From positions 452 through 64,451 of the forward strand of contig JBJMGV010000115.1 in NCBI GenBank assembly GCA_045807725.1: DNA of 64,000 nucleotides. Direction: 5' to 3'. The position numbers and the translations under genes were made by a program. The stretch comes from Blastocatellia bacterium. GTDB taxonomy: Bacteria > Acidobacteriota > Blastocatellia > UBA7656. Shown piece after piece: positions 1 to 64,000 of the stretch; the stretch's first letter is position 1; each line of letters begins with the position of its first letter. The notes beneath the pieces were generated by a model. It was given only the letters and a program-made list of their open reading frames with translations. It was not told where the DNA came from and ran no database searches.

Positions 1-160
1 AGGAAGAAGAGCCATTCGATTTTGGATTTGCGATTTTGGATGTTGGATTGGCGGGACTGATCTAATGCTCGTTCCTTAATCCAAAATCTAAAATCGCAAC
101 TTCGGAGGGCTTGTAAACTTTTGCCGCACCGCGAAGGGCGGTAGATGGAGGAAGAAAGCA

Positions 161-799
161 TTGGCTAGATATCGTGGCCCGGTGTGCCGTCTGTGCCGCC
201 GGGAAGGAATGAAGCTGTTTTTGAAGGGCGAGCGTTGTTATAAACCAAGCTGCCCGATTGAAAAACGCGGCACCCAGCCGCCCGGCCAGCACGGTCGCAA
301 CGTCCGTCGCGCCAAGCTCATCGGCTACGGCGAACAATTGCGCGAGAAGCAGAAGGTCAAACGCATCTATGGCATGCTGGAGCGCCAGTTCCGGCTCTAC
401 TTCGAGCGCGCCGTTCGCACCAAAGGCGTCACCGGCGAGAACTTGCTCGCCCTGCTTGAGCGTCGCCTCGACAACGTTGTTTATCGGCTCGGCTACGCGA
501 TGTCGCGCCCGCAAGCGCGGCAGCTAGTCAGCCACGGTCACGTCCTCGTCAATGGCCGCAAGGTGGATATCCCAAGCTTCCAGGTCAAGGTCGGCGATGA
601 AATCTCCATCCGCGAAGGCAGCCGCACCAACGTTCATATTCAGAGCGCCTTCCAGACTGCTTCGGGACGCGGTCGTCCGGGCTGGCTCGAAGCCGTCACC
701 GTTGACGATATGCGTGGCCGCGTCGTCGCCCTGCCGCGCCGCGATGACATCGGCCAGAATATCAACGAACAGCTTATCGTCGAGCTTTATTCTAAGTAG
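161..799 (+). CDS. rpsD: 30S ribosomal protein S4
   Basis: Translation [31 protein letters not shown]... is a canonical S4 N-terminus with zinc-ribbon-like Cys pairs. Sits upstream of rpoA as in the alpha operon. Confidence 0.95.
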
Positions 800-915
800 T
801 TCACGCAAGGTGTCGGAGGTTGGTTGTCGGGGTTCAGGCGGGTCACTTTGAGAAAGTGGCCGCGCCTAACCTGACACCTAACGCCCGTCACCTCTAACCT
901 GTTTGAGGGGAAGCA

Positions 916-1926
916 ATGACCAACACCGAAACCCAATTCATGATTGGCTTCCAGAAGCCGAAGCGCCTCGCCTCTGAGCCGGAAACGGCGACCAGCCGTT
1001 ATGCCAAGTTCTATGCGCAACCGTTCGAGCGCGGGTTCGGGACGACCATCGGCAACTGCCTGCGCCGCGCGCTGCTCTCGTCGGTTGAGGGTGCGGCCAT
1101 TACGGCGGTGAAGATCGAAGGCGTGCTGCACGAGTTCTCTTCGATCCCCGGCGTCGTCGAAGATGCGACCGACATTATTCTCAACCTCAAGCGCATCCCG
1201 TTCCGGCTGCACGGCATCGGGCCGAAGACCCTGCGCGTCGAGCGCACCGTGCCGGGCGAAATGTTATCGGGCGAGATCGAAACCGACAGCGACGTTGAAA
1301 TCCTCGACCCCAACGTTCACATCGCCACCGTCTCGGAAGGCGGCTCGCTGACCATCGAAATGCGCTTGAAGCGCGGGCGCGGTTACATCAGCGCCGAGCG
1401 CAATTATGACGAAGACCTGGCGGTCGGCTACATCCCGATTGATTCAGTTCACTCGCCGGTGAAGAAGGTCAACTACACGGTTGACTCGGCGCGACTAGGC
1501 CAAGACACCGATTACGACAAACTGACCATTGAAGTCTGGACGAATGGCTCGGTACAACCGGCCAACGCCGTGGGCCTTGCCGCCAAGCTCATCAAAGATC
1601 ACATGCAGATCTTCATCAACTTCGAGGAAGAGCCGGACCACGCCGATGGCGATGGCGAAGGCGGCGAGCGCGGCGCGTTCAACGAGAACCTCGACCGTTC
1701 GGTGGATGAGCTTGAACTGAGCGTGCGCTCGTACAACTGCCTGAAGAACGCCGACATTCGCACCATCCGCGAGCTGGTTCAGAAGAGCGAGGCGGAGATG
1801 CTCAAGACTAAAAACTTCGGGCGCAAGTCGCTGAACGAGATTAAAGAGATTCTGCAATCCATGGGCTTGCATCTCGGCATGCGCTTTGACGATCACGGGC
1901 GGCTGCTTGACGAAGCCACCGCGTAA
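916..1926 (+). CDS. rpoA: DNA-directed RNA polymerase subunit alpha
   Basis: 336 aa with conserved alpha NTD and CTD ([22 protein letters not shown]). Operon order rpsD-rpoA-rplQ. Confidence 0.95.
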
Positions 1927-1930
1927 ATAA

Positions 1931-2005
1931 GTAAAGAGTGATGAGTGATGAGTTGAAAACCAACTCGCTACTCATCACTCTTTACTCATCATTCATCATT
2001 TTCTT
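1931..2005 (+). terminator. Long hairpin plus T-rich tract after rpoA (terminator or attenuator between rpoA and rplQ)
   Basis: Perfect inverted repeat gtaaagagtgatgagt (1931-1946) / actcatcactctttac (1970-1985). Inner pair gagttg/caactc. Followed by tcatcattcatcattttcttgtt. Confidence 0.55.
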
Positions 2006-2019
2006 GTTGGGGTTTTGAT

Positions 2020-2556
2020 ATGCGACATAAAGTGGCTCATAGAAAACTGGGGCGCAAGACCGATCACCGGCTCTCGATGCTGCGCAACCTCTGCACTTCG
2101 CTGATGGTCGAGGAGCGGTTGATTACGACGCTGCCGAAGGCGAAAGAACTGCGCCCGTTCGCCGAACGCGTCATCACACTCGGCAAGCGCGCGCTGTCGG
2201 CTGAAGGGCCTGAGCATGCGCTGCACCTGCGTCGCCAGGCGGCGGCTTATTTCCACAGCGGCAATACCAATCGCACGCCCGACGGCGGCTATAAGCGCCC
2301 GCGCGCTGAGCGCACGGCAGGCGTCGCGGCGGTCGATAAGCTGTTCGGCGAGATCGCGGCGCGCTACACGGACCGGCCCGGCGGCTACACGCGCATCCTC
2401 AAACTCGGTGCGCGGCGCGGCGACGGAGCCGAGATGGCGCTGATCGAGTTGATCGGCAGCGAGGCCGCGCAGCCGGCGGCTGAAGAAGCCAAGCCGGAGG
2501 CCAAGAAGAAACGCGGCCTGCTCGGTCGGTTCAGAAAAGATCAACCCAAAGCATAG
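2020..2556 (+). CDS. rplQ: 50S ribosomal protein L17 (with Ala/Lys-rich C-terminal extension)
   Basis: MRHKVAHRKLGRKTDHRLSMLRNLCTSLMVEERLITTLPKAKELRPFAERVITLGKR is the L17 signature. Confidence 0.93.
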   Translation: MRHKVAHRKLGRKTDHRLSMLRNLCTSLMVEERLITTLPKAKELRPFAERVITLGKRALSAEGPEHALHLRRQAAAYFHSGNTNRTPDGGYKRPRAERTAGVAAVDKLFGEIAARYTDRPGGYTRILKLGARRGDGAEMALIELIGSEAAQPAAEEAKPEAKKKRGLLGRFRKDQPKA

Positions 2557-2619
2557 ACCCGGCCAACGCGCGCGGCGTCAGCAGGCGGGCAGTTGGTTAA
2601 GCCTACGGACAGAACGCTG

Positions 2620-2657
2620 AAAGCCTCAGCCGCACGCGGTTGAGGCTTTCGCTTGTT
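2620..2657 (+). terminator. Rho-independent terminator candidate after rplQ
   Basis: Stem aaagcctca / tgaggcttt with GC-rich interior, followed by cgcttgtt. Confidence 0.5.
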
Positions 2658-2667
2658 GGCCGAACGT

Positions 2668-2769
2668 GGTAGTTTCTGGGTTCTAGTTTCCGGTTCCGAG
2701 TTGCTGTTAGGCCGGGACGAGTCATATTCAATAAGGGACTAGAAACCGGGAACCGGAAACCAGAACTGG
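2668..2769 (+). promoter_or_regulatory. Long imperfect inverted repeat in the accB 5' leader
   Basis: Arms ggtagtttctgggttctagtttccggttccgag and ctagaaaccgggaaccggaaaccagaactgg flank a 38-nt loop. The structure ends 11 nt before the accB ATG. Weak SD GAGGGA. Confidence 0.45.
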
Positions 2770-2780
2770 CGAGGGAAACG

Positions 2781-3278
2781 ATGGACTTGAAAGAGGTCAA
2801 AGAGCTGATCGAGTTGGTAAGCGAGAAAGGCTTTGCCGAGTTCGAGATTGAGCACGATGGGTTTCGGCTGCATATCAGCCGGTTCAAAGAGCCATCGCTC
2901 ATTCAGGCGGCTCCGGCCCCGGTCATCCTGTCAGCGCCGCTGCCCGTTGCGCAAGAAACCGCCCTGCCTGTTGCGGCTCCCGCGCCGCCTCCCGCAGTGG
3001 CCCCGGCGACGCCTGTCGGCGCTCAACCGACGAAGCCGGAACTGCACGTCATCAAGTCGCCCATTGTCGGCACCTTCTATCGCTCGCCATCGCCGACCTC
3101 CGACGTCTTCGTTAAGATCGGCGATCACGTTGAGCCTGAAAGCGTCGTCTGCATCATCGAAGCGATGAAGCTGATGAATGAGATTCAGGCCGAAACCAGC
3201 GGCGAAGTCGTCGAAATCTACGTCCAGAACGGCCAGCCCGTCGAATACGGCCAACCGTTGTTCGGAATAAAATTCTAG
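2781..3278 (+). CDS. accB: Biotin carboxyl carrier protein of acetyl-CoA carboxylase
   Basis: Pro/Ala-rich linker and C-terminal biotinyl domain with the EAMKLMNEI biotinylation motif. Confidence 0.9.
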
Positions 3279-3280
3279 AA

Positions 3281-3384
3281 GTCAGGAGTCAGGAGTCAGA
3301 AGCCAGAATGAATAAGGAAGCACCGCGCGCCGACTTCCTCTTCCATTCTGATTCCTGACTCCTGATTCCTGACTCCTGACTCCT
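3281..3384 (+). promoter_or_regulatory. Heptad-repeat hairpin filling the accB-accC spacer
   Basis: Arm 1: agtcagg agtcagg agtcaga agccaga atg... Arm 2: ...cattctgattcctgactcctgattcctgactcctgactcct. Arm 2 ends directly at the accC ATG, so the region upstream of accC is the pyrimidine anti-SD-like arm. Confidence 0.5.
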
Positions 3385-4767
3385 ATGTTTAAAAAAATAC
3401 TCATCGCCAATCGCGGCGAGATTGCCATGCGAGTCATCTGGGCGTGCAAGGAGCTTGGCATTCCGACCGTCGCCGTTTATTCGGAAGCCGACCGCGATGC
3501 GTTGCACGTGCGGTTCGCCGACGAAGCCATCTGCATAGGCCCCGCGCCATCGGCCAAAAGCTACCTGAACATTCCGGCCATCATCTCTGCGGCGGAAATT
3601 ACAAACGTAGACGCGATCCATCCGGGCTATGGCTTCCTGGCCGAGAATGCTTACTTCGCTGAAGTCTGCGAAGCGTGCAACATTAAATTCATCGGCCCGC
3701 GTCCCGAAACGATCAAGCTAATGGGCGACAAGGCGCGGGCGCGCGCAGCGATGAAGGCTGCCGGCATGCCCATCACGCCCGGCTTTGACGGCATCATCGA
3801 AGCCGAAGAAGACGCCCTGCGCATCGCCGCTGAAATCGGCTTTCCGGTGATTATTAAAGCGTCGGCGGGCGGCGGCGGTCGAGGCATGCGCATCGTGCGC
3901 AGCCGGGATGAATTGCTGACAGCACTGCCGGCGGCACAACACGAGGCCGAAGTCGCTTTCAATAATTCTGCGGTCTACATCGAAAAATACATAGAGGTTG
4001 CGCGGCACATCGAGATTCAGGTGCTCGGCGATTCGTTCGGCAACGTCGTTCACCTGGGCGAGCGTGAGTGCTCGATTCAACGCCGCCACCAAAAGTTGAT
4101 TGAGGAGTCGCCTTCGCCGGCCTTGACGCCATCGCTCAGAAAGGCGATGGGCGTGGCGGCGGCCAAGGCTTGCCGCGAGATCGGGTACGTCAGCGCCGGC
4201 ACGATGGAGTTCTTGCTCGACGAAGAAAAGAACTTTTATTTTATGGAGATGAACACGCGCATACAGGTCGAACACCCTGTGACCGAGATGGTGACGAATA
4301 CCGATCTGGTGCGCGAGCAGATACTAATTGCCGCTGGCCGGAAGATCGAGTTCGAGCAGCGGGACATCGCCTTCAACGGCCACGCCATTGAATGTCGGAT
4401 CAACGCCGAATCGCCGACCACCTACGCGCCGTCGCCGGGGTTGATCACGACGCTGAATCTGCCGGGCGGGCCGGGCGTGCGCATAGACACGGCGGCCTAT
4501 CCTGGATGGTTCGTGCCGCCGCATTACGATTCGCTGATCGCCAAGTTGATCGTCCACCACCGCTCGCGCGACCTCGCCATCGCGCGGATGCAGCGTGCGC
4601 TTGAAGCCTTCATCGTCGAAGGGATTGAAACCAGCATCCCGCTTGATCAACGCATTCTTGCCGACGCGGACTTTCAGGCGGGCGATATGTCAACCAAGTT
4701 TATGGAACGATTCATCGCCGCGCGACCGGCCCGCAAAGCATCGCCAAAGGCAAGCGGAGCGGAATAA
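3385..4767 (+). CDS. accC: Acetyl-CoA carboxylase biotin carboxylase subunit
   Basis: [26 protein letters not shown]..., ATP-grasp fold, 460 aa. Confidence 0.95.
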
Positions 4768-4793
4768 GCTCTGACTGCCGTTCGTACTGAGCC

Positions 4794-5420
4794 ATGAGCT
4801 TTACGCTGCCGAGACTCTACCCTATCACTGACACGCGCCTCACCAACTTGACGCACGCTGAACAGGTCGAACGGCTGGCGGCTGGCGGCGCGACGCTCGT
4901 GCAGTTGCGCGAAAAGCACGCCGCGCCGCGCGAGTTTTATGAAGCCGCTCGGCGAGCCGTCGAAGTCGCCCGCGCGCTCGGCGTCCGCCTCATCATTAAT
5001 GATCGTGTAGACATCGCGCTCGCGGTTGACGCCGACGGCGTGCATCTCGGTCAGGGCGATTTGCCGGTCGAGCGGGCGAGGGAACTGATCGGCGCATCGC
5101 GCATTCTTGGCTATTCGACGCACAACGTGCAACAGGCTTTGGAAGCCAATTCTGCGCCGGTTGATTACATCGCGGTCGGCCCGGTTTTTCAGACGAGCAC
5201 GAAAGAGAATCCCGATCCTGTGGTCGGCCCTGACCTAATTCGTGAATTGAAGCCTCGCCTGATGAAACCACTCGTCGGGATTGGCGGCATCACGCTCGAC
5301 CGCGCCCCCGCCGTCATCGCCGCCGGGGCCGATAGCGTCGCCGTCATCGCCGACCTTTACGCTGCCGGCAGCCTCACGACTCGCACGCGCGAATACCTTC
5401 AGTGCCTCGGCTCGCTTTAA
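4794..5420 (+). CDS. thiE: Thiamine-phosphate synthase
   Basis: 208 aa. LYPITD N-terminus and TIM-barrel ThiE motifs (GVHLGQGDLP, GGI). Confidence 0.85.
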   Translation: MSFTLPRLYPITDTRLTNLTHAEQVERLAAGGATLVQLREKHAAPREFYEAARRAVEVARALGVRLIINDRVDIALAVDADGVHLGQGDLPVERARELIGASRILGYSTHNVQQALEANSAPVDYIAVGPVFQTSTKENPDPVVGPDLIRELKPRLMKPLVGIGGITLDRAPAVIAAGADSVAVIADLYAAGSLTTRTREYLQCLGSL

Positions 5421-5466
5421 TGATTGCGACGCGGATAGCCGCAGCCCGACGGCGACGACCTGCGAC

Positions 5467-6618
5467 TTAATTGGGGCACCTTTCATTACAAAAGAAAGGC
5501 GTACTTGGCCCGCTGTTACAGGTCTGGATTGGATTGGTGATGACAATGTTGCCGGGCAAGCCGCCGCAGAACTTCTTTACCACGCGAATCGACTTGAAGG
5601 TCGTGGTTGAGCCAGGCTCAAGCTCGACGAACTGGACCTTCTTGGGCGTCAAGCCGCCGACCGTGACCGTCGCCCCAGCTTTGATATTCGCGCCGAAAAT
5701 GTTCAATACGAATGACCCGTTAGGGCTGCGCTCAAGCTGACAGCCGTTAACGAGCGGCTGGTCAAAAAACGGATCGGGGGAAGTCTGGAAAAGCGAAATC
5801 GTGTAATCTGCACTCGCTTGAGAACAGTTGCCGATGGCGATGAAGAAGGTGCCACCGGACGGCACGCTGAGATTTTGAAAGACACGCGGAGCGGTTGACA
5901 CAATGTCGGCGACGATCTGCCCACCTTCGATAGCTACACGCTGATCACGCCGAATATAGAGATTGATGTTTTGATCGCTCCTGGCGGTGACGCTCGTGAA
6001 GAGTCCTCCACAGGGGGTGCTTGTGGGAGTGGTGATTTTGTATTGTGTCAGGCCAAGCGTGCAGGAGCCTGACGCAGCGGCAGGAATCTCGCCGAACGAG
6101 GTCTCGTTCGTTATTTCTGCGGTGTCGGCGGTGGTCGGCCTGATCAGCCTCGCCTGAAAGGTGTAGGCCACCGGGGCTGACGTGCAACTGCGGAGACCGA
6201 TGTAGTAAGTGCCCGCCTCGAACAGATGCGATCCCGTCACAGGGAAGTAAAAGCGTGTGGAGAACGTGTTGACGTCATCAGCGATGACATGACCATTCTC
6301 AAAAGTCACCGGCTGCCCGAAACGTACATAGAAAGTGGGATGAGAAACGTCACTGATTTCTATCTTAATCCGCGTCGCGCCGCCGGGGTAGTGAATCGCG
6401 TACTGTGTCGGTCCCAGCGGACAGTCTGCACTTTGCAGTGGCGGAATCACACCGGAGACAGGCGTGTCGAAGGGCAGGGTGATAATGTCTTCAGGGATAG
6501 CCGCCCGCCCGGTCATCCCCAGGCTTGTAACCGACAAAGGCCGGCACGATTCTTTGGCCACAGGCGAGGTGGCAAAGATGAAAGTGAGTAGAGTGAGACA
6601 GTAGACGAGCCGTCGCAT
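5467..6618 (-). CDS. Secreted Cys-containing protein with two tandem ~100-aa PPC-like beta-sandwich repeats and an IPT-like C-terminal domain
   Basis: N-terminal signal peptide MRRLVYCLTLLTFIFATSPVA. Internal repeat LGPTQYAIHYPGGATRIKIEISD.../LGLTQYKITTPTSTPCGGLFTSVTARSD... Resembles the C-terminal region of the BNR protein at 44455..46671. Confidence 0.5.
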   Translation of the reverse strand: MRRLVYCLTLLTFIFATSPVAKESCRPLSVTSLGMTGRAAIPEDIITLPFDTPVSGVIPPLQSADCPLGPTQYAIHYPGGATRIKIEISDVSHPTFYVRFGQPVTFENGHVIADDVNTFSTRFYFPVTGSHLFEAGTYYIGLRSCTSAPVAYTFQARLIRPTTADTAEITNETSFGEIPAAASGSCTLGLTQYKITTPTSTPCGGLFTSVTARSDQNINLYIRRDQRVAIEGGQIVADIVSTAPRVFQNLSVPSGGTFFIAIGNCSQASADYTISLFQTSPDPFFDQPLVNGCQLERSPNGSFVLNIFGANIKAGATVTVGGLTPKKVQFVELEPGSTTTFKSIRVVKKFCGGLPGNIVITNPIQTCNSGPSTPFFCNERCPN

Positions 6619-6707
6619 GGCTTCCTCCAGAGTGGGTGGATATTAGGAACGGGCAGCTAAGGCTGAGTTTATTCCCCTTTCTTTCGTCAGTCAAAGCGTC
6701 TGGCGGT

Positions 6708-6757
6708 ATGCGAAAACACGAAAGCCACGCGATGTAACGATGGCATCGCGTGGCTTT
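6708..6757 (-). terminator. Rho-independent terminator of aspS
   Basis: Perfect 14-bp stem aaagccacgcgatg / catcgcgtggcttt. Followed on the minus strand by cgtgttttcg. Confidence 0.65.
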
Positions 6758-6784
6758 GCGGTTAATCGCTGGTGTTGTAACCCG

Positions 6785-8560
6785 TCAGTCAACGATGCGG
6801 ATGTGCAGCTCGCGCAGTTGCTGTTCAGAAACCGGGCCGGGCGCATCGTTCATCAAATCTACTGCGCTCGCCGTCTTCGGAAAGGCCATCACGTCGCGTA
6901 TGGATTTCTCGCGCGCCAGCAGCATCACCAGTCGATCAAACCCAAAAGCAATGCCGCCGTGCGGCGGCGTGCCGTATTCGAGCGCATCAAGCAGGAACCC
7001 GAACTTCATCCGCGTCTCTTCTTCGCTCAGGCCGAGCACACTGAAGATGCGCCGCTGAAGCTCGCGCGAGTGAATACGAATCGAGCCGCTCCCCAACTCC
7101 GTGCCGTTCAGCACAAGGTCGTAAGCCTTGGCGCGCACCTTGCCGGGTTCACTCTCCAACATCGGCAAGTCTTCGTCGTGCGGGCTGGTGAACGGGTGGT
7201 GCATCGCGTAGTAGCGGTCATCGTCTTCGTGGTACTCGAACATCGGGAAGTCAACCACCCACAGGAAATTGAATCGGTTCGGGTCGATCAAGTTCTCGCG
7301 CTCGGCGACTTCGAGCCGCAGAGCGCTCAAGGATGCAGCGACAACCGACGGCTTGCCGGCGACGATCAACACGCAATCGCCCGCCCCACAACCGGCTTTG
7401 ACGGCCAGTTCTGCGACTTTCTCTTCTTCCAGCGCCTTCGTAAGCGAAGAGGTTACTTCGCCGGTGTCGCTGAGCTTAATGGTCGCCATACCGCCCGCGC
7501 CGTAACGCTTCGTGATTTCGCCAAGCTCATCAAGCTGCTTGCGCGAATACTTCGCGCCGCCTTTGACCGTGATGCATTTGACCTCGCCGCCGGTTTCGAG
7601 CGCAGTCTTGTACGGCGTGAACTCTGTGCCCGCGAGCGCGTCACCCAGATCGAGCAGCTCCATCGCAAAGCGCGTGTCGGGCTTGTCCGAGCCGTATCGC
7701 CGCATCGCTTCGGCGTAGGTCATACGCGGAAAGGGAACCTCGATCTTTACGTCGATCAGCTTGCCCAGTTCGATAAACATGGGTTCGAGCGCCTTGAACA
7801 AATCGTCGGGCCGTATGAAGCTCATCTCGATGTCGATCTGCGTGAACTCCGGCTGGCGGTCGGCGCGCGAATCCTCATCGCGGAAACAGCGAGCAATCTG
7901 AAAGTACTTATCGTAGCCGGCGACCATCAGCAGTTGCTTGAATATCTGCGGCGACTGCGGCAAGGCGTAGAAGCGACCCGGATAGAGACGGCTCGGCACG
8001 ACGTAATCGCGCGCGCCTTCCGGCGTCGTCTTAATCAGCATCGGCGTCTCCATCTCGTAAAAGCCGCGCTCGTCCATATACTTTCGTATGGCGATGGTGG
8101 CGCGGTGACGCAGCCGCATATTGTATTGCATCTTCTCGCGGCGCAGATCGAGGTAGCGGTATCGCAAACGTATCTCTTCATTCTCGCGCGTCGAATCCAT
8201 CGTGAATGGCGGCGTCTTCGCGTCATTGAGAATGTATAGCTCGCGCGCTTTGACTTCGATGCGGCCCGTCTTGATCTTGGTATTGGTCTGATCCTTGTCG
8301 CGCATCACGACCTTGCCGACGATGGCGATCACGTATTCGCTGCGCAACTCCTTGGCGCGCTGATGCGCCTCCGGGTTCTTCTCTTCATCGAAGACGACCT
8401 GAACGACGCCTTCGCGGTCGCGCATATCGACGAAGGTCAGCTTGCCGAAGTCGCGGCGGTTATGTACCCAGCCCATCAAGCGGACCATCTCTCCGGCGTG
8501 CTCAGGGCGAAGCTCGCCGGAATAATGCGTGCGTTTCAGTGTTCCTAAAGTATCAAGCAT
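6785..8560 (-). CDS. aspS: Aspartate--tRNA ligase
   Basis: 591 aa. Anticodon-binding OB fold followed by the class II catalytic core (FRDEDSRADRQPEFTQIDIEMSF, GGIAFGFDRLVMLL). Confidence 0.95.
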   Translation of the reverse strand: MLDTLGTLKRTHYSGELRPEHAGEMVRLMGWVHNRRDFGKLTFVDMRDREGVVQVVFDEEKNPEAHQRAKELRSEYVIAIVGKVVMRDKDQTNTKIKTGRIEVKARELYILNDAKTPPFTMDSTRENEEIRLRYRYLDLRREKMQYNMRLRHRATIAIRKYMDERGFYEMETPMLIKTTPEGARDYVVPSRLYPGRFYALPQSPQIFKQLLMVAGYDKYFQIARCFRDEDSRADRQPEFTQIDIEMSFIRPDDLFKALEPMFIELGKLIDVKIEVPFPRMTYAEAMRRYGSDKPDTRFAMELLDLGDALAGTEFTPYKTALETGGEVKCITVKGGAKYSRKQLDELGEITKRYGAGGMATIKLSDTGEVTSSLTKALEEEKVAELAVKAGCGAGDCVLIVAGKPSVVAASLSALRLEVAERENLIDPNRFNFLWVVDFPMFEYHEDDDRYYAMHHPFTSPHDEDLPMLESEPGKVRAKAYDLVLNGTELGSGSIRIHSRELQRRIFSVLGLSEEETRMKFGFLLDALEYGTPPHGGIAFGFDRLVMLLAREKSIRDVMAFPKTASAVDLMNDAPGPVSEQQLRELHIRIVD

Positions 8561-8641
8561 AACTAGATGAATAGGGGGAGATTGGAGGCGAGAAGCTAGA
8601 GACTAGCTCGCGGAATCTGGCTAGCCTCTTGCCTCTAGTCC

Positions 8642-9934
8642 CTAGTCCCTGCCTTTCAGTGTATCAATCAGTTGGGATTCTTCCAGCTTACGTTGTTCGC
8701 CGGTCGTCATGTCGCGCAGCACATAGCTGCTCGATTGTATCTCGTCATCGCCGACGATAAGAGCATAGCGGGTGGCGAGGCTATTGGCCACTGCGAGCGA
8801 TTTCTTGAGCTTGCGGTTCTCTAGATCAACGACGACGCTGATGCCGGCTTCGCGCAACTGGCGCGAGAGCGCGTACGAGTAGCGCCGCGCTTCATCACCA
8901 ATATAAGCGACGTAAAGCGTCGGCGCATTGGCCTTCAGGTCAACGCTCGATTCGGGCAGGCTCAAGACCATCCGTTCGAGGCCGAAGGCAAAGCCGAAGC
9001 CTTTCGACGGCGGCCCGCCGATCATCTCCGAAAGTCCGTCATAACGTCCGCCGCCGACAATCGTGTTCTGCGCGCCGAGTTGATTGCCGATCAGCTCGAA
9101 GGTCGTGCGTTTGTAATAATCCAGCCCACGCACCAGTCGCGGCACGACCGTGTAAGGAATAGCGCGCTCGTCGAGCATCGCGCGGAATGCCGCGAAGTGC
9201 TCGCGGCACGGCTCGCACAACATCTCGGTGATCTTCGGCAACTCGGCGAGGTAAAGCTGGCACGATTCGACTTTGCAATCGAGCACGCGCAGCGGATTCG
9301 ATTCGTAACGCTGGTTACAACTGCCGCAGAGGTGCGGCAGGCGCTCGCGTATGGCCTCGCGCAACGCTTCAATGTAAGCCGGGCGGCAGTTCTCGTCGCC
9401 GATTGAGTTGATGTATAACGCGGTGTCGGTGATGCGCAACTGCTTCAGATACCAGTCGAGCATCTCGATGACTTCGGCTTCGATGGACGGGTCGTCGGAT
9501 TGGCCGAGCACTTCGACGCCGATCTGCGCGAACTGGCGGTAGCGGCCCTTCTGTGGGCGCTCGCGGCGAAACTGCGGGCCGATGTAAAAGAGCTTCACGA
9601 GGCCGGGCTGGTTAAACATCGAGTGCTCGATGTAAGCGCGCACGACCGACGCCGTCGATTCGGGCCGTAGGCTGATGCGTTCGCCTTTGCGGTCTTCGCG
9701 GTCGCGGTCTTCAAAGGTGTACATCTCTTTGTTTACGTCGGTCTCTGTGCCGACGCCGCGCTCGAACAGCTCGGTGCGCTCGATGATGGGCGTGCGAATC
9801 TCCTGAAAGCCGTAGCGGCGAAACGCCTCGCGCGCGGTCTGCTCGACCACGTGCCATCGCTCGATCTGCGCGTCGGCCTTGTCGGTGAATCGCGCCGGTA
9901 AGATGTCCTGTGTGCCGCGTACCTTATGAATCAT
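8642..9934 (-). CDS. hisS: Histidine--tRNA ligase
   Basis: MIHKVRGTQDILPARF..., class II motifs, 430 aa. Confidence 0.95.
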   Translation of the reverse strand: MIHKVRGTQDILPARFTDKADAQIERWHVVEQTAREAFRRYGFQEIRTPIIERTELFERGVGTETDVNKEMYTFEDRDREDRKGERISLRPESTASVVRAYIEHSMFNQPGLVKLFYIGPQFRRERPQKGRYRQFAQIGVEVLGQSDDPSIEAEVIEMLDWYLKQLRITDTALYINSIGDENCRPAYIEALREAIRERLPHLCGSCNQRYESNPLRVLDCKVESCQLYLAELPKITEMLCEPCREHFAAFRAMLDERAIPYTVVPRLVRGLDYYKRTTFELIGNQLGAQNTIVGGGRYDGLSEMIGGPPSKGFGFAFGLERMVLSLPESSVDLKANAPTLYVAYIGDEARRYSYALSRQLREAGISVVVDLENRKLKKSLAVANSLATRYALIVGDDEIQSSSYVLRDMTTGEQRKLEESQLIDTLKGRD

Positions 9935-10449
9935 CCGCCAAACTCTGCTTGATAAATTGCCTTGTATTCGACGTAGTTCTGCCAGTGCCGATTAATCAAC
10001 GCCACTTCTTCTTCGGTGACTTCGCGCCGCACCTTGGCGGGCGAACCCATCACCATTGAGCGCGGCGGAATCACCGTGCCCGGCGTGACCAGCGCGCCGG
10101 CGGCGATGAATGACTCTTCGCCAATCGTCACATTGTCCAAAACGATAGCGCCAATGCCGACCAGCACGCGGTCTTTGACGGTGCAGCCGTGCAGCACCGC
10201 CGCGTGGCCGACCGTGACGTAATCGCCGATAATCGTGGGGAATCGCCCGTTAGTCACGTGAATGATCGTGCCGTCTTGTATGTTCGTGTAATTGCCGACG
10301 CGAATATAATGCACGTCGCCGCGCAGCACGCAGTTGAACCAGACGCTCGACTGCTCGCCGACGTGAACGTCACCGATAATCTGCGCGCTGGATTCGATGA
10401 ACGCCGTCAGCGCAATATGCGGCGCGATGCCTTTGTAAACTCGGATCAT
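9931..10449 (-). CDS. Gamma carbonic anhydrase family / hexapeptide-repeat protein
   Basis: Left-handed beta-helix hexapeptide repeats. The family N-terminus MIRVYKGIAPHI is the internal Met. The ORF-track start at 10578 adds a 43-aa extension with no support. ATGA overlap with hisS. Confidence 0.8.
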   Translation of the reverse strand: MIRVYKGIAPHIALTAFIESSAQIIGDVHVGEQSSVWFNCVLRGDVHYIRVGNYTNIQDGTIIHVTNGRFPTIIGDYVTVGHAAVLHGCTVKDRVLVGIGAIVLDNVTIGEESFIAAGALVTPGTVIPPRSMVMGSPAKVRREVTEEEVALINRHWQNYVEYKAIYQAEFGG

Positions 10450-10602
10450 AATCGAGCATTCGCCCGCGTTTCCCGCTACTCTTTTGTAAGCGCGCTGCCT
10501 ACAGATGAGAAACGCAACCAGTACTGAAAACATGGACGTTAGCACATCGCCGGAAAGCGTCGCAAGTTGACACCCCAAAGCCGCTCGACTAGCATCTGCG
10601 TG

Positions 10603-11175
10603 ATGGCTAGACTGCTCATCGTCTTCATCTTGTTTCTATTGGCTGGCTGTGGCAGCAAGCCGTTCAACGTTAAAACGGAAGTGACGTTGCCTGCTATTGC
10701 CAGCGCGCCGGCGGTCGAGTCGCAAGGCGTTCGCCTGCAAGCCGCCGTTGTGCGCGACGAGGATTATCTTTTATCAACCTTCGACGCCAACTTGATTCTG
10801 GCGGGCGTGCTGCCGGTCAATGTGACAATGACGAATAGCAGCGCACAACCGCTCGACTTACACAAGGCGGGCTTCGAGGTGCGCACGCCCAACGGTCACT
10901 CGTATAAGGCTGCCGACGCCAGCCGCGCGTATAAGCAATTGATTAAGTACTACGGCATCTCAACCTACAGCAAAGGGGCGTACAAACAGTCGCGGGAGGA
11001 CTTTGCCGCTTACGCGCTCGACCAGAGCAAGCCATTAGCTATGGGCGAAAGGCGGCAAGGAATGTTATTCTTCATCCTGCCTGACCAAGCGATTCAGGCA
11101 GCGGGTCTCAATCTAATCGGCGTCCGTCTCGGTGTCGCTGGCTCCAGTGGCACGGTTGAATTAAAGCTCGATTGA
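10603..11175 (+). CDS. Lipoprotein of unknown function
   Basis: Signal peptide with lipobox LLAGC after the internal Met MARLLIVFILF. No recognisable family. Confidence 0.5.
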   Translation: MARLLIVFILFLLAGCGSKPFNVKTEVTLPAIASAPAVESQGVRLQAAVVRDEDYLLSTFDANLILAGVLPVNVTMTNSSAQPLDLHKAGFEVRTPNGHSYKAADASRAYKQLIKYYGISTYSKGAYKQSREDFAAYALDQSKPLAMGERRQGMLFFILPDQAIQAAGLNLIGVRLGVAGSSGTVELKLD

Positions 11176-11226
11176 CTCAGCCTGCTCTTGATGAGAGGGT
11201 GCGCGCTGTGTCGCCAGCAGGTATTT

Positions 11227-12243
11227 ATGACGAAGATAACTTTTCGCTATTGCTTTTTCGCCATCCTTGCGGCTGGGCTGTTAGCCGTTACCGCCTACGG
11301 GCAAGACACTTTCCACAATCCAGCCTTCGAGACTGATGATGAATTCGGCAAAGCCTTCGCCCAGGCCCGCCGCCTGCTGACGCAAGGCAAGGTGGACGAC
11401 GCCATCAAAGAGTTCAGCCGCGCCGCCGCGCTCAAGAATGGACAGTGCGTCGAATGCTTCTCCTCGATTGGCCAGGCCAACCTTCAGTTGAACAAATACA
11501 AGGAAGCCGCCGCCGCCTTTCAACGCGGCGCTGATTTGAACTCGCCGCAACAGGCCGAACTCTATAACTACGCCGGCGTGGCGCTCTACTGGGCGGATGA
11601 CAAATCGCTGCTTAATGAAGCGGCGGCGATGTTCAAGCGGGCCATTGAAACCGGCAACGATAAGATCGCCCAGGCTTATTACAATCTCGGTTACGCGTTG
11701 ATAAAGGCCGGCAAGAACGACGAAGGCATTGCGGCGCTGAAGACCTATCTCGAAAAGAACCCCGGCGCGCCTGAAACCGAGTCCGTCAAAGCCGTCATCG
11801 CCAACCCGAAGCTTGCCGCCGGATTTGCTTTTCCGTTCAAGGTAACGTCGGCCAATGGCGACGAGCTGTCGCTCGACAAATTCAAAGGCAAGGTTGTCTT
11901 GCTGGATTTCTGGGCGAGCTGGTGCGGCCCTTGCCGCGCCGATATGCCGGCGGTCAAGCGGCTGTGGCAGGACTATCAGAAAGAGAACTTCATCCTCATC
12001 GGCATCAACCTCGATAGCAACCGCAAAGCGTTTGAGCAATACGTCAAGGAAGAGGGCGTGACGTGGCCGCAGTTCTATGACGGCAAACGCTGGGGCAACC
12101 GCATCGCGGAACTCTACAACGTCCACTCGATCCCGATGACGTTCTTGATCGACCAGCAGGGCATGATCCGCGCGTCGGGTCTGCGCGGTGAGCGGCTCTA
12201 TGGCAAGATCGGCGACTTGCTGAAGGAAAAGCCGAAGCCTTAG
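11227..12243 (+). CDS. TPR-repeat protein fused to a TlpA-like thioredoxin domain (thiol-disulfide oxidoreductase)
   Basis: Signal peptide, TPR repeats, C-terminal FWASWCGPCRADMP redox motif. Start taken at MTKITF. Confidence 0.7.
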   Translation: MTKITFRYCFFAILAAGLLAVTAYGQDTFHNPAFETDDEFGKAFAQARRLLTQGKVDDAIKEFSRAAALKNGQCVECFSSIGQANLQLNKYKEAAAAFQRGADLNSPQQAELYNYAGVALYWADDKSLLNEAAAMFKRAIETGNDKIAQAYYNLGYALIKAGKNDEGIAALKTYLEKNPGAPETESVKAVIANPKLAAGFAFPFKVTSANGDELSLDKFKGKVVLLDFWASWCGPCRADMPAVKRLWQDYQKENFILIGINLDSNRKAFEQYVKEEGVTWPQFYDGKRWGNRIAELYNVHSIPMTFLIDQQGMIRASGLRGERLYGKIGDLLKEKPKP

Positions 12244-12257
12244 CCTTCATACTCGTT

Positions 12258-13043
12258 CTATTCTTCTGCGCCGTATTCCGCGTATTCGTACTCGATGACT
12301 TCGCCGGGCAGCGCTGGGGCTTCGAGCAGACTCAGTGCGTCGCGCAGGACGTTCTTGTGCAGATCGGCCATGCCGGGCCGGCCCATCGAATTGCCAATCT
12401 TGAAACCAACCGGATAGAGCGCGCGCGGCGGGCGCATCTGCTTCGAGACTTCAGGGCTGACGGTAATCAACACCGTTGGAATTCCACGCATTTCAATCTC
12501 ACGCTGGACCGCAACGACCGTGCGGTGACAAACGTTCGGTCAGCCGCCGGTCAGTATCACCGCGTCGGCGCGCGAACGCTTGTCTATCTCGTCGGCGATC
12601 TGCGGCGCGGTCTCTTCATACATACGCTTGAGCTGCATGGTGTATCCCATAAAGCCGACGTGACTGCGCGCCTCGCCGGCAATGAAGCCTTCGGCGATAA
12701 GCGCGCGCAACGCGTCGATTGGAAAGACGACGTTGATGTCGCGGTCGGCGTCGGTGTGATCGTAGTGATGATGAGTGACCATCAAATCGCTCGCCTGCGC
12801 TTCTGGTGTAATGACGCGGTAGGTCAGGTCGCCAAGCTCGTCGGCGATATTGAATGCCGGTTGATCTTTGCGGTGCACGCCTGCTGCCGTGACGATGGCG
12901 ACGGAGAGGCGTGATAGCTCGCGGTCAAGCGGCGTGTAAGGCACGCACTTTCGTGAGAGTTGAGACATCGCACATTCCTCTGTGATTGTGTTGAGGCTGG
13001 AAGGATGAACCGGCGCGGCGAGAATCCAGCGAGTCTGCTTCAC
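12258..13043 (-). CDS. GrdB/PrdB-family (glycine/sarcosine/betaine/D-proline reductase selenoprotein B family) selenoprotein homolog
   Basis: Track ORFs 12540..13043 and 12258..12491 are in the same frame. They are separated only by TGA at 12537-12539 and read-through codons with no intervening stop. The joined protein reads ...RADAVILTGG-U-PNVCHRTVVAVQREIEMRGIPTVLITV... A hairpin accgca/tgcggt (12508-12526) starts 11 nt after the TGA. The true start may be the internal ATG at 12968 (MSQLSRK) rather than the GTG at 13043. Confidence 0.65.
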
Positions 13044-13086
13044 TCGACACGCCGTCCATCCTTCCGCTTCACAAGCGTAGCTGGCT

Positions 13087-13548
13087 TCAGTCGAGCTTTC
13101 TCAGCACGTCGTGGATGACTTCGTTATCGGGCTGGTCGCCGATTTCGTGGATGTCTTTGTAGGCAAGCTTACCTTGCTTGTCTACAACGAACAGGGCGCG
13201 CTCTGAATAGCCTTCGGGCCGCAGCGCACCGTACATCTGCGCCACCGCGCCTTTAGGTTCAAAGTCTGAGAGGAGATCGTAAGAGATGTTGCCGAGGCTC
13301 TTGGCCCAGGCTTTGTTGCAGGGGACGGAGTCAACCGATATACCCAGCACGTGGGTATCACGCTCCTCGAAGCGGCTGAGATCAGCCTCATACGAGGGCA
13401 TCTGTACGGTTCAAACGGGCGTCCAGGCCAGCGGGTAGAACGCGATGAAGACGTTCTTCTTGCCGCGAAAGTCGGACAGCTTGACTTTGTTGCCGTTGTG
13501 GCTCGGCAGCTCAAAGTCGGGAGCCATTTCGCCTACTTCTACAGCCAT
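13087..13548 (-). CDS. Selenocysteine-containing peroxiredoxin (PrxQ/BCP-type; Sec replaces the peroxidatic Cys)
   Basis: The track shows only the C-terminal 104 aa (13087..13401). Reading upstream in frame gives TGA at 13411-13413, then [57 protein letters not shown]... This is a textbook Prx N-terminus with U where the peroxidatic Cys belongs. ATG at 13546-13548 with AGGAGGA 6 nt upstream. Small hairpins lie 12-25 nt after the TGA (cctc-guau-gagg; ggcug-aucu-cagcc). Confidence 0.75.
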
Positions 13549-13686
13549 TGGCATTCCTCCTGAAAAAAATTTAACTGCACTTGTCTATGGTTTATGCCAA
13601 CCGCCTGCCGAAGTCAAGCCGATCAGGCAGCGCCAGTTGACAGTTTTATCTACAGCTTTCGCTCGCCGATTTGACAAAGATTAGAT

Positions 13687-13701
13687 TTAGAATTATTCTA
13701 A
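13687..13701. promoter_or_regulatory. PerR/Fur-type operator (perfect 7-1-7 palindrome TTAGAATTATTCTAA)
   Basis: Matches the Bacillus-type PerR box TTATAATNATTATAA at 13 of 15 positions, with the two mismatches symmetric. Overlaps a putative TTGACA-N17-TATTCT promoter. Lies 8 bp upstream of the regulator ATG in the divergent region shared with the Sec-peroxiredoxin. Confidence 0.55.
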
Positions 13702-13709
13702 ATATCGAG

Positions 13710-14129
13710 ATGGCAGTTCAACGAAAAATTTCGGGCCTTGTAAGTCGGAAGGCCAACCTGACGCGCCAGCGCGAGGTCGTGCTGCAAGTCGTCAGCGAGG
13801 CTGAGCATCACCCGACCGCCGCCGAGGTCTTCGAGCAGGCCAAGAAGCTATTGCCGACCATCAGCTTTGCGACCGTTTACAACTCGCTGCGCCACTTGAA
13901 GGAATCAGGGCTGATCCTTGAGATCACTTTCGGCAACGCCGCCAGCCGTTACGACGGCGAGACCAGCCGCCACGACCACGCCGTCTGCACGCGTTGCGGA
14001 AAGCTGGTCGATTTTGACCTGGCGGAGACGGTTGAGTTGATGCGCGCGGCGGCGCGGCGCACGCGCTTCAAACCCGAAACGATTCACCTGACGCTTCTCG
14101 GCCTCTGTCCCGACTGTCGTGGAGATTAG
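13710..14129 (+). CDS. Fur-family transcriptional regulator, probably a PerR-like peroxide sensor
   Basis: HHxH and CxxC...CxxC motifs (HDHAVCTRCG..CPDC). Start taken at ATG 13710; the track start is a TTG extension. Flanked by peroxiredoxin genes. Confidence 0.7.
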   Translation: MAVQRKISGLVSRKANLTRQREVVLQVVSEAEHHPTAAEVFEQAKKLLPTISFATVYNSLRHLKESGLILEITFGNAASRYDGETSRHDHAVCTRCGKLVDFDLAETVELMRAAARRTRFKPETIHLTLLGLCPDCRGD

Positions 14130-14218
14130 GCCGAAAACGTGACTGGTTCATAACGCAATTATTCACGCGGCGAAGTTGCTTGCCGCAAGAGAGTCCAGTT
14201 CCAATCGAAGGAGGAAAG

Positions 14219-14785
14219 ATGTCAGCAACTGCTCAATCAATCGAGAAATCTCAGATCGGCCAACCGGCCCCGGATTTTGATATGGCCTCGACCCGCAATG
14301 TCGAGAAGCTGAACGAGAACGTCAAGCTCTCGGATTATCGCGGCAAGTGGGTCGTGCTGTTGTTTTACCCGCTCGACTTCACGTTCGTTTGCCCGACCGA
14401 GTTGACCACCTTCAGTGATCGCTACGACGATTTTGAAGGCATCAACGCCGAAGTCATCGGCGTGTCTACCGATTCCGTTTATTCGCACCGCGCCTGGCTG
14501 CAAACGGCGCGCGATAAGGGCGGCGTCGAAGGGCTGCGTTACCCGCTGGCCTCGGATATCACCGGCAGCGTGGCGCGCGATTACGGCGTGCTGATCGAAG
14601 GCAAAGGCATCGCCCTGCGCGGCCTGTTCGTCATCGATCCCGAAGGTATTCTCCGTTACAAAGTTGTTCACGACCTGAACATCGGTCGCTCGGCTGAAGA
14701 GACGCTGCGCGTCATCCAGGCCTTGCAGACCGGCGGGCTGTGCCAGGCCGAGTGGCGTCCGGGTCAGAAGACGCTCAACGGCTAA
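14219..14785 (+). CDS. ahpC: Typical 2-Cys peroxiredoxin (AhpC/TSA family)
   Basis: FTFVCPTE peroxidatic motif, resolving Cys near the C-terminus. GGAGGAAAG 0 nt before the ATG at 14219. Confidence 0.85.
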   Translation: MSATAQSIEKSQIGQPAPDFDMASTRNVEKLNENVKLSDYRGKWVVLLFYPLDFTFVCPTELTTFSDRYDDFEGINAEVIGVSTDSVYSHRAWLQTARDKGGVEGLRYPLASDITGSVARDYGVLIEGKGIALRGLFVIDPEGILRYKVVHDLNIGRSAEETLRVIQALQTGGLCQAEWRPGQKTLNG

Positions 14786-14806
14786 ACGTCCAACGCAACG
14801 TCAATC

Positions 14807-14849
14807 ATGGGCGACGGGCGGCCTAGCCCTGTCGCCCATTCGTTTGTTC
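14807..14849 (+). terminator. Rho-independent terminator after ahpC
   Basis: Stem atgggcgac / gtcgcccat followed by tcgtttgttc. Confidence 0.55.
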
Positions 14850-14876
14850 AGTCCGCGAGATCAGGAGGGGAAGATT

Positions 14877-15350
14877 ATGCCGATGAGAATCAACACGCCG
14901 ATGCCTGGCTTTGACGGCGCGACCGAATGGATCAATAGCGAGCCGGGCGATGCGACATCAGCCAAATTGACGCTGGTACATTTCTGGTCTTTGAGCTGCG
15001 GCATCTGCAAAGAGAATTTGCCGCGCGTCGCCGAGTGGCGCGAGTCGCATCGAGACAGCGGCCTGCGTGTCATCGCTGTTCATATGCCGCGCTACCCTGC
15101 CGATGTTGATGTCAACGCCGTGCGCGAAGCGATTAGCGCTTACGGTATCAACGAAGCGTGCGCGGTTGATAACGAACACAAGCTGCGCGACGCCTTTCAG
15201 AATGAGCAAGGGTTTGTGCCGGCTTATTACCTGTTCGATGCTGAAGGCAAGCTGCGCGGCTTTGCGGCGGGCGAGCGCGGCATTGATATGATTGCGCCGA
15301 CCTTGAAGCGGCTGCTTGTGTCGGTCGCCTCGCAAGAAGCTGCCGGCTAA
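14877..15350 (+). CDS. Thioredoxin-like / TlpA-redoxin family protein
   Basis: HFWSLSCGICKENLP CxxC motif. CAGGAGGGG RBS before the internal ATG. Confidence 0.7.
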   Translation: MPMRINTPMPGFDGATEWINSEPGDATSAKLTLVHFWSLSCGICKENLPRVAEWRESHRDSGLRVIAVHMPRYPADVDVNAVREAISAYGINEACAVDNEHKLRDAFQNEQGFVPAYYLFDAEGKLRGFAAGERGIDMIAPTLKRLLVSVASQEAAG

Positions 15351-16873
15351 GCCGGAGGCGAAACTTTTTTAAGGGCCGCCTGCCGCATCGTTTCGATAGA
15401 CGGCAGGCGGCCCGTCCATAATTCAAACTGGCGCGCGGCCTGCGCCACCAGCATCTCGATCCCGCTCAAACCCAGACAGCCGTGCCGTCGTGCGTCGGCC
15501 AGAAACCGCGTCTCAAGCGGGTTATAAACCAGATCGTAAGCGATGCGGCGACCGTGCCACGTGTCTGCGTGAATGACGCTCGTGCCGTCGCTATGATTCG
15601 TCATTCCGACGGGCGTTGTGTTGATGATGACCTCTGCATCGCTTTCGCTTATCGCATCGAGGTGATTCATCTCAACGCCGAACTCGTCGGCCAATGCGGC
15701 GGCCTTGTTCATATCGCGGGCGAAGATCGTCACGCGCGCGCCGCGCTCAAGCAAGCCGAAGACGACCGCCCGCGCTGAGCCGCCTGTTCCAATCACCGCG
15801 CAATGCGTCGCCCGCAATTCGGTTAAGTCGGCAAGCGGCGCGATGGCTCCATACGCATCGGTGTTGTAGCCTTTCAGTCGATTGCCTTCGACCACTACAG
15901 TATTCACCGCGCCGATGCGCCGCGCCGTTTCGTCCATCTCATCCAGGAAGGGAATGACCGCCGTTTTGTGCGGAATCGTCACGCTAAAGCCGCGCAGCCG
16001 CCAATCCATCTCGCGCGTCGCTGGCCGCACAAAGCGTTTGAAGAATGCTTCAACGTTGCCGACTTCAAAAGGCAGATAAATGTAATCCAGCCCACACTCT
16101 CGAAAGGCGCGATTGTGCATCAGCGGCGATGCCGAATGCGAGACCGGCTTGCCGATGATGCCGACAATCTGTGTGTCGCGGCTCAGGCTGTGGATGCGAT
16201 AAAGGTCGCGCAGTTCGTCGCACGTCACCTGGCCGGGCGCGCTTTCGTGCCCGCGCCTCATTGAGCCGAACGTCAGAAAGCTGCCGCGCGAAGGGCCGAG
16301 TATTCTCGTCACCATACCCGCTTCCTGCATAGCGATAGCGATGATTGTTTGACCTTCGAGCCGTGCGCGCTTGAGCAGGGCGAATACTTCAAGCGAATCG
16401 CTGATGTCGTTGGCGCGCACGGCGATCTTATGAATGGCTGCCGGCAAGCTCGTCAAACGGTCGAATATAGTCGTTAAATCGGCGGGCGTTTCGTTGAAGT
16501 TGTGATAAGAGACGATGAGCCGTGATGGATCAAGCAGCCTCGCCACGCGCTCGTCATAGTGCGCGGCTTCGATGTCGCAGTAATCCGCGCCCTGTTCTAA
16601 CGACGCGGCGAGCAGCCGCAAGCGCACGCCCTTATCAATCGTTTGCTGACCGCCTTCGTCAGCCGCGCGACAGGTGGCGATGACCGGCAGAGGCTTTTGT
16701 TTGAGCAACGCGCTCAGCCTCGATGGATCGTTGAAATCGAAATCGCGCAGGTAATCAAGCCGCAGTTCGATCAGGTCGGCAACCGTGGCCGCGCGTTGCA
16801 TCGCCGCCCGCGCTTCGCTAACGGTCGGCTCAGTGATGACGGCGCAGATTCTCGCTTCTTGTTCAGCCATCAC
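15347..16873 (-). CDS. aroDE: Bifunctional 3-dehydroquinate dehydratase (type I) / shikimate dehydrogenase
   Basis: N-terminal AroD-like TIM barrel (ICAVITEPTVSEARAA...). C-terminal AroE (GKPVSHSASPLMHNRAF, Rossmann GTGGSARAV). Confidence 0.85.
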   Translation of the reverse strand: MMAEQEARICAVITEPTVSEARAAMQRAATVADLIELRLDYLRDFDFNDPSRLSALLKQKPLPVIATCRAADEGGQQTIDKGVRLRLLAASLEQGADYCDIEAAHYDERVARLLDPSRLIVSYHNFNETPADLTTIFDRLTSLPAAIHKIAVRANDISDSLEVFALLKRARLEGQTIIAIAMQEAGMVTRILGPSRGSFLTFGSMRRGHESAPGQVTCDELRDLYRIHSLSRDTQIVGIIGKPVSHSASPLMHNRAFRECGLDYIYLPFEVGNVEAFFKRFVRPATREMDWRLRGFSVTIPHKTAVIPFLDEMDETARRIGAVNTVVVEGNRLKGYNTDAYGAIAPLADLTELRATHCAVIGTGGSARAVVFGLLERGARVTIFARDMNKAAALADEFGVEMNHLDAISESDAEVIINTTPVGMTNHSDGTSVIHADTWHGRRIAYDLVYNPLETRFLADARRHGCLGLSGIEMLVAQAARQFELWTGRLPSIETMRQAALKKVSPPA

Positions 16874-16900
16874 TTGCGGGGCGGGTCGTTGTCGCTGATC

Positions 16901-17845
16901 TCATTCTTCGTCAAATGCAAACACGTCGGTTGAAAGATAACGCTCACCGAAATCGGGGAGCACGGCAACGACACGCTTGCCTTCGCCCAACTCGGCGGCA
17001 ATCTTCAGCGCCGCCCAACAGATTGCGCCCGACGAGACGCCGCACAGAATGCCTTCTTCGCGCGCCAGCCGCCGCGTCATCTCTTTGGCGTCGGCATATT
17101 CGACCGGCACGATGCGGTCAATCAAGTCCATATTGAGCACGGCGGGAATGAAGCCCGCGCCGATGCCTTGAATCTTGTGCGGGCCGGGGACGCCGCCCGA
17201 CAGCACCGGCGAATCTTTCGGCTCGACGGCGATCAGCTTCACGTCGCGCAGGCGGTCTTTGAGCACTTCGCCGACGCCTGTGATCGTGCCGCCCGTGCCG
17301 ACGCCGGCAACCAGCGCATCAAGCCGCGCGTCGGTGTCTTCGATAATCTCAAGCGCCGTCGTCGAGCGGTGAATGGCCGGGTTCGCCGGGTTCTCGAACT
17401 GCATAGGGATGAAGCTGTCGGGCGTCTCATCACGCAAGCGCTCGGCGGTGGCAATCGCGTCGTTCATCCCTTGCGCGCCGGGCGTCAAGACGACTTCCGC
17501 GCCGAGCGCGCGCAGCACACGTATGCGCTCGATGCTCATCGAATCGGGCATCGTCAGAATCAAGCGATAGCCTCTGGCGGCGGCGGCCATCGCCAGGCCG
17601 ATGCCGGTGTTGCCCGATGTCGGTTCGATGATCGTCGTGACGCCGGGCGTGATACGGCCTTCGCGCTCGGCGGCAAGAATCATCGAAGCGCCGATGCGAT
17701 CTTTAACCGAGCACATAGGGTTGAAGGATTCGAGCTTGACGAGCACTTCGGCAGCATTGGCTGCGGGCAGGCGATTCAAACGCACCAGCGGCGTGTGGCC
17801 GATGGTTTCAAGGATGCTGCTGCTTATCTTCGGATGACGCGACAT
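16901..17845 (-). CDS. cysK: Cysteine synthase (O-acetylserine sulfhydrylase)
   Basis: PLP-fold type [13 protein letters not shown] lysine motif. 314 aa. Confidence 0.85.
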
Positions 17846-18131
17846 GAATTTCCCTTTGATTAAAGTGACCCAAGCGATTCGTCATAGCCTAGCACGGCAC
17901 AGCGCAAAGAGAAACTATGGGGGTAGCGGAATTCGAGAGCAGGGATAGAGGATGCAAGCGGCATATCTAAATCGAAGCACATGAGATTGGGACAGAAGAT
18001 TGGCCACAGAGGCACAGAGACACCGAGCGGGAATAAACCATGTTAAGAAAATCAGGACTGTTTTAATGATCTTCTCTGTGCCTTTGTGCCTTTGTGGCCA
18101 ATGCGTTTCTGCCTTTCTCATGCCGTCTGAT

Positions 18132-20546
18132 TTAGGTTGAACCGTTCAACGCGCTTCTTCCCATACGGCCCGCGAGACTGGCGGCGACCGTCGCCAGCTC
18201 ATCAGGCTCGACCGGCTTGGGCACGTGCATCTGGTAGCCCGCCGCGAGAATGTGTATGCGATCTTCCTTGCTGGCAAATGCAGTGAGCGCGATGGCCGGT
18301 ATCTGTTTGCCGTGCTCGCCGCGCCGGCGCACCTGATCGATCAGCCAGTATCCGTCTTTGCCGGGCATACCGATGTCGCTGACCAGAATATCGAATGAAG
18401 CCTGATCGAACATATTCAAGGCTTCTTGCGCTGACTCCGCCGCCGAAACCTCTGCGCCATACTGTGCCAACAAGACCTCAATCAACTCGCGCGCGTCCTC
18501 CTGGTCGTCAACGATCAGTATGCGCAATCCCGTCAGCAACGCGCTCGGCGAGTGGTCGAGCAGGCCCGATACGGCAGCGTCTTGAAAGACTGGCTCGGCG
18601 CTCTGCGTGCGAGGTTCCTGCAAAGGCAGATTCACCGTAAAGGTCGAACCGAGTCCGGGGCCGGGGCTGGCCGCTTCGATCTGCCCGCCGTGCAGCTCAA
18701 CCAGATGGCGCACGATGGCGAGTCCGAGCCCGAGCCCTCCCTGTCTTCGGCTGATCGAGCCATCGGCCTGACGAAACGGATCGAAGACGTGTGGTAGAAA
18801 GTCTGCGCCGATGCCTATGCCGGTGTCGCGCACGGCTACCTGCGCCTCGGAATCTGTGCGCGCCAAAGCGATCTCAACCTGTCCGCCTTCGGGCGTAAAT
18901 TTGATGGCGTTCGACAGCAGATTCCAAACGATCTGTTGCAGTCGCGTCGGGTCGGCCAGCAACAGACCGACGCCGGGGTCGAGCACGGTCATCATTTTAA
19001 TTTGCTTGGCTTCCGCTGTCGGTCGCAACACCTCGATGGCGGCTTCGATAATCGTCGAGAGCTTGACCGGCTCAAGGTTGAGCTGGAATTTGCCAGAGAC
19101 GATGCGCGACATATCGAGCAGGTCGTTGACCAGCTTGGTCTGCGCGACGGCGTTGCGCTCGACTGTTTCGACCGCGCGCACCATCTCGCCGGCGTCGAGA
19201 TTGCCTGTGCGCATCAAGCGAGTCCAGCCGAGCATCGAGTTCAGCGGCGTGCGAAGCTCGTGCGATACAGTCGCCAGGAACTCGTCTTTAAGGCGGCTGG
19301 CCTGTTCGGCTTGCGCGCGCAAGGCGCGTTCGTTAGCGAGTAACTGTTCGCGCTCGCGCTCGGCCTGCTTGCGTTCGCTGATGTCGCGTGCCGTGATGGT
19401 GTAAAACTTGTGGCCCATCAACTCGGACTGCACCACTGATACTTCAAGCGGGCACTCGCGCCCATTGGCGCAGATGCCTTGCGTTTCGTAGCGCAGCGGC
19501 GACGACCACGCCACGTCAGGCTCCGCGCCGTCTGCGCTATCTTCCGTCCCTTTCGTATGTGGGACCGGGAAGTCGCGTATGAAGCGGTGGATGGATTGGC
19601 CGATGGCTTCGTCGGCGGGACAGCCGAATATCTTCTCAGCCGCCGCGTTGAACATCGTGATATGCAGATCGGCTTCGACTGTGATGATGGCGTCGAGGGC
19701 CGAGCCGATGATGCTCGCAAGCCGCGCCCGCGACCCCAGAACCTGCGACTCCAGGGCAACGCGGGCAAAGACATCTTCGACTGCCTTCGGCAAGTAATCG
19801 AGATAATCCGGCATCTTCACCACGAAGTCGCGCACGCCGGCGCGCAAGGCTTCGATGGCGATGGCTTCATCGCTATAGCCCGTCACCATCACGGTCGGCA
19901 GGTCGTGGCCGATGGATTTCAGGTGACGATAAAGGTCGAGGCCGGTTTCGCCTCCGGCGAGGTTCTGATCGAGCAGCATCAGCGCGATGTCGCCCTGCGT
20001 GACGTGCTGTATCGCTTCGCGCGCGTTTGTCGCCGTGACGACGACATACCCGGCTCGCTCAAGCTGCCGGCGTTGCAGCAAAGCGGCTGACGGGTCGTCT
20101 TCGACAATCAAGACCAGACCGCCTTTGCCGACGTTCTGCGCCGCGCCGTTCAACTGCATTTCGAGCTGCGTGCGCTCCAGCACCTTGCCGACTGCTTGCG
20201 GCAGATCGTCCAGAAAATCTTTCGTCTTCTGGATAAATTCGCGGACGCCGACACGCAACGCTTGAATGATGGTTGATTCGCTGGCCGTGCCGCTGACCAT
20301 AACGATGGGCAGGTCGTAGCCCATCGATTTCAGCCGCGCGCAGAACTCCAGCCCGGTCATCTCGCCGAGGTGGTAATCCAGGACGATCAGGCTGATGCCG
20401 CCGCACTTCAAATGGCCGAGCGCTTCATCGGGTGTAGCAGCGATGATAACCGCGTAACCGGCCCGCTCCAGGCGGCGCTGTTGCAAACGGGCTATGCCGG
20501 CGTCATCTTCGAGAATGAGAATGATGTCGCGTTTCGGCTCAACCAT
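18132..20546 (-). CDS. Hybrid sensor histidine kinase with REC-REC-PAS-HisKA-HATPase-REC architecture
   Basis: Two N-terminal receiver domains (ILILEDD..., VLIVEDD...). HisKA H-box SHELRTPLN. HATPase G-boxes. C-terminal REC. Confidence 0.85.
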   Translation of the reverse strand: MVEPKRDIILILEDDAGIARLQQRRLERAGYAVIIAATPDEALGHLKCGGISLIVLDYHLGEMTGLEFCARLKSMGYDLPIVMVSGTASESTIIQALRVGVREFIQKTKDFLDDLPQAVGKVLERTQLEMQLNGAAQNVGKGGLVLIVEDDPSAALLQRRQLERAGYVVVTATNAREAIQHVTQGDIALMLLDQNLAGGETGLDLYRHLKSIGHDLPTVMVTGYSDEAIAIEALRAGVRDFVVKMPDYLDYLPKAVEDVFARVALESQVLGSRARLASIIGSALDAIITVEADLHITMFNAAAEKIFGCPADEAIGQSIHRFIRDFPVPHTKGTEDSADGAEPDVAWSSPLRYETQGICANGRECPLEVSVVQSELMGHKFYTITARDISERKQAEREREQLLANERALRAQAEQASRLKDEFLATVSHELRTPLNSMLGWTRLMRTGNLDAGEMVRAVETVERNAVAQTKLVNDLLDMSRIVSGKFQLNLEPVKLSTIIEAAIEVLRPTAEAKQIKMMTVLDPGVGLLLADPTRLQQIVWNLLSNAIKFTPEGGQVEIALARTDSEAQVAVRDTGIGIGADFLPHVFDPFRQADGSISRRQGGLGLGLAIVRHLVELHGGQIEAASPGPGLGSTFTVNLPLQEPRTQSAEPVFQDAAVSGLLDHSPSALLTGLRILIVDDQEDARELIEVLLAQYGAEVSAAESAQEALNMFDQASFDILVSDIGMPGKDGYWLIDQVRRRGEHGKQIPAIALTAFASKEDRIHILAAGYQMHVPKPVEPDELATVAASLAGRMGRSALNGST

Positions 20547-21006
20547 TGATTATTCCATTCGGCTTCACGGGCCACGCCGGAAGCTTCGTCGCCATAATGA
20601 AAGAAGCCAGCCGCTTGATGGTTTCAGCGAATTCATCATAAGCCACGGGCTTGGTCACGTAAGCGTTGCAGCCTTCGCGGAAGCAGCGCGTCACCTCGCG
20701 CGGGTCGTCAGTCGTTGTCAGCATGTAGACGGGAATGGTTGCCGTGTCGCTGTTGGCTTTCAACTGGCGCAAGGTCTCCATGCCGTCGAGCCGAGGCATG
20801 CGTATGTCGAGCAGCACGAGCAGCGCGCCGACTTCCGGGCGCTCACTGAGAGGCCCGTCGCTGCGTATGTAATCGAGCAGCTCCTGCCCGTTGCGCAGCC
20901 GCACCAGTCTGTCGGTGACGCCTGCGCGCCGCAGGTTGCGGTTAATCAAGGTCGCGTGGCCGTCATCGTCTTCGGCCAACAGAATTATCAGCTCACCCTT
21001 GCTCAT
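20539..21006 (-). CDS. Single-domain response regulator (CheY-like receiver)
   Basis: ILLAEDDDGHATL... receiver fold. 8-nt overlap with the downstream kinase gene and 4-nt overlap with the upstream one. Confidence 0.85.
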   Translation of the reverse strand: MSKGELIILLAEDDDGHATLINRNLRRAGVTDRLVRLRNGQELLDYIRSDGPLSERPEVGALLVLLDIRMPRLDGMETLRQLKANSDTATIPVYMLTTTDDPREVTRCFREGCNAYVTKPVAYDEFAETIKRLASFIMATKLPAWPVKPNGIING

Positions 21007-22349
21007 CCTTCCGATTCCTCGCCCGCTTCGGCCAGGCTCTGATCCGCTGCCAGCGTCACAAAGAAAGTCGTTCCCTCGCCGGCTTTCGATTCAACCCAGA
21101 CGCGGCCATTGTGGCGCTCGATGATGCGGCGCACGATGGCCAGCCCCATCCCTTCGCCTCTGGCGGCTTCGGGATGAAATCGCTGGAAGGCGCGGAAAAG
21201 TTTGCCCCGCTCGATGTCGCTCAAGCCCAGGCCGTTGTCGCGCACATAGTAAGCGCGCACGGGCTGCTCAACTTCGTCTTCATTCGCAAAGACCGTGTCG
21301 ACGCAGCCGATCTCGATTACGCCCGCTCGCTTCGGGTCGAGGTAATTCAGCGCGTTGGAGATGAGATTGCTGAACAGTTGTTCGAGCGCCGCCGGATCGC
21401 CCCACGTCGGCGGCAGGTCGTGAATGATGATCTTCGCGCCTCGGCCCTTGATCGTCGCGTTCAGCGCATCATTGATGCGCTCGACCATCTCCTTCAAATT
21501 CACCTTGCGCACCTGATAGATGATTCGCCCGGCGCGCGACAGCCTGAGCAGCGCGTCGATGATCTTGCTGAGGTGCGACACGGCGGTCTGTATGAACTGC
21601 ACAGACTCAGCCATTTCGCCTTCAATGATCGTCACGCCACGCGCGCGCAGCTCTGGCGGCACGCTCTCGCCGTTGAGCAACGCTTTGAGGTCTTCCGACA
21701 CCATGCCGAGTTCCTGGCTGAAGCCTTGCAGGTTGACCAGCGGCGTGCGCATATCGTGCGAGACGCTGTAGACGAACATCTCGTTCTCTTCGCTCTTCTG
21801 CGCCAGTTGTATGTTCGACCGCGCCAGATCGTTGACGCGTTGCTGCAACTCTTCGTTCAACTGCCGAATCTGTTCTTCCCATATCCGCCGCTCGGTCATA
21901 TCGCGGGTGACTTTAGCGAAGCCGCGATGAACGCCCTGCGCGTCGAAGACAGCGGTGATGATCACGTCGGCCCAGAACGTTGTGCCGTCCTTACGCACAC
22001 GCCAGCCTACGTCCTCGTAGCGCCCCTGCGCGACGGCCTCCTTCAACTCGTATTGGGGATACTTGATCGCCTTCGCCTCTTCCGTGTAAAAGATGGAGAA
22101 GTGCTTGCCGATAATCTCGTCCGCCTGATAGCCCTTGAGCCGTTGCGCGCCTGCGTTCCAGCTAATGATATGGCCGGTGGTGTCGAGCATGAAGATGGCG
22201 TAATCCTTCACGCTCTGAACCATCAACTGAAACAGGTTGCCATCTTCGCCCTTCTCTTTTGCCTGCGCGAGCAGGCTCTCGCCCTGTGCGTCACCTGCCG
22301 ACGGCTCTGCGGATGGTGTGGTGATCTCTGGGTCTGATTGACGTTGCAT
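21003..22349 (-). CDS. PAS-domain sensor histidine kinase
   Basis: PAS domain, H-box SHDMRTPL, HATPase domain. First gene of a three-gene signalling operon. Confidence 0.85.
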   Translation of the reverse strand: MQRQSDPEITTPSAEPSAGDAQGESLLAQAKEKGEDGNLFQLMVQSVKDYAIFMLDTTGHIISWNAGAQRLKGYQADEIIGKHFSIFYTEEAKAIKYPQYELKEAVAQGRYEDVGWRVRKDGTTFWADVIITAVFDAQGVHRGFAKVTRDMTERRIWEEQIRQLNEELQQRVNDLARSNIQLAQKSEENEMFVYSVSHDMRTPLVNLQGFSQELGMVSEDLKALLNGESVPPELRARGVTIIEGEMAESVQFIQTAVSHLSKIIDALLRLSRAGRIIYQVRKVNLKEMVERINDALNATIKGRGAKIIIHDLPPTWGDPAALEQLFSNLISNALNYLDPKRAGVIEIGCVDTVFANEDEVEQPVRAYYVRDNGLGLSDIERGKLFRAFQRFHPEAARGEGMGLAIVRRIIERHNGRVWVESKAGEGTTFFVTLAADQSLAEAGEESEG

Positions 22350-22771
22350 TGCTCTGACTCTTTCCCGATGTCACGTTCAGGGCATCGACCGACCAAACGA
22401 TTCGGCCTGACAGAGGCAGCGCGGCTGCAAGGCCCGGCTGCTTGAATGATGGATGGTGAATATCAGCGTTCGTTCCGCGATTTCATGAAATTGGGTTGGT
22501 CGTCCACAGAATGTTTCTGACCAGGCAGTCCGGTGTCGAGACCTCGATGATTTATTGCCGTTATGCCTTGCCGTGAAGCTCAAGGCAAACGCTGGTTCAA
22601 CCCCATTGCAGGTAAGCGTCCTAGACGGTTATCTTACTATTTGCCCGGCAACCGGGGCAACTCATACATTGCGAGCTTAGTCGCCTTGCCATCAGAGTTG
22701 GTCTCTGGTTTCATCCGCTGCCGCCGTCCTGCTATTATCAAAGTCTCAGTAAAAGTAACGGAGTAGACCTC

Positions 22772-23587
22772 ATGTTGAAGAATAAAAAGCTGGCCGTGCT
22801 GGGCTGCGGCAAGCTCGGCGAAACGCTCATCAAGGGGCTGCTCGAAGCCGGCGTGATCGAAGTCGGCAACGTCACCGTCACCGCTGGCCACCAGCAGCGA
22901 CTCGACCAGATGCGCGAGCGATTCGGCGTCGCCGGTACGTTGTCGAATCAGATGGCGGCAGAGTCCGCCGACCTCATCATCCTGGCCGTGAAGCCGCAGA
23001 CCGTGCCGCGCGTCGTCACGGAGATCAGCGAAACGCTGCGCCCATCACAGGTCTTGATCTCGGTCGCCGCCTCGGTCAGCACGGCCTTCATTGAAAAGCA
23101 TCTCAGCGCGCCGGTTCCCGTAATTCGCGCGATGCCGAACACGCCTTGCCTGTTGAAGAAGGGGATGACCGGCATCGCGCCGGGCAGCAACGCCGGGCGC
23201 GATCACGTCGCGCTGGCCAAGTTCATCTTCGATGCGGTCGGGCGCACGGTGGTCGCCGACGAAAAGCACATGGACGCCATCACCGGGTTGTCGGCGAGCG
23301 GCCCGGCCTTCATCTACGTCATCATCGAGTCGCTGGCCGAGGCCGGCGTTAAGGTCGGCCTGCCGCGCGACGTGGCAACCGAGCTGGCAGCGCAAACCGT
23401 CGTAGGCGCTGGCTCGATGGTGCTTGAAACCGGCGAGCACCCGGCCAAGCTCAAAGACACTGTGACCACGCCCGCCGGCTGCACGATTGACGGCCTTCTC
23501 GAATTGGAAGAAGGCGGCCTGCGTGTGACGCTCATCAAGGCTGTCGTCAAAGCGACGCAGCGAGCAAAGGAGTTGCTGGAAACCTGA
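22772..23587 (+). CDS. proC: Pyrroline-5-carboxylate reductase
   Basis: MLKNKKLAVLGCGKLGETL Rossmann N-terminus and P5CR C-terminal dimerisation domain. Confidence 0.9.
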   Translation: MLKNKKLAVLGCGKLGETLIKGLLEAGVIEVGNVTVTAGHQQRLDQMRERFGVAGTLSNQMAAESADLIILAVKPQTVPRVVTEISETLRPSQVLISVAASVSTAFIEKHLSAPVPVIRAMPNTPCLLKKGMTGIAPGSNAGRDHVALAKFIFDAVGRTVVADEKHMDAITGLSASGPAFIYVIIESLAEAGVKVGLPRDVATELAAQTVVGAGSMVLETGEHPAKLKDTVTTPAGCTIDGLLELEEGGLRVTLIKAVVKATQRAKELLET

Positions 23588-25395
23588 TGAAAGACAGACG
23601 CGGCGACACGGCGACGCGGGGACGCGGCGAACGAAAGGATTGGCGATGCGTCGTCTTCGTTACCTGCTTCTTGCTTCTTGTTGATTGCCTTCCAATCTTG
23701 GGCGGGCCGGCAATGCAAAAGAGCGAAGACAAGAGCGCGCAGGCAGCAGCGGAATTCCCGAAGTTTGTTGACGAGTACTTTAACGACTTTTATTCGCGCC
23801 ACCCGTCAGCGGCGGCGGCGACCGGCCTGCACGCGTGGGACGGCCAGCTCGAAGATTACAGCAGCGCCGCGCTCAATGACGAGGTCAGCGCGATTAAGAA
23901 ATTCCAGGCGCGGCTGCAAAAGATTCCCGCCATCGAGCTGGGCCTTTCCGACATTCTCGACTACCAGATTCTCGCCTCCAACATGCAATCGCGTCTGCTT
24001 GAGCTTGAGCGCATCAAGAGCTTCGAGCACAATCCGGGCCTCTATAACGACGTGTTGTCAGGCGCGTTGCTGCAAGTTGCTTCGTTCGAGTATGCGCCGC
24101 CCGATTCGCGGCTGCACCATCTCATCGCCAAAGAGAAACTCGTGCCGCGCTTTCTCGAAGCCGCCCGCGCCAACGTTCGCAACGTGCCGCCGGTTTATTT
24201 GAAGGTGGCTCTCGAAGGCTTCAAAGGGACGCTCGACTTTGTCCAGACCGATCTGCCGAAAGCCTTCGCTTCAGTCAAGGATGCCGCGCTGCAAGCCGAG
24301 TTCAAGAAGGCGACGAAAGCCGCAGCCGACGCGCTCGCCCGATACCTCAAGCACCTGCAAGAGCTGAAGCCCGACCCGGCGGCGAGCTTTGCCATTGGCC
24401 GGGAGAATTATGAAGCCAAGCTGAAGTACGATGAAGGCATAGACATCCCCGTTGACGCGCTGCTGAAGATTGCTAATCGTGAATTGACCAAAGCGCAGGA
24501 CGATTTCCGCAAGACCGCCGCCCGCATCGACCCGAAACGCGACGCGCAAGCCGTCTGGGCCGACATTCAGCGCGACCACCCGAAAGCCGGCACGCTGGTT
24601 CAAGAGGCCAGCCGCCAGCTTGACGCCTTGGTAAAGTTCATCACAGAAAAACAGATCGTCACGCTGCCGACCGCTGAGAGGCCGCTCGTCGCTGCAACGC
24701 CGGATTTCATGCGCTGGTCTACGGCGAGCATGTCAACGCCGGGCGCGCTGGAGCGCGGGCCGGCGCGGGCGCGTTACCTCATCACCGATGTCGATCCAAC
24801 GTGGACCGAGCGGCAGAAGGAAGAATACCTCGCCTCGATCAACTACGAGCAGTTATGGACGACCTCGATTCACGAAGCGTATCCGGGCCACTACGTGCAG
24901 GGAATGTACTTGCGCCAGGTGGCGTCGCCTGTGCGAAAGACGTGGGCCATTGCGCCCGGCAGCTTCGTCGAAGGCTGGGCGCATTACACCGAGCAGATGA
25001 TGCTCGAAGAAGGCTTCGGCGGTAACGACCCGAAGCTGAAGATGGGGCAGTTGGCCGATGCGCTATTGAGGCTGTGCCGCTTCGTCGTCGGCATCCGCGA
25101 ACACACGGATGGGATGACGGTCGAGCAGGCGACGCGCTTCTTCATGCAGAATGCCTATATGGGCGAGACGCCATCGCGCATCGAAGCCGAGCGCGGCACG
25201 TTCGACCCGACCTATCTGGTCTACACGGTCGGCAAGCTGGCGATTCTGAAGATGCGCGACGACTACCGGCGCTATCGCGGCAAGGAATTTTCGTTACAGG
25301 AATTTCACGACAAGCTGCTTCAGAACGGCAACGCGCCGCTCTGGGTGCATCGCCAGTTATTGATGCCCGGCGATAAAGGCAAGCTGCTGGAATAA
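23587..25395 (+). CDS. DUF885-family protein (putative zinc metallopeptidase-like)
   Basis: About 600 aa with the HEAYPGHY HExxH-like motif characteristic of DUF885. N-terminal hydrophobic segment. The start may instead be the internal ATG at 23713. Confidence 0.6.
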   Translation: MKDRRGDTATRGRGERKDWRCVVFVTCFLLLVDCLPILGGPAMQKSEDKSAQAAAEFPKFVDEYFNDFYSRHPSAAAATGLHAWDGQLEDYSSAALNDEVSAIKKFQARLQKIPAIELGLSDILDYQILASNMQSRLLELERIKSFEHNPGLYNDVLSGALLQVASFEYAPPDSRLHHLIAKEKLVPRFLEAARANVRNVPPVYLKVALEGFKGTLDFVQTDLPKAFASVKDAALQAEFKKATKAAADALARYLKHLQELKPDPAASFAIGRENYEAKLKYDEGIDIPVDALLKIANRELTKAQDDFRKTAARIDPKRDAQAVWADIQRDHPKAGTLVQEASRQLDALVKFITEKQIVTLPTAERPLVAATPDFMRWSTASMSTPGALERGPARARYLITDVDPTWTERQKEEYLASINYEQLWTTSIHEAYPGHYVQGMYLRQVASPVRKTWAIAPGSFVEGWAHYTEQMMLEEGFGGNDPKLKMGQLADALLRLCRFVVGIREHTDGMTVEQATRFFMQNAYMGETPSRIEAERGTFDPTYLVYTVGKLAILKMRDDYRRYRGKEFSLQEFHDKLLQNGNAPLWVHRQLLMPGDKGKLLE

Positions 25396-25456
25396 TCGGG
25401 CGCGCATCATCAGCCGATCTCAGGCAGGCGCTTGATGACAGCGGCCCGCGTGGATA

Positions 25457-26230
25457 ATGAACATTAGAACCGTAAACGCTACAAGGTATGTCACGCCGTT
25501 GCGCGAAGGCGGCTCGCTGCCGGCCATCATCGAAGCCGATGATGACGGGATGTACGTGCTCAAATTCAGCGGCGCGGGGCAGGGAAAAAAGGCGCTAATC
25601 GCGGAGCTTGTGGCCGGAGAATTGGCTCGCGCCGCAGGGTTGCTTGTGCCGGAGATCGTCTTCGTTGAGCTTGACCCGGAACTGGCGCGCACAGAGCCTG
25701 ACCCTGAGATTCAACACCTGATTCGCGCGAGCGCCGGCCTGAATCTCGCGCTCGATTACCTGCCCGGCTCAGTGATGTTCGACCCTGTGGCCGAGCGGCC
25801 CGCCGGCGCGCTCGCCTCTTCGATTGTCTGGTTCGACGCCTTCGTCACCAACGTTGATCGTACGGCGCGCAACACCAACATGCTGATGTGGCATAGGCGG
25901 CTGCATCTCATCGATCACGGCGCGGCGCTCTACTTTCATCACACCTGGACGAACTATCACGCACGCAGCCGCGACCCGTTCGCATTGATCAAGGATCATG
26001 TGTTGTTGCGTTTTGCGGACTCACTTGAAGAAGCGGACGCGACGATGACTGCGCACATAACCACCGATCTGATCGACCGCGTTGTCCGATTAATCCCTGA
26101 CGACTGGCTAGTGAGCGATTCACCGTTTGACGAGGCCGACCGACATCGTGATGCCTACGTCGAATACCTGTCGAGCCGTTTGCAAGCGCCGCGTGCGTTC
26201 GCGGAGGAGGCGATTCGTGCGCGATCATAA
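25457..26230 (+). CDS. Minimal HipA-like serine/threonine kinase (core kinase domain only)
   Basis: Gly-rich loop LKFSGAGQGKKALIAE. Catalytic segment FVTNVDRTARNTNML and LIDHGAAL align with the HipA catalytic and activation motifs. Only 257 aa, with no HipA N-terminal subdomains. Confidence 0.6.
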   Translation: MNIRTVNATRYVTPLREGGSLPAIIEADDDGMYVLKFSGAGQGKKALIAELVAGELARAAGLLVPEIVFVELDPELARTEPDPEIQHLIRASAGLNLALDYLPGSVMFDPVAERPAGALASSIVWFDAFVTNVDRTARNTNMLMWHRRLHLIDHGAALYFHHTWTNYHARSRDPFALIKDHVLLRFADSLEEADATMTAHITTDLIDRVVRLIPDDWLVSDSPFDEADRHRDAYVEYLSSRLQAPRAFAEEAIRARS

Positions 26231-26645
26231 CACGTATGACTATGCGATCATCCGCGTCGTCCCGCGCGTCGAGCGTGAAGAGTTCGTCAACGCCGGTGTG
26301 ATCGTTTTGTGTCAGGCCAGAGAGTTTCTCGAAGCCCGCATCGAACTGGACGAATCACGTTTGCGGGCGATTGACCCGACGCCGGATATCGAATCCATCC
26401 GCGCGCACCTTGCGACCATTCCGGCCATCTGCGCGGGCGGCGACAGGGCCGGGCCGATTGGACGGCTGTCGCGGCGCGAACGATTCGACTGGATCACCGC
26501 GCCGCGCAGCACCATCATTCAAACTTCGCCGGTACACACGGGCCGCTGCGATGACCCGGCGGCCTTGATCGAGCGCCTGCTCGATCAGATGGTGCGCCCG
26601 CCGCGTATAACTGTGTTAGACTCGCCGAACACGGAGGCTTTATGA
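26216..26645 (+). CDS. DUF3037 domain protein
   Basis: YDYAIIRVVPRVEREEFVNAGVIVLC is the hallmark DUF3037 N-terminal motif. GTG start at 26216 with GAGGAGG 6 nt upstream. Overlaps the kinase 3' end by 15 nt (translational coupling). Confidence 0.65.
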
Positions 26646-27202
26646 GCACGCAGATCGAACCGCTAATGACCATAGAAGACCTTGATGCGATGCCCGACGA
26701 CGGCTACCGCTACGAAATTATCGAGGGGGAACTATTCGTGTCACGCGCACCAAATCTCAAACATCAACGTGTCTCCATGAGTATCACAAAAGCAATCCTT
26801 CCTTACCTCGCGCGCAACCCAATAGGAGAGCTTCTCACGACGCCGGGTATTATCTTCAGCGATTTCAATGGCGTGATACCTGACTTGATATTTATGTCTC
26901 ATGAGCGGCGCGGTGAGATTGCGTCAGGTGATCGAATAACCGGAGCGCCCGAATTGGTGATCGAGATTGTTTCTCCCGGTTCTGAAAACGAAAAGCGCGA
27001 CCGCATCGCCAAGCGACAACTCTACGGCAAATATGGCGTGAAGGAATATTGGGTGGTTGATCCTTATCAACGGACGATTGAAGTCTACGTTCTCAAAGGT
27101 CAAACGCTCGTCCTCGATGCGACGTTTTCCGAAGCCGACGAACTGGTCTCATCGGTGCTGCCGGGATTCAGTTGCAAGGTCGAGAGCATCTTCCGCGTTT
27201 AA
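26642..27202 (+). CDS. Uma2-family (DUF820) PD-(D/E)xK endonuclease
   Basis: YRYEIIEGELFVS....PELVIEIVSPGSENEKRDRIAKRQLYGKYGVKEYWVVD, canonical Uma2. ATGA overlap with the DUF3037 gene. GGAGG RBS. Confidence 0.8.
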   Translation: MSTQIEPLMTIEDLDAMPDDGYRYEIIEGELFVSRAPNLKHQRVSMSITKAILPYLARNPIGELLTTPGIIFSDFNGVIPDLIFMSHERRGEIASGDRITGAPELVIEIVSPGSENEKRDRIAKRQLYGKYGVKEYWVVDPYQRTIEVYVLKGQTLVLDATFSEADELVSSVLPGFSCKVESIFRV

Positions 27203-27240
27203 CCCTGATCTTCGGCATCAGCATTCACCATAAAGGCAAC

Positions 27241-27269
27241 GGGGAGGCGATAAGCCTCCCCGCTTTGCT
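27241..27269. terminator. Hairpin terminator shared by convergent genes (Uma2 gene and BON gene)
   Basis: ggggaggc-gata-gcctcccc followed by gctttgctt. Confidence 0.5.
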
Positions 27270-27291
27270 TATGAGACAAATAACAATCCAC

Positions 27292-27693
27292 TTACATATT
27301 CTTGTTGCTCTTTTTCTTTGCAGCCGTCGAGCCATTCTTGTTGCCTTTGGGCACGGCGGTCTTCATCTCGACTTCGAGATTGTTGGTGACGCTCTTGACG
27401 CAGGGCACGGCTTTGGCAACGCGCGTCGCTGTGCCTTTGTTGCCTCCGGTCTTGACCTTGCCGGCCAATGTCACCACGCCGCCGTCTGCCGTCGCTGTGA
27501 TCGCCTGTCCGTTGAGCGAGGGCGCGGCGGCGAGCCGGGCATTGACGTTCTTGGCCAGCGTCACGTCGTCAACGGTCGAGCAGTTCGGAGGCGGGACTTT
27601 CGGCTTCTTCGGCTTTGCGGTGTTACTGTTCTGCGCCAGCGCCGCGCCGCTCATCAACATCAGCATCAACACTGCAACGAGAATTCTTCTCAT
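27292..27693 (-). CDS. BON-domain periplasmic protein (OsmY-like)
   Basis: Signal peptide MRRILVAVLMLMLMSGAALA, BON domain, Lys-rich tail. AAGGAG RBS before the internal ATG at 27693. Confidence 0.6.
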   Translation of the reverse strand: MRRILVAVLMLMLMSGAALAQNSNTAKPKKPKVPPPNCSTVDDVTLAKNVNARLAAAPSLNGQAITATADGGVVTLAGKVKTGGNKGTATRVAKAVPCVKSVTNNLEVEMKTAVPKGNKNGSTAAKKKSNKNM

Positions 27694-27894
27694 GCTCTTC
27701 TCCTTTTGCGGTCGAGTGTCGGGCCACGAGAACAACCTGCCGCGAGCAGCGGCCCGCACCTGACCATTATGGTTGTGAACGATTCGCCAGCGAACACGGG
27801 GGAAGATGACGCGTTCGCGGCAGCTTGTAGGGTAAACTACGTTGTCGCCCTGACGAGCGAAACGCCCAGATTATTCGCCAACCGAACCGCAGAG

Positions 27895-29499
27895 TCAAGC
27901 CGAGGCGCGCCCGCGCCAATCGCTGAGTATCTCGCGCGCCGCGTTGTAACCCGACGCGCCCATCACGCCGCCGCCCGGGTGCGTGCCTGAGCCGCACAGG
28001 TACAACGCCTCAACTGGCGTGCGGTACTTGGCCCAGCCGGCCAGCGGGCGCATAAAGAATAACTGGTCAACCGTCATATCGCCGTGAAAGATATTGCCGC
28101 CGGTCAGCGAATATTGCCGCTCTAGATCCATCGGCGAGACGACGTGGCGGTGAATGATGGCATCGCGGATGTTGGGCGCGTACTCAGCCAGCAGATCGAT
28201 GCAGCGGTCGGCGAATATGTCCTTCATAGAATCCCAATCGCCGTCGCGTAGCGCGTAGGGCGCGTACTGCGCGAAGATGCACATAATGTGTTTGCCCGGC
28301 GGCGCGATGGAATCGTCATAGGCGGTCGGAATGGTCAATTCAAGCAGCGGGCGCTCGGAACATCGCCCCGCCTTGGCGTCGTCCCAGGCGCGGTCTACGT
28401 ACTCCATCGACGGACAGATGTGCATCGTCGCCTTGTGCTGCGGGCCGAGCGAAGCAGTGGGGTAGGCCGTGAATTCGGGCAGCGCATCGAGCGCCAAGTT
28501 GATCTTGAACGAGCAGCCTTGCATACGAATGCTCTCGACTTCGCGGCGAAAATCACCATCGATGGCATCCGCATCAACAAGCTTCAGAAATGTCGTCTTC
28601 GGGTCGGCGTTCGAGATGACGATGCGGGCGTGAAGCTCTTCGCCGGAGTCGAAGGCAACGCCATACGCGCGACCGTTGCGAATCAGTATCTGCGAGACGG
28701 CGGCGTTCGCGCGAATGCGTGCGCCGTGCGCGCGGGCCGAGTCGGCTATGGCCTGGCTGATCGCGCCCATACCGCCGCGCGCAAATCCCCAGAGGCCGCG
28801 CACGCCGGTCGCTCCGCCCATCACGTGATGCAACATGATGTAAGCTGTGCCCGGCGTCGAAGGCCCACCATTAGTCCCGATGACGCCATCGGTCGAGAGC
28901 GTCGCTTTGAGGTGCTCGGACTCGAAGTGCTCGTCGAGATAAGCACGCACGCTCTGCGTCATAATCTTAACGAGATGCACGATGTCAGGGTCGCGGAAGC
29001 GCGCCGCTTCCAGTCCCAGGCGACCGAGCGCCAACAAGTCGCCAAGCTTCCGGCGGATGATGTTCGGAGGCGTTCGCACCAGCAACCCTTCGACCCACTC
29101 GGCCAGCCGCGCCAGTTGATGTTCGTAATCTGGATAACGTTCGGCGTCGCGGGCTGAGAACTTTGCCATCTCGCGCTGGGTCGCCGCCAGGTCTTTCCAG
29201 AAGAAGAGGTGGCGGCCATCGGGAAAGGCCGTGAAGAACGACGGGTCTTTGGCGTAGAGGTGAAAGCCGAAGCGCGGCAGTTCGAGGTCGCGGATGATCT
29301 TCGGTTGCAGCAGGCTGCACAGGTAAGAGAGCGTCGAGACCTTATAGCCGGGCCATACCTCTTCGGTGACGCACGCGCCGCCAAGGACTTCGCGGCGTTC
29401 GAGCACCGTAACGTTCAATCCGGCGCGCGCCAAATAAGCAGCGGTGACGAGGCCATTGTGACCGGCCCCGATGATGATTGCGTCAATGAGTTCTGCCAT
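27895..29499 (-). CDS. Phytoene desaturase-family FAD-dependent oxidoreductase (CrtI-like)
   Basis: MAELIDAIIIGAGHNGLVTAAYLARAG dinucleotide-binding N-terminus. About 530 aa. The 44-aa N-terminal extension in the track is unsupported. Confidence 0.75.
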   Translation of the reverse strand: MAELIDAIIIGAGHNGLVTAAYLARAGLNVTVLERREVLGGACVTEEVWPGYKVSTLSYLCSLLQPKIIRDLELPRFGFHLYAKDPSFFTAFPDGRHLFFWKDLAATQREMAKFSARDAERYPDYEHQLARLAEWVEGLLVRTPPNIIRRKLGDLLALGRLGLEAARFRDPDIVHLVKIMTQSVRAYLDEHFESEHLKATLSTDGVIGTNGGPSTPGTAYIMLHHVMGGATGVRGLWGFARGGMGAISQAIADSARAHGARIRANAAVSQILIRNGRAYGVAFDSGEELHARIVISNADPKTTFLKLVDADAIDGDFRREVESIRMQGCSFKINLALDALPEFTAYPTASLGPQHKATMHICPSMEYVDRAWDDAKAGRCSERPLLELTIPTAYDDSIAPPGKHIMCIFAQYAPYALRDGDWDSMKDIFADRCIDLLAEYAPNIRDAIIHRHVVSPMDLERQYSLTGGNIFHGDMTVDQLFFMRPLAGWAKYRTPVEALYLCGSGTHPGGGVMGASGYNAAREILSDWRGRASA

Positions 29500-29794
29500 C
29501 TTCGTCCACGATAAAGAAAGCTTTCGCGCATCAAAGCCGCTGCTCGTCTTGCGCACTGCCGGCGCGCCGCAGGAGCTTGCTGAACGCGGATAAAGAGATG
29601 CCGGCGAGTGTGAGCGCGCAAAGGAATGCAAGAATGCAGGCCAAAATGACGACGACCACTTGAATCATAACGAGCCTTTCAGGGGGTGGGTCCAAAGGGT
29701 GAGTCCACTGTAGACGATTCCGCGAGCGGATTGCAACAAGAAAGTTCTTGCGGTGTGAAGACTCTCGATTATTTCAAGCGGCGCGGCGAGCCTC

Positions 29795-31027
29795 TCATTT
29801 TTGGCGCAGGTGCGCGACGGTTTCGATGTGATAAGTTTGCGGGAAGAGATCAACGCCGGTGACGCGGTCGAGTGTGTAGCCGCCGTCAAGCAAGCGGCGC
29901 AAGTCGCGCGCCATCGTCGTCGGGTCGCACGAAACGTAAGCAATGTGCGTTGCCTGCAATCCGAGGATCGCATCGAGCGCGGCGGCGGCTCCGGCGCGCG
30001 GCGGATCGAGCAACAGCAGATCAACCGGCGTTCGTGCGTCGCTTGGTTGCGCGATGAATTCGCCGAGCCATTGCTCGACGCGGGCCTGATGGTACTTAAT
30101 ATTACCAATATCATTAGCCGCGATGTTGTGACGCGCGTAATGCGCCGCTTCGCGGTCGGATTCAATACCGATGACGCGGTTGAATCGTCGCGCGAGCGGC
30201 AAAGTGAACAGCCCAACCCCTGCGTAAAGGTCAATCGCCGTCTGCCCTGCGTAATCGTTGAGAGCTTCGGCGATCAACCTTTCGAGCAGCAAGGCGTTGC
30301 CTTGAAAGAAAGTCGTGGGGCTGAACTCGTATTGCAAGCCATTGATCGTCCGCGCAATCGGGCCAGCGGGCAGACCCTTGATCGTTGGCGCGAAGGCAAT
30401 GGCATTGTCACCAGCGGCGACTTCCACCTCTCTCATTCGTGAAAGCTCCGTCTGCGCCGCTTCACCCGATTGGCTCGCTATCTTTCCGAGGCGAGCGAAC
30501 GCGGCGTCGAGTTGCGGAACCAGCACGGGACAACTCGTCACCTCGCAAATGGCGCTTGAGGCCGCACGGTTGAAGCCGATGCGTAGCGGTTGATTGGCGG
30601 AATGCGAGCCGGCTTCCACTTTGATCTGGGCGCGGGCGCGGTAGCCGAACTCCGCCGCGTGGAGCACGGGGATTTCCGCAGGCCATTCGATCTTGCCGAT
30701 GCGCGTCAGCGCGTCGCGGATGAAGCCGGCTTTGGCTTCGAGCTGGGCCGGATAGTTCAGATGTTGAAGCTGGCAGCCGCCGCAGTTGCCGAAGTAGTCA
30801 CACACCGGCGCGCGGCGCGCGGGCGCGGCGTCGATGATGGTTTCGATGACGGCGCGGGCAAAATTCTTTTTGCGCTCAGTGATGCGAACGCGCAACCGTT
30901 CGCCCGGCGCAGCGAGTCGAACGAAGACCGTCAGGCCGCCGTGACGGGCTACCGCATCGCCGCCATAGGCCAGCCGCTCGGTCGTCACTTCAATACGGTC
31001 GCCGACTTTTATCGTTGATGTCGTCAC
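29795..31027 (-). CDS. rlmD: 23S rRNA (uracil-C5)-methyltransferase RlmD/RumA family
   Basis: TRAM domain, Fe-S Cys cluster (CDYFGNCGGCQLQH), SAM-dependent MTase core. Confidence 0.85.
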   Translation of the reverse strand: MTTSTIKVGDRIEVTTERLAYGGDAVARHGGLTVFVRLAAPGERLRVRITERKKNFARAVIETIIDAAPARRAPVCDYFGNCGGCQLQHLNYPAQLEAKAGFIRDALTRIGKIEWPAEIPVLHAAEFGYRARAQIKVEAGSHSANQPLRIGFNRAASSAICEVTSCPVLVPQLDAAFARLGKIASQSGEAAQTELSRMREVEVAAGDNAIAFAPTIKGLPAGPIARTINGLQYEFSPTTFFQGNALLLERLIAEALNDYAGQTAIDLYAGVGLFTLPLARRFNRVIGIESDREAAHYARHNIAANDIGNIKYHQARVEQWLGEFIAQPSDARTPVDLLLLDPPRAGAAAALDAILGLQATHIAYVSCDPTTMARDLRRLLDGGYTLDRVTGVDLFPQTYHIETVAHLRQK

Positions 31028-31080
31028 TTATTCACGATAACAGTCAGGCAGCCGGGAAAGGAAGGGGCTAGCCAGGGCAG

Positions 31081-31540
31081 TCCCGTAGGGACGCGATGTT
31101 TATAGAGCGTGTCTGAGAAGCCCTGAAGGGGCGGGATTCGACAGCCCAGGGCATCGCCCTGGGTGAGCGGCAGGGCAAACCGCCAAGCCCTGAAAGGGCG
31201 CACTAGGTGATCGGTTATTGCGCCCTTTCAGGGCTTGCGGAGTTGTCGCTGAGTGTACCCAGCCCGTTGGGCTGGGCTATTGAATCGCGCCCTTTCAGGG
31301 CTTCTCAGACCCGCTCAATAGTTACGCAGGCGGTTTAATCTTCAAGCTCCGTCAGGAGCGCGATGTTTATAGAAATGGCTGAAGGATGTGACGAAGCCCC
31401 GTAGGGGCGCAATGTTGACATCACGCTCCTGACGGAGCTTGAAGACTCAATCAACTGCATAACTATAAACATTGCGCTCCTAACGGAGCTTGTTTGATCT
31501 ATGGCATCGTTGACTATAAACATTGCGCTCCTAACGGAGC
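31081..31540. repeat. Mosaic array of short palindromic repeat units (REP/MITE-like), no ORF
   Basis: Unit GGAGCGC(G/A)ATGTTTATAG appears four times: twice direct at 31089-31106 and 31355-31372, twice inverted at 31463-31479 and 31513-31529. Unit AAGCCCTGAA(A/G)GGGCGC appears four times at 31113-31130, 31183-31199, 31219-31235 and 31286-31302, in alternating orientation. Unit GCTCCGTCAGGAGCG also appears four times. Two self-palindromes: cccagggcatcgccctggg and cccagcccgttgggctggg. Confidence 0.7.
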
Positions 31541-31571
31541 GACGATGAGTCGGGTTCTAGCCTCTGATCTT

Positions 31572-32360
31572 CTAGAGATAGAAAAGGCTCAAGCGCGGCA
31601 GGCCGTTGCTCTCGCGCAAACGGCGGGCGATGAAGTTTTCGAGCGTCTGTTCATAAATGGCCTTGTCCATCTTTTTGCGGTACGTCTTCAATTGCGCTTC
31701 GGCTTCTGCGCGCAGTCGCGCGATTCCTTCATCGCCGGCTTCGCGGCGCGCGCCGCCGAGCAACATGCGATCAATCGCATCAAGGTCATGTTCGATGGCC
31801 TCGGCGTTGACTGTCTGCGCGGCATCGATTTCGCCGTTGATCTCCTGCAAACGGATGCGAGCACGGTTAATCGCGCTCTCGATCTCGCCGCGCCCGCGTT
31901 CATTAGCGTTTGTTGCTGCGGCGCGCAACTCATCATCCGAGCGCGAAAGGAATTCTAACAACAAAGGCTTCGGGAATAGCTCGACCGCTGGCCGGTTGCT
32001 TGATGGAGTAGCCGCGCCTTTGCTTGCCGGTTTGCTTTCGATTGCCGGATCGCCGCCGACCTGCGCCAGTCGGTATTCGGCGAACGACGCCTCAACTTCC
32101 TGTTGGCAGTAGAAGACGGAATTGACCTTGCGATATTTGCGCGGGCGCGCGTCATAGGCATCGAAGGATTTATTGATCGCCCGCAGGACGATGTGCAGCG
32201 GGATGCCGGCGTTCTTCCAGCTTTCAATCAGCGCCCAATCGAGCGGTGATACCAGCAAGGGCTTGCCGCGACGGCGCACGAACTCTTCTTCGACTTCGGT
32301 GAAATAGTTAAAGTAGTTCAGCCGGTCAGCGCCGCTCGCTTGCTCAGGCGTGTCGTTCAC
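31572..32360 (-). CDS. Hypothetical protein (N-terminal conserved region plus coiled-coil C-terminus)
   Basis: 262 aa, no signal peptide, no family recognised by eye. Coding-like composition. Confidence 0.4.
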   Translation of the reverse strand: MNDTPEQASGADRLNYFNYFTEVEEEFVRRRGKPLLVSPLDWALIESWKNAGIPLHIVLRAINKSFDAYDARPRKYRKVNSVFYCQQEVEASFAEYRLAQVGGDPAIESKPASKGAATPSSNRPAVELFPKPLLLEFLSRSDDELRAAATNANERGRGEIESAINRARIRLQEINGEIDAAQTVNAEAIEHDLDAIDRMLLGGARREAGDEGIARLRAEAEAQLKTYRKKMDKAIYEQTLENFIARRLRESNGLPRLSLFYL

Positions 32361-32369
32361 AGTTCTTCT

Positions 32370-33617
32370 TTATGAGAGCGCCTTGATGAGCCGTTCGGCT
32401 GCCGCTTCGAGCATCGCGTCTTCGCGCGCAAAGCACCAGCGCATATAAACGTCCTGCTCAGGCTCGTCCATGAAGGCGCTGCCGGGAACGCCCGCAACAC
32501 CCGCTTTGATTAAGTAATCATTCAACTCCATTGCGTCGTTGTAGCGTTCGGGGATGCGCGCCCACGTGTAGAAGCTGGAGCGTGACGGGTAGACCTGAAA
32601 GCCTACCTGTTCGAGCGCCGCGTTCAAGGTGGCGCGCTTGCGGGCGAAGTTTTCTCTGAGGCGGTCGTAATAGCCGGCGTCTTTCACGAGCACACGCGAG
32701 AGCGCGTGTTGCAGCGGCGTCGGCGTACAAACGTAGTAGAGATTACCGAGCGGCCCTAACTTGCCGACTAGATCACTCGGCCCGTAGAGGTAGCCCAGAC
32801 GCCAGCCCGACACGGCCCAGGACTTCGAGAACGAGCTGACCGTCACCGTGCGCGCGGCGGCTTCGGGGACGGTGGCCGTCGCCACGTGGTCTGAAGGCTC
32901 AAGCGTGAAGTGTTCGTAAACTTCATCCGAAAGAATGAGCAGGTCCAACTCTTCGGCAATCTGGCCGATGGCTTTCAACTCGTCGCGTGTCATCACGCGG
33001 CCCGTCGGGTTGGCGGGCGAGCAGACGATGATGGCTCGCAAAGGGTATTCGGCCCGCCTGGCGGCGTCGCGGCAAACTCTGCGCAACTCATCAATGTCGA
33101 GGGCGAGGTTATCGCCGCGCAGCTTGAACACGTCGGCGCGCGCGCCGGCGCTCTCAACCGTGCGCTTGTGATAAGGGTAGTAGGGCTCGAAGACGAGCGC
33201 CGCGCCGCCACGCAGGAAGGTGTGGCAGAAGATGACGAGGCCGCCGGTCGCGCCGGGCGTGATCATCAATTCGAGCGGGCGCTTGTCGGGATCAACCGTG
33301 ACGCCGTTGAGCAGTCGCAGCTTTTCGCTGACGGCGCGACGCAACGTGTCAGCGCCTTCAAAGAAGCTGTAATGATTCAGCCCTTCGTGGATCACGTCTT
33401 TAGCCGCCTGTTCAAGGTCGGGGTGTAGAGCGATCTCACTCTGTCCCTGCACGAGATTGCCGCTCGGCGGCACGAGCCGCGTGATGGCGCGGATGTCCGG
33501 CTGTGGGCGCTTGGTTCGAGTCTGCAAATCGGCCTCCAATCTGCGGCGCACGGAGAGCAAACGTGCCCGTTTAAGAACGAATGATGGTAAGAGTAGCGAG
33601 CGCGCCCTGTCAAGCAA
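32370..33617 (-). CDS. Class I/II pyridoxal-phosphate-dependent aminotransferase
   Basis: SFSKSWAVSGWRLGY PLP-lysine motif. The N-terminus of the track ORF is probably over-extended. Confidence 0.75.
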   Translation of the reverse strand: MLDRARSLLLPSFVLKRARLLSVRRRLEADLQTRTKRPQPDIRAITRLVPPSGNLVQGQSEIALHPDLEQAAKDVIHEGLNHYSFFEGADTLRRAVSEKLRLLNGVTVDPDKRPLELMITPGATGGLVIFCHTFLRGGAALVFEPYYPYHKRTVESAGARADVFKLRGDNLALDIDELRRVCRDAARRAEYPLRAIIVCSPANPTGRVMTRDELKAIGQIAEELDLLILSDEVYEHFTLEPSDHVATATVPEAAARTVTVSSFSKSWAVSGWRLGYLYGPSDLVGKLGPLGNLYYVCTPTPLQHALSRVLVKDAGYYDRLRENFARKRATLNAALEQVGFQVYPSRSSFYTWARIPERYNDAMELNDYLIKAGVAGVPGSAFMDEPEQDVYMRWCFAREDAMLEAAAERLIKALS

Positions 33618-33765
33618 AGCGGTCTTGCCGCATTGCTTGCGATGACTACTTGATTCTTTGCGGGCCGAGAAGTTAATCTAAAAGAGTCTTCACGAATCTA
33701 CACTTGGTGAATGACGAACCCCAAACACAGATTGAACGCGCAGGAAAACTCGCCCCTGTGCTTGA

Positions 33766-34677
33766 TTGATTCGGCATCGATTTATGGAAAGCAAGAAATC
33801 CTCTCTCCTCTCGCGCCGGCAGGCGTTGAAATCCATCGCCGCCATCACGGCGGGAAGCCTCATCAAACCGACATCCCTTTTCGCAACGGCAAACGCCCGC
33901 AGCAAGACTCGCTTTGCGGTTATGGGTGACTTCGGCACGGGCGGCAGCGACGAGGTCGCCATCGCCCAGTGCATGGCCGAGATGCACCGCCAGTCGTCGA
34001 TTGAGTTCGTGCTTGGCGCGGGCGATAACATCTACCCGAACGGCGCGGGCCACCTGTTTGCGAAGAACTTCGAGCAGCCGTTCGCCGATCTGCTGCGCGA
34101 GCCGGTGAAGTTTTATACGGTGCTCGGCAATCACGATGTCGAGGCGGGTCGCCGCGACCAGATGCATTACTCGCTCTTTAATATGAACGGCGCGAACTAT
34201 TATTCTATCGGGCGCGGCAACGGCCTGGTCGATTTCTTCATGCTCGACTCGACCGACTTCGACAACGAGCAAACCAACTGGTTCGAGAACCAGCTCACTC
34301 AATCAAAAGCCTTGTGGAAGATCGCCGTCTTTCATCACCCGATCTACTCGTCAGGCAAAAAGCACGGCTCTGACACAAGGCTGCGCGCGCGCATCGAGCC
34401 GCTGTTGAAGAAGCACCGCGTACAGGTCGTCTTTTCTGGACACGATCACGTATATGAGCGGATGAAGCCGCAGGACGGCATACAGTATTTCGTCAGCGGC
34501 GGCGCGGGCAAAGTTCGGCGCGGCGACATTCGGCAGGACAGTGAGATCAGCGCCGCCAGCTTTGACGACGACAATCACTTTATGCTGATCGAGCTTGACG
34601 AGAAAGAGATCGCCTTCAAAGCTATTGCCAAGAGCGGCGCGGTGATCGACAGCGGCGTCATTCGGCAGCAGGAGTAG
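33766..34677 (+). CDS. Tat-secreted calcineurin-like metallophosphoesterase (purple acid phosphatase-like)
   Basis: Twin-arginine signal SRRQALKSIAAITAGSL. GDFG...GDNIY...GNHD phosphoesterase motifs. Confidence 0.75.
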   Translation: MIRHRFMESKKSSLLSRRQALKSIAAITAGSLIKPTSLFATANARSKTRFAVMGDFGTGGSDEVAIAQCMAEMHRQSSIEFVLGAGDNIYPNGAGHLFAKNFEQPFADLLREPVKFYTVLGNHDVEAGRRDQMHYSLFNMNGANYYSIGRGNGLVDFFMLDSTDFDNEQTNWFENQLTQSKALWKIAVFHHPIYSSGKKHGSDTRLRARIEPLLKKHRVQVVFSGHDHVYERMKPQDGIQYFVSGGAGKVRRGDIRQDSEISAASFDDDNHFMLIELDEKEIAFKAIAKSGAVIDSGVIRQQE

Positions 34678-34706
34678 AGCGCCGCGTTATCCGTCGAGCA
34701 ACTCGC

Positions 34707-35891
34707 TCATCCTTCATAAAGCAAATAGGGCTGGCGACGCGTGGCGAAATCAGCCAGCGCGTCCTGCCATCTCGCCTCGATGTCGCGCGCCGGTCGTCCT
34801 TCTTCAATCATCTCTCGAATGCTTGAGCCGCCGTTGATCACATCAAATGGCAGCCGGTCGTAAACGTATTCATAAGGCGGCGATGTCCATTCAAAGCGGG
34901 CGCTGTACAACTCATATATCGCTGCGATGATACTGACGCCAGTGATGACCGGCTTGAAGCGTGAGCGGTCGGTGACGTGGACTTGCAGGCCGCCGCAAAG
35001 TTCGCCCTTGAACTTGTGAAAAGTCGGCTCGAAATGCAACGGGCGCAGAACGCAGCCCGGCAGCGCATCTTGACTGAGTCGTTCAAGCAGGCGGCGCGGC
35101 TCGATGTAGGGCGCGCCGATAATCTCAAACGGCCTCGTCGTGCCGCGACCTTCTGACAGCTTCGTCCCTTCAAACATCACCATCCCTGGATAGACCGTCG
35201 CCGTATCGGGCGTCGGCATATTCGGCGAAGGCATCACCCACGGCAGGCCCGTCTCTTCAAACCACATCGCGCGCCGCCAGCCTTGCATCGTCACGACTTC
35301 AAGCTGACAACCGATACCGAACGCTTGATTGAACATCCGCGCCAGCTCGGCGACCGTCATTCCGTGACGCATCGGCAGCGGATACATTCCAACAAAAGAA
35401 GCGAATTCTGATTCGAGGAGGTTGCCTTCGACTTGCGCGCCGTTGATCGGGTTGGGCCGGTCGAGCACGATGAACCGCTTGCCGCATTCGCGCGCCGCCT
35501 GCATGGCCAGCGCCATCGTGTAGACAAACGTGTAGACGCGCGTGCCTACGTCCTGAACGTCGAAGACCAGCACGTCAACGTCGCGCAGCATCTCCGGCGT
35601 CGGCTTGCGGGTTTCGCCGTAGAGCGAGTATGCGGGCAGTCCCGTGCGCGAATCGCGGAACGATTGCCACTCGATCATATTGTCCTGCGTCTCGCCGCGT
35701 ATGCCGTGCTGCGGCCCGAATAGCGCGGCCAGTCGAATGCGCGGGTGAGCGAAGAAGAGGTCCGCCGCGTGCTCGTACCGCGAGTTGATCGAAGCCGGGT
35801 GACAGATCAGCCCGACGCGCTGGCCGTCGAGCAGATCAAGGCGCGCATCGAGCAAGGCTTCTAATCCGATTTTGACATGTTGATTTTGCAT
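34707..35891 (-). CDS. DUF1343 family protein (NamZ-like exo-beta-N-acetylmuramidase)
   Basis: [15 protein letters not shown]...GLICHPASI is the DUF1343 N-terminus. The track start at 36104 would overlap the upstream gene. The internal ATG at 35891 leaves an 8-nt gap to the O-methyltransferase stop. Confidence 0.7.
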
Positions 35892-35899
35892 AGAATGAT

Positions 35900-36940
35900 T
35901 TATGGCTTTCTGCCAATGATAAGAACGCTGCCCGGCGACAGCGCCGGACGCACAACGCGAACAGAGGTAAACCCGACGCCTTCGAGCCACCGCGCGTATT
36001 CGTTGCCGTGATAGCAGCGCGCCGTTGACGTGAGGCGAAAGAAGAGCGCCGCGCCGTCGCCGTGCGTCGGCTTTGCATCTTTCTCCGGCGCTTCGATCTC
36101 CCAAATAGCGACTGTGCCTTGAGGCGTCAATGATTGAAAGGCGCGGCGTAAAATTCCGACGTTCGTCTCTTCATCAAAATGGTGCAGGATGTTCGACAGC
36201 AGCGTCACGTCATTATCGTTGCCGTAATCGGCGACCAGTATGTCGCCGGCTCGGTGCTCGACAACATCATCGATCTTTTCCTGTCGGGCTAACTCGCGGG
36301 CGTGCTCGATGGCAATCGGCAGGTCGAGCACGGTCGAAGTCATTGGCGGATGCTTGCGGCAGATGGCCGCGCCGAACAGACCGTGCGAGCCGGCGATGTC
36401 GAGCAGGCGACGCGCGCCCGCTTTGACCGGCACGCGTGCGGCAACGAGAGGCGCGCTGAAGCGAGCTACTTCCATCATCGCGCGCTGGTAATTGGCCCAG
36501 GCGTCGGCGTCGGTGAGCGTCTCGTGGAAATCAATGCCGCGCCCCGTCAGCAGCAAGTCGTCGAGGTGGCCGATCATCTCCCACTGCGAGTAGTTCCACA
36601 TCAGATAGCCGAACAGTTCGTGTTCAGCGCCGGCGATCATTGTCTTGCGCGACAGCTCGCTCAGCGCAAACTGATCGCCGCGATGTTCCAGATAATCAGT
36701 GATGACCAGCACCCGCAACAACAACTCGGTGCATTCGACATCGAGGTTGCAGCGCGCAGCCACTTCATGCGCCGTGAGCGGCGCATCGCGCAATGTCTCG
36801 AAGATACGGAAGCGAACCGCCGCCATTAGCGTGCGCGCTTTCATAATGGAGAAGAGCGCGTCGAGCATCGGCACGGGCACTTTGCCCATCCATAATGCCA
36901 GTCGCTCAATTGGATTTGAGGGGATCACGCCATATTTCAT
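35900..36940 (-). CDS. Class I SAM-dependent O-methyltransferase (family 2, dimerisation domain plus MTase)
   Basis: [18 protein letters not shown]-binding motif. N-terminal winged-helix dimerisation domain. Start at internal Met MKYGVIPS. Confidence 0.7.
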
Positions 36941-36986
36941 TGGAGTAAAGTAAAAGAAGGTTAATGAAGAAACAAGGCCGGGCCGA

Positions 36987-37748
36987 TTAACCGCAGAGCA
37001 CCGAGCCGCCGTTGACGTTAAGGATTTCGCCGTTGACGTGGCTGGCCAGCGTGGAAGCGAGGAAGAGCACAGGCCCGGCGATCTCTTCCGGCGTGGCGAC
37101 GCGGCCAAGCGGGTTGAGCAGTTTGATCTTGCGCCGCTCACTAGGGTCCTTGAGCGCGTCAGCCGCCATATCGGTGATCACCCAGCCCGGCGCAACACAG
37201 TTGACCGTGATGCCGCGCGGGCCTAGCTCTGCCGCGAGCGACTTCGTCATCGAAATGATCGCGCCCTTCGTCGCCGCGTAGTGTGAATAGAAGGCTTCGC
37301 CGCGCTGGCCGGCGGTCGAAGAGATTAAGATCATCGTGCCGCGCCGCTGCTCGATCATCACGCGCGACACCGTGTGACAACAGGCATAGATGGATTTCAG
37401 GTTTTGATTGATCGTCTCGTCCCACTGCGCTTCGGTCATCTGATCGATAGCCGCTTCTTTCCAGATGCCGGCGTTCGCTACCAGTATATCGAGCGAGCCG
37501 AAGCGCGCGACTGCCGCCTTGACCATCTTCTCGACTGCCGCGAGCCGCGATACGTCAGCGCGATGAACGACCGCATCCGCGCCGAGTTGTCTACAATCAG
37601 CGGCGACCGCTTCAGCCGCGTCGCGGTTGTTCTTGTAGTTGATAATCAGGCCGCGCACGCCGGCTTGCGCGAACATAACGGCTGTCGCTGCGCCGATGCC
37701 GCGCGACGCGCCTGTAATCAATGCTACTTTGCCTGAAAGATCGATCAT
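36987..37748 (-). CDS. SDR-family oxidoreductase (FabG-like)
   Basis: MIDLSGKVALITGASRGIG, catalytic YxxxK, NAG motif. Confidence 0.85.
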   Translation of the reverse strand: MIDLSGKVALITGASRGIGAATAVMFAQAGVRGLIINYKNNRDAAEAVAADCRQLGADAVVHRADVSRLAAVEKMVKAAVARFGSLDILVANAGIWKEAAIDQMTEAQWDETINQNLKSIYACCHTVSRVMIEQRRGTMILISSTAGQRGEAFYSHYAATKGAIISMTKSLAAELGPRGITVNCVAPGWVITDMAADALKDPSERRKIKLLNPLGRVATPEEIAGPVLFLASTLASHVNGEILNVNGGSVLCG

Positions 37749-37752
37749 CGAT

Positions 37753-38958
37753 TCAATCGCCGGCAGCAACAGCCATTTCAGAATCCGGCTGATAGCGGTG
37801 CGCTTCATCGCGCGGCAACAGGTAAGCGCAGACGGCGCTCAACAAGGTCATCGCCGAGGCGAAGATCAAGGTGTTGCGGAACCCATAAGCTGAGACCAGC
37901 GGGTGCAGCGCTTGTGGCGCGAGCGCGCCGATGCCCCAGGCCGCGCCCATCATCAGCGCCGAAACCGTGCTTGTCTGCCCCGGCGCGAGTTCTTGCGCCA
38001 TCGCTACATTGACGGGGATCGTTGACAGCAGGAAGAAGCCGCCCGCGCCGAGCAGGATCAGGCTCAACGCGCCGCTCGTCAGGAACGAAGCCATCATCAG
38101 TGGCCCGGCCAGCAGTCCTGAATAGAGCGTCACTTTGCGCCCTGATGTGCGCTCGGCCATCACGCCGCCGACCAGTCCGCCGATGCCGCCGAGCAGGAGG
38201 AAGACCGTCATCACGTTTCCGGTCGCGGTCAAATTGTAGCCTTGCTCACTCAACATGAATGGCAGGTAGTTGTTGGTTGTGATTTGCAAACCCGAACGAA
38301 TGACGGTGATGAGATAAAGCAGCGTCAGCGGCTTCCACGCGGCGTGAAGCGCGGCCATCAGGGGCGAGCGTATGCCGGCGCTGGTCGGCTCGGCTTTGGG
38401 CGGCGGGTCGAGCGCCGGGCAGGTGCGATACAGAATCGCGCTCATCACGATGCCGACGACCACGACGTAATAAGAATTCTCAAGGCCGTAGCGCGCGACG
38501 ATGCGCGTAATGGCAAACGGCCCGAATGCAAAGCCGAGCGTGCCGAGCGCCGAGAACATCGCCATACCGACGCGCTTGCGATTGCCCGAAGCGCGCGACG
38601 CCATCGCCGCTGCCTGCGGATGGAACGAGCCGATGCCGACGCCGCCCGCTACCAGCAGTGTGATTAAGATGCCATATGACGGCGCGAGTCCGATCAGCGA
38701 TACGAAAACGGCGGTGAGCGCCGGCCCGCAGACCGCGAAGAAACGCCTGAAATAGCGGTCACTGATGATGCCATACAACGGCTGCATCAGCGAAGACGAT
38801 AATGAATAGAGCGGCGACAACCAGAAGACCTGCGCGTCGCTTAAGCCGAGCTTGAGCTTGAGCAAGGGCAGCAGCGGGTAGATGAGGCTGGAATATGAAT
38901 CGTTGACGAAGTGCGCGGCGCACAGCACGGCCAACGTCAGCTTGTCACGTTTCTGCAT
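37753..38958 (-). CDS. MFS transporter
   Basis: 12 predicted TM helices. Start at internal Met MQKRDKLTLAVL. Confidence 0.8.
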   Translation of the reverse strand: MQKRDKLTLAVLCAAHFVNDSYSSLIYPLLPLLKLKLGLSDAQVFWLSPLYSLSSSLMQPLYGIISDRYFRRFFAVCGPALTAVFVSLIGLAPSYGILITLLVAGGVGIGSFHPQAAAMASRASGNRKRVGMAMFSALGTLGFAFGPFAITRIVARYGLENSYYVVVVGIVMSAILYRTCPALDPPPKAEPTSAGIRSPLMAALHAAWKPLTLLYLITVIRSGLQITTNNYLPFMLSEQGYNLTATGNVMTVFLLLGGIGGLVGGVMAERTSGRKVTLYSGLLAGPLMMASFLTSGALSLILLGAGGFFLLSTIPVNVAMAQELAPGQTSTVSALMMGAAWGIGALAPQALHPLVSAYGFRNTLIFASAMTLLSAVCAYLLPRDEAHRYQPDSEMAVAAGD

Positions 38959-38981
38959 AGCGATTGGCGCGAGCCGCTCAA

Positions 38982-39752
38982 TTACTGTTCGACGCGCACG
39001 GCTTCGTTGAGGCGCAGGCTCATATGATTGCGCGCGGTGGCGATGAAGTGTTTGAAGATGGCTTGCGACAACAGGTCGTCCTGCCAGCCGACTTCGGGGT
39101 GCCACTGAACGCCGAGGATGAACTGGTCAGGGCGCGTGTTGGTGACTGCTTCGATGACGCCGTCGGCGGCCCAGGCGATGGGTTCGAGGTCGCGCCCGAC
39201 GATATCAATCGCCTGGTGGTGGTGACTGTTGACTGCCGTGTGCGTCGAGCCGGCCAGCCGCGCGATCAGTGAGTCTTCGGTGACGTTGATTGAATGCGAG
39301 CGCCGCCAGAAGACATCGCCCTGCATGTGCTTGAGCGGGTCTTTGACTTCCGAAGGGATGTCTTGAATCAGCGTGCCGCCGCGATAGACGTTGAGCGATT
39401 GGATGCCGAAACAGATCGCAAGCACCGGCATGTGGCGGGCTTCGGCAGCCGCCAGCAACATCATATCCATCTCGTCGCGGCGCGGCACGACCGGGCCGAG
39501 GCCGGGCTTCGGCTCGCGCCCGTAACGCAGCGGGTCCACGTCATTGACCGAGCCGGGCAGGCAGATGGCATTCACTTGTTCGATGATCGCCTCTACATAT
39601 TCAGTCTCAGGGATGAGCGGCAGCATCAGCGGCGTGCCGCCCTGCGCGTAGATGACCTCCGGGTAGGTTTCGCGCAACTCATAATAGCTCGTGTTCCAGT
39701 TAAAGCGACATGGAATGCCAATGATCGGTCTTGAATTCTCGCTCAATGCCAT
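38982..39752 (-). CDS. Class I glutamine amidotransferase-like gamma-glutamyl hydrolase (peptidase C26 / PuuD family)
   Basis: LAICFGIQ catalytic Cys, HH-E triad region. Confidence 0.75.
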   Translation of the reverse strand: MALSENSRPIIGIPCRFNWNTSYYELRETYPEVIYAQGGTPLMLPLIPETEYVEAIIEQVNAICLPGSVNDVDPLRYGREPKPGLGPVVPRRDEMDMMLLAAAEARHMPVLAICFGIQSLNVYRGGTLIQDIPSEVKDPLKHMQGDVFWRRSHSINVTEDSLIARLAGSTHTAVNSHHHQAIDIVGRDLEPIAWAADGVIEAVTNTRPDQFILGVQWHPEVGWQDDLLSQAIFKHFIATARNHMSLRLNEAVRVEQ

Positions 39753-40229
39753 GACCTCGTCTGATTTATAAAGCGACCAGGGAGTAAAAAGATGGCCGCA
39801 GTCATCGAAATTCCTGCGGCGTCCCTCGTGCGGATCGAAACGATAGATTACCGGCTGGTCGCGCGGCTGTCAACGAAGCGGAAACGGCGGCGGCCCGGCC
39901 TATCACAATCGGTTGCGGGTGGCCGCCGCGCCTGCCGGCACATCTTGAGCGCGAGCCGCCGGCGTGGTTAGCCGGGCGCGCCGAATCCCGTTGAATTCCA
40001 GTGACGCTGCGCGTAGAATCACGCCGTGGACCTTTAAACCTGAAGGCAATCTCTCGCTGGTCCGTGACCCTGCCCGCCAGCCGGATGACCATCCTTACGC
40101 AACCGGGCTTTTCACCGCGTACCACGACTGCGACATGCCGATTCGTGACCGCTCTTCAATGATCCGCTTGAAGCGCCAGAAACTCAGACCCGTTGCTCAG
40201 TCGCCCCAGGACCGAGGAAGGGAGTTCCT

Positions 40230-42314
40230 ATGCTCAACGCCAACAACGACCCATCGAATGCAGAAGTGAATCAGGACCGCGCGGCTGCTCCTGCGCCCGC
40301 TCTCGCTCCCAACTGCGATTGGAGCGATATGGGTGAGTCCGATCACTTCGTCCAGTTTTATGAGAATGACGAATTCCTGTTGAACTCGTTGAGCGGATAC
40401 ATCGGCATGGGCCTCAGTGTGAGTGATGCTTGCGTTGTCGTGACCACATCAGCGCACCGAGAAGGGCTTGATCAGCGGCTACAGAGCTATGGCTTGGATG
40501 TCTTTGCGGCGCGTGCCTTCACTCAATACCTGGCTCTGGACGCGGATGAGACGTTGTCACAATTGATGGTTGAGGGGAAGGTTGATGCGGGCCGCTTTGC
40601 CGAGTTGATCGGCGGCCTGATTGCCCGCGCCGCGCAGGGCGGTCGCCGCGTGCGAGTCTTCGGCGAGATGGTGGCGCTACTCTGGGAGCGCGGCGATGTC
40701 GGGGCGGCTATTCAGTTAGAGCAGTGCTGGAATGACTTGCGCGCGGCGCATTCGTTCATGCTCCTCTGCGCTTACCCGATGAAAGCTTGCGCCGGCGAAG
40801 CGCTGGCCGAATCATTCAGTCGTATGTGCACGGCTCACTCGCGCGTCATCCCCGCCGAGAGCTATGCCGGCCTGACCAGCGCCGACGAACGGCTGCGCAC
40901 GATCATTCGCTTGCAGCAGAAAGGCGAATCGCTCGAAGCGCAGATCGCCGAGCGCAAGGTTGCCGAAGCCGCGCTGTGCAAAATAAAAGAGGAGTTGGAG
41001 ACACAGGTGGCCGACCTGCGCCGCCTGCACGAGATGAGCGTTGGGCTGACCGGCACGCTCGATGTCAAGCTGCTGCTCGACGAGGTGCTGCGGTCGGCAA
41101 TGGCGGTGCACGGCACAGGGATGGGGCTGCTGTCTCTTTGCGAGTCAGAGCGCGACGGCATCAACGTTATGGTTCACAGCGGCTTTGACGAACGATTCCT
41201 CAAGCTGATCGAGTGGGTTCCGGCGGGCGGCGGCGCGTGCGGAACGTGTTATGCCGAACGTCGCCGCGTCATCATCGAAGACGTTGAGCTTGATCCGGTC
41301 TTCGACGATTACCGCGAGGCGGCGCGCATCGCCGGCTTTCGCGCCTGTCACAGCACGCCTCTGCTAACACGCAATGGCAACATCATCGGCGTGCTCTCGG
41401 TTCACTTCGACAAACCGCATCGCCCCTCTGAGCGCGAGACCCGGCTGATGGACCTCTACGCGCGGATGGCGGCGGACATTATCGAAAACGCGCGACTGCA
41501 TAATCGTATGCAGCAGGAATTGGAAGAGCGCAAACTGTTGCTCGCCCGCGAACAGCAGGCGCGCGCCGAGGCCGAAGCAGCCAACCGAATGAAGGATCAA
41601 TTTCTCTCGACCGTCTCGCACGAACTGCGTACGCCGCTGAACGCCATCGTCGGCTGGGTTCACATTCTGCGGCGGGGCAAGCCCGACGAAGCGATGGCTG
41701 CGCGCGGGCTGGAGACTATTGAGCGCAACGCGCGGGCACAGGCGCAACTGGTTGCCGACATCCTCGACATGTCTCGCGTGATAACCGGCAAGTTGCGTTT
41801 GAACATTGACCCGGTCGATCTGGCGGCGGTCATTAATCAGGCGATTGATTCGGTGCAGCTAGCCGCAGATTCCAGGAACATACGGTTGAGCGTGACGCTA
41901 GACCCAACGGCTCGCCACCTCTCAGGCGACGCAAGCCGGCTGCAACAGGCGGTCTGGAACCTGCTCTCGAATGCGATCAAGTTCACGCCCAGCGGCGGGC
42001 GCGTCGAAGTGAGACTGGAGCGTGCCGGCGCGGAGGCCGAGATCAAAGTCAGCGACACCGGCGAAGGCATCAGCCGCGATGTTCTTCCATTCATCTTTGA
42101 CCGTTTCCGTCAGGCCGATGGGACGAGCACGCGCCGGCACGGTGGGCTTGGGCTTGGGCTGGCCATCGTGCGTCACTTAATGGAAATGCACGGCGGCACG
42201 GTCGAAGCTGAGAGCGCCGGCGAAGGCTGTGGGGCGACGTTCACGTTAAGGCTACCGCTCACTGCTGCCCGTGCGTGCGCGAAGGCCGGTGATGGAGGGG
42301 AACACTCGTTCTAG
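40230..42314 (+). CDS. Sensor histidine kinase with N-terminal MEDS domain, GAF domain, HisKA and HATPase
   Basis: DHFVQFYENDEFLLNSLSGYIGMGL is the MEDS-domain signature. GAF domain. H-box SHELRTPLN. G-boxes. Confidence 0.75.
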   Translation: MLNANNDPSNAEVNQDRAAAPAPALAPNCDWSDMGESDHFVQFYENDEFLLNSLSGYIGMGLSVSDACVVVTTSAHREGLDQRLQSYGLDVFAARAFTQYLALDADETLSQLMVEGKVDAGRFAELIGGLIARAAQGGRRVRVFGEMVALLWERGDVGAAIQLEQCWNDLRAAHSFMLLCAYPMKACAGEALAESFSRMCTAHSRVIPAESYAGLTSADERLRTIIRLQQKGESLEAQIAERKVAEAALCKIKEELETQVADLRRLHEMSVGLTGTLDVKLLLDEVLRSAMAVHGTGMGLLSLCESERDGINVMVHSGFDERFLKLIEWVPAGGGACGTCYAERRRVIIEDVELDPVFDDYREAARIAGFRACHSTPLLTRNGNIIGVLSVHFDKPHRPSERETRLMDLYARMAADIIENARLHNRMQQELEERKLLLAREQQARAEAEAANRMKDQFLSTVSHELRTPLNAIVGWVHILRRGKPDEAMAARGLETIERNARAQAQLVADILDMSRVITGKLRLNIDPVDLAAVINQAIDSVQLAADSRNIRLSVTLDPTARHLSGDASRLQQAVWNLLSNAIKFTPSGGRVEVRLERAGAEAEIKVSDTGEGISRDVLPFIFDRFRQADGTSTRRHGGLGLGLAIVRHLMEMHGGTVEAESAGEGCGATFTLRLPLTAARACAKAGDGGEHSF

Positions 42315-42392
42315 TTGATTGAAAGTCCTGGCAAACCATTTTGACTTTTGGCAGATTTCTCTGGCGAATTGGCCCGTCTTAGCTTGCCTAAA

Positions 42393-42421
42393 TTGACGCC
42401 CCGCACTCTACCTTTTACAAT
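42393..42421 (+). promoter_or_regulatory. Sigma-70-like promoter candidate TTGACG-N17-TACAAT upstream of the DUF1232 gene
   Basis: Consensus-like -35 and -10 hexamers with 17-nt spacing, 35 nt upstream of the ATG. Confidence 0.4.
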
Positions 42422-42456
42422 GCAGACGAACGCAACGGAGGCATAAAGGGAAATTC

Positions 42457-42885
42457 ATGTCAGAGCGAAAAGAAAAGAAGAAGAAGCTGCGCCAGTTGCT
42501 GTTGTTCGTTCCCAACCTGATGAGGCTGCTTTACGCCCTGCTCAAAGACCCGCGTGTGTCGAAGGCCGACAAGGCCATCCTTGCGGGCGTGATTATGTAC
42601 GTGATCGTGCCGATTGATGTGATCCCCGACTTCGTGCCCTTCGTTGGAATGGTGGACGACTCGTACTTGATTGCGATCTCGCTCTTACGACTGTTGAACC
42701 GCGCCAATCGTCAAGTGGTGCTCGATCACTGGAAAGGTGACGTTGACATTAAGCAGCTAGTTGAAAACATCTCGAACATCGCGTCCTACTTTTTGCCGGA
42801 GCGCATGCGCAACGCCCTGCACGGGCGCATCGAAGTGAAAGGCCGCCTCCACGTCGTCGATTCGTCCGCTCCCGAAGAGGTCTAA
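42457..42885 (+). CDS. DUF1232 (YkvA-family) membrane protein
   Basis: VIMYVIVPIDVIPDFVPFVGMVDDSYLIAISL motif. Confidence 0.75.
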   Translation: MSERKEKKKKLRQLLLFVPNLMRLLYALLKDPRVSKADKAILAGVIMYVIVPIDVIPDFVPFVGMVDDSYLIAISLLRLLNRANRQVVLDHWKGDVDIKQLVENISNIASYFLPERMRNALHGRIEVKGRLHVVDSSAPEEV

Positions 42886-42896
42886 ACGAATCCCGA

Positions 42897-44306
42897 TCAC
42901 GCTCCTGCCGCCGTCAACGCCTTGAGCAGCTTATCGTGAACGCCGCCGAACGCGCCGTTCGACATCGCCACCACCACATCCCCCTCGCGTAATCTCGGTG
43001 TAAGGTAGGCTACAATCTCATCAGCGGTAGCAATGAAGGCCGCCTCGCGCCCGGCTCGCCGCAAGTTGTCGATCATCTCTTCGGGCGAGACCGCCGACTG
43101 CTTACTGTACCGCTCCGGGTGAAAGAGGCCGGCGATGATGATCGAATCGGCTTCGCGCAAGCCGTCCTCAAAGCCCTGTTGAAACGACTTGATCTGCGCC
43201 GTGTAAGAACGCGGCTCGAACAGCGCGACGATGCGCCGGCCCGGATACCTGGCGCGTACGGCTCGGAGCGTTTCCGTGACTGCCGTCGGGTGGTGCGCGA
43301 AGTCATCAATGACGGTGACGCCGCGCGCGACGCCACGCACCTGCATACGCCGCTTGACGCTCTTAAACTCGGCGAGCGCGTCGGCGACGGCCTTGCGATC
43401 AAGGCCGAGCGTTTCGCAGGCCGCGATCACGCCGAGGCAATTGCGCACGTTGAACAACCCGGCCAGCGGCGTACGATAGCGGCCAAACTCTGCGCCGCCG
43501 GCGCTGACTGTGAATGCGGTCATCTCGCCGGTAAAATCAATCTCAGTTGCGCGCCACTGCGCGTCTTCTTCAATGCCGAAGCGGACGATGGGGCAGAAGG
43601 CGCGCGGCGCAAGCTCGCGGACGATGGGCGAATCCCAGCCGGCGATGAGCGCGCCGCGTTGCGGAATCAGGTTGATCAAACGGCTGAAGGCGAACTTCAC
43701 GGCGTCAAGGTCGCGGTAGATATCCGCGTGATCAAACTCAACGTTGTTGAGGATGACCGTGTCGGGCAGGTAGTGCATGAACTTCGGCCCTTTGTCGAAG
43801 TAGGCCGTGTCGTATTCATCGCCTTCGATGACGAAATAGCGGCTGTCGGTGACGCGAAAAGACGAGTTGAAGTTTTCAGCGACGCCGCCAATCAGAAACG
43901 ACGGGTTCGCGCCGGCCCGCTCCATCGCCCACGCCATCAGCGAAGTCGTCGTCGTCTTGCCGTGCGTGCCTGCGAAGACAATCGAATGATGGCCGCGAAT
44001 GAAATTCTCTTTCACCACTGCCGCCATCGACGTGTAGTTCATCTTCTCGTTCAGCACGTATTCAAGCTCAGGGTTGCCGCGCGAGATGGCGTTGCCCACC
44101 ACCACAACGTCGGGCCTCTGACGCAGGTTATCTGGCCGGTAGCCTTCGACGACGGGGATGCCGAGGCGCTCTAATTCGAGCGACATCGGTGGGTAGACGT
44201 TCTCGTCCGAGCCGGTCACTGTGTGGCCTTGCGCGACCAGCATTCCCGCCAACGAGGCCATCGCCGTGCCGCAGATGCCGATGAGATGATAATGCTTGTT
44301 TGCCAA
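42897..44306 (-). CDS. mpl: UDP-N-acetylmuramate:L-alanyl-gamma-D-glutamyl-meso-diaminopimelate ligase (murein peptide ligase)
   Basis: HYHLIGICGTAMASLA...GHTVTGSD Mur-ligase N-terminus. Probable TTG start at 44304-44306 with GGAG 8 nt upstream. The track start adds 100 unsupported residues. Confidence 0.8.
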   Translation of the reverse strand: MANKHYHLIGICGTAMASLAGMLVAQGHTVTGSDENVYPPMSLELERLGIPVVEGYRPDNLRQRPDVVVVGNAISRGNPELEYVLNEKMNYTSMAAVVKENFIRGHHSIVFAGTHGKTTTTSLMAWAMERAGANPSFLIGGVAENFNSSFRVTDSRYFVIEGDEYDTAYFDKGPKFMHYLPDTVILNNVEFDHADIYRDLDAVKFAFSRLINLIPQRGALIAGWDSPIVRELAPRAFCPIVRFGIEEDAQWRATEIDFTGEMTAFTVSAGGAEFGRYRTPLAGLFNVRNCLGVIAACETLGLDRKAVADALAEFKSVKRRMQVRGVARGVTVIDDFAHHPTAVTETLRAVRARYPGRRIVALFEPRSYTAQIKSFQQGFEDGLREADSIIIAGLFHPERYSKQSAVSPEEMIDNLRRAGREAAFIATADEIVAYLTPRLREGDVVVAMSNGAFGGVHDKLLKALTAAGA

Positions 44307-44454
44307 TAGCCTTCTCCGAGTGTTGATGAATGAGCCAGTATAGCTGTGCGGCGATGGCTTTGAAAAGTTGCGGCAATGCGCGCCTTGCGCGTCGCCGGTC
44401 GGTATGAAAGAATTTTTTGCCCGCGAAGTTTGCGCGCGAACAAACAGGAGAAGC

Positions 44455-46671
44455 ATGTCGCCAAAGAAATCGCTTTTTGTCCTTCCTGCCTTAATGTCTT
44501 TATTGTTAGTGACGCTGGGGGTCGGGTATTTCACGCCCGCAAGAGTTGCCTTCGCGCGGCGGCAGAGCGCGCCGAGTGTCAGCGACCTGCCGGTCATCAA
44601 CGCCATTCAGGGCGACCCGCGCGATGAAACATCGGTCGCCGTCAGCCGCGCCAACCCGCAATTCATCGTCGGCGCGTCGAAGTGGATCGAAGGCGGTGGT
44701 GGCGCTTCCAAGAGGGGCAACACGCGTGTCGCTTATTACTATTCGTCGGATGGAGGACAGACCTGGGGCAATGGCGTGCTGCCGCTTGAGACGCCGCAAA
44801 AAGAGTGGAGCCGCACGTCTGACCCTGCGGTTGTGTCGGACCTCGATGGCAATTTCTATCTCTGCGCGCTCTATCTTGATAACGGCAACTTCGATAGCGC
44901 CATATACATTTACAAATCAACCGATAATGGCCGCACCTTCAATGACCCGACGCCGGTCGTCGTTGACATCGGCAGCGGGACCACGCCGAAACAAGCGGAT
45001 AAATGCTACATCACGGTGGATACGTCGCCGACCAGCCGCTTCAAAAACACGGTCTATGCCGTGTGGGTTAGCACGGATACCAGTGTGGTCAAGACTTCAA
45101 AGTTCATTAAGACGAATCATCGCCGGCCCGGCGAGGCCGCTTTCTCAGAGCCGAAGATCATCAGCCACGATGGCGATATGCGCGGGCCGTCGCTTGCGAC
45201 CGGGCCGAACGGCGAGTTTTATGCGTTGTGGGAAGGCATCGGCCAGCCGAAGCGAATCTACTTCAACGAATCACTCGATGGCGGCGTGACTTTCCTGCCG
45301 TCCACCATCGCCGCGAACATCGACGCCTACGTTTATGATTATGTCGGCTCGCTGTCGGACCCGAACCCTTCGCTCATCATTCGCCCCGTCAGCCGTATGA
45401 ACAGCTTTCCGGTGATTGCCGTTGATCGCAGCAATGGCGCGAATCGCGGGACGATCTACCTGGCGTGGGCCGAAACGCGAAACGGCATTGATGCGGATGT
45501 GTTCGTCGCCAAGTTTCCGCCGCCCAATGCCAGTCACCCGAATGGCGGGCTGCCGCTGTTTCCGGTGCGAGTGAATGATGACCCGGCGGGCGCGGATCAA
45601 TTCTTTCCCTGGCTCGATGTTGATCCGAGCAATGGCGATGTCGAGGTTGCTTTCTATGATCGCCGCAATGATCCCGGCGACAGGAATGTTGACGTGTATC
45701 TGGCACGGTCAAGCGACGGCGGCACGAGCTTTGGTGCGAACATTCGCGTCACTTCGTCGAGCTTCGACGTGACGATTCAGAAAGATGTGCAGGGCGGCAA
45801 TGCCAGCTTGATCGGGATCGGTGATTACATCGCGCTCCAGGCATTGAACGGCAAGGCTTATCTGATGTGGGCCGACACGCGGCGCGGCGCGCAGGAAATC
45901 TTCTATGGCAAAGTAGTCTTTGATGGGACAAGCGGCGGCGGTGGCGGAGGTGGCGGTGGCGGAGGTGGCGGAGATATGAGCAATGATAATTGCTCAACGC
46001 CACAGGTCATCACCGGGCTGCCGCTTCAGATTAATCAGGACACCGGGCCAGCCACCAGCGCGGCTGATGACCCGGTGAGTTGCGCCGGCGGACAGGGCGC
46101 GCACTCGGTCTGGTATTCGATTACGCCGACGGCGGACACCACGATTGGCATAGACACAGGCGCGAGCGACTACGACACGGTGGTCAGCGTCTTGACCGGA
46201 ACGTGTGGCGCGTTGACGACGGTCGCGTGTAACGATGACTTCGCTGCGGCATCGGCTAATCCAAACCGCGCCGTGCTCGCTTTTCAAGCGCGGGCCGGCA
46301 CGACTTATTTGATCGAAGTGAGCGGGAAGGGAAGCGGCGGCACGTTGCGCTTGCGCGTCGGCTACCCGACTATCACGCGCGTTGAGTTCCCGCCTGCGCC
46401 GAAGGGCAGCGAGTTTCTGAGGATCACCGGGGCCGGCTTCAGCGAAAACAACGTCGCGGTTTCAATCAAAAAAGATGGCGATGTAATCACATTGCCCAAC
46501 GTCACCTTCACGGGCCAGCGGCAAGGAGACGGCACTTACAGCGAGATCACCGCGACGCGCAAGAAACTCCGCAAAGTCATCAAGCCGGGCGACACGGTCA
46601 TCGTCACCATCGAAAGCCCTGCGGCGAGCGGGCGCGTGTCGAATCAGGTTGTCTTCACGAGGCCGGAATGA
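44455..46671 (+). CDS. Secreted BNR/Asp-box repeat (sialidase-like beta-propeller) protein with a poly-Gly linker, PPC-like domain and IPT domain
   Basis: Signal peptide. Asp-boxes SSDGGQTW, STDNGRTF, SSDGGTSF. 13 consecutive Gly codons at 45931-45969. C-terminal PPC-like and IPT-like domains. AGGAGAAG RBS before ATG 44455. Confidence 0.6.
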   Translation: MSPKKSLFVLPALMSLLLVTLGVGYFTPARVAFARRQSAPSVSDLPVINAIQGDPRDETSVAVSRANPQFIVGASKWIEGGGGASKRGNTRVAYYYSSDGGQTWGNGVLPLETPQKEWSRTSDPAVVSDLDGNFYLCALYLDNGNFDSAIYIYKSTDNGRTFNDPTPVVVDIGSGTTPKQADKCYITVDTSPTSRFKNTVYAVWVSTDTSVVKTSKFIKTNHRRPGEAAFSEPKIISHDGDMRGPSLATGPNGEFYALWEGIGQPKRIYFNESLDGGVTFLPSTIAANIDAYVYDYVGSLSDPNPSLIIRPVSRMNSFPVIAVDRSNGANRGTIYLAWAETRNGIDADVFVAKFPPPNASHPNGGLPLFPVRVNDDPAGADQFFPWLDVDPSNGDVEVAFYDRRNDPGDRNVDVYLARSSDGGTSFGANIRVTSSSFDVTIQKDVQGGNASLIGIGDYIALQALNGKAYLMWADTRRGAQEIFYGKVVFDGTSGGGGGGGGGGGGGDMSNDNCSTPQVITGLPLQINQDTGPATSAADDPVSCAGGQGAHSVWYSITPTADTTIGIDTGASDYDTVVSVLTGTCGALTTVACNDDFAAASANPNRAVLAFQARAGTTYLIEVSGKGSGGTLRLRVGYPTITRVEFPPAPKGSEFLRITGAGFSENNVAVSIKKDGDVITLPNVTFTGQRQGDGTYSEITATRKKLRKVIKPGDTVIVTIESPAASGRVSNQVVFTRPE

Positions 46672-47663
46672 GGGCGTTGCGTTTCAACGGCTCGTTGCGT
46701 TTCGTCACCGACGCGCCGGTGGTGCGACGCGAAGGCGAAGCCTTGGTGCAGGTGCTGCGCGCAGGCATTTGCAACACCGACCTTGAAATCGTGAAGGGCT
46801 ACGCGGGCTTTCGCGGCACGCTCGGCCACGAATTCGTCGGTCGCGTCGTCGAGTCGCCCAATCAGGCTCTCACTGGTCGCCGCGTCGTCGGAGAGATCAA
46901 TGCCGGCTGCGGCGCGTGCGAGTTGTGCCGCGCGGGTGATCCGCGTCATTGCGCGCAGCGCACGGTGCTCGGTATACATAGCCGCGACGGCGCGTTTGCC
47001 GATTTCCTTTCCTTGCCGCCGCGCAATCTCATTGAAGTTCCCGATTCAATCAGCGACGAAGAGGCCGTCTTCGTCGAACCGCTCGCTGCCGCCGCCGGCA
47101 TCCTTGAGCAACTTCGCGTTGATGAAGCGACGCGCGTTGCCGTGATCGGCGATGGTAAGCTCGCGCAACTCATCTGCCGTGTGCTGGCGCAGACCGGGTG
47201 CGCGCTGACAGTCTTCGGCAAGCATCAAGAGAAGCTGGCGCTGCTCGACGACATCGGCGCGTGCTGTCTGCGGCTCAGCCTTGGCGATGGTGATTCTCTG
47301 AAGATGCAAGGTTGGCTGAATGAGCAGGAGTTGAATCAGAGTTTTGATGTGGTCGTTGAAGCGAGCGGCTCGGCGACCGGATTGCCGATGGCGATTACGC
47401 TCACCCGCCCGCGCGGCGCGATTGTGTTGAAGTCTACGTATCACGGCGAAACATCAGCCGACTTATCGGCGGTGGTCGTTAATGAATTGCAAATCATCGG
47501 CTCGCGCTGCGGACGGTTCGCGCCGGCTCTTGACCTGCTGTCTCGTCGCGCGGTTGATATCCGTTCGCTGATTTCGCAGGAGTACGCTATTGAAGAGGGG
47601 CTTGAAGCGTTCCAACAGGCCGCCGCGCCTTCGACGATGAAGGTGCTGCTTCGATTCGCCTGA
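46668..47663 (+). CDS. Zinc-dependent medium-chain alcohol dehydrogenase family oxidoreductase
   Basis: GICNTDLE...GHEFVGRVVE zinc ligands. Rossmann GDGKLAQL. ATGA overlap with the upstream gene. Confidence 0.85.
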   Translation: MRALRFNGSLRFVTDAPVVRREGEALVQVLRAGICNTDLEIVKGYAGFRGTLGHEFVGRVVESPNQALTGRRVVGEINAGCGACELCRAGDPRHCAQRTVLGIHSRDGAFADFLSLPPRNLIEVPDSISDEEAVFVEPLAAAAGILEQLRVDEATRVAVIGDGKLAQLICRVLAQTGCALTVFGKHQEKLALLDDIGACCLRLSLGDGDSLKMQGWLNEQELNQSFDVVVEASGSATGLPMAITLTRPRGAIVLKSTYHGETSADLSAVVVNELQIIGSRCGRFAPALDLLSRRAVDIRSLISQEYAIEEGLEAFQQAAAPSTMKVLLRFA

Positions 47664-47888
47664 GCCATTCCTCCCTATTCATTCCTGTAAAAAGAATCAC
47701 ATCGCGCTGGCTTTTATCGTAGAGAGGCCTCGCCTGCTGCCTTGTAATCGGCTCTTAGAGCCATTTTCAGGGTGGAGAAGAGTAGAAAGTCGTTGACACG
47801 GTTTAACGCAAAATGCTATAAACGCGCGGTAGCAGGTACTATATATGGGGTCGTTCAGGCTGCTGACCTACGATATTTAGGAGGACCG

Positions 47889-48173
47889 ATGAACCAAGGC
47901 GATTTAATCGAGAAGGTGGCGAGCGCCGCATCCATCAGCAAGGCCGAGGCCGAGCGCGCCATCAACGCGATGAAAGAGGCCATCACCGACAGCCTACGGC
48001 GTAACACGAAGGTGACGCTCGTCGGGTTCGGCACTTTCCAGGTTTCGCAACGTCGCTCGCGGCGCGGCCACAATCCTTATACGAATGAAGCGATCAAGAT
48101 TCCGGCCACCCGCACTGTGCGCTTCAGCGTTGGCAAGCAACTGAAAGAGGCTGTCAACAAGCGCAAGAAATAG
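47889..48173 (+). CDS. hup: HU-family DNA-binding protein
   Basis: MNQGDLIEKVA...VTLVGFGTFQVSQRRSRRGHNP arm motif. AGGAGG RBS. A TTGACA-N18-TATAAA promoter candidate lies at 47793-47822. Confidence 0.9.
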   Translation: MNQGDLIEKVASAASISKAEAERAINAMKEAITDSLRRNTKVTLVGFGTFQVSQRRSRRGHNPYTNEAIKIPATRTVRFSVGKQLKEAVNKRKK

Positions 48174-48442
48174 CCCCGCCCCCTTACCTGCGCCTGCAAC
48201 CGAGCATCGCCGAACCTCTGCTCATCTGGTTTAGCCTGCCGACAACGCGCCGTGCGCGCCGGTCATCCCATTGGTGCACCAAAAAGTGTGGACTGAGACG
48301 GAAAGGGGTGCAAGAAGATGCGCGCAAATTCTCACCGGAAAGCTAACTCTGCAAATAGCATAAGTTATTGCGCGCATTGTTGTGGAACAACGCTTGCCCT
48401 TGATAAGGGCGGACGACCGGATTGCCTCCCTTTGGAGGAGGA

Positions 48443-48631
48443 ATGAAAAAGGGTTTATGCAGGCTGACGTTGAGTGGTATGCTTATGTCGGCTTTGGTCG
48501 GCGGGCAGGTCTTTCTTGAAGAAAAAGACCGGAAAGAGAAGATGCAAATCATCGCCGTCGAAAAGAAAGAGCGCGACAAATCGGGCAGCGGCGAAGCCAA
48601 GCAGAGGCGTTCAGGAGATCACAAACCGTAG
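48443..48631 (+). CDS. Small secreted peptide (signal peptide plus Lys/Glu-rich tail)
   Basis: GGAGGAGG RBS. MKKGLCRLTLSGMLMSALVGG signal-like N-terminus. 62 aa. Confidence 0.4.
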   Translation: MKKGLCRLTLSGMLMSALVGGQVFLEEKDRKEKMQIIAVEKKERDKSGSGEAKQRRSGDHKP

Positions 48632-48653
48632 GGTGTTCGGGAAGGGCGCAGTC

Positions 48654-48872
48654 ATGAAGAAAGTAGTCTTAGCCATCATCCTCTCGCTGTCCGGCGCACT
48701 GACGCTCGGCGTATGGCCGGTTGCCACTCCTGCCGTGTATGCGCAGAAGAGGGACGACCGGAAGAAAGACCCGCCCGGCCCGCCCGTGCAGAAGGACAAG
48801 GGGGGCGACAAGCGCCCCAAAGAGCCGCCTCCCAAGCGCAGGCCGCCTGATGGGGCCGCCGCACTTTTCTAA
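48654..48872 (+). CDS. Small secreted peptide (signal peptide plus Pro/Lys-rich basic tail)
   Basis: MKKVVLAIILSLSGALTLGVWPVATPAVYA then KRDDRKKDPPGPPVQKDKGGDKRPKEPPPKRRPP. 72 aa. The stop is followed directly by a 21-bp hairpin. Confidence 0.45.
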   Translation: MKKVVLAIILSLSGALTLGVWPVATPAVYAQKRDDRKKDPPGPPVQKDKGGDKRPKEPPPKRRPPDGAAALF

Positions 48873-48917
48873 GCGAAAGAGCGCGATTCGTTGAGAAACG
48901 AATCGCGCTCTTTCGCT
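48872..48917. terminator. Perfect 21-bp stem / 4-nt loop bidirectional terminator between convergent genes
   Basis: agcgaaagagcgcgattcgtt-gaga-aacgaatcgcgctctttcgct, preceded by ttttct. Confidence 0.7.
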
Positions 48918-48961
48918 ATTACATCAGCAATTCTCAGTAATGCGCCTGTTCTATCTGCGGC

Positions 48962-50986
48962 TCACTTCGCGGGTCGCTGGAGGATTTCCGCCAGGGCCTG
49001 CAATCGCTTCGAGTCTGCCGCATTCTTAGTCGTTCGGGCGCTCTCTTTCAGCGCTCGCGCGAAGCCCTGAAGTTTTGCCATCTCTGTTCGATTCAGGTGT
49101 GAACTCTCCGCGCTTTGAATCTCCTTCCGCACGGCGGCGATTTGATCTGCCGGCAGAGCCTGTGATCGCTCCAACTGATCCAGATAAGCCTTGGCCACTA
49201 CCAACTGAGCCGGCCACTCAATCCTTTGCTGGTTCTGCACGTTGAGTTCAGCCACTTGCACCGTTTTCGCGGCATCGATCTCATTCTGGGTCAAAAACCT
49301 GCTCGGGCTTAGTTCCAGGATGTCCAGCCCGCGAGCGATCTCCGAAGCGTAGATGTGACCGTTGTACCAGTAGGCGGACCATTCGCCTCCCAGTACAAGC
49401 ATATGTGGATCAATTGGCCCACGGTCGAAATAGGCAATTTCAACCGGATGCTCCGCGTCGGTAAAGTCCATAACCGAGATGCCACCCTGGTACCAGGCTT
49501 GCACTTCTATATCCCGGCCAGGAACGGGAATGAGCGAACCGTTGTGTGCCACACAATTCTCGGTGTCGCCCTGTGCGGCTGGCAACTTGAAGTAGTTCGA
49601 GAAATGCAGCTTGTTATTCTCCAAACGAAACAGCGCGTCAGCGCCCCATTTGTTCGGATCGTTGGGACGGCAACGCGCACCCAGTCCTCCGCCCCACTCA
49701 TCGGTGAAGACGACCTTTTTTCCATCGTTTGAAAACGAGGCCGAGTGCCAATATGAATAGTTCGGATCATTGACGGCGTCCAGACGCTTCGGATGCACGG
49801 GATCTTTTATGTCCAGCAAGATTCCATTGCCGGAGCAAGCGCCGGCGGCCAAGCCAATCGACGAGTACACGGTAATATCGTGACACTGGTCGGTGTCGGC
49901 TGGCTTCTCCGCGCCCTCTTTGCCATGGGTGCCGCCGTTGCTCAAGCCGTTGAGTGCGTTCGTGCGGGGATCGATGAACACACGAGGGCTGTTTACAACC
50001 TTGGAATCCTGCGGCGCATCCAGCGGAACTTTGATTACATCAATGCGAAACAGCGACGTGTTCGGGTCTTTATCCGGTGCTTCACCCGAGCACCCGGCCA
50101 ACTCTTCACTTTGACGCACGAACGATGTGCCGGATACATAGATATAGACGTTGTTCTTATCCTTCGGATCGACGACAAGCGTATGGGTGTGCGAGCCACG
50201 GCACGTTTGCACAGCGGCAATCTGCTTGGGACTTCTGATGTCGGATATATCGAAAATTCTCACGCCACGGAACCGCTCTTTTTGCGGCGCGGGGATATGG
50301 GGTTTGTTCTCCTGGCCGGGGGGCGGCGGAGGTGCTGGAGGAAATCCCTGTACGCCGCAATCGAGGCGGCCATTTGGCTGCTCGACCGACATAAACATCA
50401 AGTTCTTGTAAACCGACACATCCCCCTGTCCACCCGGACAAACCATCGACGTCAACAACTGGGCTTTCGTCGGGTTGGAGATGTCATAGATATTGACGCC
50501 ATAAAAATTACCCTGGAACAGGTAGTGCCCCTGGAAGGCGAGGTCCGAGTTTGCAAACGCCAGTTGAGCAATAACCACTTGCATCGGCTTAGGCATCTTC
50601 GAGGGATCGGCAACGCCGAGCAGCTTTAAGGTCTTCTGAATTTTTGGATTATTCGGATCAAAATCGAGTTGAAACGCATCTGGTTTCTTGAGGAGCAGAA
50701 GGTGCTTCATGCCGAGCGCGGCTTCTCCTGCGTCGAATAATCCCGGTTTCAGTTTGGCGCGCGGGTCGTTGGCATCTGAGCCGGTCATGCCGGCGGGGAG
50801 CGGCGGCGCTGGCTCAGGGGCAAATGGATCATCCCCTGCTTTCTTTTGGTCAGGTGTAGCGTTTGCAGCCTTCGTTGACCCCTGAGATGCAGGCGTTTGC
50901 GCCTGCATCTGGCCGGCAAAACACGACCATAAAAGAAGGGAGCCTACGAGTAAACGGAAAGCCATGGAATGTGCTCGACTCATCAT
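48962..50986 (-). CDS. Secreted beta-propeller-like protein (possibly LVIVD-repeat family) with C-terminal coiled-coil
   Basis: Signal peptide. Repetitive beta-strand-rich core. Gly/Pro-rich segment PPAPPPPPGQ. The family assignment is tentative. Confidence 0.45.
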   Translation of the reverse strand: MMSRAHSMAFRLLVGSLLLWSCFAGQMQAQTPASQGSTKAANATPDQKKAGDDPFAPEPAPPLPAGMTGSDANDPRAKLKPGLFDAGEAALGMKHLLLLKKPDAFQLDFDPNNPKIQKTLKLLGVADPSKMPKPMQVVIAQLAFANSDLAFQGHYLFQGNFYGVNIYDISNPTKAQLLTSMVCPGGQGDVSVYKNLMFMSVEQPNGRLDCGVQGFPPAPPPPPGQENKPHIPAPQKERFRGVRIFDISDIRSPKQIAAVQTCRGSHTHTLVVDPKDKNNVYIYVSGTSFVRQSEELAGCSGEAPDKDPNTSLFRIDVIKVPLDAPQDSKVVNSPRVFIDPRTNALNGLSNGGTHGKEGAEKPADTDQCHDITVYSSIGLAAGACSGNGILLDIKDPVHPKRLDAVNDPNYSYWHSASFSNDGKKVVFTDEWGGGLGARCRPNDPNKWGADALFRLENNKLHFSNYFKLPAAQGDTENCVAHNGSLIPVPGRDIEVQAWYQGGISVMDFTDAEHPVEIAYFDRGPIDPHMLVLGGEWSAYWYNGHIYASEIARGLDILELSPSRFLTQNEIDAAKTVQVAELNVQNQQRIEWPAQLVVAKAYLDQLERSQALPADQIAAVRKEIQSAESSHLNRTEMAKLQGFARALKESARTTKNAADSKRLQALAEILQRPAK

Positions 50987-51789
50987 TTCTCCTTAAAAGG
51001 GTTTCTCTCCAACATGTTTTGCATGATCCTGATTTCGGCGCGCTGGCCGCTATCGACATCGGTTGCGAAGTTGAATAATTCAGCGTCCTGTCCTGCACCC
51101 GCAGTATCAAACAAATTTTTCACCATGGTCAAAGCGCCGCCGTGATGCTGAATCATCCCTGTCAGAAACAGATGGTCGAACTCCTCGCCTTTGCTATTCC
51201 TGAGCGCCTCCATCTGCTCCGGGCTAAGCATGCCCGGCATAAGCGCCATCGGCTCGTGTGACATCTTCGTGTGGTCCATGTCCGACATCTTCATGTGGTC
51301 CATGCCCGGCATCGCCTCTGATACTGATTGTCCACGGGACACTAACCATCGTTTCATGAACTTCATCTCATCGGACTGCGATCTGCTGATTCGCGCCCCC
51401 AGCGACCTCAGGTCCTTGTTCTCAGTATGCGATTCGATCAGCGCAGTCATCTCAACCGCCTGCGCGTGATGCATTATCATACCTTGCATGAACTGCACAT
51501 CCGCCGGAGAGGCTGGCGGCAGTGTAGCCCTCGTCGTCGGGGGAAGCGTCCGCGTCGGTTTCCCTGGCGCACCGGGTTGGACCAAGACCGGTGGCGATGG
51601 TGCAGTCTGTTGTGCGCAGACACGTAAAGAGAACAGACTTGCGAGAATACCCGCTACCGCAAGCACGCATAAGCACGCCGCAACGCTTGATACAACCCGA
51701 ATCTCCCAGGTGCACCTAACATAGATAGGTCTCACATGCCGTAAAAAGGTAAACATTGTAAGGCTCACATTATCATATTCAGCGGGCAC
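50983..51789 (-). CDS. DUF305 family protein (Met/His-rich, copper-resistance associated)
   Basis: Two HH motifs (MIMHHAQAVEM, MIQHHGGALTM). Met/His-rich spacer MPGMDHMKMSDMDHTKMSHEPM. Signal peptide. Confidence 0.7.
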   Translation of the reverse strand: MPAEYDNVSLTMFTFLRHVRPIYVRCTWEIRVVSSVAACLCVLAVAGILASLFSLRVCAQQTAPSPPVLVQPGAPGKPTRTLPPTTRATLPPASPADVQFMQGMIMHHAQAVEMTALIESHTENKDLRSLGARISRSQSDEMKFMKRWLVSRGQSVSEAMPGMDHMKMSDMDHTKMSHEPMALMPGMLSPEQMEALRNSKGEEFDHLFLTGMIQHHGGALTMVKNLFDTAGAGQDAELFNFATDVDSGQRAEIRIMQNMLERNPFKEK

Positions 51790-52043
51790 CTCATAGTCGC
51801 CTTTGCCGTCAGATGAACTATCTTCTCACTGATTGGCTGTTCAATGATTCTCTTTGGTTAAGCATTACAAAGGTGAAGGTCAGGGAAATCTCTGCGTTGA
51901 TGAACCGTCACTTGCGCGCCCGCAGTTCAACGCCTGCCTTAGGAGTCGAAGCGCCGACAGTTGAACCGCCACTTGAGGTTTAATAGTTCGCCCCAGGCAG
52001 GAACGAAAGGTCGCTTCATGTCCTCCGCTAACTTCAGCGACTG

Positions 52044-52760
52044 TCATTTCTTCCAGGATTCCGCCGATAAGGGCAACTCATTGAGTTCGGCGCGGGCTTC
52101 CCGCCAGGTCGGGTAATGCCGGTCAAGCAAAGCCGTAAAACGATCACTGTGCGTCGGCTCCAGCAGATGCACCATCTCATGAACGATGATGTATTCGAGC
52201 AGGTCTTTCGGTTTCTTCACGAGTTCCGTATTCAGGCGAATGTGGCCGGCGCGGTGGTTGCACCCACCCCAGCGGGTCTTCATTCGCTGAAGAAAGTACC
52301 GCTTCACTTGTACGCCCAGCTTCGCTTCCCACTTTTGGATCAACGCCGGCATCACCTCGTGGAGCAGCGACTTGTGCCACTCGTGCATCACTTCGGCGCG
52401 TTTCTCGGCGCGGGTTCCTGGGCGCACCGTGAGCGTGATGCGTCGGTGGTCAAGGCGAACGCATGGCTTAGCGTCAGCGTAGGCGACCGTCAGCAGGTAG
52501 CGCCGTCCCCAAAGATAATGGCTTTCGCGGGTGATGAACTGCCGGGGTGTCTCGCGCGCCTGATTCCTGAGCTTGCTTTGCTGCTCGCGTATCCAGCCGA
52601 GTTTGCTGATGGCATAGGCGCGGGCAACGTCGAGACGGGTGGCGGTCGGAGCCACTAACGTGACGCGGCCATCGGGCGGATGTACGGAGAGATGGACATG
52701 CTTGATGCCTTTCCTCGTCACCTGTATCGAAAGCTCGCCGATCTGAATCGTCTCGTCCAT
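52044..52760 (-). CDS. YgjP-like (DUF45) M48-family zinc metallopeptidase
   Basis: HEMVHLLEPTHSDRF HExxH motif. Typical companion of type I R-M hsdR genes. Confidence 0.85.
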   Translation of the reverse strand: MDETIQIGELSIQVTRKGIKHVHLSVHPPDGRVTLVAPTATRLDVARAYAISKLGWIREQQSKLRNQARETPRQFITRESHYLWGRRYLLTVAYADAKPCVRLDHRRITLTVRPGTRAEKRAEVMHEWHKSLLHEVMPALIQKWEAKLGVQVKRYFLQRMKTRWGGCNHRAGHIRLNTELVKKPKDLLEYIIVHEMVHLLEPTHSDRFTALLDRHYPTWREARAELNELPLSAESWKK

Positions 52761-54394
52761 CAGTAGCCGGGTTGATTCTTGATGATCTCGAAAATCGCCT
52801 GCGTCGCTTTGCGATCCCGCGACATAAGCGGAAACAGGGCGTTGAGCACTTGCTTCTCGCGCGTCTCGTCACCTTTCCATCCCGCCGGGGCGCGCCCACG
52901 CATAGCCTGATCGAGTCCCAGCGCCAGCTTTGCCTTCTCCTCATCGTCCGCCGGGCACTGAAAGGTCGTCGCGGCAATGCGGCTCAGGTTGTTGAACAGC
53001 ACGATGGCTTCGGCTTTGCCGTGCAGCGCCGCCGGCACGTTGGCGGTCGGCTGTTTCTTTGCCAGTCGCAACGCCAGCGCCTCGGCGTCTTTCAGGAATT
53101 GCTCATAATCCGCCGCGTCGTCGCGCTGCTGCTTGATCAGGTCATCGAGCAGCTTCGACATCTCTTCATAAAATCTGGGGTCGGTCAGTTGGTCGCGGAT
53201 GATCGTCTTGCGGACGTTGTTGATGATGCCTTCGGCGATGGCGTTGTTTGACAGCTTGCCTTTGGCGTTCAGCTTACGAGCGATGGCGTCGTGGATGCCC
53301 GTTCCGATAATCATCTCAGTCAGCGGAAGCCGGCTCAGGCTGCCTAGCTCGGCGGCGGGATCGGCCTGGATGTAGGTGTTGAGCAGGTGTCGCATATCTG
53401 CCTCGTAAGGCTTGATGTCCAGCTCTTCGCCCGAATGCTTTTTGATTGCCGCCCGCGTGTCGGCGTAAAACTGTGTCTCCTTCTCTAGCGCGGCAATCGC
53501 CGCCGCCGAATACCCAACTTCGGCTAGATTCCCCGCCACCTCCGCGTAGGCACGCAAAAAGGTGGCGGTCATCTTGTAAAAAGAGATGCGCAGCGGTTCG
53601 GTCGTATTGAGCGCGTTGGCGTCGTTAGCGTTGCCACAGAAATAGTGTAGGTATTGTTCCATCTCGCGCGGCGGCGGCACCGGCTCGCACAGATGCCTTA
53701 GCGCCTCACGCGCTTCGTCAAGCTGTTTCTTTCCTTCCGTCCGCCAGTCTTTCACGATCACATTGCCGTCATCGCCGCGTTCGTCAACCTCCAGCTCGTC
53801 AGAGTTGTAGACCGCGATGGAGTTCTGCACCTGCTCGAATAATTCCTTGTAATCAACGATGTGACCGTAGGGCTTGTCGTCGCCGTCCAGCCGGTTGGTA
53901 CGGCAGATGGCCTGGAACAGCGTGTGGTCACGCATCTCGTTGTCGAGATAAATGTAGGTGCAGCTCGGCGCGTCAAAGCCGGTCAGCAGCTTGCTCACCA
54001 CGATCAGCAGCTTGCAGTTGGCCGGCTCTTCGATAAAGCGACGCTTCATCTCGTCCTCGTACTGCTTCGTCGTCTGCCTGCCCTTCAACACGTGCTGGGT
54101 GTAGGTGTCGAATTTGTAACGTTCGTCACTGTTGATCGGTTGGCGGGAGATTTCGTTGTGGTTCGGCTCGTAGGAGGTGATGATGCCGCAATACTGCCCG
54201 AAGTAGGTGTTTTGAAAGAGGCGAAAATAATGGCAGGCGTCATAGATCGAAGCCGCCACCAAAATTGCCGTGCCCCGGTCGTCATTTAGGCGCGGCCTCC
54301 GTTTGAAATCCTTGATGATGTCGGCAATGATGCGCTGCTTACGCTCTTGAGAACTCATCAACTCTTCCATCGTCGCCCAACGCCGTCGCAGCAC
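52760..54394 (-). pseudogene. hsdR: Type I restriction enzyme R subunit, 5'-truncated (helicase domain 2 plus C-terminal region only)
   Basis: Begins in helicase motif IV-VI region (LLIVVSKLLTGFDAP, QAICRTNR). No restriction-endonuclease domain and no Walker A helicase domain 1. Upstream sequence is an hsdS fragment instead. Confidence 0.75.
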
Positions 54395-54735
54395 GGCGCG
54401 TTGAAAGGCTTTTCAGGAACTAGACTGACTTGCCCAAGTGTTCCTCGTTGCGTGAAGACAATGTCTCCCGGACGAGCAAGGTTCGCTTCGAGCAACTTGG
54501 CTTTTTTAGTAGTCACGAAGACGAATGCGCCGGAAACCCACTGCCCACTCATATTCTGTCCGCGAATGACTGGAACACCGTCATCCACATAATCGGCTGA
54601 TACGAGGTCTGACCCGAACGGCCCACCTACAATTGCGTTGCGCGCTGATGAAGCGATGCTACGGACATTCGTGCATTCCCACTCTTCTGGAATCACGCCC
54701 ACTTCGGTCTGCTTGTAGCCGGGTTTCAATTCCAT
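54358..54735 (-). pseudogene. hsdS: Type I R-M specificity subunit, 3'-truncated (N-terminal conserved region plus part of first target-recognition domain)
   Basis: MELKPGYKQTEVGVIPEEWEC..., a typical HsdS N-terminus. Its ATG overlaps the hsdM stop (ATGGAATTGA). Only about 125 aa; a full HsdS is about 400 aa. Confidence 0.7.
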
Positions 54736-56252
54736 ACCGCCCCCATCTTCTTCAGGTGTTCGTCCACGCGGGCGGCGAGGACTTCGACTTCCTCGACGAG
54801 TAGCGGCAGCGGCGTGGCGTAGCGTTCGGCAAGCTCGCGGATGCGCCCGGTCAGCGTTTGCGAGACGCGATCCAGTTCGCCCTGCACGGCGGCGGCGAGC
54901 GCGGCCAGCCATTTGTCATCCACTACCAGCCGCTTGATCTCGTCTCCGGTAAGCAATGGATATTTGGCCGCGACCGCCGCCGTCAGCTTGTCCTGCGCCT
55001 GCCAGAGTTTGTCCGCCGGCGCGGCTTCCTGCTCGACGAGGGCAAGGTAACGCTCCAGCATCCGGCGCTCGTCGTCGGCCTCGGCGCTGGCTTTCGGGTC
55101 ACGTTTAGCTTCCTTCTGTATTTCCTTCAGGCGAGCGGTGACGTTCACACGGGTGAGCTTGCCCTTGTCGTTCAGGGCTTCGGCTAACAAGCCGTCTTCG
55201 CCGCCGTGTTCTTCTGCGAGGTCTTCGATCTGCTGCTGAAGCGCGGCAACGTCGGCTTCGAGCTTTTCAATCGCGGCCTGTTCGCCGGCAAAGTAATGGG
55301 CGATGACGAGCGCGGGCGGAATCAGCTCGGCCTGATACTTCTTCTTGCCGATGACGAAATCGGGCCGCGCCCTGGCCTTCTTGCTCTTATCCTCAACGAT
55401 CAGCCGGGGCTGGGCGGCATCATTCCAGTCGTCGGCGGCGATCAAATAACAATCGTCCTGCATCGTCTCGGCCCAATAATCCATCAGGTGTTGATACACG
55501 TCGTAGGCATCCAGCAGCGGCGCGCGTTTGAAGGCGGCGAGCAAATCCTCGGCGATGCTTTCGATGAGCGCCTTCGGGTGGCCGCCTTTGCCGAAGCCTT
55601 TGAGTGGCGGCGTGTTCTTCTCTTGCCACTCGGCGAACAGTTGCGTCACCGTGATGTTGAAGGCGGCGAACTCGGTATGTCCGAAGATGGCTTGCTTGAG
55701 TTGCGTGTGGTCAGTGGCGAGTTGATAGTAACCGGGGCGCAACGGCTGAAGCAGCGCCGCGCGGACGCCGGGGATGACCTGCCAGTAACGGTCGAGCGCA
55801 TCAAGGTCGCGCGCCGGGATGCCGCCGCGCAGGTGGCCGTCAATGTCCTGAATGTCTTCCGGCTCGGCGCTGTCAATGTAACGCGGCAGGTTGAGATTGT
55901 AAGCGTTTTTCGGGTCGGCGATTTCATCCATCGGCACCATCCGCGAATAGCGCGGCACATCGATCAGCCGTGCAAAGGTGTCTACGATGCGGTGAATGTC
56001 CTGCTCGCGCAATCGGTTCTTGTTGCCGTCTTTGATGAAGCCACGGCTCGCGTCAATCATAAAAATTCCACGGCGGGCAGCGGCGTTTTCTTTGTCGAGC
56101 ACGAGGATGCAAGCGGGAATGCCGGTGCCGTAAAACAGGTTGGCCGGTAGCCCGATGATGCCTTTCAGATAGCCGGAATTGAAGGCAAGCCAGCCGCATT
56201 TCTTCGAATATCTCCAGGCTCTATAATGAAATCCGCCCAGAGAGATTGACCT
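54726..56252 (-). pseudogene. hsdM: Type I R-M methyltransferase subunit, 5'-truncated (lacks the SAM-binding catalytic N-terminus)
   Basis: The ORF begins at ...GIIGLPANLFYGTGIPACILVLDKENAAARRGIFMIDAS (end of the MTase domain) and continues with the HsdM C-terminal region. The frame is open, with no start, right up to the czcA stop codon 150 nt upstream. Motifs I and IV are absent. Confidence 0.7.
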
Positions 56253-59200
56253 TTACTCAGCAGCCTTTTCGGCTCTACGGGCGGCGCGGCGCTCTACCCA
56301 CTCGTATACCATTGGTAGAATCACGATCTTGAGCGGGCGCGTCACCAGTCCGCCGACCACTACGATTGCTAAAGGCTTCTCGATTTCGGCTCCGGTTCCC
56401 GAAGAGATAATGAAGGGGATGAGGCTGATACTGCCGATCAAGGCGCTCAACAACTCGGCCCGCAAACGCACGCTCGCACCCGTAATCACGGCGTCATCGA
56501 GACTCATGCCGCCATCGCGGAGCTTGTTGATGTAAGACACCATCACCATGCCGTTCTGCACCGCAACGCCGAACACTGCAATGAATCCGACAATCGCCGG
56601 CACGCTCAACGGGAAACCTGAGATCAGCAAAAAGGTCGTGCTGCCGACCAGCGCGATGGGAATGTTGAAGATGATCGTCAGTGTGTTGCGCAGCGAATTG
56701 AAGCAAGCATAGATCAGCACAAACACCAACAACAGTGAAATCGGTATAGCAATCAACAAGCGGTGAACCGCCTGTTGTTCGTTCTCGAATTGACCGCCCC
56801 AGGTGATGAAGTATCCAGGCGGAATCTTGACCTGGCTGGCTACCTTTTGTTGCGCATCGTGAACGAAGCTGCCGATGTCGCGCCCCTTAACATTGCACAT
56901 CACGACGATGCGGCGCAGCGAGTTCTCGCGGCTGACAATCGATTCGCCGCTCGACAACTTGAACGTCGCCAACTGGCCGAGCGGTATGCGTCCGCCGACC
57001 GGCGCGGTGATCAAAATATCGTTGAGCTTTTCAACCTGATTGCGAAAGTCTTCCTGCAAGCGAACGAAGATGGCAAAGCGGCGCTGGCCTTCGAGCACGT
57101 CGGTGGCTTCGTCGCCGCCGATGGCGATCTTGACGACTTCGAGCACGTCAGCGATGTTCAATCCGTAGCGGGCGATCTTATCGCGTTCCAGCGCAATCTC
57201 CAGATGTTCTTCGCCCGCGACCTGCTCGACGGCGAGGTCCTCGACGCCGTGAGTATCTGACATCGCATCGCGAATCGCTTCGGCGGTCCTGGTCAAGGTC
57301 TCCTGATCCTCACCGAAAATCTTCACGGCAATCTGCGCGTTGATGCCCGATATGAGTTCGTCGTTGCGGGTCTGGATGACCTGCGAAAAGTTGAATTTGA
57401 CGCCGGGAAATCCTTCGACTCGGTGGCGCATAGCATCAACCAGTTCGTCTTTGGTCTTTGCGGTTGTCCACTTCTCTTTAGGTTTCAGGCGGACATACAA
57501 TTCGTCATTGCTGACACTCTCAGGGTCGCCGCCAAGTTCGGCGCGTCCGATCTTGGCAACAATCGTCTCAACTTCAGGAAACTCGCGCAGCGACTTCTCA
57601 ATCTGCGATGAAACTTCGATGGCGCGCGTCAGCGAGATGCTTGCCGGCATCGTCGCTCGCACCAGCATATTGCCTTCGTCAATTGTCGGCAGAAATTCGC
57701 TGCCGAGTATAAAGCCCTCAGCAACGCTCCAGAGGATTAATCCAATGGCGATGAGGATGGTGACATAGCGGTGCGCGATGGTCCACTTGAGCACCGGAAC
57801 GTAAATGCCTTTGATGAATTTGATGATCGGATTGGCGCGCGGCTCGCCCCTCTTCAGCCGCAACCACATGGCGCAGAGCATCGGCGCGATGCACAGGGCC
57901 ATCAACATCGAGCCGATCATCGAGAAGGTGACGGCATAGGCGAGCGGCTTGAACAACTTGCCTTCGATGCCCTGTAAAGTGAAGACCGGAAAGAAGACGG
58001 CGACGATGATGAGAATGGCGAAAAACATGGGTCTGCCGATTTCCTGAGCGGCGACCAGTATGGCTTCGCGCGTCGAGTGTTCGCGGTGCTCCTCCAGGTG
58101 GCGGTAGATGTTTTCAACCATCACCACCGTCGCATCGACCATCATACCGATGCTGATGGCCAGGCCGCCGAGCGAGGTGAGGTTTGCCGAAAGCCCTGAG
58201 TACCACATCAGGATGAAGGCCACCAGCATGCAAAACGGGATGGCGGCGGCGGTGATCAGCGAACTGCGAAAATCGCCGAGCAGCAAGAGCAGGATCAACA
58301 GCACCAGCGCTTCGCCTTCAATCAACGATTCGACCACCGTGTGGATGCTGTTATCGACCAACTCCGATTGATCGTAATAATCGACGATGCTGACGCCTTC
58401 GGGCAGCGCCTTGTTAATCTCGGTAACTTTTTCCTTGACCCGCTCGATCACCTGCTTGGTGTTTTCGTTGATGCGCTTGAGAACGATGCCGGTGACGATT
58501 TCGCCGTGGCCGTCCTTGGTGACCGCGCCCTGGCGCATCTCGTTGCCGATTTCGACACTGGCAACGTCGCTGACGCGGATCGGCGTGCCGTTGCGTGAAT
58601 CGAGCACGATGTTTTTGATATCTTGAATGTCCTTGACTAGCCCGATGCCGCGAACGATGTACTGCTCGTCGCCGTGCTCAAGGAAGTTCGCGCCGGCGTT
58701 CTGATTGTTCGCTTGAACAGCCTCGAAGAGCGCTTTGAGCGAGATGTTGTAATTGACCAGCGCCTGCTGATTGGCGATGACCTGATACTGTTTAACGTCG
58801 CCGCCGAAGCTCAACACATCGGCGACGCCGGGCACTGTGCGTAGTTGCAGTTTGACGATCCAGTCCTGAATCGTGCGCAGTTCCTGTATGCTCTTGCCGC
58901 GCCCGGCGATTTCGTAAAGATAAATCTGTCCGGTGCCGGTGGTGATCGGCCCCATCTGCGGTTCAAAGCCCGCCGGGATGCGATCCTTGGCGAGCGAGAG
59001 CCGCTCAAGCACCTGCTGGCGGGCGAAGTAGATGTCGATGTCATCGCTAAAATAGACCGTCACCACCGACAGACCGAACTTGGAATCTGATAGCACCCGC
59101 ACCACTCCCGAAATCCCGTTCATGACGTTTTCGATGGGAAAGGTGATGAGTTGCTCGACTTCCTGTGGAGCCAGACCCTGCGCCTCTGTGTCGATCTCTA

Positions 59201-59339
59201 CCTGCACCGGCGTAACGTCGGGGAAGGCATCGACGTTCAACTTGTAAAGCGCCAAAATGCCGCCAGCCGTAATCAGCATCGAGACGACGGCAACCAGCAA
59301 TCGCTCGCGGTAAAAGAAGGCAATGAAATTGTCGGTCAT
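56253..59339 (-). CDS. czcA: Heavy-metal efflux RND permease (CzcA/CusA family)
   Basis: 1028 aa, 12 TM. HME-family N-terminus ...AFPDVTPVQVEI... Confidence 0.9.
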   Translation of the reverse strand: MTDNFIAFFYRERLLVAVVSMLITAGGILALYKLNVDAFPDVTPVQVEIDTEAQGLAPQEVEQLITFPIENVMNGISGVVRVLSDSKFGLSVVTVYFSDDIDIYFARQQVLERLSLAKDRIPAGFEPQMGPITTGTGQIYLYEIAGRGKSIQELRTIQDWIVKLQLRTVPGVADVLSFGGDVKQYQVIANQQALVNYNISLKALFEAVQANNQNAGANFLEHGDEQYIVRGIGLVKDIQDIKNIVLDSRNGTPIRVSDVASVEIGNEMRQGAVTKDGHGEIVTGIVLKRINENTKQVIERVKEKVTEINKALPEGVSIVDYYDQSELVDNSIHTVVESLIEGEALVLLILLLLLGDFRSSLITAAAIPFCMLVAFILMWYSGLSANLTSLGGLAISIGMMVDATVVMVENIYRHLEEHREHSTREAILVAAQEIGRPMFFAILIIVAVFFPVFTLQGIEGKLFKPLAYAVTFSMIGSMLMALCIAPMLCAMWLRLKRGEPRANPIIKFIKGIYVPVLKWTIAHRYVTILIAIGLILWSVAEGFILGSEFLPTIDEGNMLVRATMPASISLTRAIEVSSQIEKSLREFPEVETIVAKIGRAELGGDPESVSNDELYVRLKPKEKWTTAKTKDELVDAMRHRVEGFPGVKFNFSQVIQTRNDELISGINAQIAVKIFGEDQETLTRTAEAIRDAMSDTHGVEDLAVEQVAGEEHLEIALERDKIARYGLNIADVLEVVKIAIGGDEATDVLEGQRRFAIFVRLQEDFRNQVEKLNDILITAPVGGRIPLGQLATFKLSSGESIVSRENSLRRIVVMCNVKGRDIGSFVHDAQQKVASQVKIPPGYFITWGGQFENEQQAVHRLLIAIPISLLLVFVLIYACFNSLRNTLTIIFNIPIALVGSTTFLLISGFPLSVPAIVGFIAVFGVAVQNGMVMVSYINKLRDGGMSLDDAVITGASVRLRAELLSALIGSISLIPFIISSGTGAEIEKPLAIVVVGGLVTRPLKIVILPMVYEWVERRAARRAEKAAE

Positions 59340-59375
59340 AATCGGACCATAATCGCTTGATGGCTCATGCCGCCT

Positions 59376-60596
59376 CTATTGTTCGGGTTTGCTTTGTTGC
59401 AGCAACAGGTAGTTTCCCTTCACCACCACTTTGTCGCCCGCCTTTAGCCCGTCACGAATTTCAACCCGGTCGTTGCTCTGTATCCCGGCGCTGACGACGC
59501 GCTTCTCGTAGCCGCTGCCGCTGGCGACGAAGACCACCTTTTGCCCGCCATCATCGAGCAAAGCCGATTGAGGAATTGAAATGGCGCTGCGATTCACGTC
59601 TGTAACGATCTCCACATTGGCAAACATCTCCGGCTTGAGTGTGCCGCCCCGGTTTGGCACCTCTGTGCGAACCTTGAGGCTGCGGGTTTCTGGATCGACC
59701 ACACTCGAAACCAGGATGACCCGGCCTAAGAAGGTCACGCCGGGAAAGGCAGGGACTGTGACTTTCACCTCCTGGCCAAGCTTGACGCGTTCAAGGTCTT
59801 TTTCAAACACATTCGCATCGATCCAGACGCTCGATATATCGATGATCTTAAAAAGGCTGGCGTCCGTGCCGACGGTCGCGCCGATGGTGGCGTTGCGTTC
59901 GACGACAATGCCGGCGATTGGCGAGGTCAGCGAAAAGACGGCGGTAAAGTCTGTCCTGGTTGTGAGCGCGTTGATATCCGACTCCTTCAAGCCGAGGATG
60001 AGCAGGCGGCGGCGAGCGGCTGCCAGCGCCGCTTTCGTCGATGCGATAGTATTTGCTGCCGATGCCTTTGCCACTTCAAGATCGTGCTCGGCAGCCTGAA
60101 GATTTTTTCCCGCCGTGATGGTCTTCTCGAAGAGCATCTTGGTGCGGTCGTAGGTGCTCTGGGCGAGCTTGATCTCGGCTTCCGAGGTGCGGCGCGCATT
60201 CTCATATTCGGCGAGCGCCTTGAGATAATCCGATTCGGCTTCGTCTATGTCTGATGATTCCAGGTCGGCCAGCTTCTGTCCCTTGCTGACGACGCTGCCC
60301 TGACCGGCGTAAAGGCGAACGAGCCGGCCTTCATGAACAGGGCCGATGTTTGCCATGCGGTCCTCGGAGACGAGTATCTTCCCCGTCGCAACTATCGCCC
60401 CGGCGATGGGCTGTGGCACTACCGTTTCGGTCTCTATGGCATGGCTTGCGGCAGACTCCGAGGTGGTTGCGGCGGCCTGCCCGCTGGCTGGGCTTGCGGG
60501 AGCATCCGTAGTCTTCTTGCAGCCGCTACACACCACCGTGAAAAGCGCCGCGAGCAAGAAGGCGCGCAGGTTGCGTCGAAAAAACATATCGGACAT
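59376..60596 (-). CDS. czcB: RND efflux membrane fusion protein (CzcB/CusB family), lipoprotein
   Basis: Lipoprotein signal LFTVVCSGC, biotinyl-lipoyl-like and beta-barrel MFP domains. Start at internal ATG MSDMFF. Confidence 0.8.
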   Translation of the reverse strand: MSDMFFRRNLRAFLLAALFTVVCSGCKKTTDAPASPASGQAAATTSESAASHAIETETVVPQPIAGAIVATGKILVSEDRMANIGPVHEGRLVRLYAGQGSVVSKGQKLADLESSDIDEAESDYLKALAEYENARRTSEAEIKLAQSTYDRTKMLFEKTITAGKNLQAAEHDLEVAKASAANTIASTKAALAAARRRLLILGLKESDINALTTRTDFTAVFSLTSPIAGIVVERNATIGATVGTDASLFKIIDISSVWIDANVFEKDLERVKLGQEVKVTVPAFPGVTFLGRVILVSSVVDPETRSLKVRTEVPNRGGTLKPEMFANVEIVTDVNRSAISIPQSALLDDGGQKVVFVASGSGYEKRVVSAGIQSNDRVEIRDGLKAGDKVVVKGNYLLLQQSKPEQ

Positions 60597-60612
60597 CCTT
60601 TCGCATACGCCG

Positions 60613-62052
60613 CTACTTTTGCAGCGGCGTTGCGGTCGCCATTTCAAGATCGAGTAGCGACATCTGGTAATCAAAAAGCGCCTGGTAATAACTGGCCAGT
60701 GTTTCACGCCGCGTGCGGATCGCATCCAGCAAGTCCAGCGTCGAGCCTTCACCGGCTTTCAATGAGAATTCGGTGAGCTTCTGAATCTCATCGACTTTCG
60801 TCAGCACGCCGGTGCGATAAAGCTCAACTCGCCGCTTCTGAATCTCGAAGGCCGCCAGCGCCTTATCGACATCGTTGAGCACCTGATTGGCAAGCATCTT
60901 CTGATCGTTCTGCGCCTTCTTTTTTTGAATCAGCGCCTTGACGCGCTCGCCCTGGTTGCGATCAAACACCGGCAGAACAAAGCCGATACCGATGCTATAG
61001 GTTTTATCGACCAGCACCTGCTTGATGCCTACGCCGATATTGAGGTCAGGAATGCGCTGCGCGTCCTGCAAGCGAATGGCTGAATCGGCAGCGAGTTCGC
61101 TGATTTGTGCGGCCTTGAGGTCGGGCCGAGCCGCCAGCGATTTATCGCGCAGCTCGGCAAGCGAGAACTGGTAAGGCTGGTAGTCGAGGGAGCCGGCAAC
61201 CGCTACATCCATGGCTCGATAATCGCCGCCCAAGGCCAGCCGAAAATCGCGCACAGCGATTTCGTAATCCCTTTGCGAATTGGCCACGTCGGTGTCGAAC
61301 TTGAATTTTTCGACTTCGAGCCGACTCAGGTCCAACCCCGAAATCTCGCCCAGTTGATAAAGCTCGGTCGAATGCTTGATGGTTTCGGCAAAAGTTTTCT
61401 GGTTCTCTTGCGCAAGCCCCAGCAGCGATTCGGCCAGCACTGCGGTATAGAACTTTTTCTTCAGATCGGTGGTCAACTGCCAGATGGTTGTTTGAAACTC
61501 TGCGCGGGCCAACTCGGCATTGGCGTTGGCGGTATCGATGCGCTTGCCGCGCTTGCCGCCAAGCTCAAAGGTCTGCGAGATGCTGTAGGTGATCTCCTGT
61601 TCTTTGAAGAACGGGCCGCTGAAATCCAAAGGGAGCTGCTCAAAACCGGCGCTGAATTCAGGATTCGGGCGAAGCCGCGCCGTCAGCTTTTCTGCGTCCG
61701 CCGTTGCGATGTCGTAGCGGCCCGCGACGAGTTGTAAGTTATGTTGCAGAAAAATCGCCACGGCGTCCGCCAGCGTGACCGATCTATTGGCCGCCGGCAC
61801 GGGCGGTTGCTGCCGGGAGTGGAGCATCTCGACAATGGTGGCGTTGAGGCCCTTCAAAGGTGGTTGCGGCGACTTTTCTTGCGCCAGAATGGCAGGAGTC
61901 GTGAACGTGACTAAGAGCAGGCTGGCGAGGCACCTCAGGCGGCGACTCTCTTGTGGATGGCGGCATGAGGCGCTGCCTGATCGATCCAGTAAAACCATAG
62001 AATCGCGTCGCTCAACGAAACGGCGCAGAGGATTTTTAGTGCGTCGAGACAT
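60613..62052 (-). CDS. czcC: TolC-like outer membrane efflux protein (CzcC family)
   Basis: Signal peptide, two OEP repeats. Confidence 0.8.
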   Translation of the reverse strand: MSRRTKNPLRRFVERRDSMVLLDRSGSASCRHPQESRRLRCLASLLLVTFTTPAILAQEKSPQPPLKGLNATIVEMLHSRQQPPVPAANRSVTLADAVAIFLQHNLQLVAGRYDIATADAEKLTARLRPNPEFSAGFEQLPLDFSGPFFKEQEITYSISQTFELGGKRGKRIDTANANAELARAEFQTTIWQLTTDLKKKFYTAVLAESLLGLAQENQKTFAETIKHSTELYQLGEISGLDLSRLEVEKFKFDTDVANSQRDYEIAVRDFRLALGGDYRAMDVAVAGSLDYQPYQFSLAELRDKSLAARPDLKAAQISELAADSAIRLQDAQRIPDLNIGVGIKQVLVDKTYSIGIGFVLPVFDRNQGERVKALIQKKKAQNDQKMLANQVLNDVDKALAAFEIQKRRVELYRTGVLTKVDEIQKLTEFSLKAGEGSTLDLLDAIRTRRETLASYYQALFDYQMSLLDLEMATATPLQK

Positions 62053-62807
62053 CCGATCACCTTCACCTTCATCGGCTGTTTAAGTGATTGTTAGTTGTGC
62101 GAATGAGATCAATCCCGGCAGTCTCAAAGCCGGATCGCACCCCCGAACGCCTGATCGGCTATCATCGGTAGGAAAGGCACGCCCGCCGCAGGCTGATCAT
62201 TTTGCATCGGTAATGTTTGGAGCGGGCAGGCAGATGAGCCGTGCCACCGTCGCTTTAGGCGAGAGGCGGTGCGCGATTGGAGAGGATGAGGGACACCCCA
62301 TTAGAGAGAGGTTCCGAAATGAACGTTTTCGAGCTTACAGGCTTCGGACAGATATCGGGAGGTATCGAGATGGGCCGGGTACCGGCAACCAAGTTGCGCT
62401 GCAAGCAGCACGACAGGCAGCACGTATCGCTGCTGGTTCCAGATGGTTTGCCTGGGTCGCTGCTGCGGCTCGCCTCAACGCTACAAGTCGCGAGCCTCGG
62501 AACGCGTTGCCCGCTGCCGTGATGGTGGGTGACGGTCACCAGAAAGGAGTGCGCCACAAGGCATAGCAGCACGACCGCTCTTGCAAACGACCTCGCGTTG
62601 CTGGCTCTCGAATAGTTGCCGAGCACTCTCAAAAACGGTGTCCTCTTTGATTGCAGGATGGAAAATCAATTAAACAGGAAGACGGTTGTGCCGTCAATGA
62701 AAGGAAGGTCGGCAAGCTATAGTGCGGAGTTGCGCGGATTCAAAGATCGGTCAAAATCGCCGAGGCTGGTCCCTGCGGCGCGACCATGATTTACTGACCT
62801 GTGATGA

Positions 62808-62966
62808 TGTCCTAATCTGAGAGTTCAGACGTTCTACGCCTCGCTGACAGATGAATTGCTTCCTACGACCAAAGCAGCGCGCACGGCGATGGCCTACAGA
62901 CGGGATGTTGACTTCCTCTCCGGTTGGATTGCGGCGGCGGAGCAGATAGTCCAGACGGGCGATTAA
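62808..62966 (+). pseudogene. Tyrosine recombinase / integrase N-terminal (SAM-like domain) remnant
   Basis: Open frame ...TFYASLTDELLPTTKAARTAMAYRRDVDFLSGWIAAAEQ* matches the Phage_int_SAM consensus T..AYRRDL..F..W. It is about 50 codons, bounded by stops, with no catalytic domain. Confidence 0.4.
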
Positions 62967-62987
62967 GTGAAATTCTCTTGCTCGGAA

Positions 62988-63680
62988 CTATCGCCTGGCT
63001 AAACTCACCAAAACGGTTCGCGCTTCTTCGACTGTACTGATTGGGGAGTCGAAATCTACCCTCAGTTTTCGCTTGTCGGCCAACATATCAAACCCTTCAC
63101 TGTCGATCCCCACCATGCTTATGGCATTCGCCTTGACGCCCTTCAGTACGTCGCAATAATGAAACAACGCTTGCTGGTGATCTTGATTCATATGTTCGAC
63201 TATGCGACTCTCGGCTTCGCGGAATGGGTTCCTGATGAGCATCGCAGCCGGTTCAATCCAGTAGATTTCTCCAAATCCGCCGATAAAGCGCGCTTGCCGC
63301 AAGCCGATGCGATAGAACGAGAAATCATGCGTCTCAAAGTAGGATGCGGAGGAAGGAAAGTAGCGTAGATAGCGCAGGCGTGCGTCTGTATCGGGCGGCG
63401 GGATTGATTTCGCGTCTCCGATCCAGGTCAGGCGGCTGCTTGCCTGGGGATCGTCAGCGCCCTGCTCGAAGACCGTGAGCGACACCTTGTTGTTGCGTTT
63501 GATATTGCGGGTATGTTGGGCAATGTCACTGATGAGCAGGGTGGGCGATCCGTCGTGGTCAAGGACATAAGGAACAATTGAGCCGAAGGGATAGCCTTCG
63601 ACATCTACTGAATGCGTAGAAAGCACACCCACACTCTGGTGGTTCAGCAGTCGCCTTGCGGTTAATGTGTGGTCTGACAT
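62988..63680 (-). CDS. Pyridoxamine 5'-phosphate oxidase-like FMN-binding protein with DUF2470 C-terminus (HugZ-like)
   Basis: Split-barrel N-terminal domain LNHQSVGVLSTHSVDVEGYPFGSIVPYV. Confidence 0.55.
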   Translation of the reverse strand: MSDHTLTARRLLNHQSVGVLSTHSVDVEGYPFGSIVPYVLDHDGSPTLLISDIAQHTRNIKRNNKVSLTVFEQGADDPQASSRLTWIGDAKSIPPPDTDARLRYLRYFPSSASYFETHDFSFYRIGLRQARFIGGFGEIYWIEPAAMLIRNPFREAESRIVEHMNQDHQQALFHYCDVLKGVKANAISMVGIDSEGFDMLADKRKLRVDFDSPISTVEEARTVLVSLARR

Positions 63681-63932
63681 GCCTGCTATTCTACCTGATT
63701 CTCTGTTGGCAATGCTCGCCCGTCTTGCAAGCCCGACAATGATTAGTACCGATGCAGTGTTTTCTCCAGGTCAACATTGTTCCTGTGGTCATTCAGAACG
63801 CCGGGCAGGTGAATGTGGCGACTGAGGACGGGCCGCAGATAGAAGATGCAGAAGGAAGGAATGGCAAGGGATAATTCATGTGTGCCATCGGGGATTCATG
63901 AAAATGTGCTTTGCGGCTAGACTTAGAATCTA

Positions 63933-64000
63933 ATGAACATCATTTCTCTCGAAGATATCTGTAAGAGTTACGGCAACAAGCCACTGTTTGAGGGCGTGAC
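63933..64000 (+). CDS. ABC transporter ATP-binding protein (5' partial, runs off window)
   Basis: MNIISLEDICKSYGNKPLFEGV is a typical ABC ATPase N-terminus. Confidence 0.5.
   Translation, partial: MNIISLEDICKSYGNKPLFEGV

Follow-up and report, generated by a model that had tools for sequence, protein, structure and literature searches.

The locus described here very likely encodes a PerR-type peroxide sensor together with its operator, which would control a three-gene perR-prx-ykuV operon, with a selenocysteine peroxiredoxin (Sec-Prx) and a PrdB-like gene on the other side as a separate module. It lies in a 64 kb window (the whole stretch of DNA that was analyzed) and represents a well-supported but ordinary case of the known PerR regulatory system, from a soil acidobacterium. 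Direct observation covers the features of the sequence with their conservation, the class of the protein, the order of the genes and the fact that the operator box recurs at peroxide-defence genes.

The predicted PerR operator is a 19-bp palindrome, ATTTAGAATTATTCTAAAT, at positions 13685-13703, recognized by the conservation of its core and by its uniqueness in the window. The core, TTAGAATTATTCTAA (13687-13701, forward strand), is the perfect 7-1-7 palindrome that the initial annotation placed in the divergent intergenic region, 8 bp before the ATG of the regulator; it is indeed found there, with the ATG at 13710. No other site with three or fewer mismatches from this core occurs anywhere in the 64 kb window. 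Comparison with the Bacillus subtilis consensus TTATAATNATTATAA gives two differences, in symmetric positions, and the box matches all specified positions of the streptococcal Per-box consensus TTANAATNATTNTAA. The promoter of the perR operon, which was said to overlap the palindrome, is also present: a -35 TTGACA (13671-13676), a 17-nt spacer and a -10 TATTCT (13694-13699), spanning 13671-13699 on the forward strand, form the top sigma-70-like site that the consensus scan found in the region (10 of 12 positions matched), and the -10 hexamer sits inside the operator. The palindrome is very probably the operator of this regulator and, as it overlaps perR's own promoter, the autoregulation predicted in the initial annotation follows from the arrangement.

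The conservation of the box was analyzed in 80 species-level Blastocatellia/Pyrinomonadaceae genomes (81 sequences with the window). The 15-mer is exact in 57 of the 80 orthologous loci, has one mismatch in 21 and two mismatches in 2, and the identity of the regulator across the same genomes is only 59-84%. TTGACA is 80-90% conserved in the 81 sequences and its spacing to the box is fixed; when the sequences are aligned on the box, TTGACA-N10-box alone stands out and the flanks are ~30% identical. No second box was found in the 604 kb of loci scanned. The palindrome is well supported as a real, strongly conserved predicted site for a PerR-type repressor that would control its own three-gene operon, and it is the conservation, rather than the rarity of the palindrome, that is the decisive evidence for an operator. 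An extra half-site-like hexamer, TTAGAT (13681-13686, forward strand), abuts the core on its upstream side and may have a role of its own. It is found in the closest relatives of the window (L001-L011, L018, L022 and L028) and in the dps promoters L107 and L208, and is missing from most Pyrinomonadaceae loci.

The regulator gene, perR (13710-14129, forward strand), encodes a 139 amino acid Fur-family protein that is predicted to be a peroxide-sensing repressor based on Pfam, NCBIfam and structure matches. Pfam FUR (PF01475) covers residues 16-129 with 96.1 bits, and 23 solved structures of the Fur family match the protein. In NCBIfam the PerR models score 99.6 and 95.3 bits, followed by Fur (68.8), Irr (55.8) and Zur (33.4), which places PerR ~30 bits above any Fur model and ~44 above Irr; as neither PerR score reaches the curated cutoff of its equivalog model (200 bits for the model with 99.6, and 180 for the other), this is a ranking and not a certified orthology to characterised PerRs. 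Among solved structures the strongest match is 2fe3, the PerR of B. subtilis, with 4.8e-28, and no Fur does better than 8e-18. The alignment with B. subtilis PerR is gap-free, and equivalents of H37, D85, H91, H93, D104, C96, C99, C136, C139 and N61 are all present. The ligands of the regulatory site are three His and two Asp (H34, D82, H88, H90 and D101), and a Cys4 site is made by two CxxC pairs (C93, C96, C133 and C136, corresponding to C96, C99, C136 and C139 in B. subtilis). H34, D82, H88, H90, C93, C96, C133, C136 and N58 are invariant in the 80 orthologs; only one of them departs from D101, with Asn in its place. N58 is located in an ATVYNSL motif of the DNA-recognition helix and matches B. 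subtilis N61. Asn61 and Asp104 are canonical PerR residues, in place of which Fur has Arg and Glu (PMC8638851); Campylobacter jejuni Fur, aligned with our regulator, shows Glu at both Asp positions. Many homologs carry the JGI label 'Fur family peroxide stress response regulator'. The initial annotation had left the choice between PerR, Fur and Zur to the metal-site residues, and these residues, with the scores and the structure match, point to a PerR-type protein, neither Fur nor Zur. A Fur assignment is disfavoured by N58 and D82/D101 and by the lack of a recurrent iron-uptake family among the 109 box-adjacent open reading frames (ORFs), and an Irr-family assignment by the scores on NF045677 (55.8 bits, cutoff 170) and NF045678 (51.9 bits, cutoff 150). 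There is no Shine-Dalgarno sequence before perR and its ATG lies 10 nt past the -10 hexamer; the perR mRNA is probably leaderless or near-leaderless.

The second gene, prx (14219-14785, forward strand), is preceded by a strong ribosome-binding site, GGAGGA (14210-14215, forward strand), and belongs by Pfam (AhpC-TSA, 2e-42) and structure matches to the typical 2-Cys peroxiredoxins of the Prx1/AhpC subfamily. Its peroxidatic Cys lies in DFTFVCPTE, as expected for the PxxxTxxC motif of this subfamily, and its C-terminal resolving Cys in GGLCQAEWRPG; both segments align with BAS1. The top solved structures are the 2-Cys peroxiredoxins BAS1 and Prx2 (7e-59), and Salmonella AhpC is matched with 5e-32. 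A role as the AhpC of an AhpC/AhpF system was rejected, based on the score on the AhpC equivalog TIGR03137 (150.5 bits, cutoff 272) and on the next gene, which is YkuV-like instead of AhpF. From the earlier description as a canonical 2-Cys AhpC (FTFVCPTE), the 2-Cys type and the motif can be retained; the protein itself is Prx1-type with a YkuV/AhpT-like reductant. This third gene (14877-15350, forward strand), previously noted as a CxxC thioredoxin-like protein, encodes a cytoplasmic thiol-disulfide oxidoreductase with the motif WSLSCGIC and matches B. subtilis YkuV (2b5x) over its full length with 1.9e-35. Judging from this homology, it is likely to be the reductant of the 2-Cys Prx. For B. 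subtilis, YkuV (AhpT) was reported as the enzyme that apparently reduces YkuU (AhpA), a nonclassical Ahp (PMC5300871).

The gene order is conserved too: prx is directly 3' of perR in 78 of the 80 loci and the ykuV-like gene follows prx in 76, and the loci without one of them are those where a contig end cuts it off. The perR-prx spacer has a median length of 89 nt and carries GGAGG before prx; a promoter-like site was found in 1 of 79 such spacers, against 2.7 in shuffles. We infer from this that one transcript covers perR, prx and the thioredoxin-like gene, a point that is absent from the initial annotation. A GC-rich hairpin, GCGGCGAAGTTGCTTGCCGC (14167-14186, forward strand), can be read in the perR-prx spacer, with no T-run after it, and similar GC-rich inverted repeats are seen by eye in many of the orthologous spacers; our guess is that it could act in stabilisation or in processing. 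Between prx and the ykuV-like gene the consensus scan gave a weak terminator-like hairpin followed by ATTCGTTTGT (14816-14837, forward strand). Terminator-like sites in the region are no more numerous than in shuffles and this hairpin, if real, would perhaps attenuate the operon, not end it.

The palindrome does recur near other redox genes, a point on which the initial annotation had made its reading depend. In Blastocatellia/Pyrinomonadaceae dps loci, which were picked by protein homology, the box is present in 4 of 4, with 0-1 mismatch and 10-19 nt before the ATG. As the box is also in the dps promoter, the regulon in this bacterial class would include at least perR-prx-ahpT and dps. Exact copies in metagenomes are flanked by 109 ORFs, among which there are 12 Rubrerythrin, 10 Ferritin/Dps, 7 FUR, 3 KatG-type peroxidase, 3 VIT1, 2 hemA and 2 AhpC-TSA members, and no iron-uptake family with at least two members. 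Some of the metagenome copies, those at MbfA-like erythrin-VIT1 genes, are probably targets of Irr and not of PerR.

In the mechanism that we propose, PerR would bind ATTTAGAATTATTCTAAAT as a dimer that carries zinc in a structural Zn(Cys)4 site and Fe or Mn in a regulatory one (His34, Asp82, His88, His90 and Asp101). As this palindrome includes the -10 hexamer and reaches into the spacer of the operon's single promoter, the bound repressor would block RNA polymerase. By analogy with B. subtilis PerR, H2O2 would oxidise an iron-liganding histidine, the repressor would leave the DNA and the operon would be transcribed. Having no ribosome-binding site and probably a near-leaderless mRNA, perR would be made in small amounts, and prx, with its strong site, in large amounts, to be recycled probably by the YkuV/AhpT-like thioredoxin-fold protein. 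The DNA binding, the metal, the peroxide responsiveness, the transcript boundaries and the redox pairing in this scheme are predictions that we draw from the sequence.

One may ask whether the palindrome is a mere AT-rich part of the -10 promoter, with no dedicated regulator and a Per-box match that arose by chance. Perfect 7-1-7 palindromes are not rare (6 in the window against 4.8 in shuffles) and a -10 hexamer inside the box would stay conserved anyway. Yet an AT-rich perfect 7-1-7 palindrome in a window of 58.6% GC is expected 0.04 times and was observed once, and all 15 positions are conserved over 80 species, including 8 that lie outside the -10 hexamer, while the two halves remain symmetric. 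The same 15-mer recurs at the dps promoters, placed differently relative to the -35, and beside peroxide-defence genes in unrelated high-GC bacteria, so that this explanation is hardly credible. A different possibility, which we regard as very unlikely, is that the regulator is an iron-responsive Fur-like or Irr-like protein and not a peroxide sensor, in which case the box would be a Fur/ICE iron box and the operon and dps would follow iron status. The DNA motif itself fits such a possibility: the Fur box predicted for Riemerella anatipestifer (PMC5609570) has exactly the same 19 nucleotides, and the 17-mer is the consensus of the Irr ICE in Bradyrhizobium and other alpha-proteobacteria, TTTAGAA-N3-TTCTAAA (PMC1698941), with window positions 13686-13702 matching 14 of the 14 specified ICE positions. 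The count of 13 of 15 positions shared with the Bacillus PerR box, given in the initial annotation, is right but does not discriminate, as the box equals these two as well. Irr, too, belongs to the Fur family, genes such as dps and those of ferritin-like proteins have to do with iron, and the PerR models score under their curated cutoffs on our regulator. In the metagenomes, some of the high-GC copies lie before genes of the MbfA-like erythrin-VIT1 type, a class of Irr targets. Against an iron sensor stand the PerR-diagnostic N58, D101 and D82, where Fur has Arg and Glu, the bit scores (99.6 on PerR against 55.8 on Irr, and the ~30 bits over any Fur model), and the retention of the PerR metal ligands and of both CxxC pairs; to our knowledge, Bradyrhizobium Irr is without these pairs. 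As targets the locus offers a peroxiredoxin with its reductant, which serve peroxide defence, whereas those of Irr/ICE are iron and haem genes, and no iron-uptake family recurs among the 109 ORFs beside the metagenome copies of the box. The case for PerR is made by the protein and its target genes, since the DNA motif is shared with the Irr ICE and with the Fur box predicted in Riemerella.

On the other side of the intergenic region lies the Sec-Prx gene (13087-13554, reverse strand), an AhpE-subfamily peroxiredoxin with a predicted Sec at the peroxidatic position (UGA at 13411-13413, AWTPV-U-T), which is closest to Mycobacterium tuberculosis AhpE (Rv2238c; 2e-27, full length). The in-frame TGA and both its flanks are conserved in 4 orthologs, Cys-form homologs show up to 78% identity, and the Sec forms stand in databases as 104-aa fragments. 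A SECIS-like stem-loop (13360-13401, reverse strand) starts 12 nt after the UGA and folds with -22.6 kcal/mol (z = -2.9; none of 200 shuffles folds as well). This fold is seen also in L001 and L002, whose sequences are too alike to show covariation. With the conserved flanks of its UGA, the downstream stem-loop and the Cys homologs, the protein can be placed in Prx 'TxxU', an already known selenoprotein family, and Sec insertion is predicted; selA, selB, selD and tRNA-Sec (the last by a tRNA scan) were not found in the 64 kb window. Downstream of the Sec-Prx gene and in the same module is a PrdB/GrdB-like gene (12258-12968, reverse strand; Pfam GRDB), a predicted selenoprotein with GG-U-PNVC and a UGA at 12540-12542, which scores 184 bits on the NCBIfam PrdB model, under its 300-bit cutoff. 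The Cys homologs of this protein read GGCPEVC. All of the Sec loci that were examined, as well as L201 and L205 with Cys forms, pair the PrdB-like gene with the AhpE-like one; wherever both genes exist they are neighbours, and no sampled locus is mixed, each pair being either Sec/Sec or Cys/Cys. The GrdB-like selenoprotein and the TPR-TlpA thiol oxidoreductase listed in the initial annotation are both there, the latter at 11188-12243 on the forward strand by a profile match.

The initial annotation extended the regulation by the box to the Sec-Prx and described one compact redox-defence cluster; our analysis argues rather for two modules side by side. It is doubtful that the single box is a shared operator of both divergent units, through which PerR would repress the Sec-Prx/PrdB-like operon too, as one peroxide-stress island. 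Peroxide control of the Sec-Prx would be sensible, this protein being a peroxidase, and the linkage of perR-like genes to Sec-type Prx loci exceeds what chance suggests. A perR-like neighbour stands beside the Sec-Prx/PrdB-like pair in three different arrangements: divergent and with the operon (window, L001, L002 and L010), divergent and monocistronic (L202, L211 and a 5.3-kb contig), and downstream on the same strand (L203). In L211 the two promoters adjoin each other back to back, with just ~30 nt between the box and the Sec-Prx -35. However, the Sec-Prx has a promoter-like block of its own (13589-13617, reverse strand), with a -35 TTGACT (13617-13612), 17 nt and a weak -10, TAAACC (13594-13589). 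The window shares this block, CTTGAC..TTGG.ATAAA.CA, with L001, L002 and L010, and also with L202, L203 and L211. We infer the Sec-Prx transcription start from it, and the centre of the box would then be ~110 bp upstream of this start in the window and ~73 bp in L211; therefore neither the spacing nor the helical phase is conserved. No box-like site was found within or downstream of the Sec-Prx promoter. The Sec-Prx adjoins perR in just 4 of the 81 perR loci (window, L001, L002 and L010), so co-regulation is not supported, and the remaining 77 loci, where an unrelated gene (often a co-directional one) lies upstream of perR, show no lower conservation of the box. In L202 and L203, where the Prx gene is also linked to a PerR-like one, no site comes within 3 mismatches of the box, and a Fur-family neighbour is absent from the Cys pairs L201 and L205 and from the Sec pairs L204 and the P0179 contig. 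Most likely, the Sec-Prx/PrdB-like genes are not controlled through this box. A further idea, which we consider improbable, is that the two proteins form a self-contained two-selenoprotein peroxide reductase, in which the PrdB-like protein (U/C-xxx-C) recycles the one-Sec Prx, and that this system is perhaps tied to PerR in the sublineage of the window, by the divergent box exerting its effect from afar or by a second, PerR-like mode that needs no box, as in L202/L203.

The PerR-type regulator and its operon can be compared with several known systems. With B. subtilis PerR the regulator has in common its fold, a Zn(Cys)4 site, all five of the regulatory ligands and the equivalent of Asn61; both systems have a 7-1-7 inverted-repeat operator on the promoter, an autoregulated perR (predicted here) and a regulon with a peroxiredoxin and a Dps-type protein, which in Bacillus is MrgA. 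The window operator differs from the B. subtilis Per box in having G/C at positions 4 and 12 (TTAGAAT-N-ATTCTAA), and its regulator has a similarity to PerR that is under the NCBIfam equivalog cutoff. Also, perR in the window leads an operon with its target enzymes, whereas B. subtilis perR is monocistronic, and the target is an AhpA/Prx1-like protein with a YkuV-type reductant, in contrast to AhpC with AhpF in the B. subtilis PerR system. With its full-length YkuV homolog the window pair resembles AhpA (YkuU)/AhpT (YkuV) of B. subtilis, but here it is joined into the perR operon. Synechocystis Slr1738 is likewise a PerR-like repressor controlling a peroxiredoxin, and slr1738 and sll1621 are presumably divergent neighbours, an arrangement that perR and the Sec-Prx gene have here. 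Expression of sll1621 (peroxiredoxin) is up in an slr1738 mutant (PMC2190772). The peroxiredoxin demonstrably tied to the box in the window is, in contrast, the co-directional 2-Cys Prx and not the divergent one. Bacillus ahpA is expressed in biofilm formation and hardly in exponential growth (PMC5300871). Compared with M. tuberculosis AhpE, the Sec-Prx carries Sec in place of the peroxidatic Cys, in a TxxU motif, and is paired with a PrdB-like (seleno)protein, a pairing not known for AhpE. Operons led by perR that contain peroxide-detoxifying genes were described as perR-rbr-rdl in Desulfovibrio vulgaris and perR-rbr-roo in Geobacter (Rodionov et al., 2004; PMC545781), with a palindromic operator upstream that in Geobacter overlaps the -10, and with a predicted regulon that is small and mainly local (PMC545781). 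The window operon is like these in having perR as its first gene and a palindromic operator upstream; the operator sequences differ, and so does the cargo, which is rubrerythrin, rubredoxin and Roo there and a 2-Cys Prx with a YkuV-like protein here.

The Fur-family regulator gene of the window, perR (13710-14129), is preceded by a perfect 7-1-7 palindrome, TTAGAATTATTCTAA (13687-13701), which lies between two divergent genes and forms the core of a 19-bp perfect palindrome, ATTTAGAATTATTCTAAAT (13685-13703). This box ends 8 nt before the regulator ATG (13710) and overlaps the best promoter-like site of the region in a consensus scan (TTGACA 13671-13676, N17, TATTCT 13694-13699). Apart from the 19-bp extension, the initial annotation had described this architecture, and all of it was confirmed in the sequence, as were all of the genes that it listed. 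The 15-mer differs from the B. subtilis Per-box consensus TTATAATNATTATAA (PMC545781) at 2 symmetric positions. Perfect 7-1-7 palindromes are as such not unusual in the window (6 observed vs 4.8 in shuffles), whereas AT-rich ones are unusual in this 58.6% GC sequence (1 observed vs 0.04 expected). The box is the sole site in the 64-kb window within 3 mismatches of either TTAGAATTATTCTAA or TTATAATNATTATAA, and extending the search to 4 mismatches gave no further credible box, so that the regulon cannot be defined from the window.

Phylogenetic footprinting was done with one genome per species, on 80 loci from Blastocatellia and Pyrinomonadaceae (Acidobacteriota) whose regulators are 59-84% identical to the window's protein. 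The 15-mer was sought in the 360 nt surrounding each start codon: 57 of the 80 loci contain a perfect copy, and the best match has 1 mismatch in 21 and 2 mismatches in the remaining 2. When the loci are aligned on the box without gaps, identity is 0.8-1.0 in the columns of the 15-mer and 0.8-0.9 in those of a TTGACA located 10 nt 5' of it, vs ~0.3 elsewhere. Box positions outside the -10 hexamer are as strongly conserved as those inside it and the half-sites remain symmetric, which is expected of a dimeric repressor site and not of a bare promoter. Based on this conservation, the box is a real operator and the predicted site of a repressor.

Which regulator binds such a site cannot be read from the box alone. 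It fits the streptococcal Per-box consensus TTANAATNATTNTAA (PMC2518855) at every specified position; window 13686-13702 equals the Irr iron control element (ICE) of Bradyrhizobium, TTTAGAA-N3-TTCTAAA (PMC1698941), and the 19-mer is identical to a predicted Fur box of Riemerella anatipestifer (PMC5609570). The 13 of 15 match to the PerR box that was reported for this site is correct, yet it is weak evidence for PerR because the same motif is also an ICE and a predicted Fur box. Exact copies of the 15-mer were also seen 3-38 nt upstream of erythrin-VIT1 (MbfA-like) genes on high-GC metagenome contigs (L103, L145, L146, L159, L179 and L185). We take these genes to be Irr targets, and the copies before them are consistent with alpha-proteobacterial Irr/ICE sites, in which case at least two branches of the Fur family share this sequence. 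That one sequence of 15-19 bp serves PerR-, Irr- and reportedly Fur-type regulators in different phyla is a caution for motif-based annotation.

The assignment of the regulator rests on its protein residues and on the nature of its targets, and both point to the PerR type. Pfam places the protein in the FUR family, and two PerR models lead the NCBIfam list (99.6 and 95.3 bits), followed by Bacillus Fur (68.8), Irr (55.8) and Zur (33.4); since all of these scores are below the equivalog cutoffs, the order is a ranking and not a certified orthology. Among solved structures the best match is B. subtilis PerR (4.8e-28) and the next is streptococcal PerR (3e-19), with Fur proteins at ~1e-17 and weaker and Zur at 1e-4. 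The alignment with B. subtilis PerR is gap-free, so the two numberings differ by three throughout. The regulatory site H34, D82, H88, H90 and D101 corresponds to H37, D85, H91, H93 and D104, the Zn(Cys)4 site is matched by C93, C96, C133 and C136, and N58 corresponds to N61 of the recognition helix. All of these residues are invariant in the 80 orthologues, except for a single Asn at D101. PerR is told from Fur by the Asn and the Asp, which in Fur are Arg and Glu (PMC8638851, citing Caux-Thang 2015 and Parent 2013), and in the same structure alignment C. jejuni Fur has Glu at both Asp positions. Classification by metal-site residues, as the initial annotation had proposed, thus gives PerR-type ligands together with N58 and D101. 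Many homologues are already named 'Fur family peroxide stress response transcriptional regulator' by the JGI pipeline, and no second Fur-family gene was found in the window.

Downstream of perR lie prx, a 2-Cys peroxiredoxin gene (14219-14785), and a ykuV-like CxxC redoxin gene, ahpT (14877-15350). The peroxiredoxin follows perR on the same strand in 78/80 loci and the third gene follows it in 76/80, and the loci that lack one or the other are cut by contig ends. perR and prx are separated by a median of 89 nt, and the 3' end of the spacers inspected is a strong GGAGG ribosome-binding site. A promoter-like site was found in only 1 of 79 spacers, fewer than the shuffled mean of 2.7, and the 604 kb of loci contain no second box. 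Since neither a second box nor an internal promoter separates prx from perR, PerR control of prx on its own was rejected, and the simplest reading is that the boxed promoter also drives prx and the third gene. The conserved unit would therefore be an operon, perR-prx-ykuV-like.

perR itself has no Shine-Dalgarno sequence. In the window and in ~25 relatives 10-11 nt separate the -10 hexamer from the perR ATG, vs 17-21 or 25-29 nt in most of the others; in the 10-11 nt group the perR mRNA is likely to be leaderless or to have a very short leader. Such a start, together with the strong ribosome-binding site of prx, could yield little regulator and much enzyme from a single transcript. GC-rich inverted repeats were noticed by eye in perR-prx spacers (14167-14186 in the window and, for example, in the orthologous loci L013, L019, L020 and L026), and in some cases CTCTTTT stands some way after the repeat. 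Their role may lie in processing or stabilising the mRNA, or in partial termination, which would set the ratio of regulator to enzyme.

The prx product had been called a canonical 2-Cys AhpC. It is a 2-Cys peroxiredoxin, but its identity as AhpC does not hold: the best structural matches are BAS1 and Prx2 (7e-59) vs 5e-32 for Salmonella AhpC, and the score on the AhpC model TIGR03137 does not reach the cutoff. The similarity is that of a typical 2-Cys peroxiredoxin of the Prx1 type. The third protein is a full-length homologue of B. subtilis YkuV (1.9e-35). In B. subtilis, YkuV (AhpT) is reported to be the apparent reductase of YkuU (AhpA), a nonclassical peroxiredoxin that has no AhpF (PMC5300871), and by analogy with this couple the ykuV-like protein is probably the reductant of Prx.

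On a 5.3-kb JGI contig of a close relative, cysK, an aroD/aroE fusion, perR, the divergent selenoprotein peroxiredoxin gene (Sec-Prx) and its PrdB-like neighbour are arranged as in the window (13710-17845), and prx and the ykuV-like gene are missing between perR and aroDE. perR and its box can therefore persist where the operon cargo has been lost or has moved elsewhere; that the box is retained is seen in the prx-less arrangement of L211, another locus with a Sec-Prx.

An exact-match scan of metagenome contigs for the 15-mer gave at least 120 stretches. Among the matches listed, 109 ORFs that start within 200 nt of a box and point away from it were scanned against Pfam; they include 12 Rubrerythrin, 10 Ferritin/Dps, 7 FUR, 3 KatG-type peroxidase, 3 VIT1, 2 glutamyl-tRNA reductase (hemA) and 2 AhpC-TSA members, and no iron-uptake family has two or more members in this set. 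One of these copies, at the Dps locus L107, shares with the window even the extended sequence ATTAGATTTAGAAT.ATTCTAAAT, and homologues 83-88% identical to its Dps are labelled Blastocatellia or Pyrinomonadaceae. Four dps loci of that kind were then chosen by protein identity and not by motif, and each of the four has a box 10-19 nt upstream of the dps ATG, at 0-1 mismatch. This makes dps a second predicted regulon member in Blastocatellia, although no dps was found in the window. The expectation that the box recurs near other redox genes was thus borne out, at dps and, among the matches listed, at rubrerythrin, Dps, KatG and AhpC-TSA genes.

Divergent from perR is the Sec-Prx gene (13087-13554, minus strand), which has an in-frame TGA at the peroxidatic position, followed by a GRDB/PrdB-like gene with an in-frame TGA (12258-12968, minus strand); a TPR-TlpA protein gene (11188-12243, plus strand) lies beyond it. 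Sec-Prx is nearest to M. tuberculosis AhpE (2e-27), with a predicted Sec in the motif TPVU, and the TGA and both its flanks are conserved in four orthologues. A stable, SECIS-like hairpin begins 12 nt after the UGA (z = -2.9), with 0 compensatory pairs among the three very similar sequences compared. Homologues of full length are Cys forms of up to 78% identity, and the Sec forms in databases are 104-aa fragments. No tRNA-Sec was found in the window. As selenoprotein families, Prx (TxxU) and the PrdB-like proteins are abundant and have long been known (PMC2398784).

The initial annotation had also predicted that Sec-Prx is co-regulated through the box. In favour of a link, three different arrangements are seen in which a perR-like gene adjoins a Sec-type Prx/PrdB-like pair. 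Two other Sec-type pairs, two Cys-type pairs and L206, a locus with a Cys-type Prx alone, lack such a neighbour, and the linkage is suggestive but insufficient. Sec-Prx is a neighbour of perR in the window and in only 3 of the 80 perR loci (L001, L002 and L010); elsewhere the gene upstream of perR is variable and often co-directional, and the box is equally conserved there. The Sec-Prx intergenic regions of these four loci have a promoter-like block of their own in common (CTTGACT, 17 nt, TAAACC, then GCAGTTAAAT and GGAGGA), and at L211 the two promoters stand back to back. In the window ~110 bp separate the predicted Sec-Prx start from the box centre upstream of it, vs ~73 bp at L211, so neither spacing nor helical phase is kept. 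Two further Sec-Prx/PrdB-like pairs have PerR-like genes 67-68% identical to the window's and with the same ligands, one divergent and one downstream on the same strand (L202:4271-4853 and L203:1965-2533), and no TTAGAAT-type box occurs in L202 or L203 within 3 mismatches; they could be paralogs that use another operator, or be co-transcribed. Direct co-regulation of Sec-Prx by PerR is accordingly doubtful, and we regard Sec-Prx as a module separate from the perR operon. Taken as a whole, the observation of the initial annotation is confirmed and its interpretation is partly supported.

A minus-strand site, TTGAAC-N18-AATAAT (13721-13692), was considered as a boxed Sec-Prx promoter and judged a chance occurrence, because its -35 is not conserved in L002 and L010. 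The GCAGTTAAAT block, between the putative Sec-Prx -10 and ribosome-binding site (13569-13578, minus strand), is kept in the window, L001, L002, L202 and L211 and altered in L010 and L203; it could be the transcript start region or the site of another regulator.

The AhpE-like Prx and the PrdB-like gene are adjacent and co-directional wherever both occur (window 12258-13554, minus strand; L001, L002, L010, L201-L205 and L211). Sec/Sec pairs are found in the window, L001, L002, L010, L202, L203, L204, L211 and three further contigs, and Cys/Cys pairs in L201 and L205, in which GGCPEVC replaces the GGUPNVC of the window; the loci sampled include no mixed pair. This suggests that the two form a functional pair, which may be a peroxidase with a dedicated reductant. 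We know of no function assigned to the abundant PrdB-like selenoproteins of aerobic bacteria, and for this reason the pair is a more open question than the perR operon.

The window system is predicted to work like B. subtilis PerR and its Per box. It also resembles the perR-led operons perR-rbr-rdl of Desulfovibrio and perR-rbr-roo of Geobacter, which have a palindrome upstream, in Geobacter over the -10, and a small predicted regulon of mostly local genes (PMC545781). It differs from the known systems in the G/C at operator positions 4 and 12, in its cargo of a Prx1-type peroxiredoxin with a YkuV-type partner and in its host phylum, Acidobacteria. The Synechocystis perR/sll1621 arrangement is presumably divergent. 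Acidobacteria are abundant soil bacteria, and we found no published work on PerR or peroxide-stress regulation in them. While the general understanding of PerR systems is unchanged, the operator consensus, the promoter architecture, the perR-prx-ahpT operon and dps make up a PerR regulon core for the class Blastocatellia that is open to testing.

In the region of the box and its neighbouring genes, a scan of the window against Rfam gave no match. Elsewhere it gave two matches to Acido-Lenti-1 RNA (RF01687), at 31119-31163 (minus strand) and 31258-31302 (plus strand), ~95 nt apart on opposite strands, with 40.4 and 41.5 bits against a gathering score of 37.

Follow-up and report, generated by a model that had tools for sequence, protein, structure and literature searches.

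On the minus strand, a CzcCBA-type RND efflux operon is followed by incomplete hsdM, hsdS and hsdR genes and then by a ygjP gene (Table 1). The question raised by this locus is whether a type I restriction-modification (R-M) system can still operate there and, if it cannot, by which events it was lost. Very probably a type I R-M operon gained by horizontal transfer was cut here by two internal deletions and the locus is what is left of it, dead; any residual function of the remnant operon appears to be absent. The window referred to below is the whole stretch of DNA that was analysed, 64 kb in length; it belongs to a 65,413-nt contig of a metagenome-assembled genome (MAG) of a soil Blastocatellia, and both joints are known from the assembled sequence of that contig. 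Related loci from reference genomes are cited by number (L001 and so on).

Table 1. Features between the efflux permease gene and the metallopeptidase gene (positions in the window)
Feature	Position	Strand	Remarks
czcA-like RND permease	56253..59339	-	Pfam ACR_tran 1-1019 of 1021, E = 4e-282; NCBI MFL6216117.1
Unique spacer, 75 nt, from czcA stop to hsdM break point	56178..56252	.	no similarity to hsdM of relatives
hsdM remnant	54726..56177	-	residues 344-831 of 831-aa HsdM; 3' 58%
hsdS remnant, ~109 codons	54408..54735	-	native ATG, N-terminus and ~2/3 of target-recognition domain 1
Junction 2, hsdS codon ~109 / hsdR codon ~481	54407..54414	.	located to ~8 nt; out of frame
hsdR remnant	52760..54407	-	residues 481-1028 of 1028; 3' 53%
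ygjP-like M48/SprT-like metallopeptidase gene, intact	52044..52760	-	Pfam YgjP-like 2-206 of 207

Three truncated hsd genes

The locus shows collinear homology to intact hsdM, hsdS and hsdR in the same order and on the same strand but over truncated extents, as befits the remnant of an hsd operon; with E-values of 0 (hsdM, hsdR) and 5e-41 (hsdS), chance is no issue. Approximately 45% of the operon is gone: hsdM has lost codons 1-343, hsdS everything from about codon 110 and hsdR its codons 1-480. A first-pass annotation had read the locus as a decayed type I operon with all three genes truncated by two deletions, and alignment to intact HsdM, HsdS and HsdR at both DNA and protein level bears this out and maps the break points. 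The missing halves do not persist nearby as split genes, as tblastn with the full-length intact L003 proteins returned no further match at E < 0.1 in the 64-kb window. Nor can full-length frames be restored by correcting the sequence: more than 1 kb and ~2.4 kb have been lost, far too much for a sequencing error to explain. NCBI protein accessions run consecutively through the LVIVD protein, YgjP, the hsdS remnant and the RND permease, leaving no room for a record of an hsdM or hsdR remnant protein, and none is present.

From the czcA stop codon (TAA, 56255-56253) onward no stop interrupts the hsdM frame, whose first ATG, GTG or TTG is a GTG at 56102; as the annotation had it, the frame lacks a native start. 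Compared with the intact 831-aa HsdM of L003, the remnant matches residues 344-831 at 68% identity (tblastn, E = 0) in an alignment that opens at S344, and at the DNA level positions 56177..55405 are 85.6% identical (blastn). Pfam N6_Mtase is matched over 204-309 of 311 and TIGR00497 over 388-497 of 515, that is, by the tail of the methyltransferase fold only. Absent along with the HsdM_N domain are SAM-binding motif I and the catalytic motif IV (NPPF); both DPTCGSG and NPPF of the L003 protein fall in the part missing here. The earlier statement that hsdM begins within the end of the methyltransferase fold, having lost these motifs, is therefore upheld by the domain limits and the alignment alike. 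The exact product of the remnant frame has no match in the protein collection. Junction 1 lies at 56177/56178: hsdM homology starts at 56177, separated from the czcA stop by 75 nt. The intervening 75 nt (56178-56252, 46.7% GC) resemble neither the hsdM of relatives nor the sequence downstream of czcA in 80 relatives nor the rest of the window. Since they are unrelated to hsdM, the hsdM break point is not located exactly at the end of the czc operon, contrary to what had been thought.

The hsdS gene begins normally: its ATG at 54735 gives a 10-nt overlap with the hsdM stop, the same as in intact relatives and in agreement with the annotation. HsdS homology reaches only to about residue 108, the best relative being L068 with 66% identity over residues 8-108 (tblastn, E = 5e-41), whereas identity to the L003 protein is 45% (tblastn). 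About 109 codons are left, as against ~428 in L003. Pfam Methylase_S finds no match in the remnant, and an HsdS with two target-recognition domains and the conserved central and C-terminal helices is not encoded. The 125-aa reading frame (54358-54735; NCBI MFL6216116.1, 'hypothetical protein') owes its final 15 codons to hsdR DNA in a shifted frame and ends with TGA at 54360-54358. The description of hsdS as some 125 codons running directly into hsdR holds in that hsdR DNA does follow at once, but the hsdS part proper is shorter than was supposed. Chimeric products had also been envisaged; no S-R fusion is encoded, as a TGA at 54415-54413 in the hsdR frame prevents fusion across the out-of-frame joint. 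When the window is aligned with the hsdS gene of L068 and the hsdR genes of L001 and L004, microhomology at junction 2 amounts to no more than 5 nt (CTGAA).

From approximately 54407 onwards the DNA corresponds to residues 481-1028 of the 1028-aa L003 HsdR (84% amino acid identity, tblastn E = 0). T1R_D3-like, which is helicase domain 2, is the only Pfam domain found, and TIGR00348 is matched over 484-672 of 674. Near-full-length HsdR proteins of relatives contain HSDR_N, ResIII/SWI2_SNF2 and T1R_D3-like, the first two of which are absent here. Helicase domain 2 and the C-terminal helical domain are kept, whereas helicase domain 1 and the nuclease domain have gone, just as first described, and an HsdR that combines a PD-(D/E)xK nuclease domain with the two SF2 helicase domains is not encoded. 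The remnant has no native start, its only candidate starts being GTG 54394 or ATG 54370, and its exact product has no match in the protein collection. Database 'HsdR' entries of 529-537 aa (L161-L163, L172) were considered as a natural short form or as carriers of the same deletion and were rejected: full hsdR DNA is present at these loci, and the frame restarts at a conserved Met after upstream frameshifts.

The ygjP gene is the fourth member of the conserved hsdM-hsdS-hsdR-ygjP operon. It encodes a full-length domain (PF01863, 2-206 of 207, E = 1e-56) with the zinc-binding motif HEMVH, is 87% identical to its L003 counterpart and is recorded by NCBI as an 'M48 family metallopeptidase' (MFL6216115.1). 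Its intactness, noted as apparent in the annotation, is thus confirmed; the gene is intact yet deprived of its partners, and its role as a peptidase is a prediction. A search of the available literature for a tie between YgjP or COG1451 and type I R-M gave nothing useful. Homology to the R-M module ends at 52032-52043, beyond ygjP.

Taken together, the window holds neither a functional type I R-M system nor a complete HsdM, HsdS or HsdR. Judged from the encoded domains, no restriction or methylation activity should be able to remain, because HsdM is without SAM-binding and catalytic motifs, HsdS without most of the structure for DNA recognition and HsdR without the nuclease and the ATP-binding helicase domain 1.

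Intact relatives and genomic surroundings

Full-length hsdR followed by ygjP is found in all 80 related loci of reference genomes, and full-length hsdM and hsdS in all 55 with enough upstream flank. On account of this uniformity the truncated state in the window is derived. In relatives the interval from hsdS to hsdR is often occupied by cargo, among it GmrSD-like pairs, Fic, AAA ATPases, Schlafen/AlbA_2, RhuM and PIN.

The upstream neighbour is an OEP-MFP-RND efflux operon of the heavy-metal type that spans 56253-62052, with the czcA-like gene last and adjacent genes that match HlyD_D23/CusB and OEP upstream of it. The permease is named 'efflux RND transporter permease subunit' by NCBI; 'czc' serves here only as a label for the RND operon, and specificity for metals is predicted. 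Among 80 metagenome loci with CzcA relatives (best 94% amino acid identity) similarity goes no further than the czcA stop, downstream of which the genes differ; in none of them is an hsd, ygjP, DUF305 or LVIVD gene found downstream of czcA. On the other side, relatives of the LVIVD protein at 91-94% have only the DUF305-LVIVD pair (51809-48949) in common with the window, and their contigs end just upstream. Searches through CzcA and LVIVD relatives yielded no sister genome with the same joints, with an intact operon or with an empty site at this place, and synteny is lost at module borders even among relatives with 88-93% nucleotide identity. At the junctions and borders no IS ends, tRNAs, att-like repeats or long repeats, whether direct or inverted, were detected, and base composition is not informative as to the modules.

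A search of the minus strand between czcA and the remnants gave no terminator-like site, and read-through transcription from czcA into the remnants is therefore plausible. No promoter-like site was found on the strand of the hsdM and hsdR remnants. Dominant-negative products of the truncated subunits, which had been thought conceivable, are pure speculation.

Proposed history and its alternatives

The following course of events is the most probable. A four-gene hsdM-hsdS-hsdR-ygjP operon of a kind widely exchanged between phyla would have been acquired by a Blastocatellia lineage, where at least two deletions or rearrangements without long repeats would have inactivated it afterwards, probably through illegitimate recombination. 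One deletion would have removed at least the first 343 hsdM codons together with everything upstream, joining codon 344 to the 75-nt stretch after the czcA stop. The other would have taken at least ~2.4 kb, comprising hsdS from about codon 110 to its end, hsdR codons 1-480 and any cargo that lay between the two genes, and would have left an out-of-frame joint. Restriction takes two HsdR, two HsdM and one HsdS, and both activities depend on HsdS (PMC11411939). Because either deletion alone ends restriction by an R2M2S1 complex, the order of the two would presumably have been immaterial to viability.

At junction 1 a simple deletion is not distinguishable from a rearrangement or from insertion of the czc segment; a further 1.4 kb of contig lies beyond the window. 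Were this junction the edge of such an insertion or rearrangement, the czcCBA segment would have come to lie within hsdM, whose 5' half would survive elsewhere in the genome. The module-like character of czcCBA, whose homology to the 80 metagenome relatives ends within a few nt of the czcA stop, is in keeping with this, as is the mobility of the R-M module, next to whose ygjP an integrase lies in L166 and L167. However, hsdM 5' sequence was detected neither upstream of czcC (62053-64000) nor elsewhere in the window, and the czc segment is flanked by neither IS ends nor target duplications nor inverted repeats, so that an insertion or rearrangement is unlikely. Even if it had occurred, hsdM would be dead all the same and the overall verdict unchanged. 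It is a little less probable again that the joints are artefacts of a chimeric or strain-collapsed contig, the real genome having either the operon intact or no R-M locus. The source is after all a MAG contig, the neighbourhood is a mosaic of modules with nearest relatives in different contexts, and the contigs of two relatives that end just upstream of the DUF305 gene suggest a region that is hard to assemble. Yet De Bruijn mis-joins need shared k-mers, whereas junction 2 shares at most 5 nt and junction 1 nothing; two independent mis-joins within 1.8 kb of one operon, with order and strand kept, are unlikely, and all other genes of the 64-kb window are full length.

A quite different proposition is that the remnants have been kept for a role. 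The ygjP gene, with or without the C-terminal half of HsdR, might be read through from a metal-inducible efflux operon to serve a purpose unrelated to restriction, or the truncated subunits might modulate, or interfere with, another type I system in the cell. The 1,031 open codons with their low dN/dS, the lack of a terminator-like site from czcA to the remnants and the intact ygjP could all be cited for it. Low dN/dS, however, reflects divergence that preceded the deletions (dS 0.55-0.78) and has no power to reveal a short, recent relaxation. Moreover, neither the hsdM nor the hsdR remnant has a native start, hsdS and hsdR are joined out of frame, the architecture is found in no other genome and the window contains no second type I system; a retained role is accordingly very improbable.

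Age of the deletions

The remnants contain no stops and no frameshifts in 483 + 548 codons (1,031 in total). On the assumption of neutrality, divergence since inactivation has a 95% upper bound of ~2.6% when substitutions only are considered and <1% with indels, to be compared with a dS of 0.55-0.78 to the nearest intact relatives. The hsdR remnant has a dN/dS of 0.11-0.17 against intact relatives, and the range among the intact Blastocatellia-group loci L001-L005 is 0.11-0.21. Clean frames together with a dN/dS like that of intact relatives suggest that the deletions of the proposed history are recent. Clean reading frames would fit a retained function too.

Significance and comparison with known systems

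Truncated type I loci are well documented, and this remnant is an ordinary one of a common kind. For annotation, hsdM and hsdR should be marked as pseudogenes and hsdS as a fragment, and the locus carries little wider weight. It is neither a defence system to be counted nor a basis for predicting the methylation motif of this MAG. It offers a small, clean case of the loss of a horizontally acquired R-M operon through internal deletions with little or no homology, which would have taken place soon after, or during, rearrangement of the island. The interval between hsdS and hsdR, a hot spot for cargo in this operon family, is also the site of one deletion.

The closest counterparts are intact hsdM-hsdS-hsdR-ygjP operons (830-aa HsdM, 1028-aa HsdR) such as those of L002 and L003, both in Pyrinomonadaceae MAGs, which share gene order, strand, the 10-nt hsdM/hsdS overlap and the adjacent ygjP. 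The parts kept here are 68-87% identical to these operons in amino acids and 83-86% in nucleotides; unlike in L002 and L003, no subunit here can be functional. Genes embedded in type I operons include prrC (EcoprrI) and, in Campylobacter, the 'restriction-linked ORFs'. TgvAB, in VPI-2 of Vibrio cholerae, are likewise defence genes embedded in a type I operon (PMC11411939). Relatives of the present operon similarly hold cargo between hsdS and hsdR, the very interval removed by the second deletion, whereas no cargo is left in the window. Staphylococcus epidermidis ATCC 12228 and 1457 possess non-functional type I loci with a truncated hsdR, a one-TRD HsdS and no hsdM (PMC6918075). As in those strains, a single locus has had several hsd genes cut or lost and is predicted to form no restriction barrier. 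The two cases differ in phylum and hsd family, and the present one, known from sequence alone, partly keeps all three genes, with breaks mapped to within a few nt.

The truncated operon and its break points

Alignment with L003, the intact reference operon, bears out the first-pass annotation, which had described a decayed type I restriction-modification operon with truncated hsd genes. A scan with the HsdR fragment, one genome per species, yielded 546 relatives, the best 80 loci of which were used; the closest of these 80 are Blastocatellia and Pyrinomonadaceae MAGs with 85–87% amino acid identity. The hsdM remnant begins at residue S344 of L003 HsdM (window 56177), and the sequence immediately upstream is unlike that of all relatives. 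Because homology starts only at S344, the remnant lacks the N-terminal domain as well as motif I (DPTCGSG) and motif IV (NPPF), in agreement with a Pfam N6_Mtase match confined to positions 204–309 of 311. The hsdS remnant retains the conserved N-terminus and a TRD1 recognisable up to approximately residue 108, whose best relative is found in locus L068 (66% identity). The hsdR DNA starts at ∼54407, equivalent to residue F481 of L003 HsdR; it no longer encodes the nuclease domain or helicase domain 1, and what is left is helicase domain 2 (T1R_D3-like) plus the C-terminal region. The hsdS/hsdR junction maps to within 54414–54407, with possible microhomology of at most 5 nt (CTGAA). The two genes are not joined in frame: past the junction, hsdS continues through 15 codons of hsdR DNA to a stop at 54358, and a TGA occupies 54415–54413 in the hsdR frame. 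Measured against L003, hsdM has lost at least 1.03 kb, and hsdS and hsdR together ∼2.4 kb, which leaves ∼4.1 kb of a 7.55-kb operon.

Coordinates of features in the window and in related loci
Locus	Feature	Position	Strand	Remarks
Window	RND efflux operon (czcCBA)	62052-56253	minus	OEP 60613-62052; membrane-fusion protein 59376-60752; ACR_tran permease 56253-59339
Window	Unique spacer	56252-56178		75 nt, between czcA stop and hsdM homology
Window	hsdM-homologous open frame	56177-54726	minus	no native start
Window	hsdS-type ORF	54735-54358	minus	normal N-terminus, 125 codons
Window	hsdR-homologous ORF	54394-52760	minus	
Window	ygjP-like M48 peptidase gene	52760-52044	minus	intact, 238 aa
Window	DUF305 gene	from 51789	minus	254-nt intergenic gap after ygjP
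Window	LVIVD-repeat protein gene	48962-50986	minus	674 aa
L003	hsdM	4799-7294		831 aa
L003	hsdS			∼428 aa; start overlaps hsdM stop by 10 nt
L003	hsdR	8549-11635		1028 aa
L003	ygjP			fourth gene of intact operon
L166	Integrase side, near ygjP	3958-5214		
L167	Integrase side, near ygjP	2322-3443; 1654-1857 (integrase and T1RH-like_C fragment)		
L008	Sampled cargo	4358-8546		
L024	Sampled cargo	3807-8537		
L026	Sampled cargo	4529-8275		
L032	Sampled cargo	5935-8534		
L077	Sampled cargo	6336-8549		
L051	Sampled cargo	6695-8525		
L033	Sampled cargo	6879-8537		
L016	Sampled cargo	6268-7250		
L163	Sampled cargo	3977-5733		

Exact-sequence look-up matched the LVIVD protein to MFL6216113.1, the ygjP product to MFL6216115.1 ('M48 family metallopeptidase') and the RND permease to MFL6216117.1; the 125-aa hsdS remnant is MFL6216116.1 ('hypothetical protein ACJ74J_19695'). 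No exact ORF product of either the hsdM or the hsdR remnant occurs in the protein collection. Given this absence and the consecutive accession numbering, public annotation assigns no protein to either remnant, and we infer that it marks both as pseudogenes or leaves them unannotated.

Origin and age of the truncated state

Judged from sequence comparison, the truncated state is derived, because full-length hsdR followed by ygjP is present in all of the best 80 loci of 546, full-length hsdM and hsdS in 55/55 loci with sufficient upstream sequence, and tblastn with the intact L003 proteins detected no further hsd sequence in the 64-kb window. Neither of the readings that would have undone the earlier claim, split halves nearby or frames broken by sequence error, is thus borne out within the window. 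The contig is metagenome-assembled, and a chimeric assembly at the hsd joints is unlikely: the joined sequences share no identity of k-mer length and both joints keep to a single operon's gene order and strand. There is no support for a function of the remnants: the only similar short 'HsdR' proteins in the database are ORFs that restart past upstream frameshifts in otherwise full-length genes. Numerous 'HsdR' entries of this kind (among P0036–P0099; loci L161, L162, L163 and L172), 529–537 aa long, begin at the same conserved Met (ATMEELM) and arise in fragmented, mostly long-read, assemblies; they were rejected as a natural short form, being gene-calling products.

Both deletions in the decayed operon appear to be young. 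No stop codon or frameshift is found in the hsdM (483 codons) and hsdR (548 codons) remnants; if these are neutral, the 95% upper limit on divergence since inactivation is ∼2.6% from nonsense substitutions only, and the limit is <1% with indels counted. Comparison of the hsdR remnant with intact relatives gives a dN/dS of 0.11–0.17 at a dS of 0.55–0.78, similar to the dN/dS of 0.11–0.21 among the intact Blastocatellia-group loci L001–L005, so nearly all divergence predates loss of function.

Neither joint is flanked by long repeats, IS ends or tRNA genes, and the simplest route to both deletions would be illegitimate recombination that used hardly any or no homology. Restriction requires a 2R+2M+1S complex, and both activities depend on HsdS (PMC11411939); either deletion alone therefore ends restriction and leaves no unopposed nuclease, so that the two deletions could have come in either order. 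Neither the hsdM nor the hsdR remnant has a native translation start. Read-through from the efflux operon is possible, since from czcA to ygjP the minus strand showed no promoter-like or terminator-like site.

A modular neighbourhood

The neighbourhood reads as a mosaic of modules. In 80 metagenome relatives, similarity to czcCBA reaches 94% amino acid and 88% nucleotide identity and breaks off at the czcA stop; that of the restriction-modification module ends 1–12 nt past the ygjP stop. The DUF305–LVIVD pair forms a two-gene module with 92–93% nucleotide identity to L164/L165 (for L165, 92% and only over window 51809–48949) and has different flanks on both sides in relatives; in two relatives the contig ends directly upstream of the DUF305 gene. 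No sister genome sharing the same site was found among the relatives compared. The hsd–ygjP operon probably moves on integrative islands, because its closest YgjP relatives (at least 90% amino acid identity) carry a tyrosine integrase 1–2 kb downstream of ygjP. In L167–L171 a 67-aa T1RH-like_C fragment, apparently a remnant of another hsdR, is also located downstream of ygjP.

The closest czcA relative (L081, 94% amino acid identity) is accompanied ∼1.5 kb downstream, on the opposite strand, by a second, divergent RND permease paralogue (14560–17598, 42% identity), which has no counterpart in the window. The DUF305 gene contains a tandem 24-nt repeat (51260–51307; copies 92% identical) encoding a stretch rich in Met, His and Asp, MDHMKMSDMDHTKMSH, that plausibly serves in metal binding. 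At 48872–48917, just 3' of the LVIVD stop codon, two 21-nt arms form a perfect inverted repeat around a 4-nt loop, probably a transcription terminator.

The operon family and known systems

The C-terminal half of HsdR is 72–87% identical across Acidobacteriota, Pseudomonadota, Cyanobacteria, Verrucomicrobiota, Planctomycetota, Nitrospirota and others (L001–L080, best 80 of 546), and the L013 copy sits on a cyanobacterial plasmid. Together with the constant position of ygjP after hsdR, this points to horizontal transfer of the four-gene operon on a very wide scale. Extra DNA of 0.4–4.7 kb separates hsdS from hsdR in 30 of the 55 intact relatives, and in ∼15 extra DNA also lies between hsdM and hsdS. 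Among the sampled cargo are paired GmrSD_N proteins, resembling TgvAB of V. cholerae; GmrSD_N with Fic; an 862-aa AAA_13 ATPase; an AAA_21/AAA_15 ATPase with a small partner; Schlafen/AlbA_2 proteins; RhuM; PIN; and SMODS with SLATT_4. The hsdS–hsdR deletion in the window covers exactly this cargo hot spot.

The original observation is correct but ordinary: the locus is a recently decayed type I restriction-modification operon, and there is ample documentation of truncated, non-functional type I loci, S. epidermidis being one example (PMC6918075).
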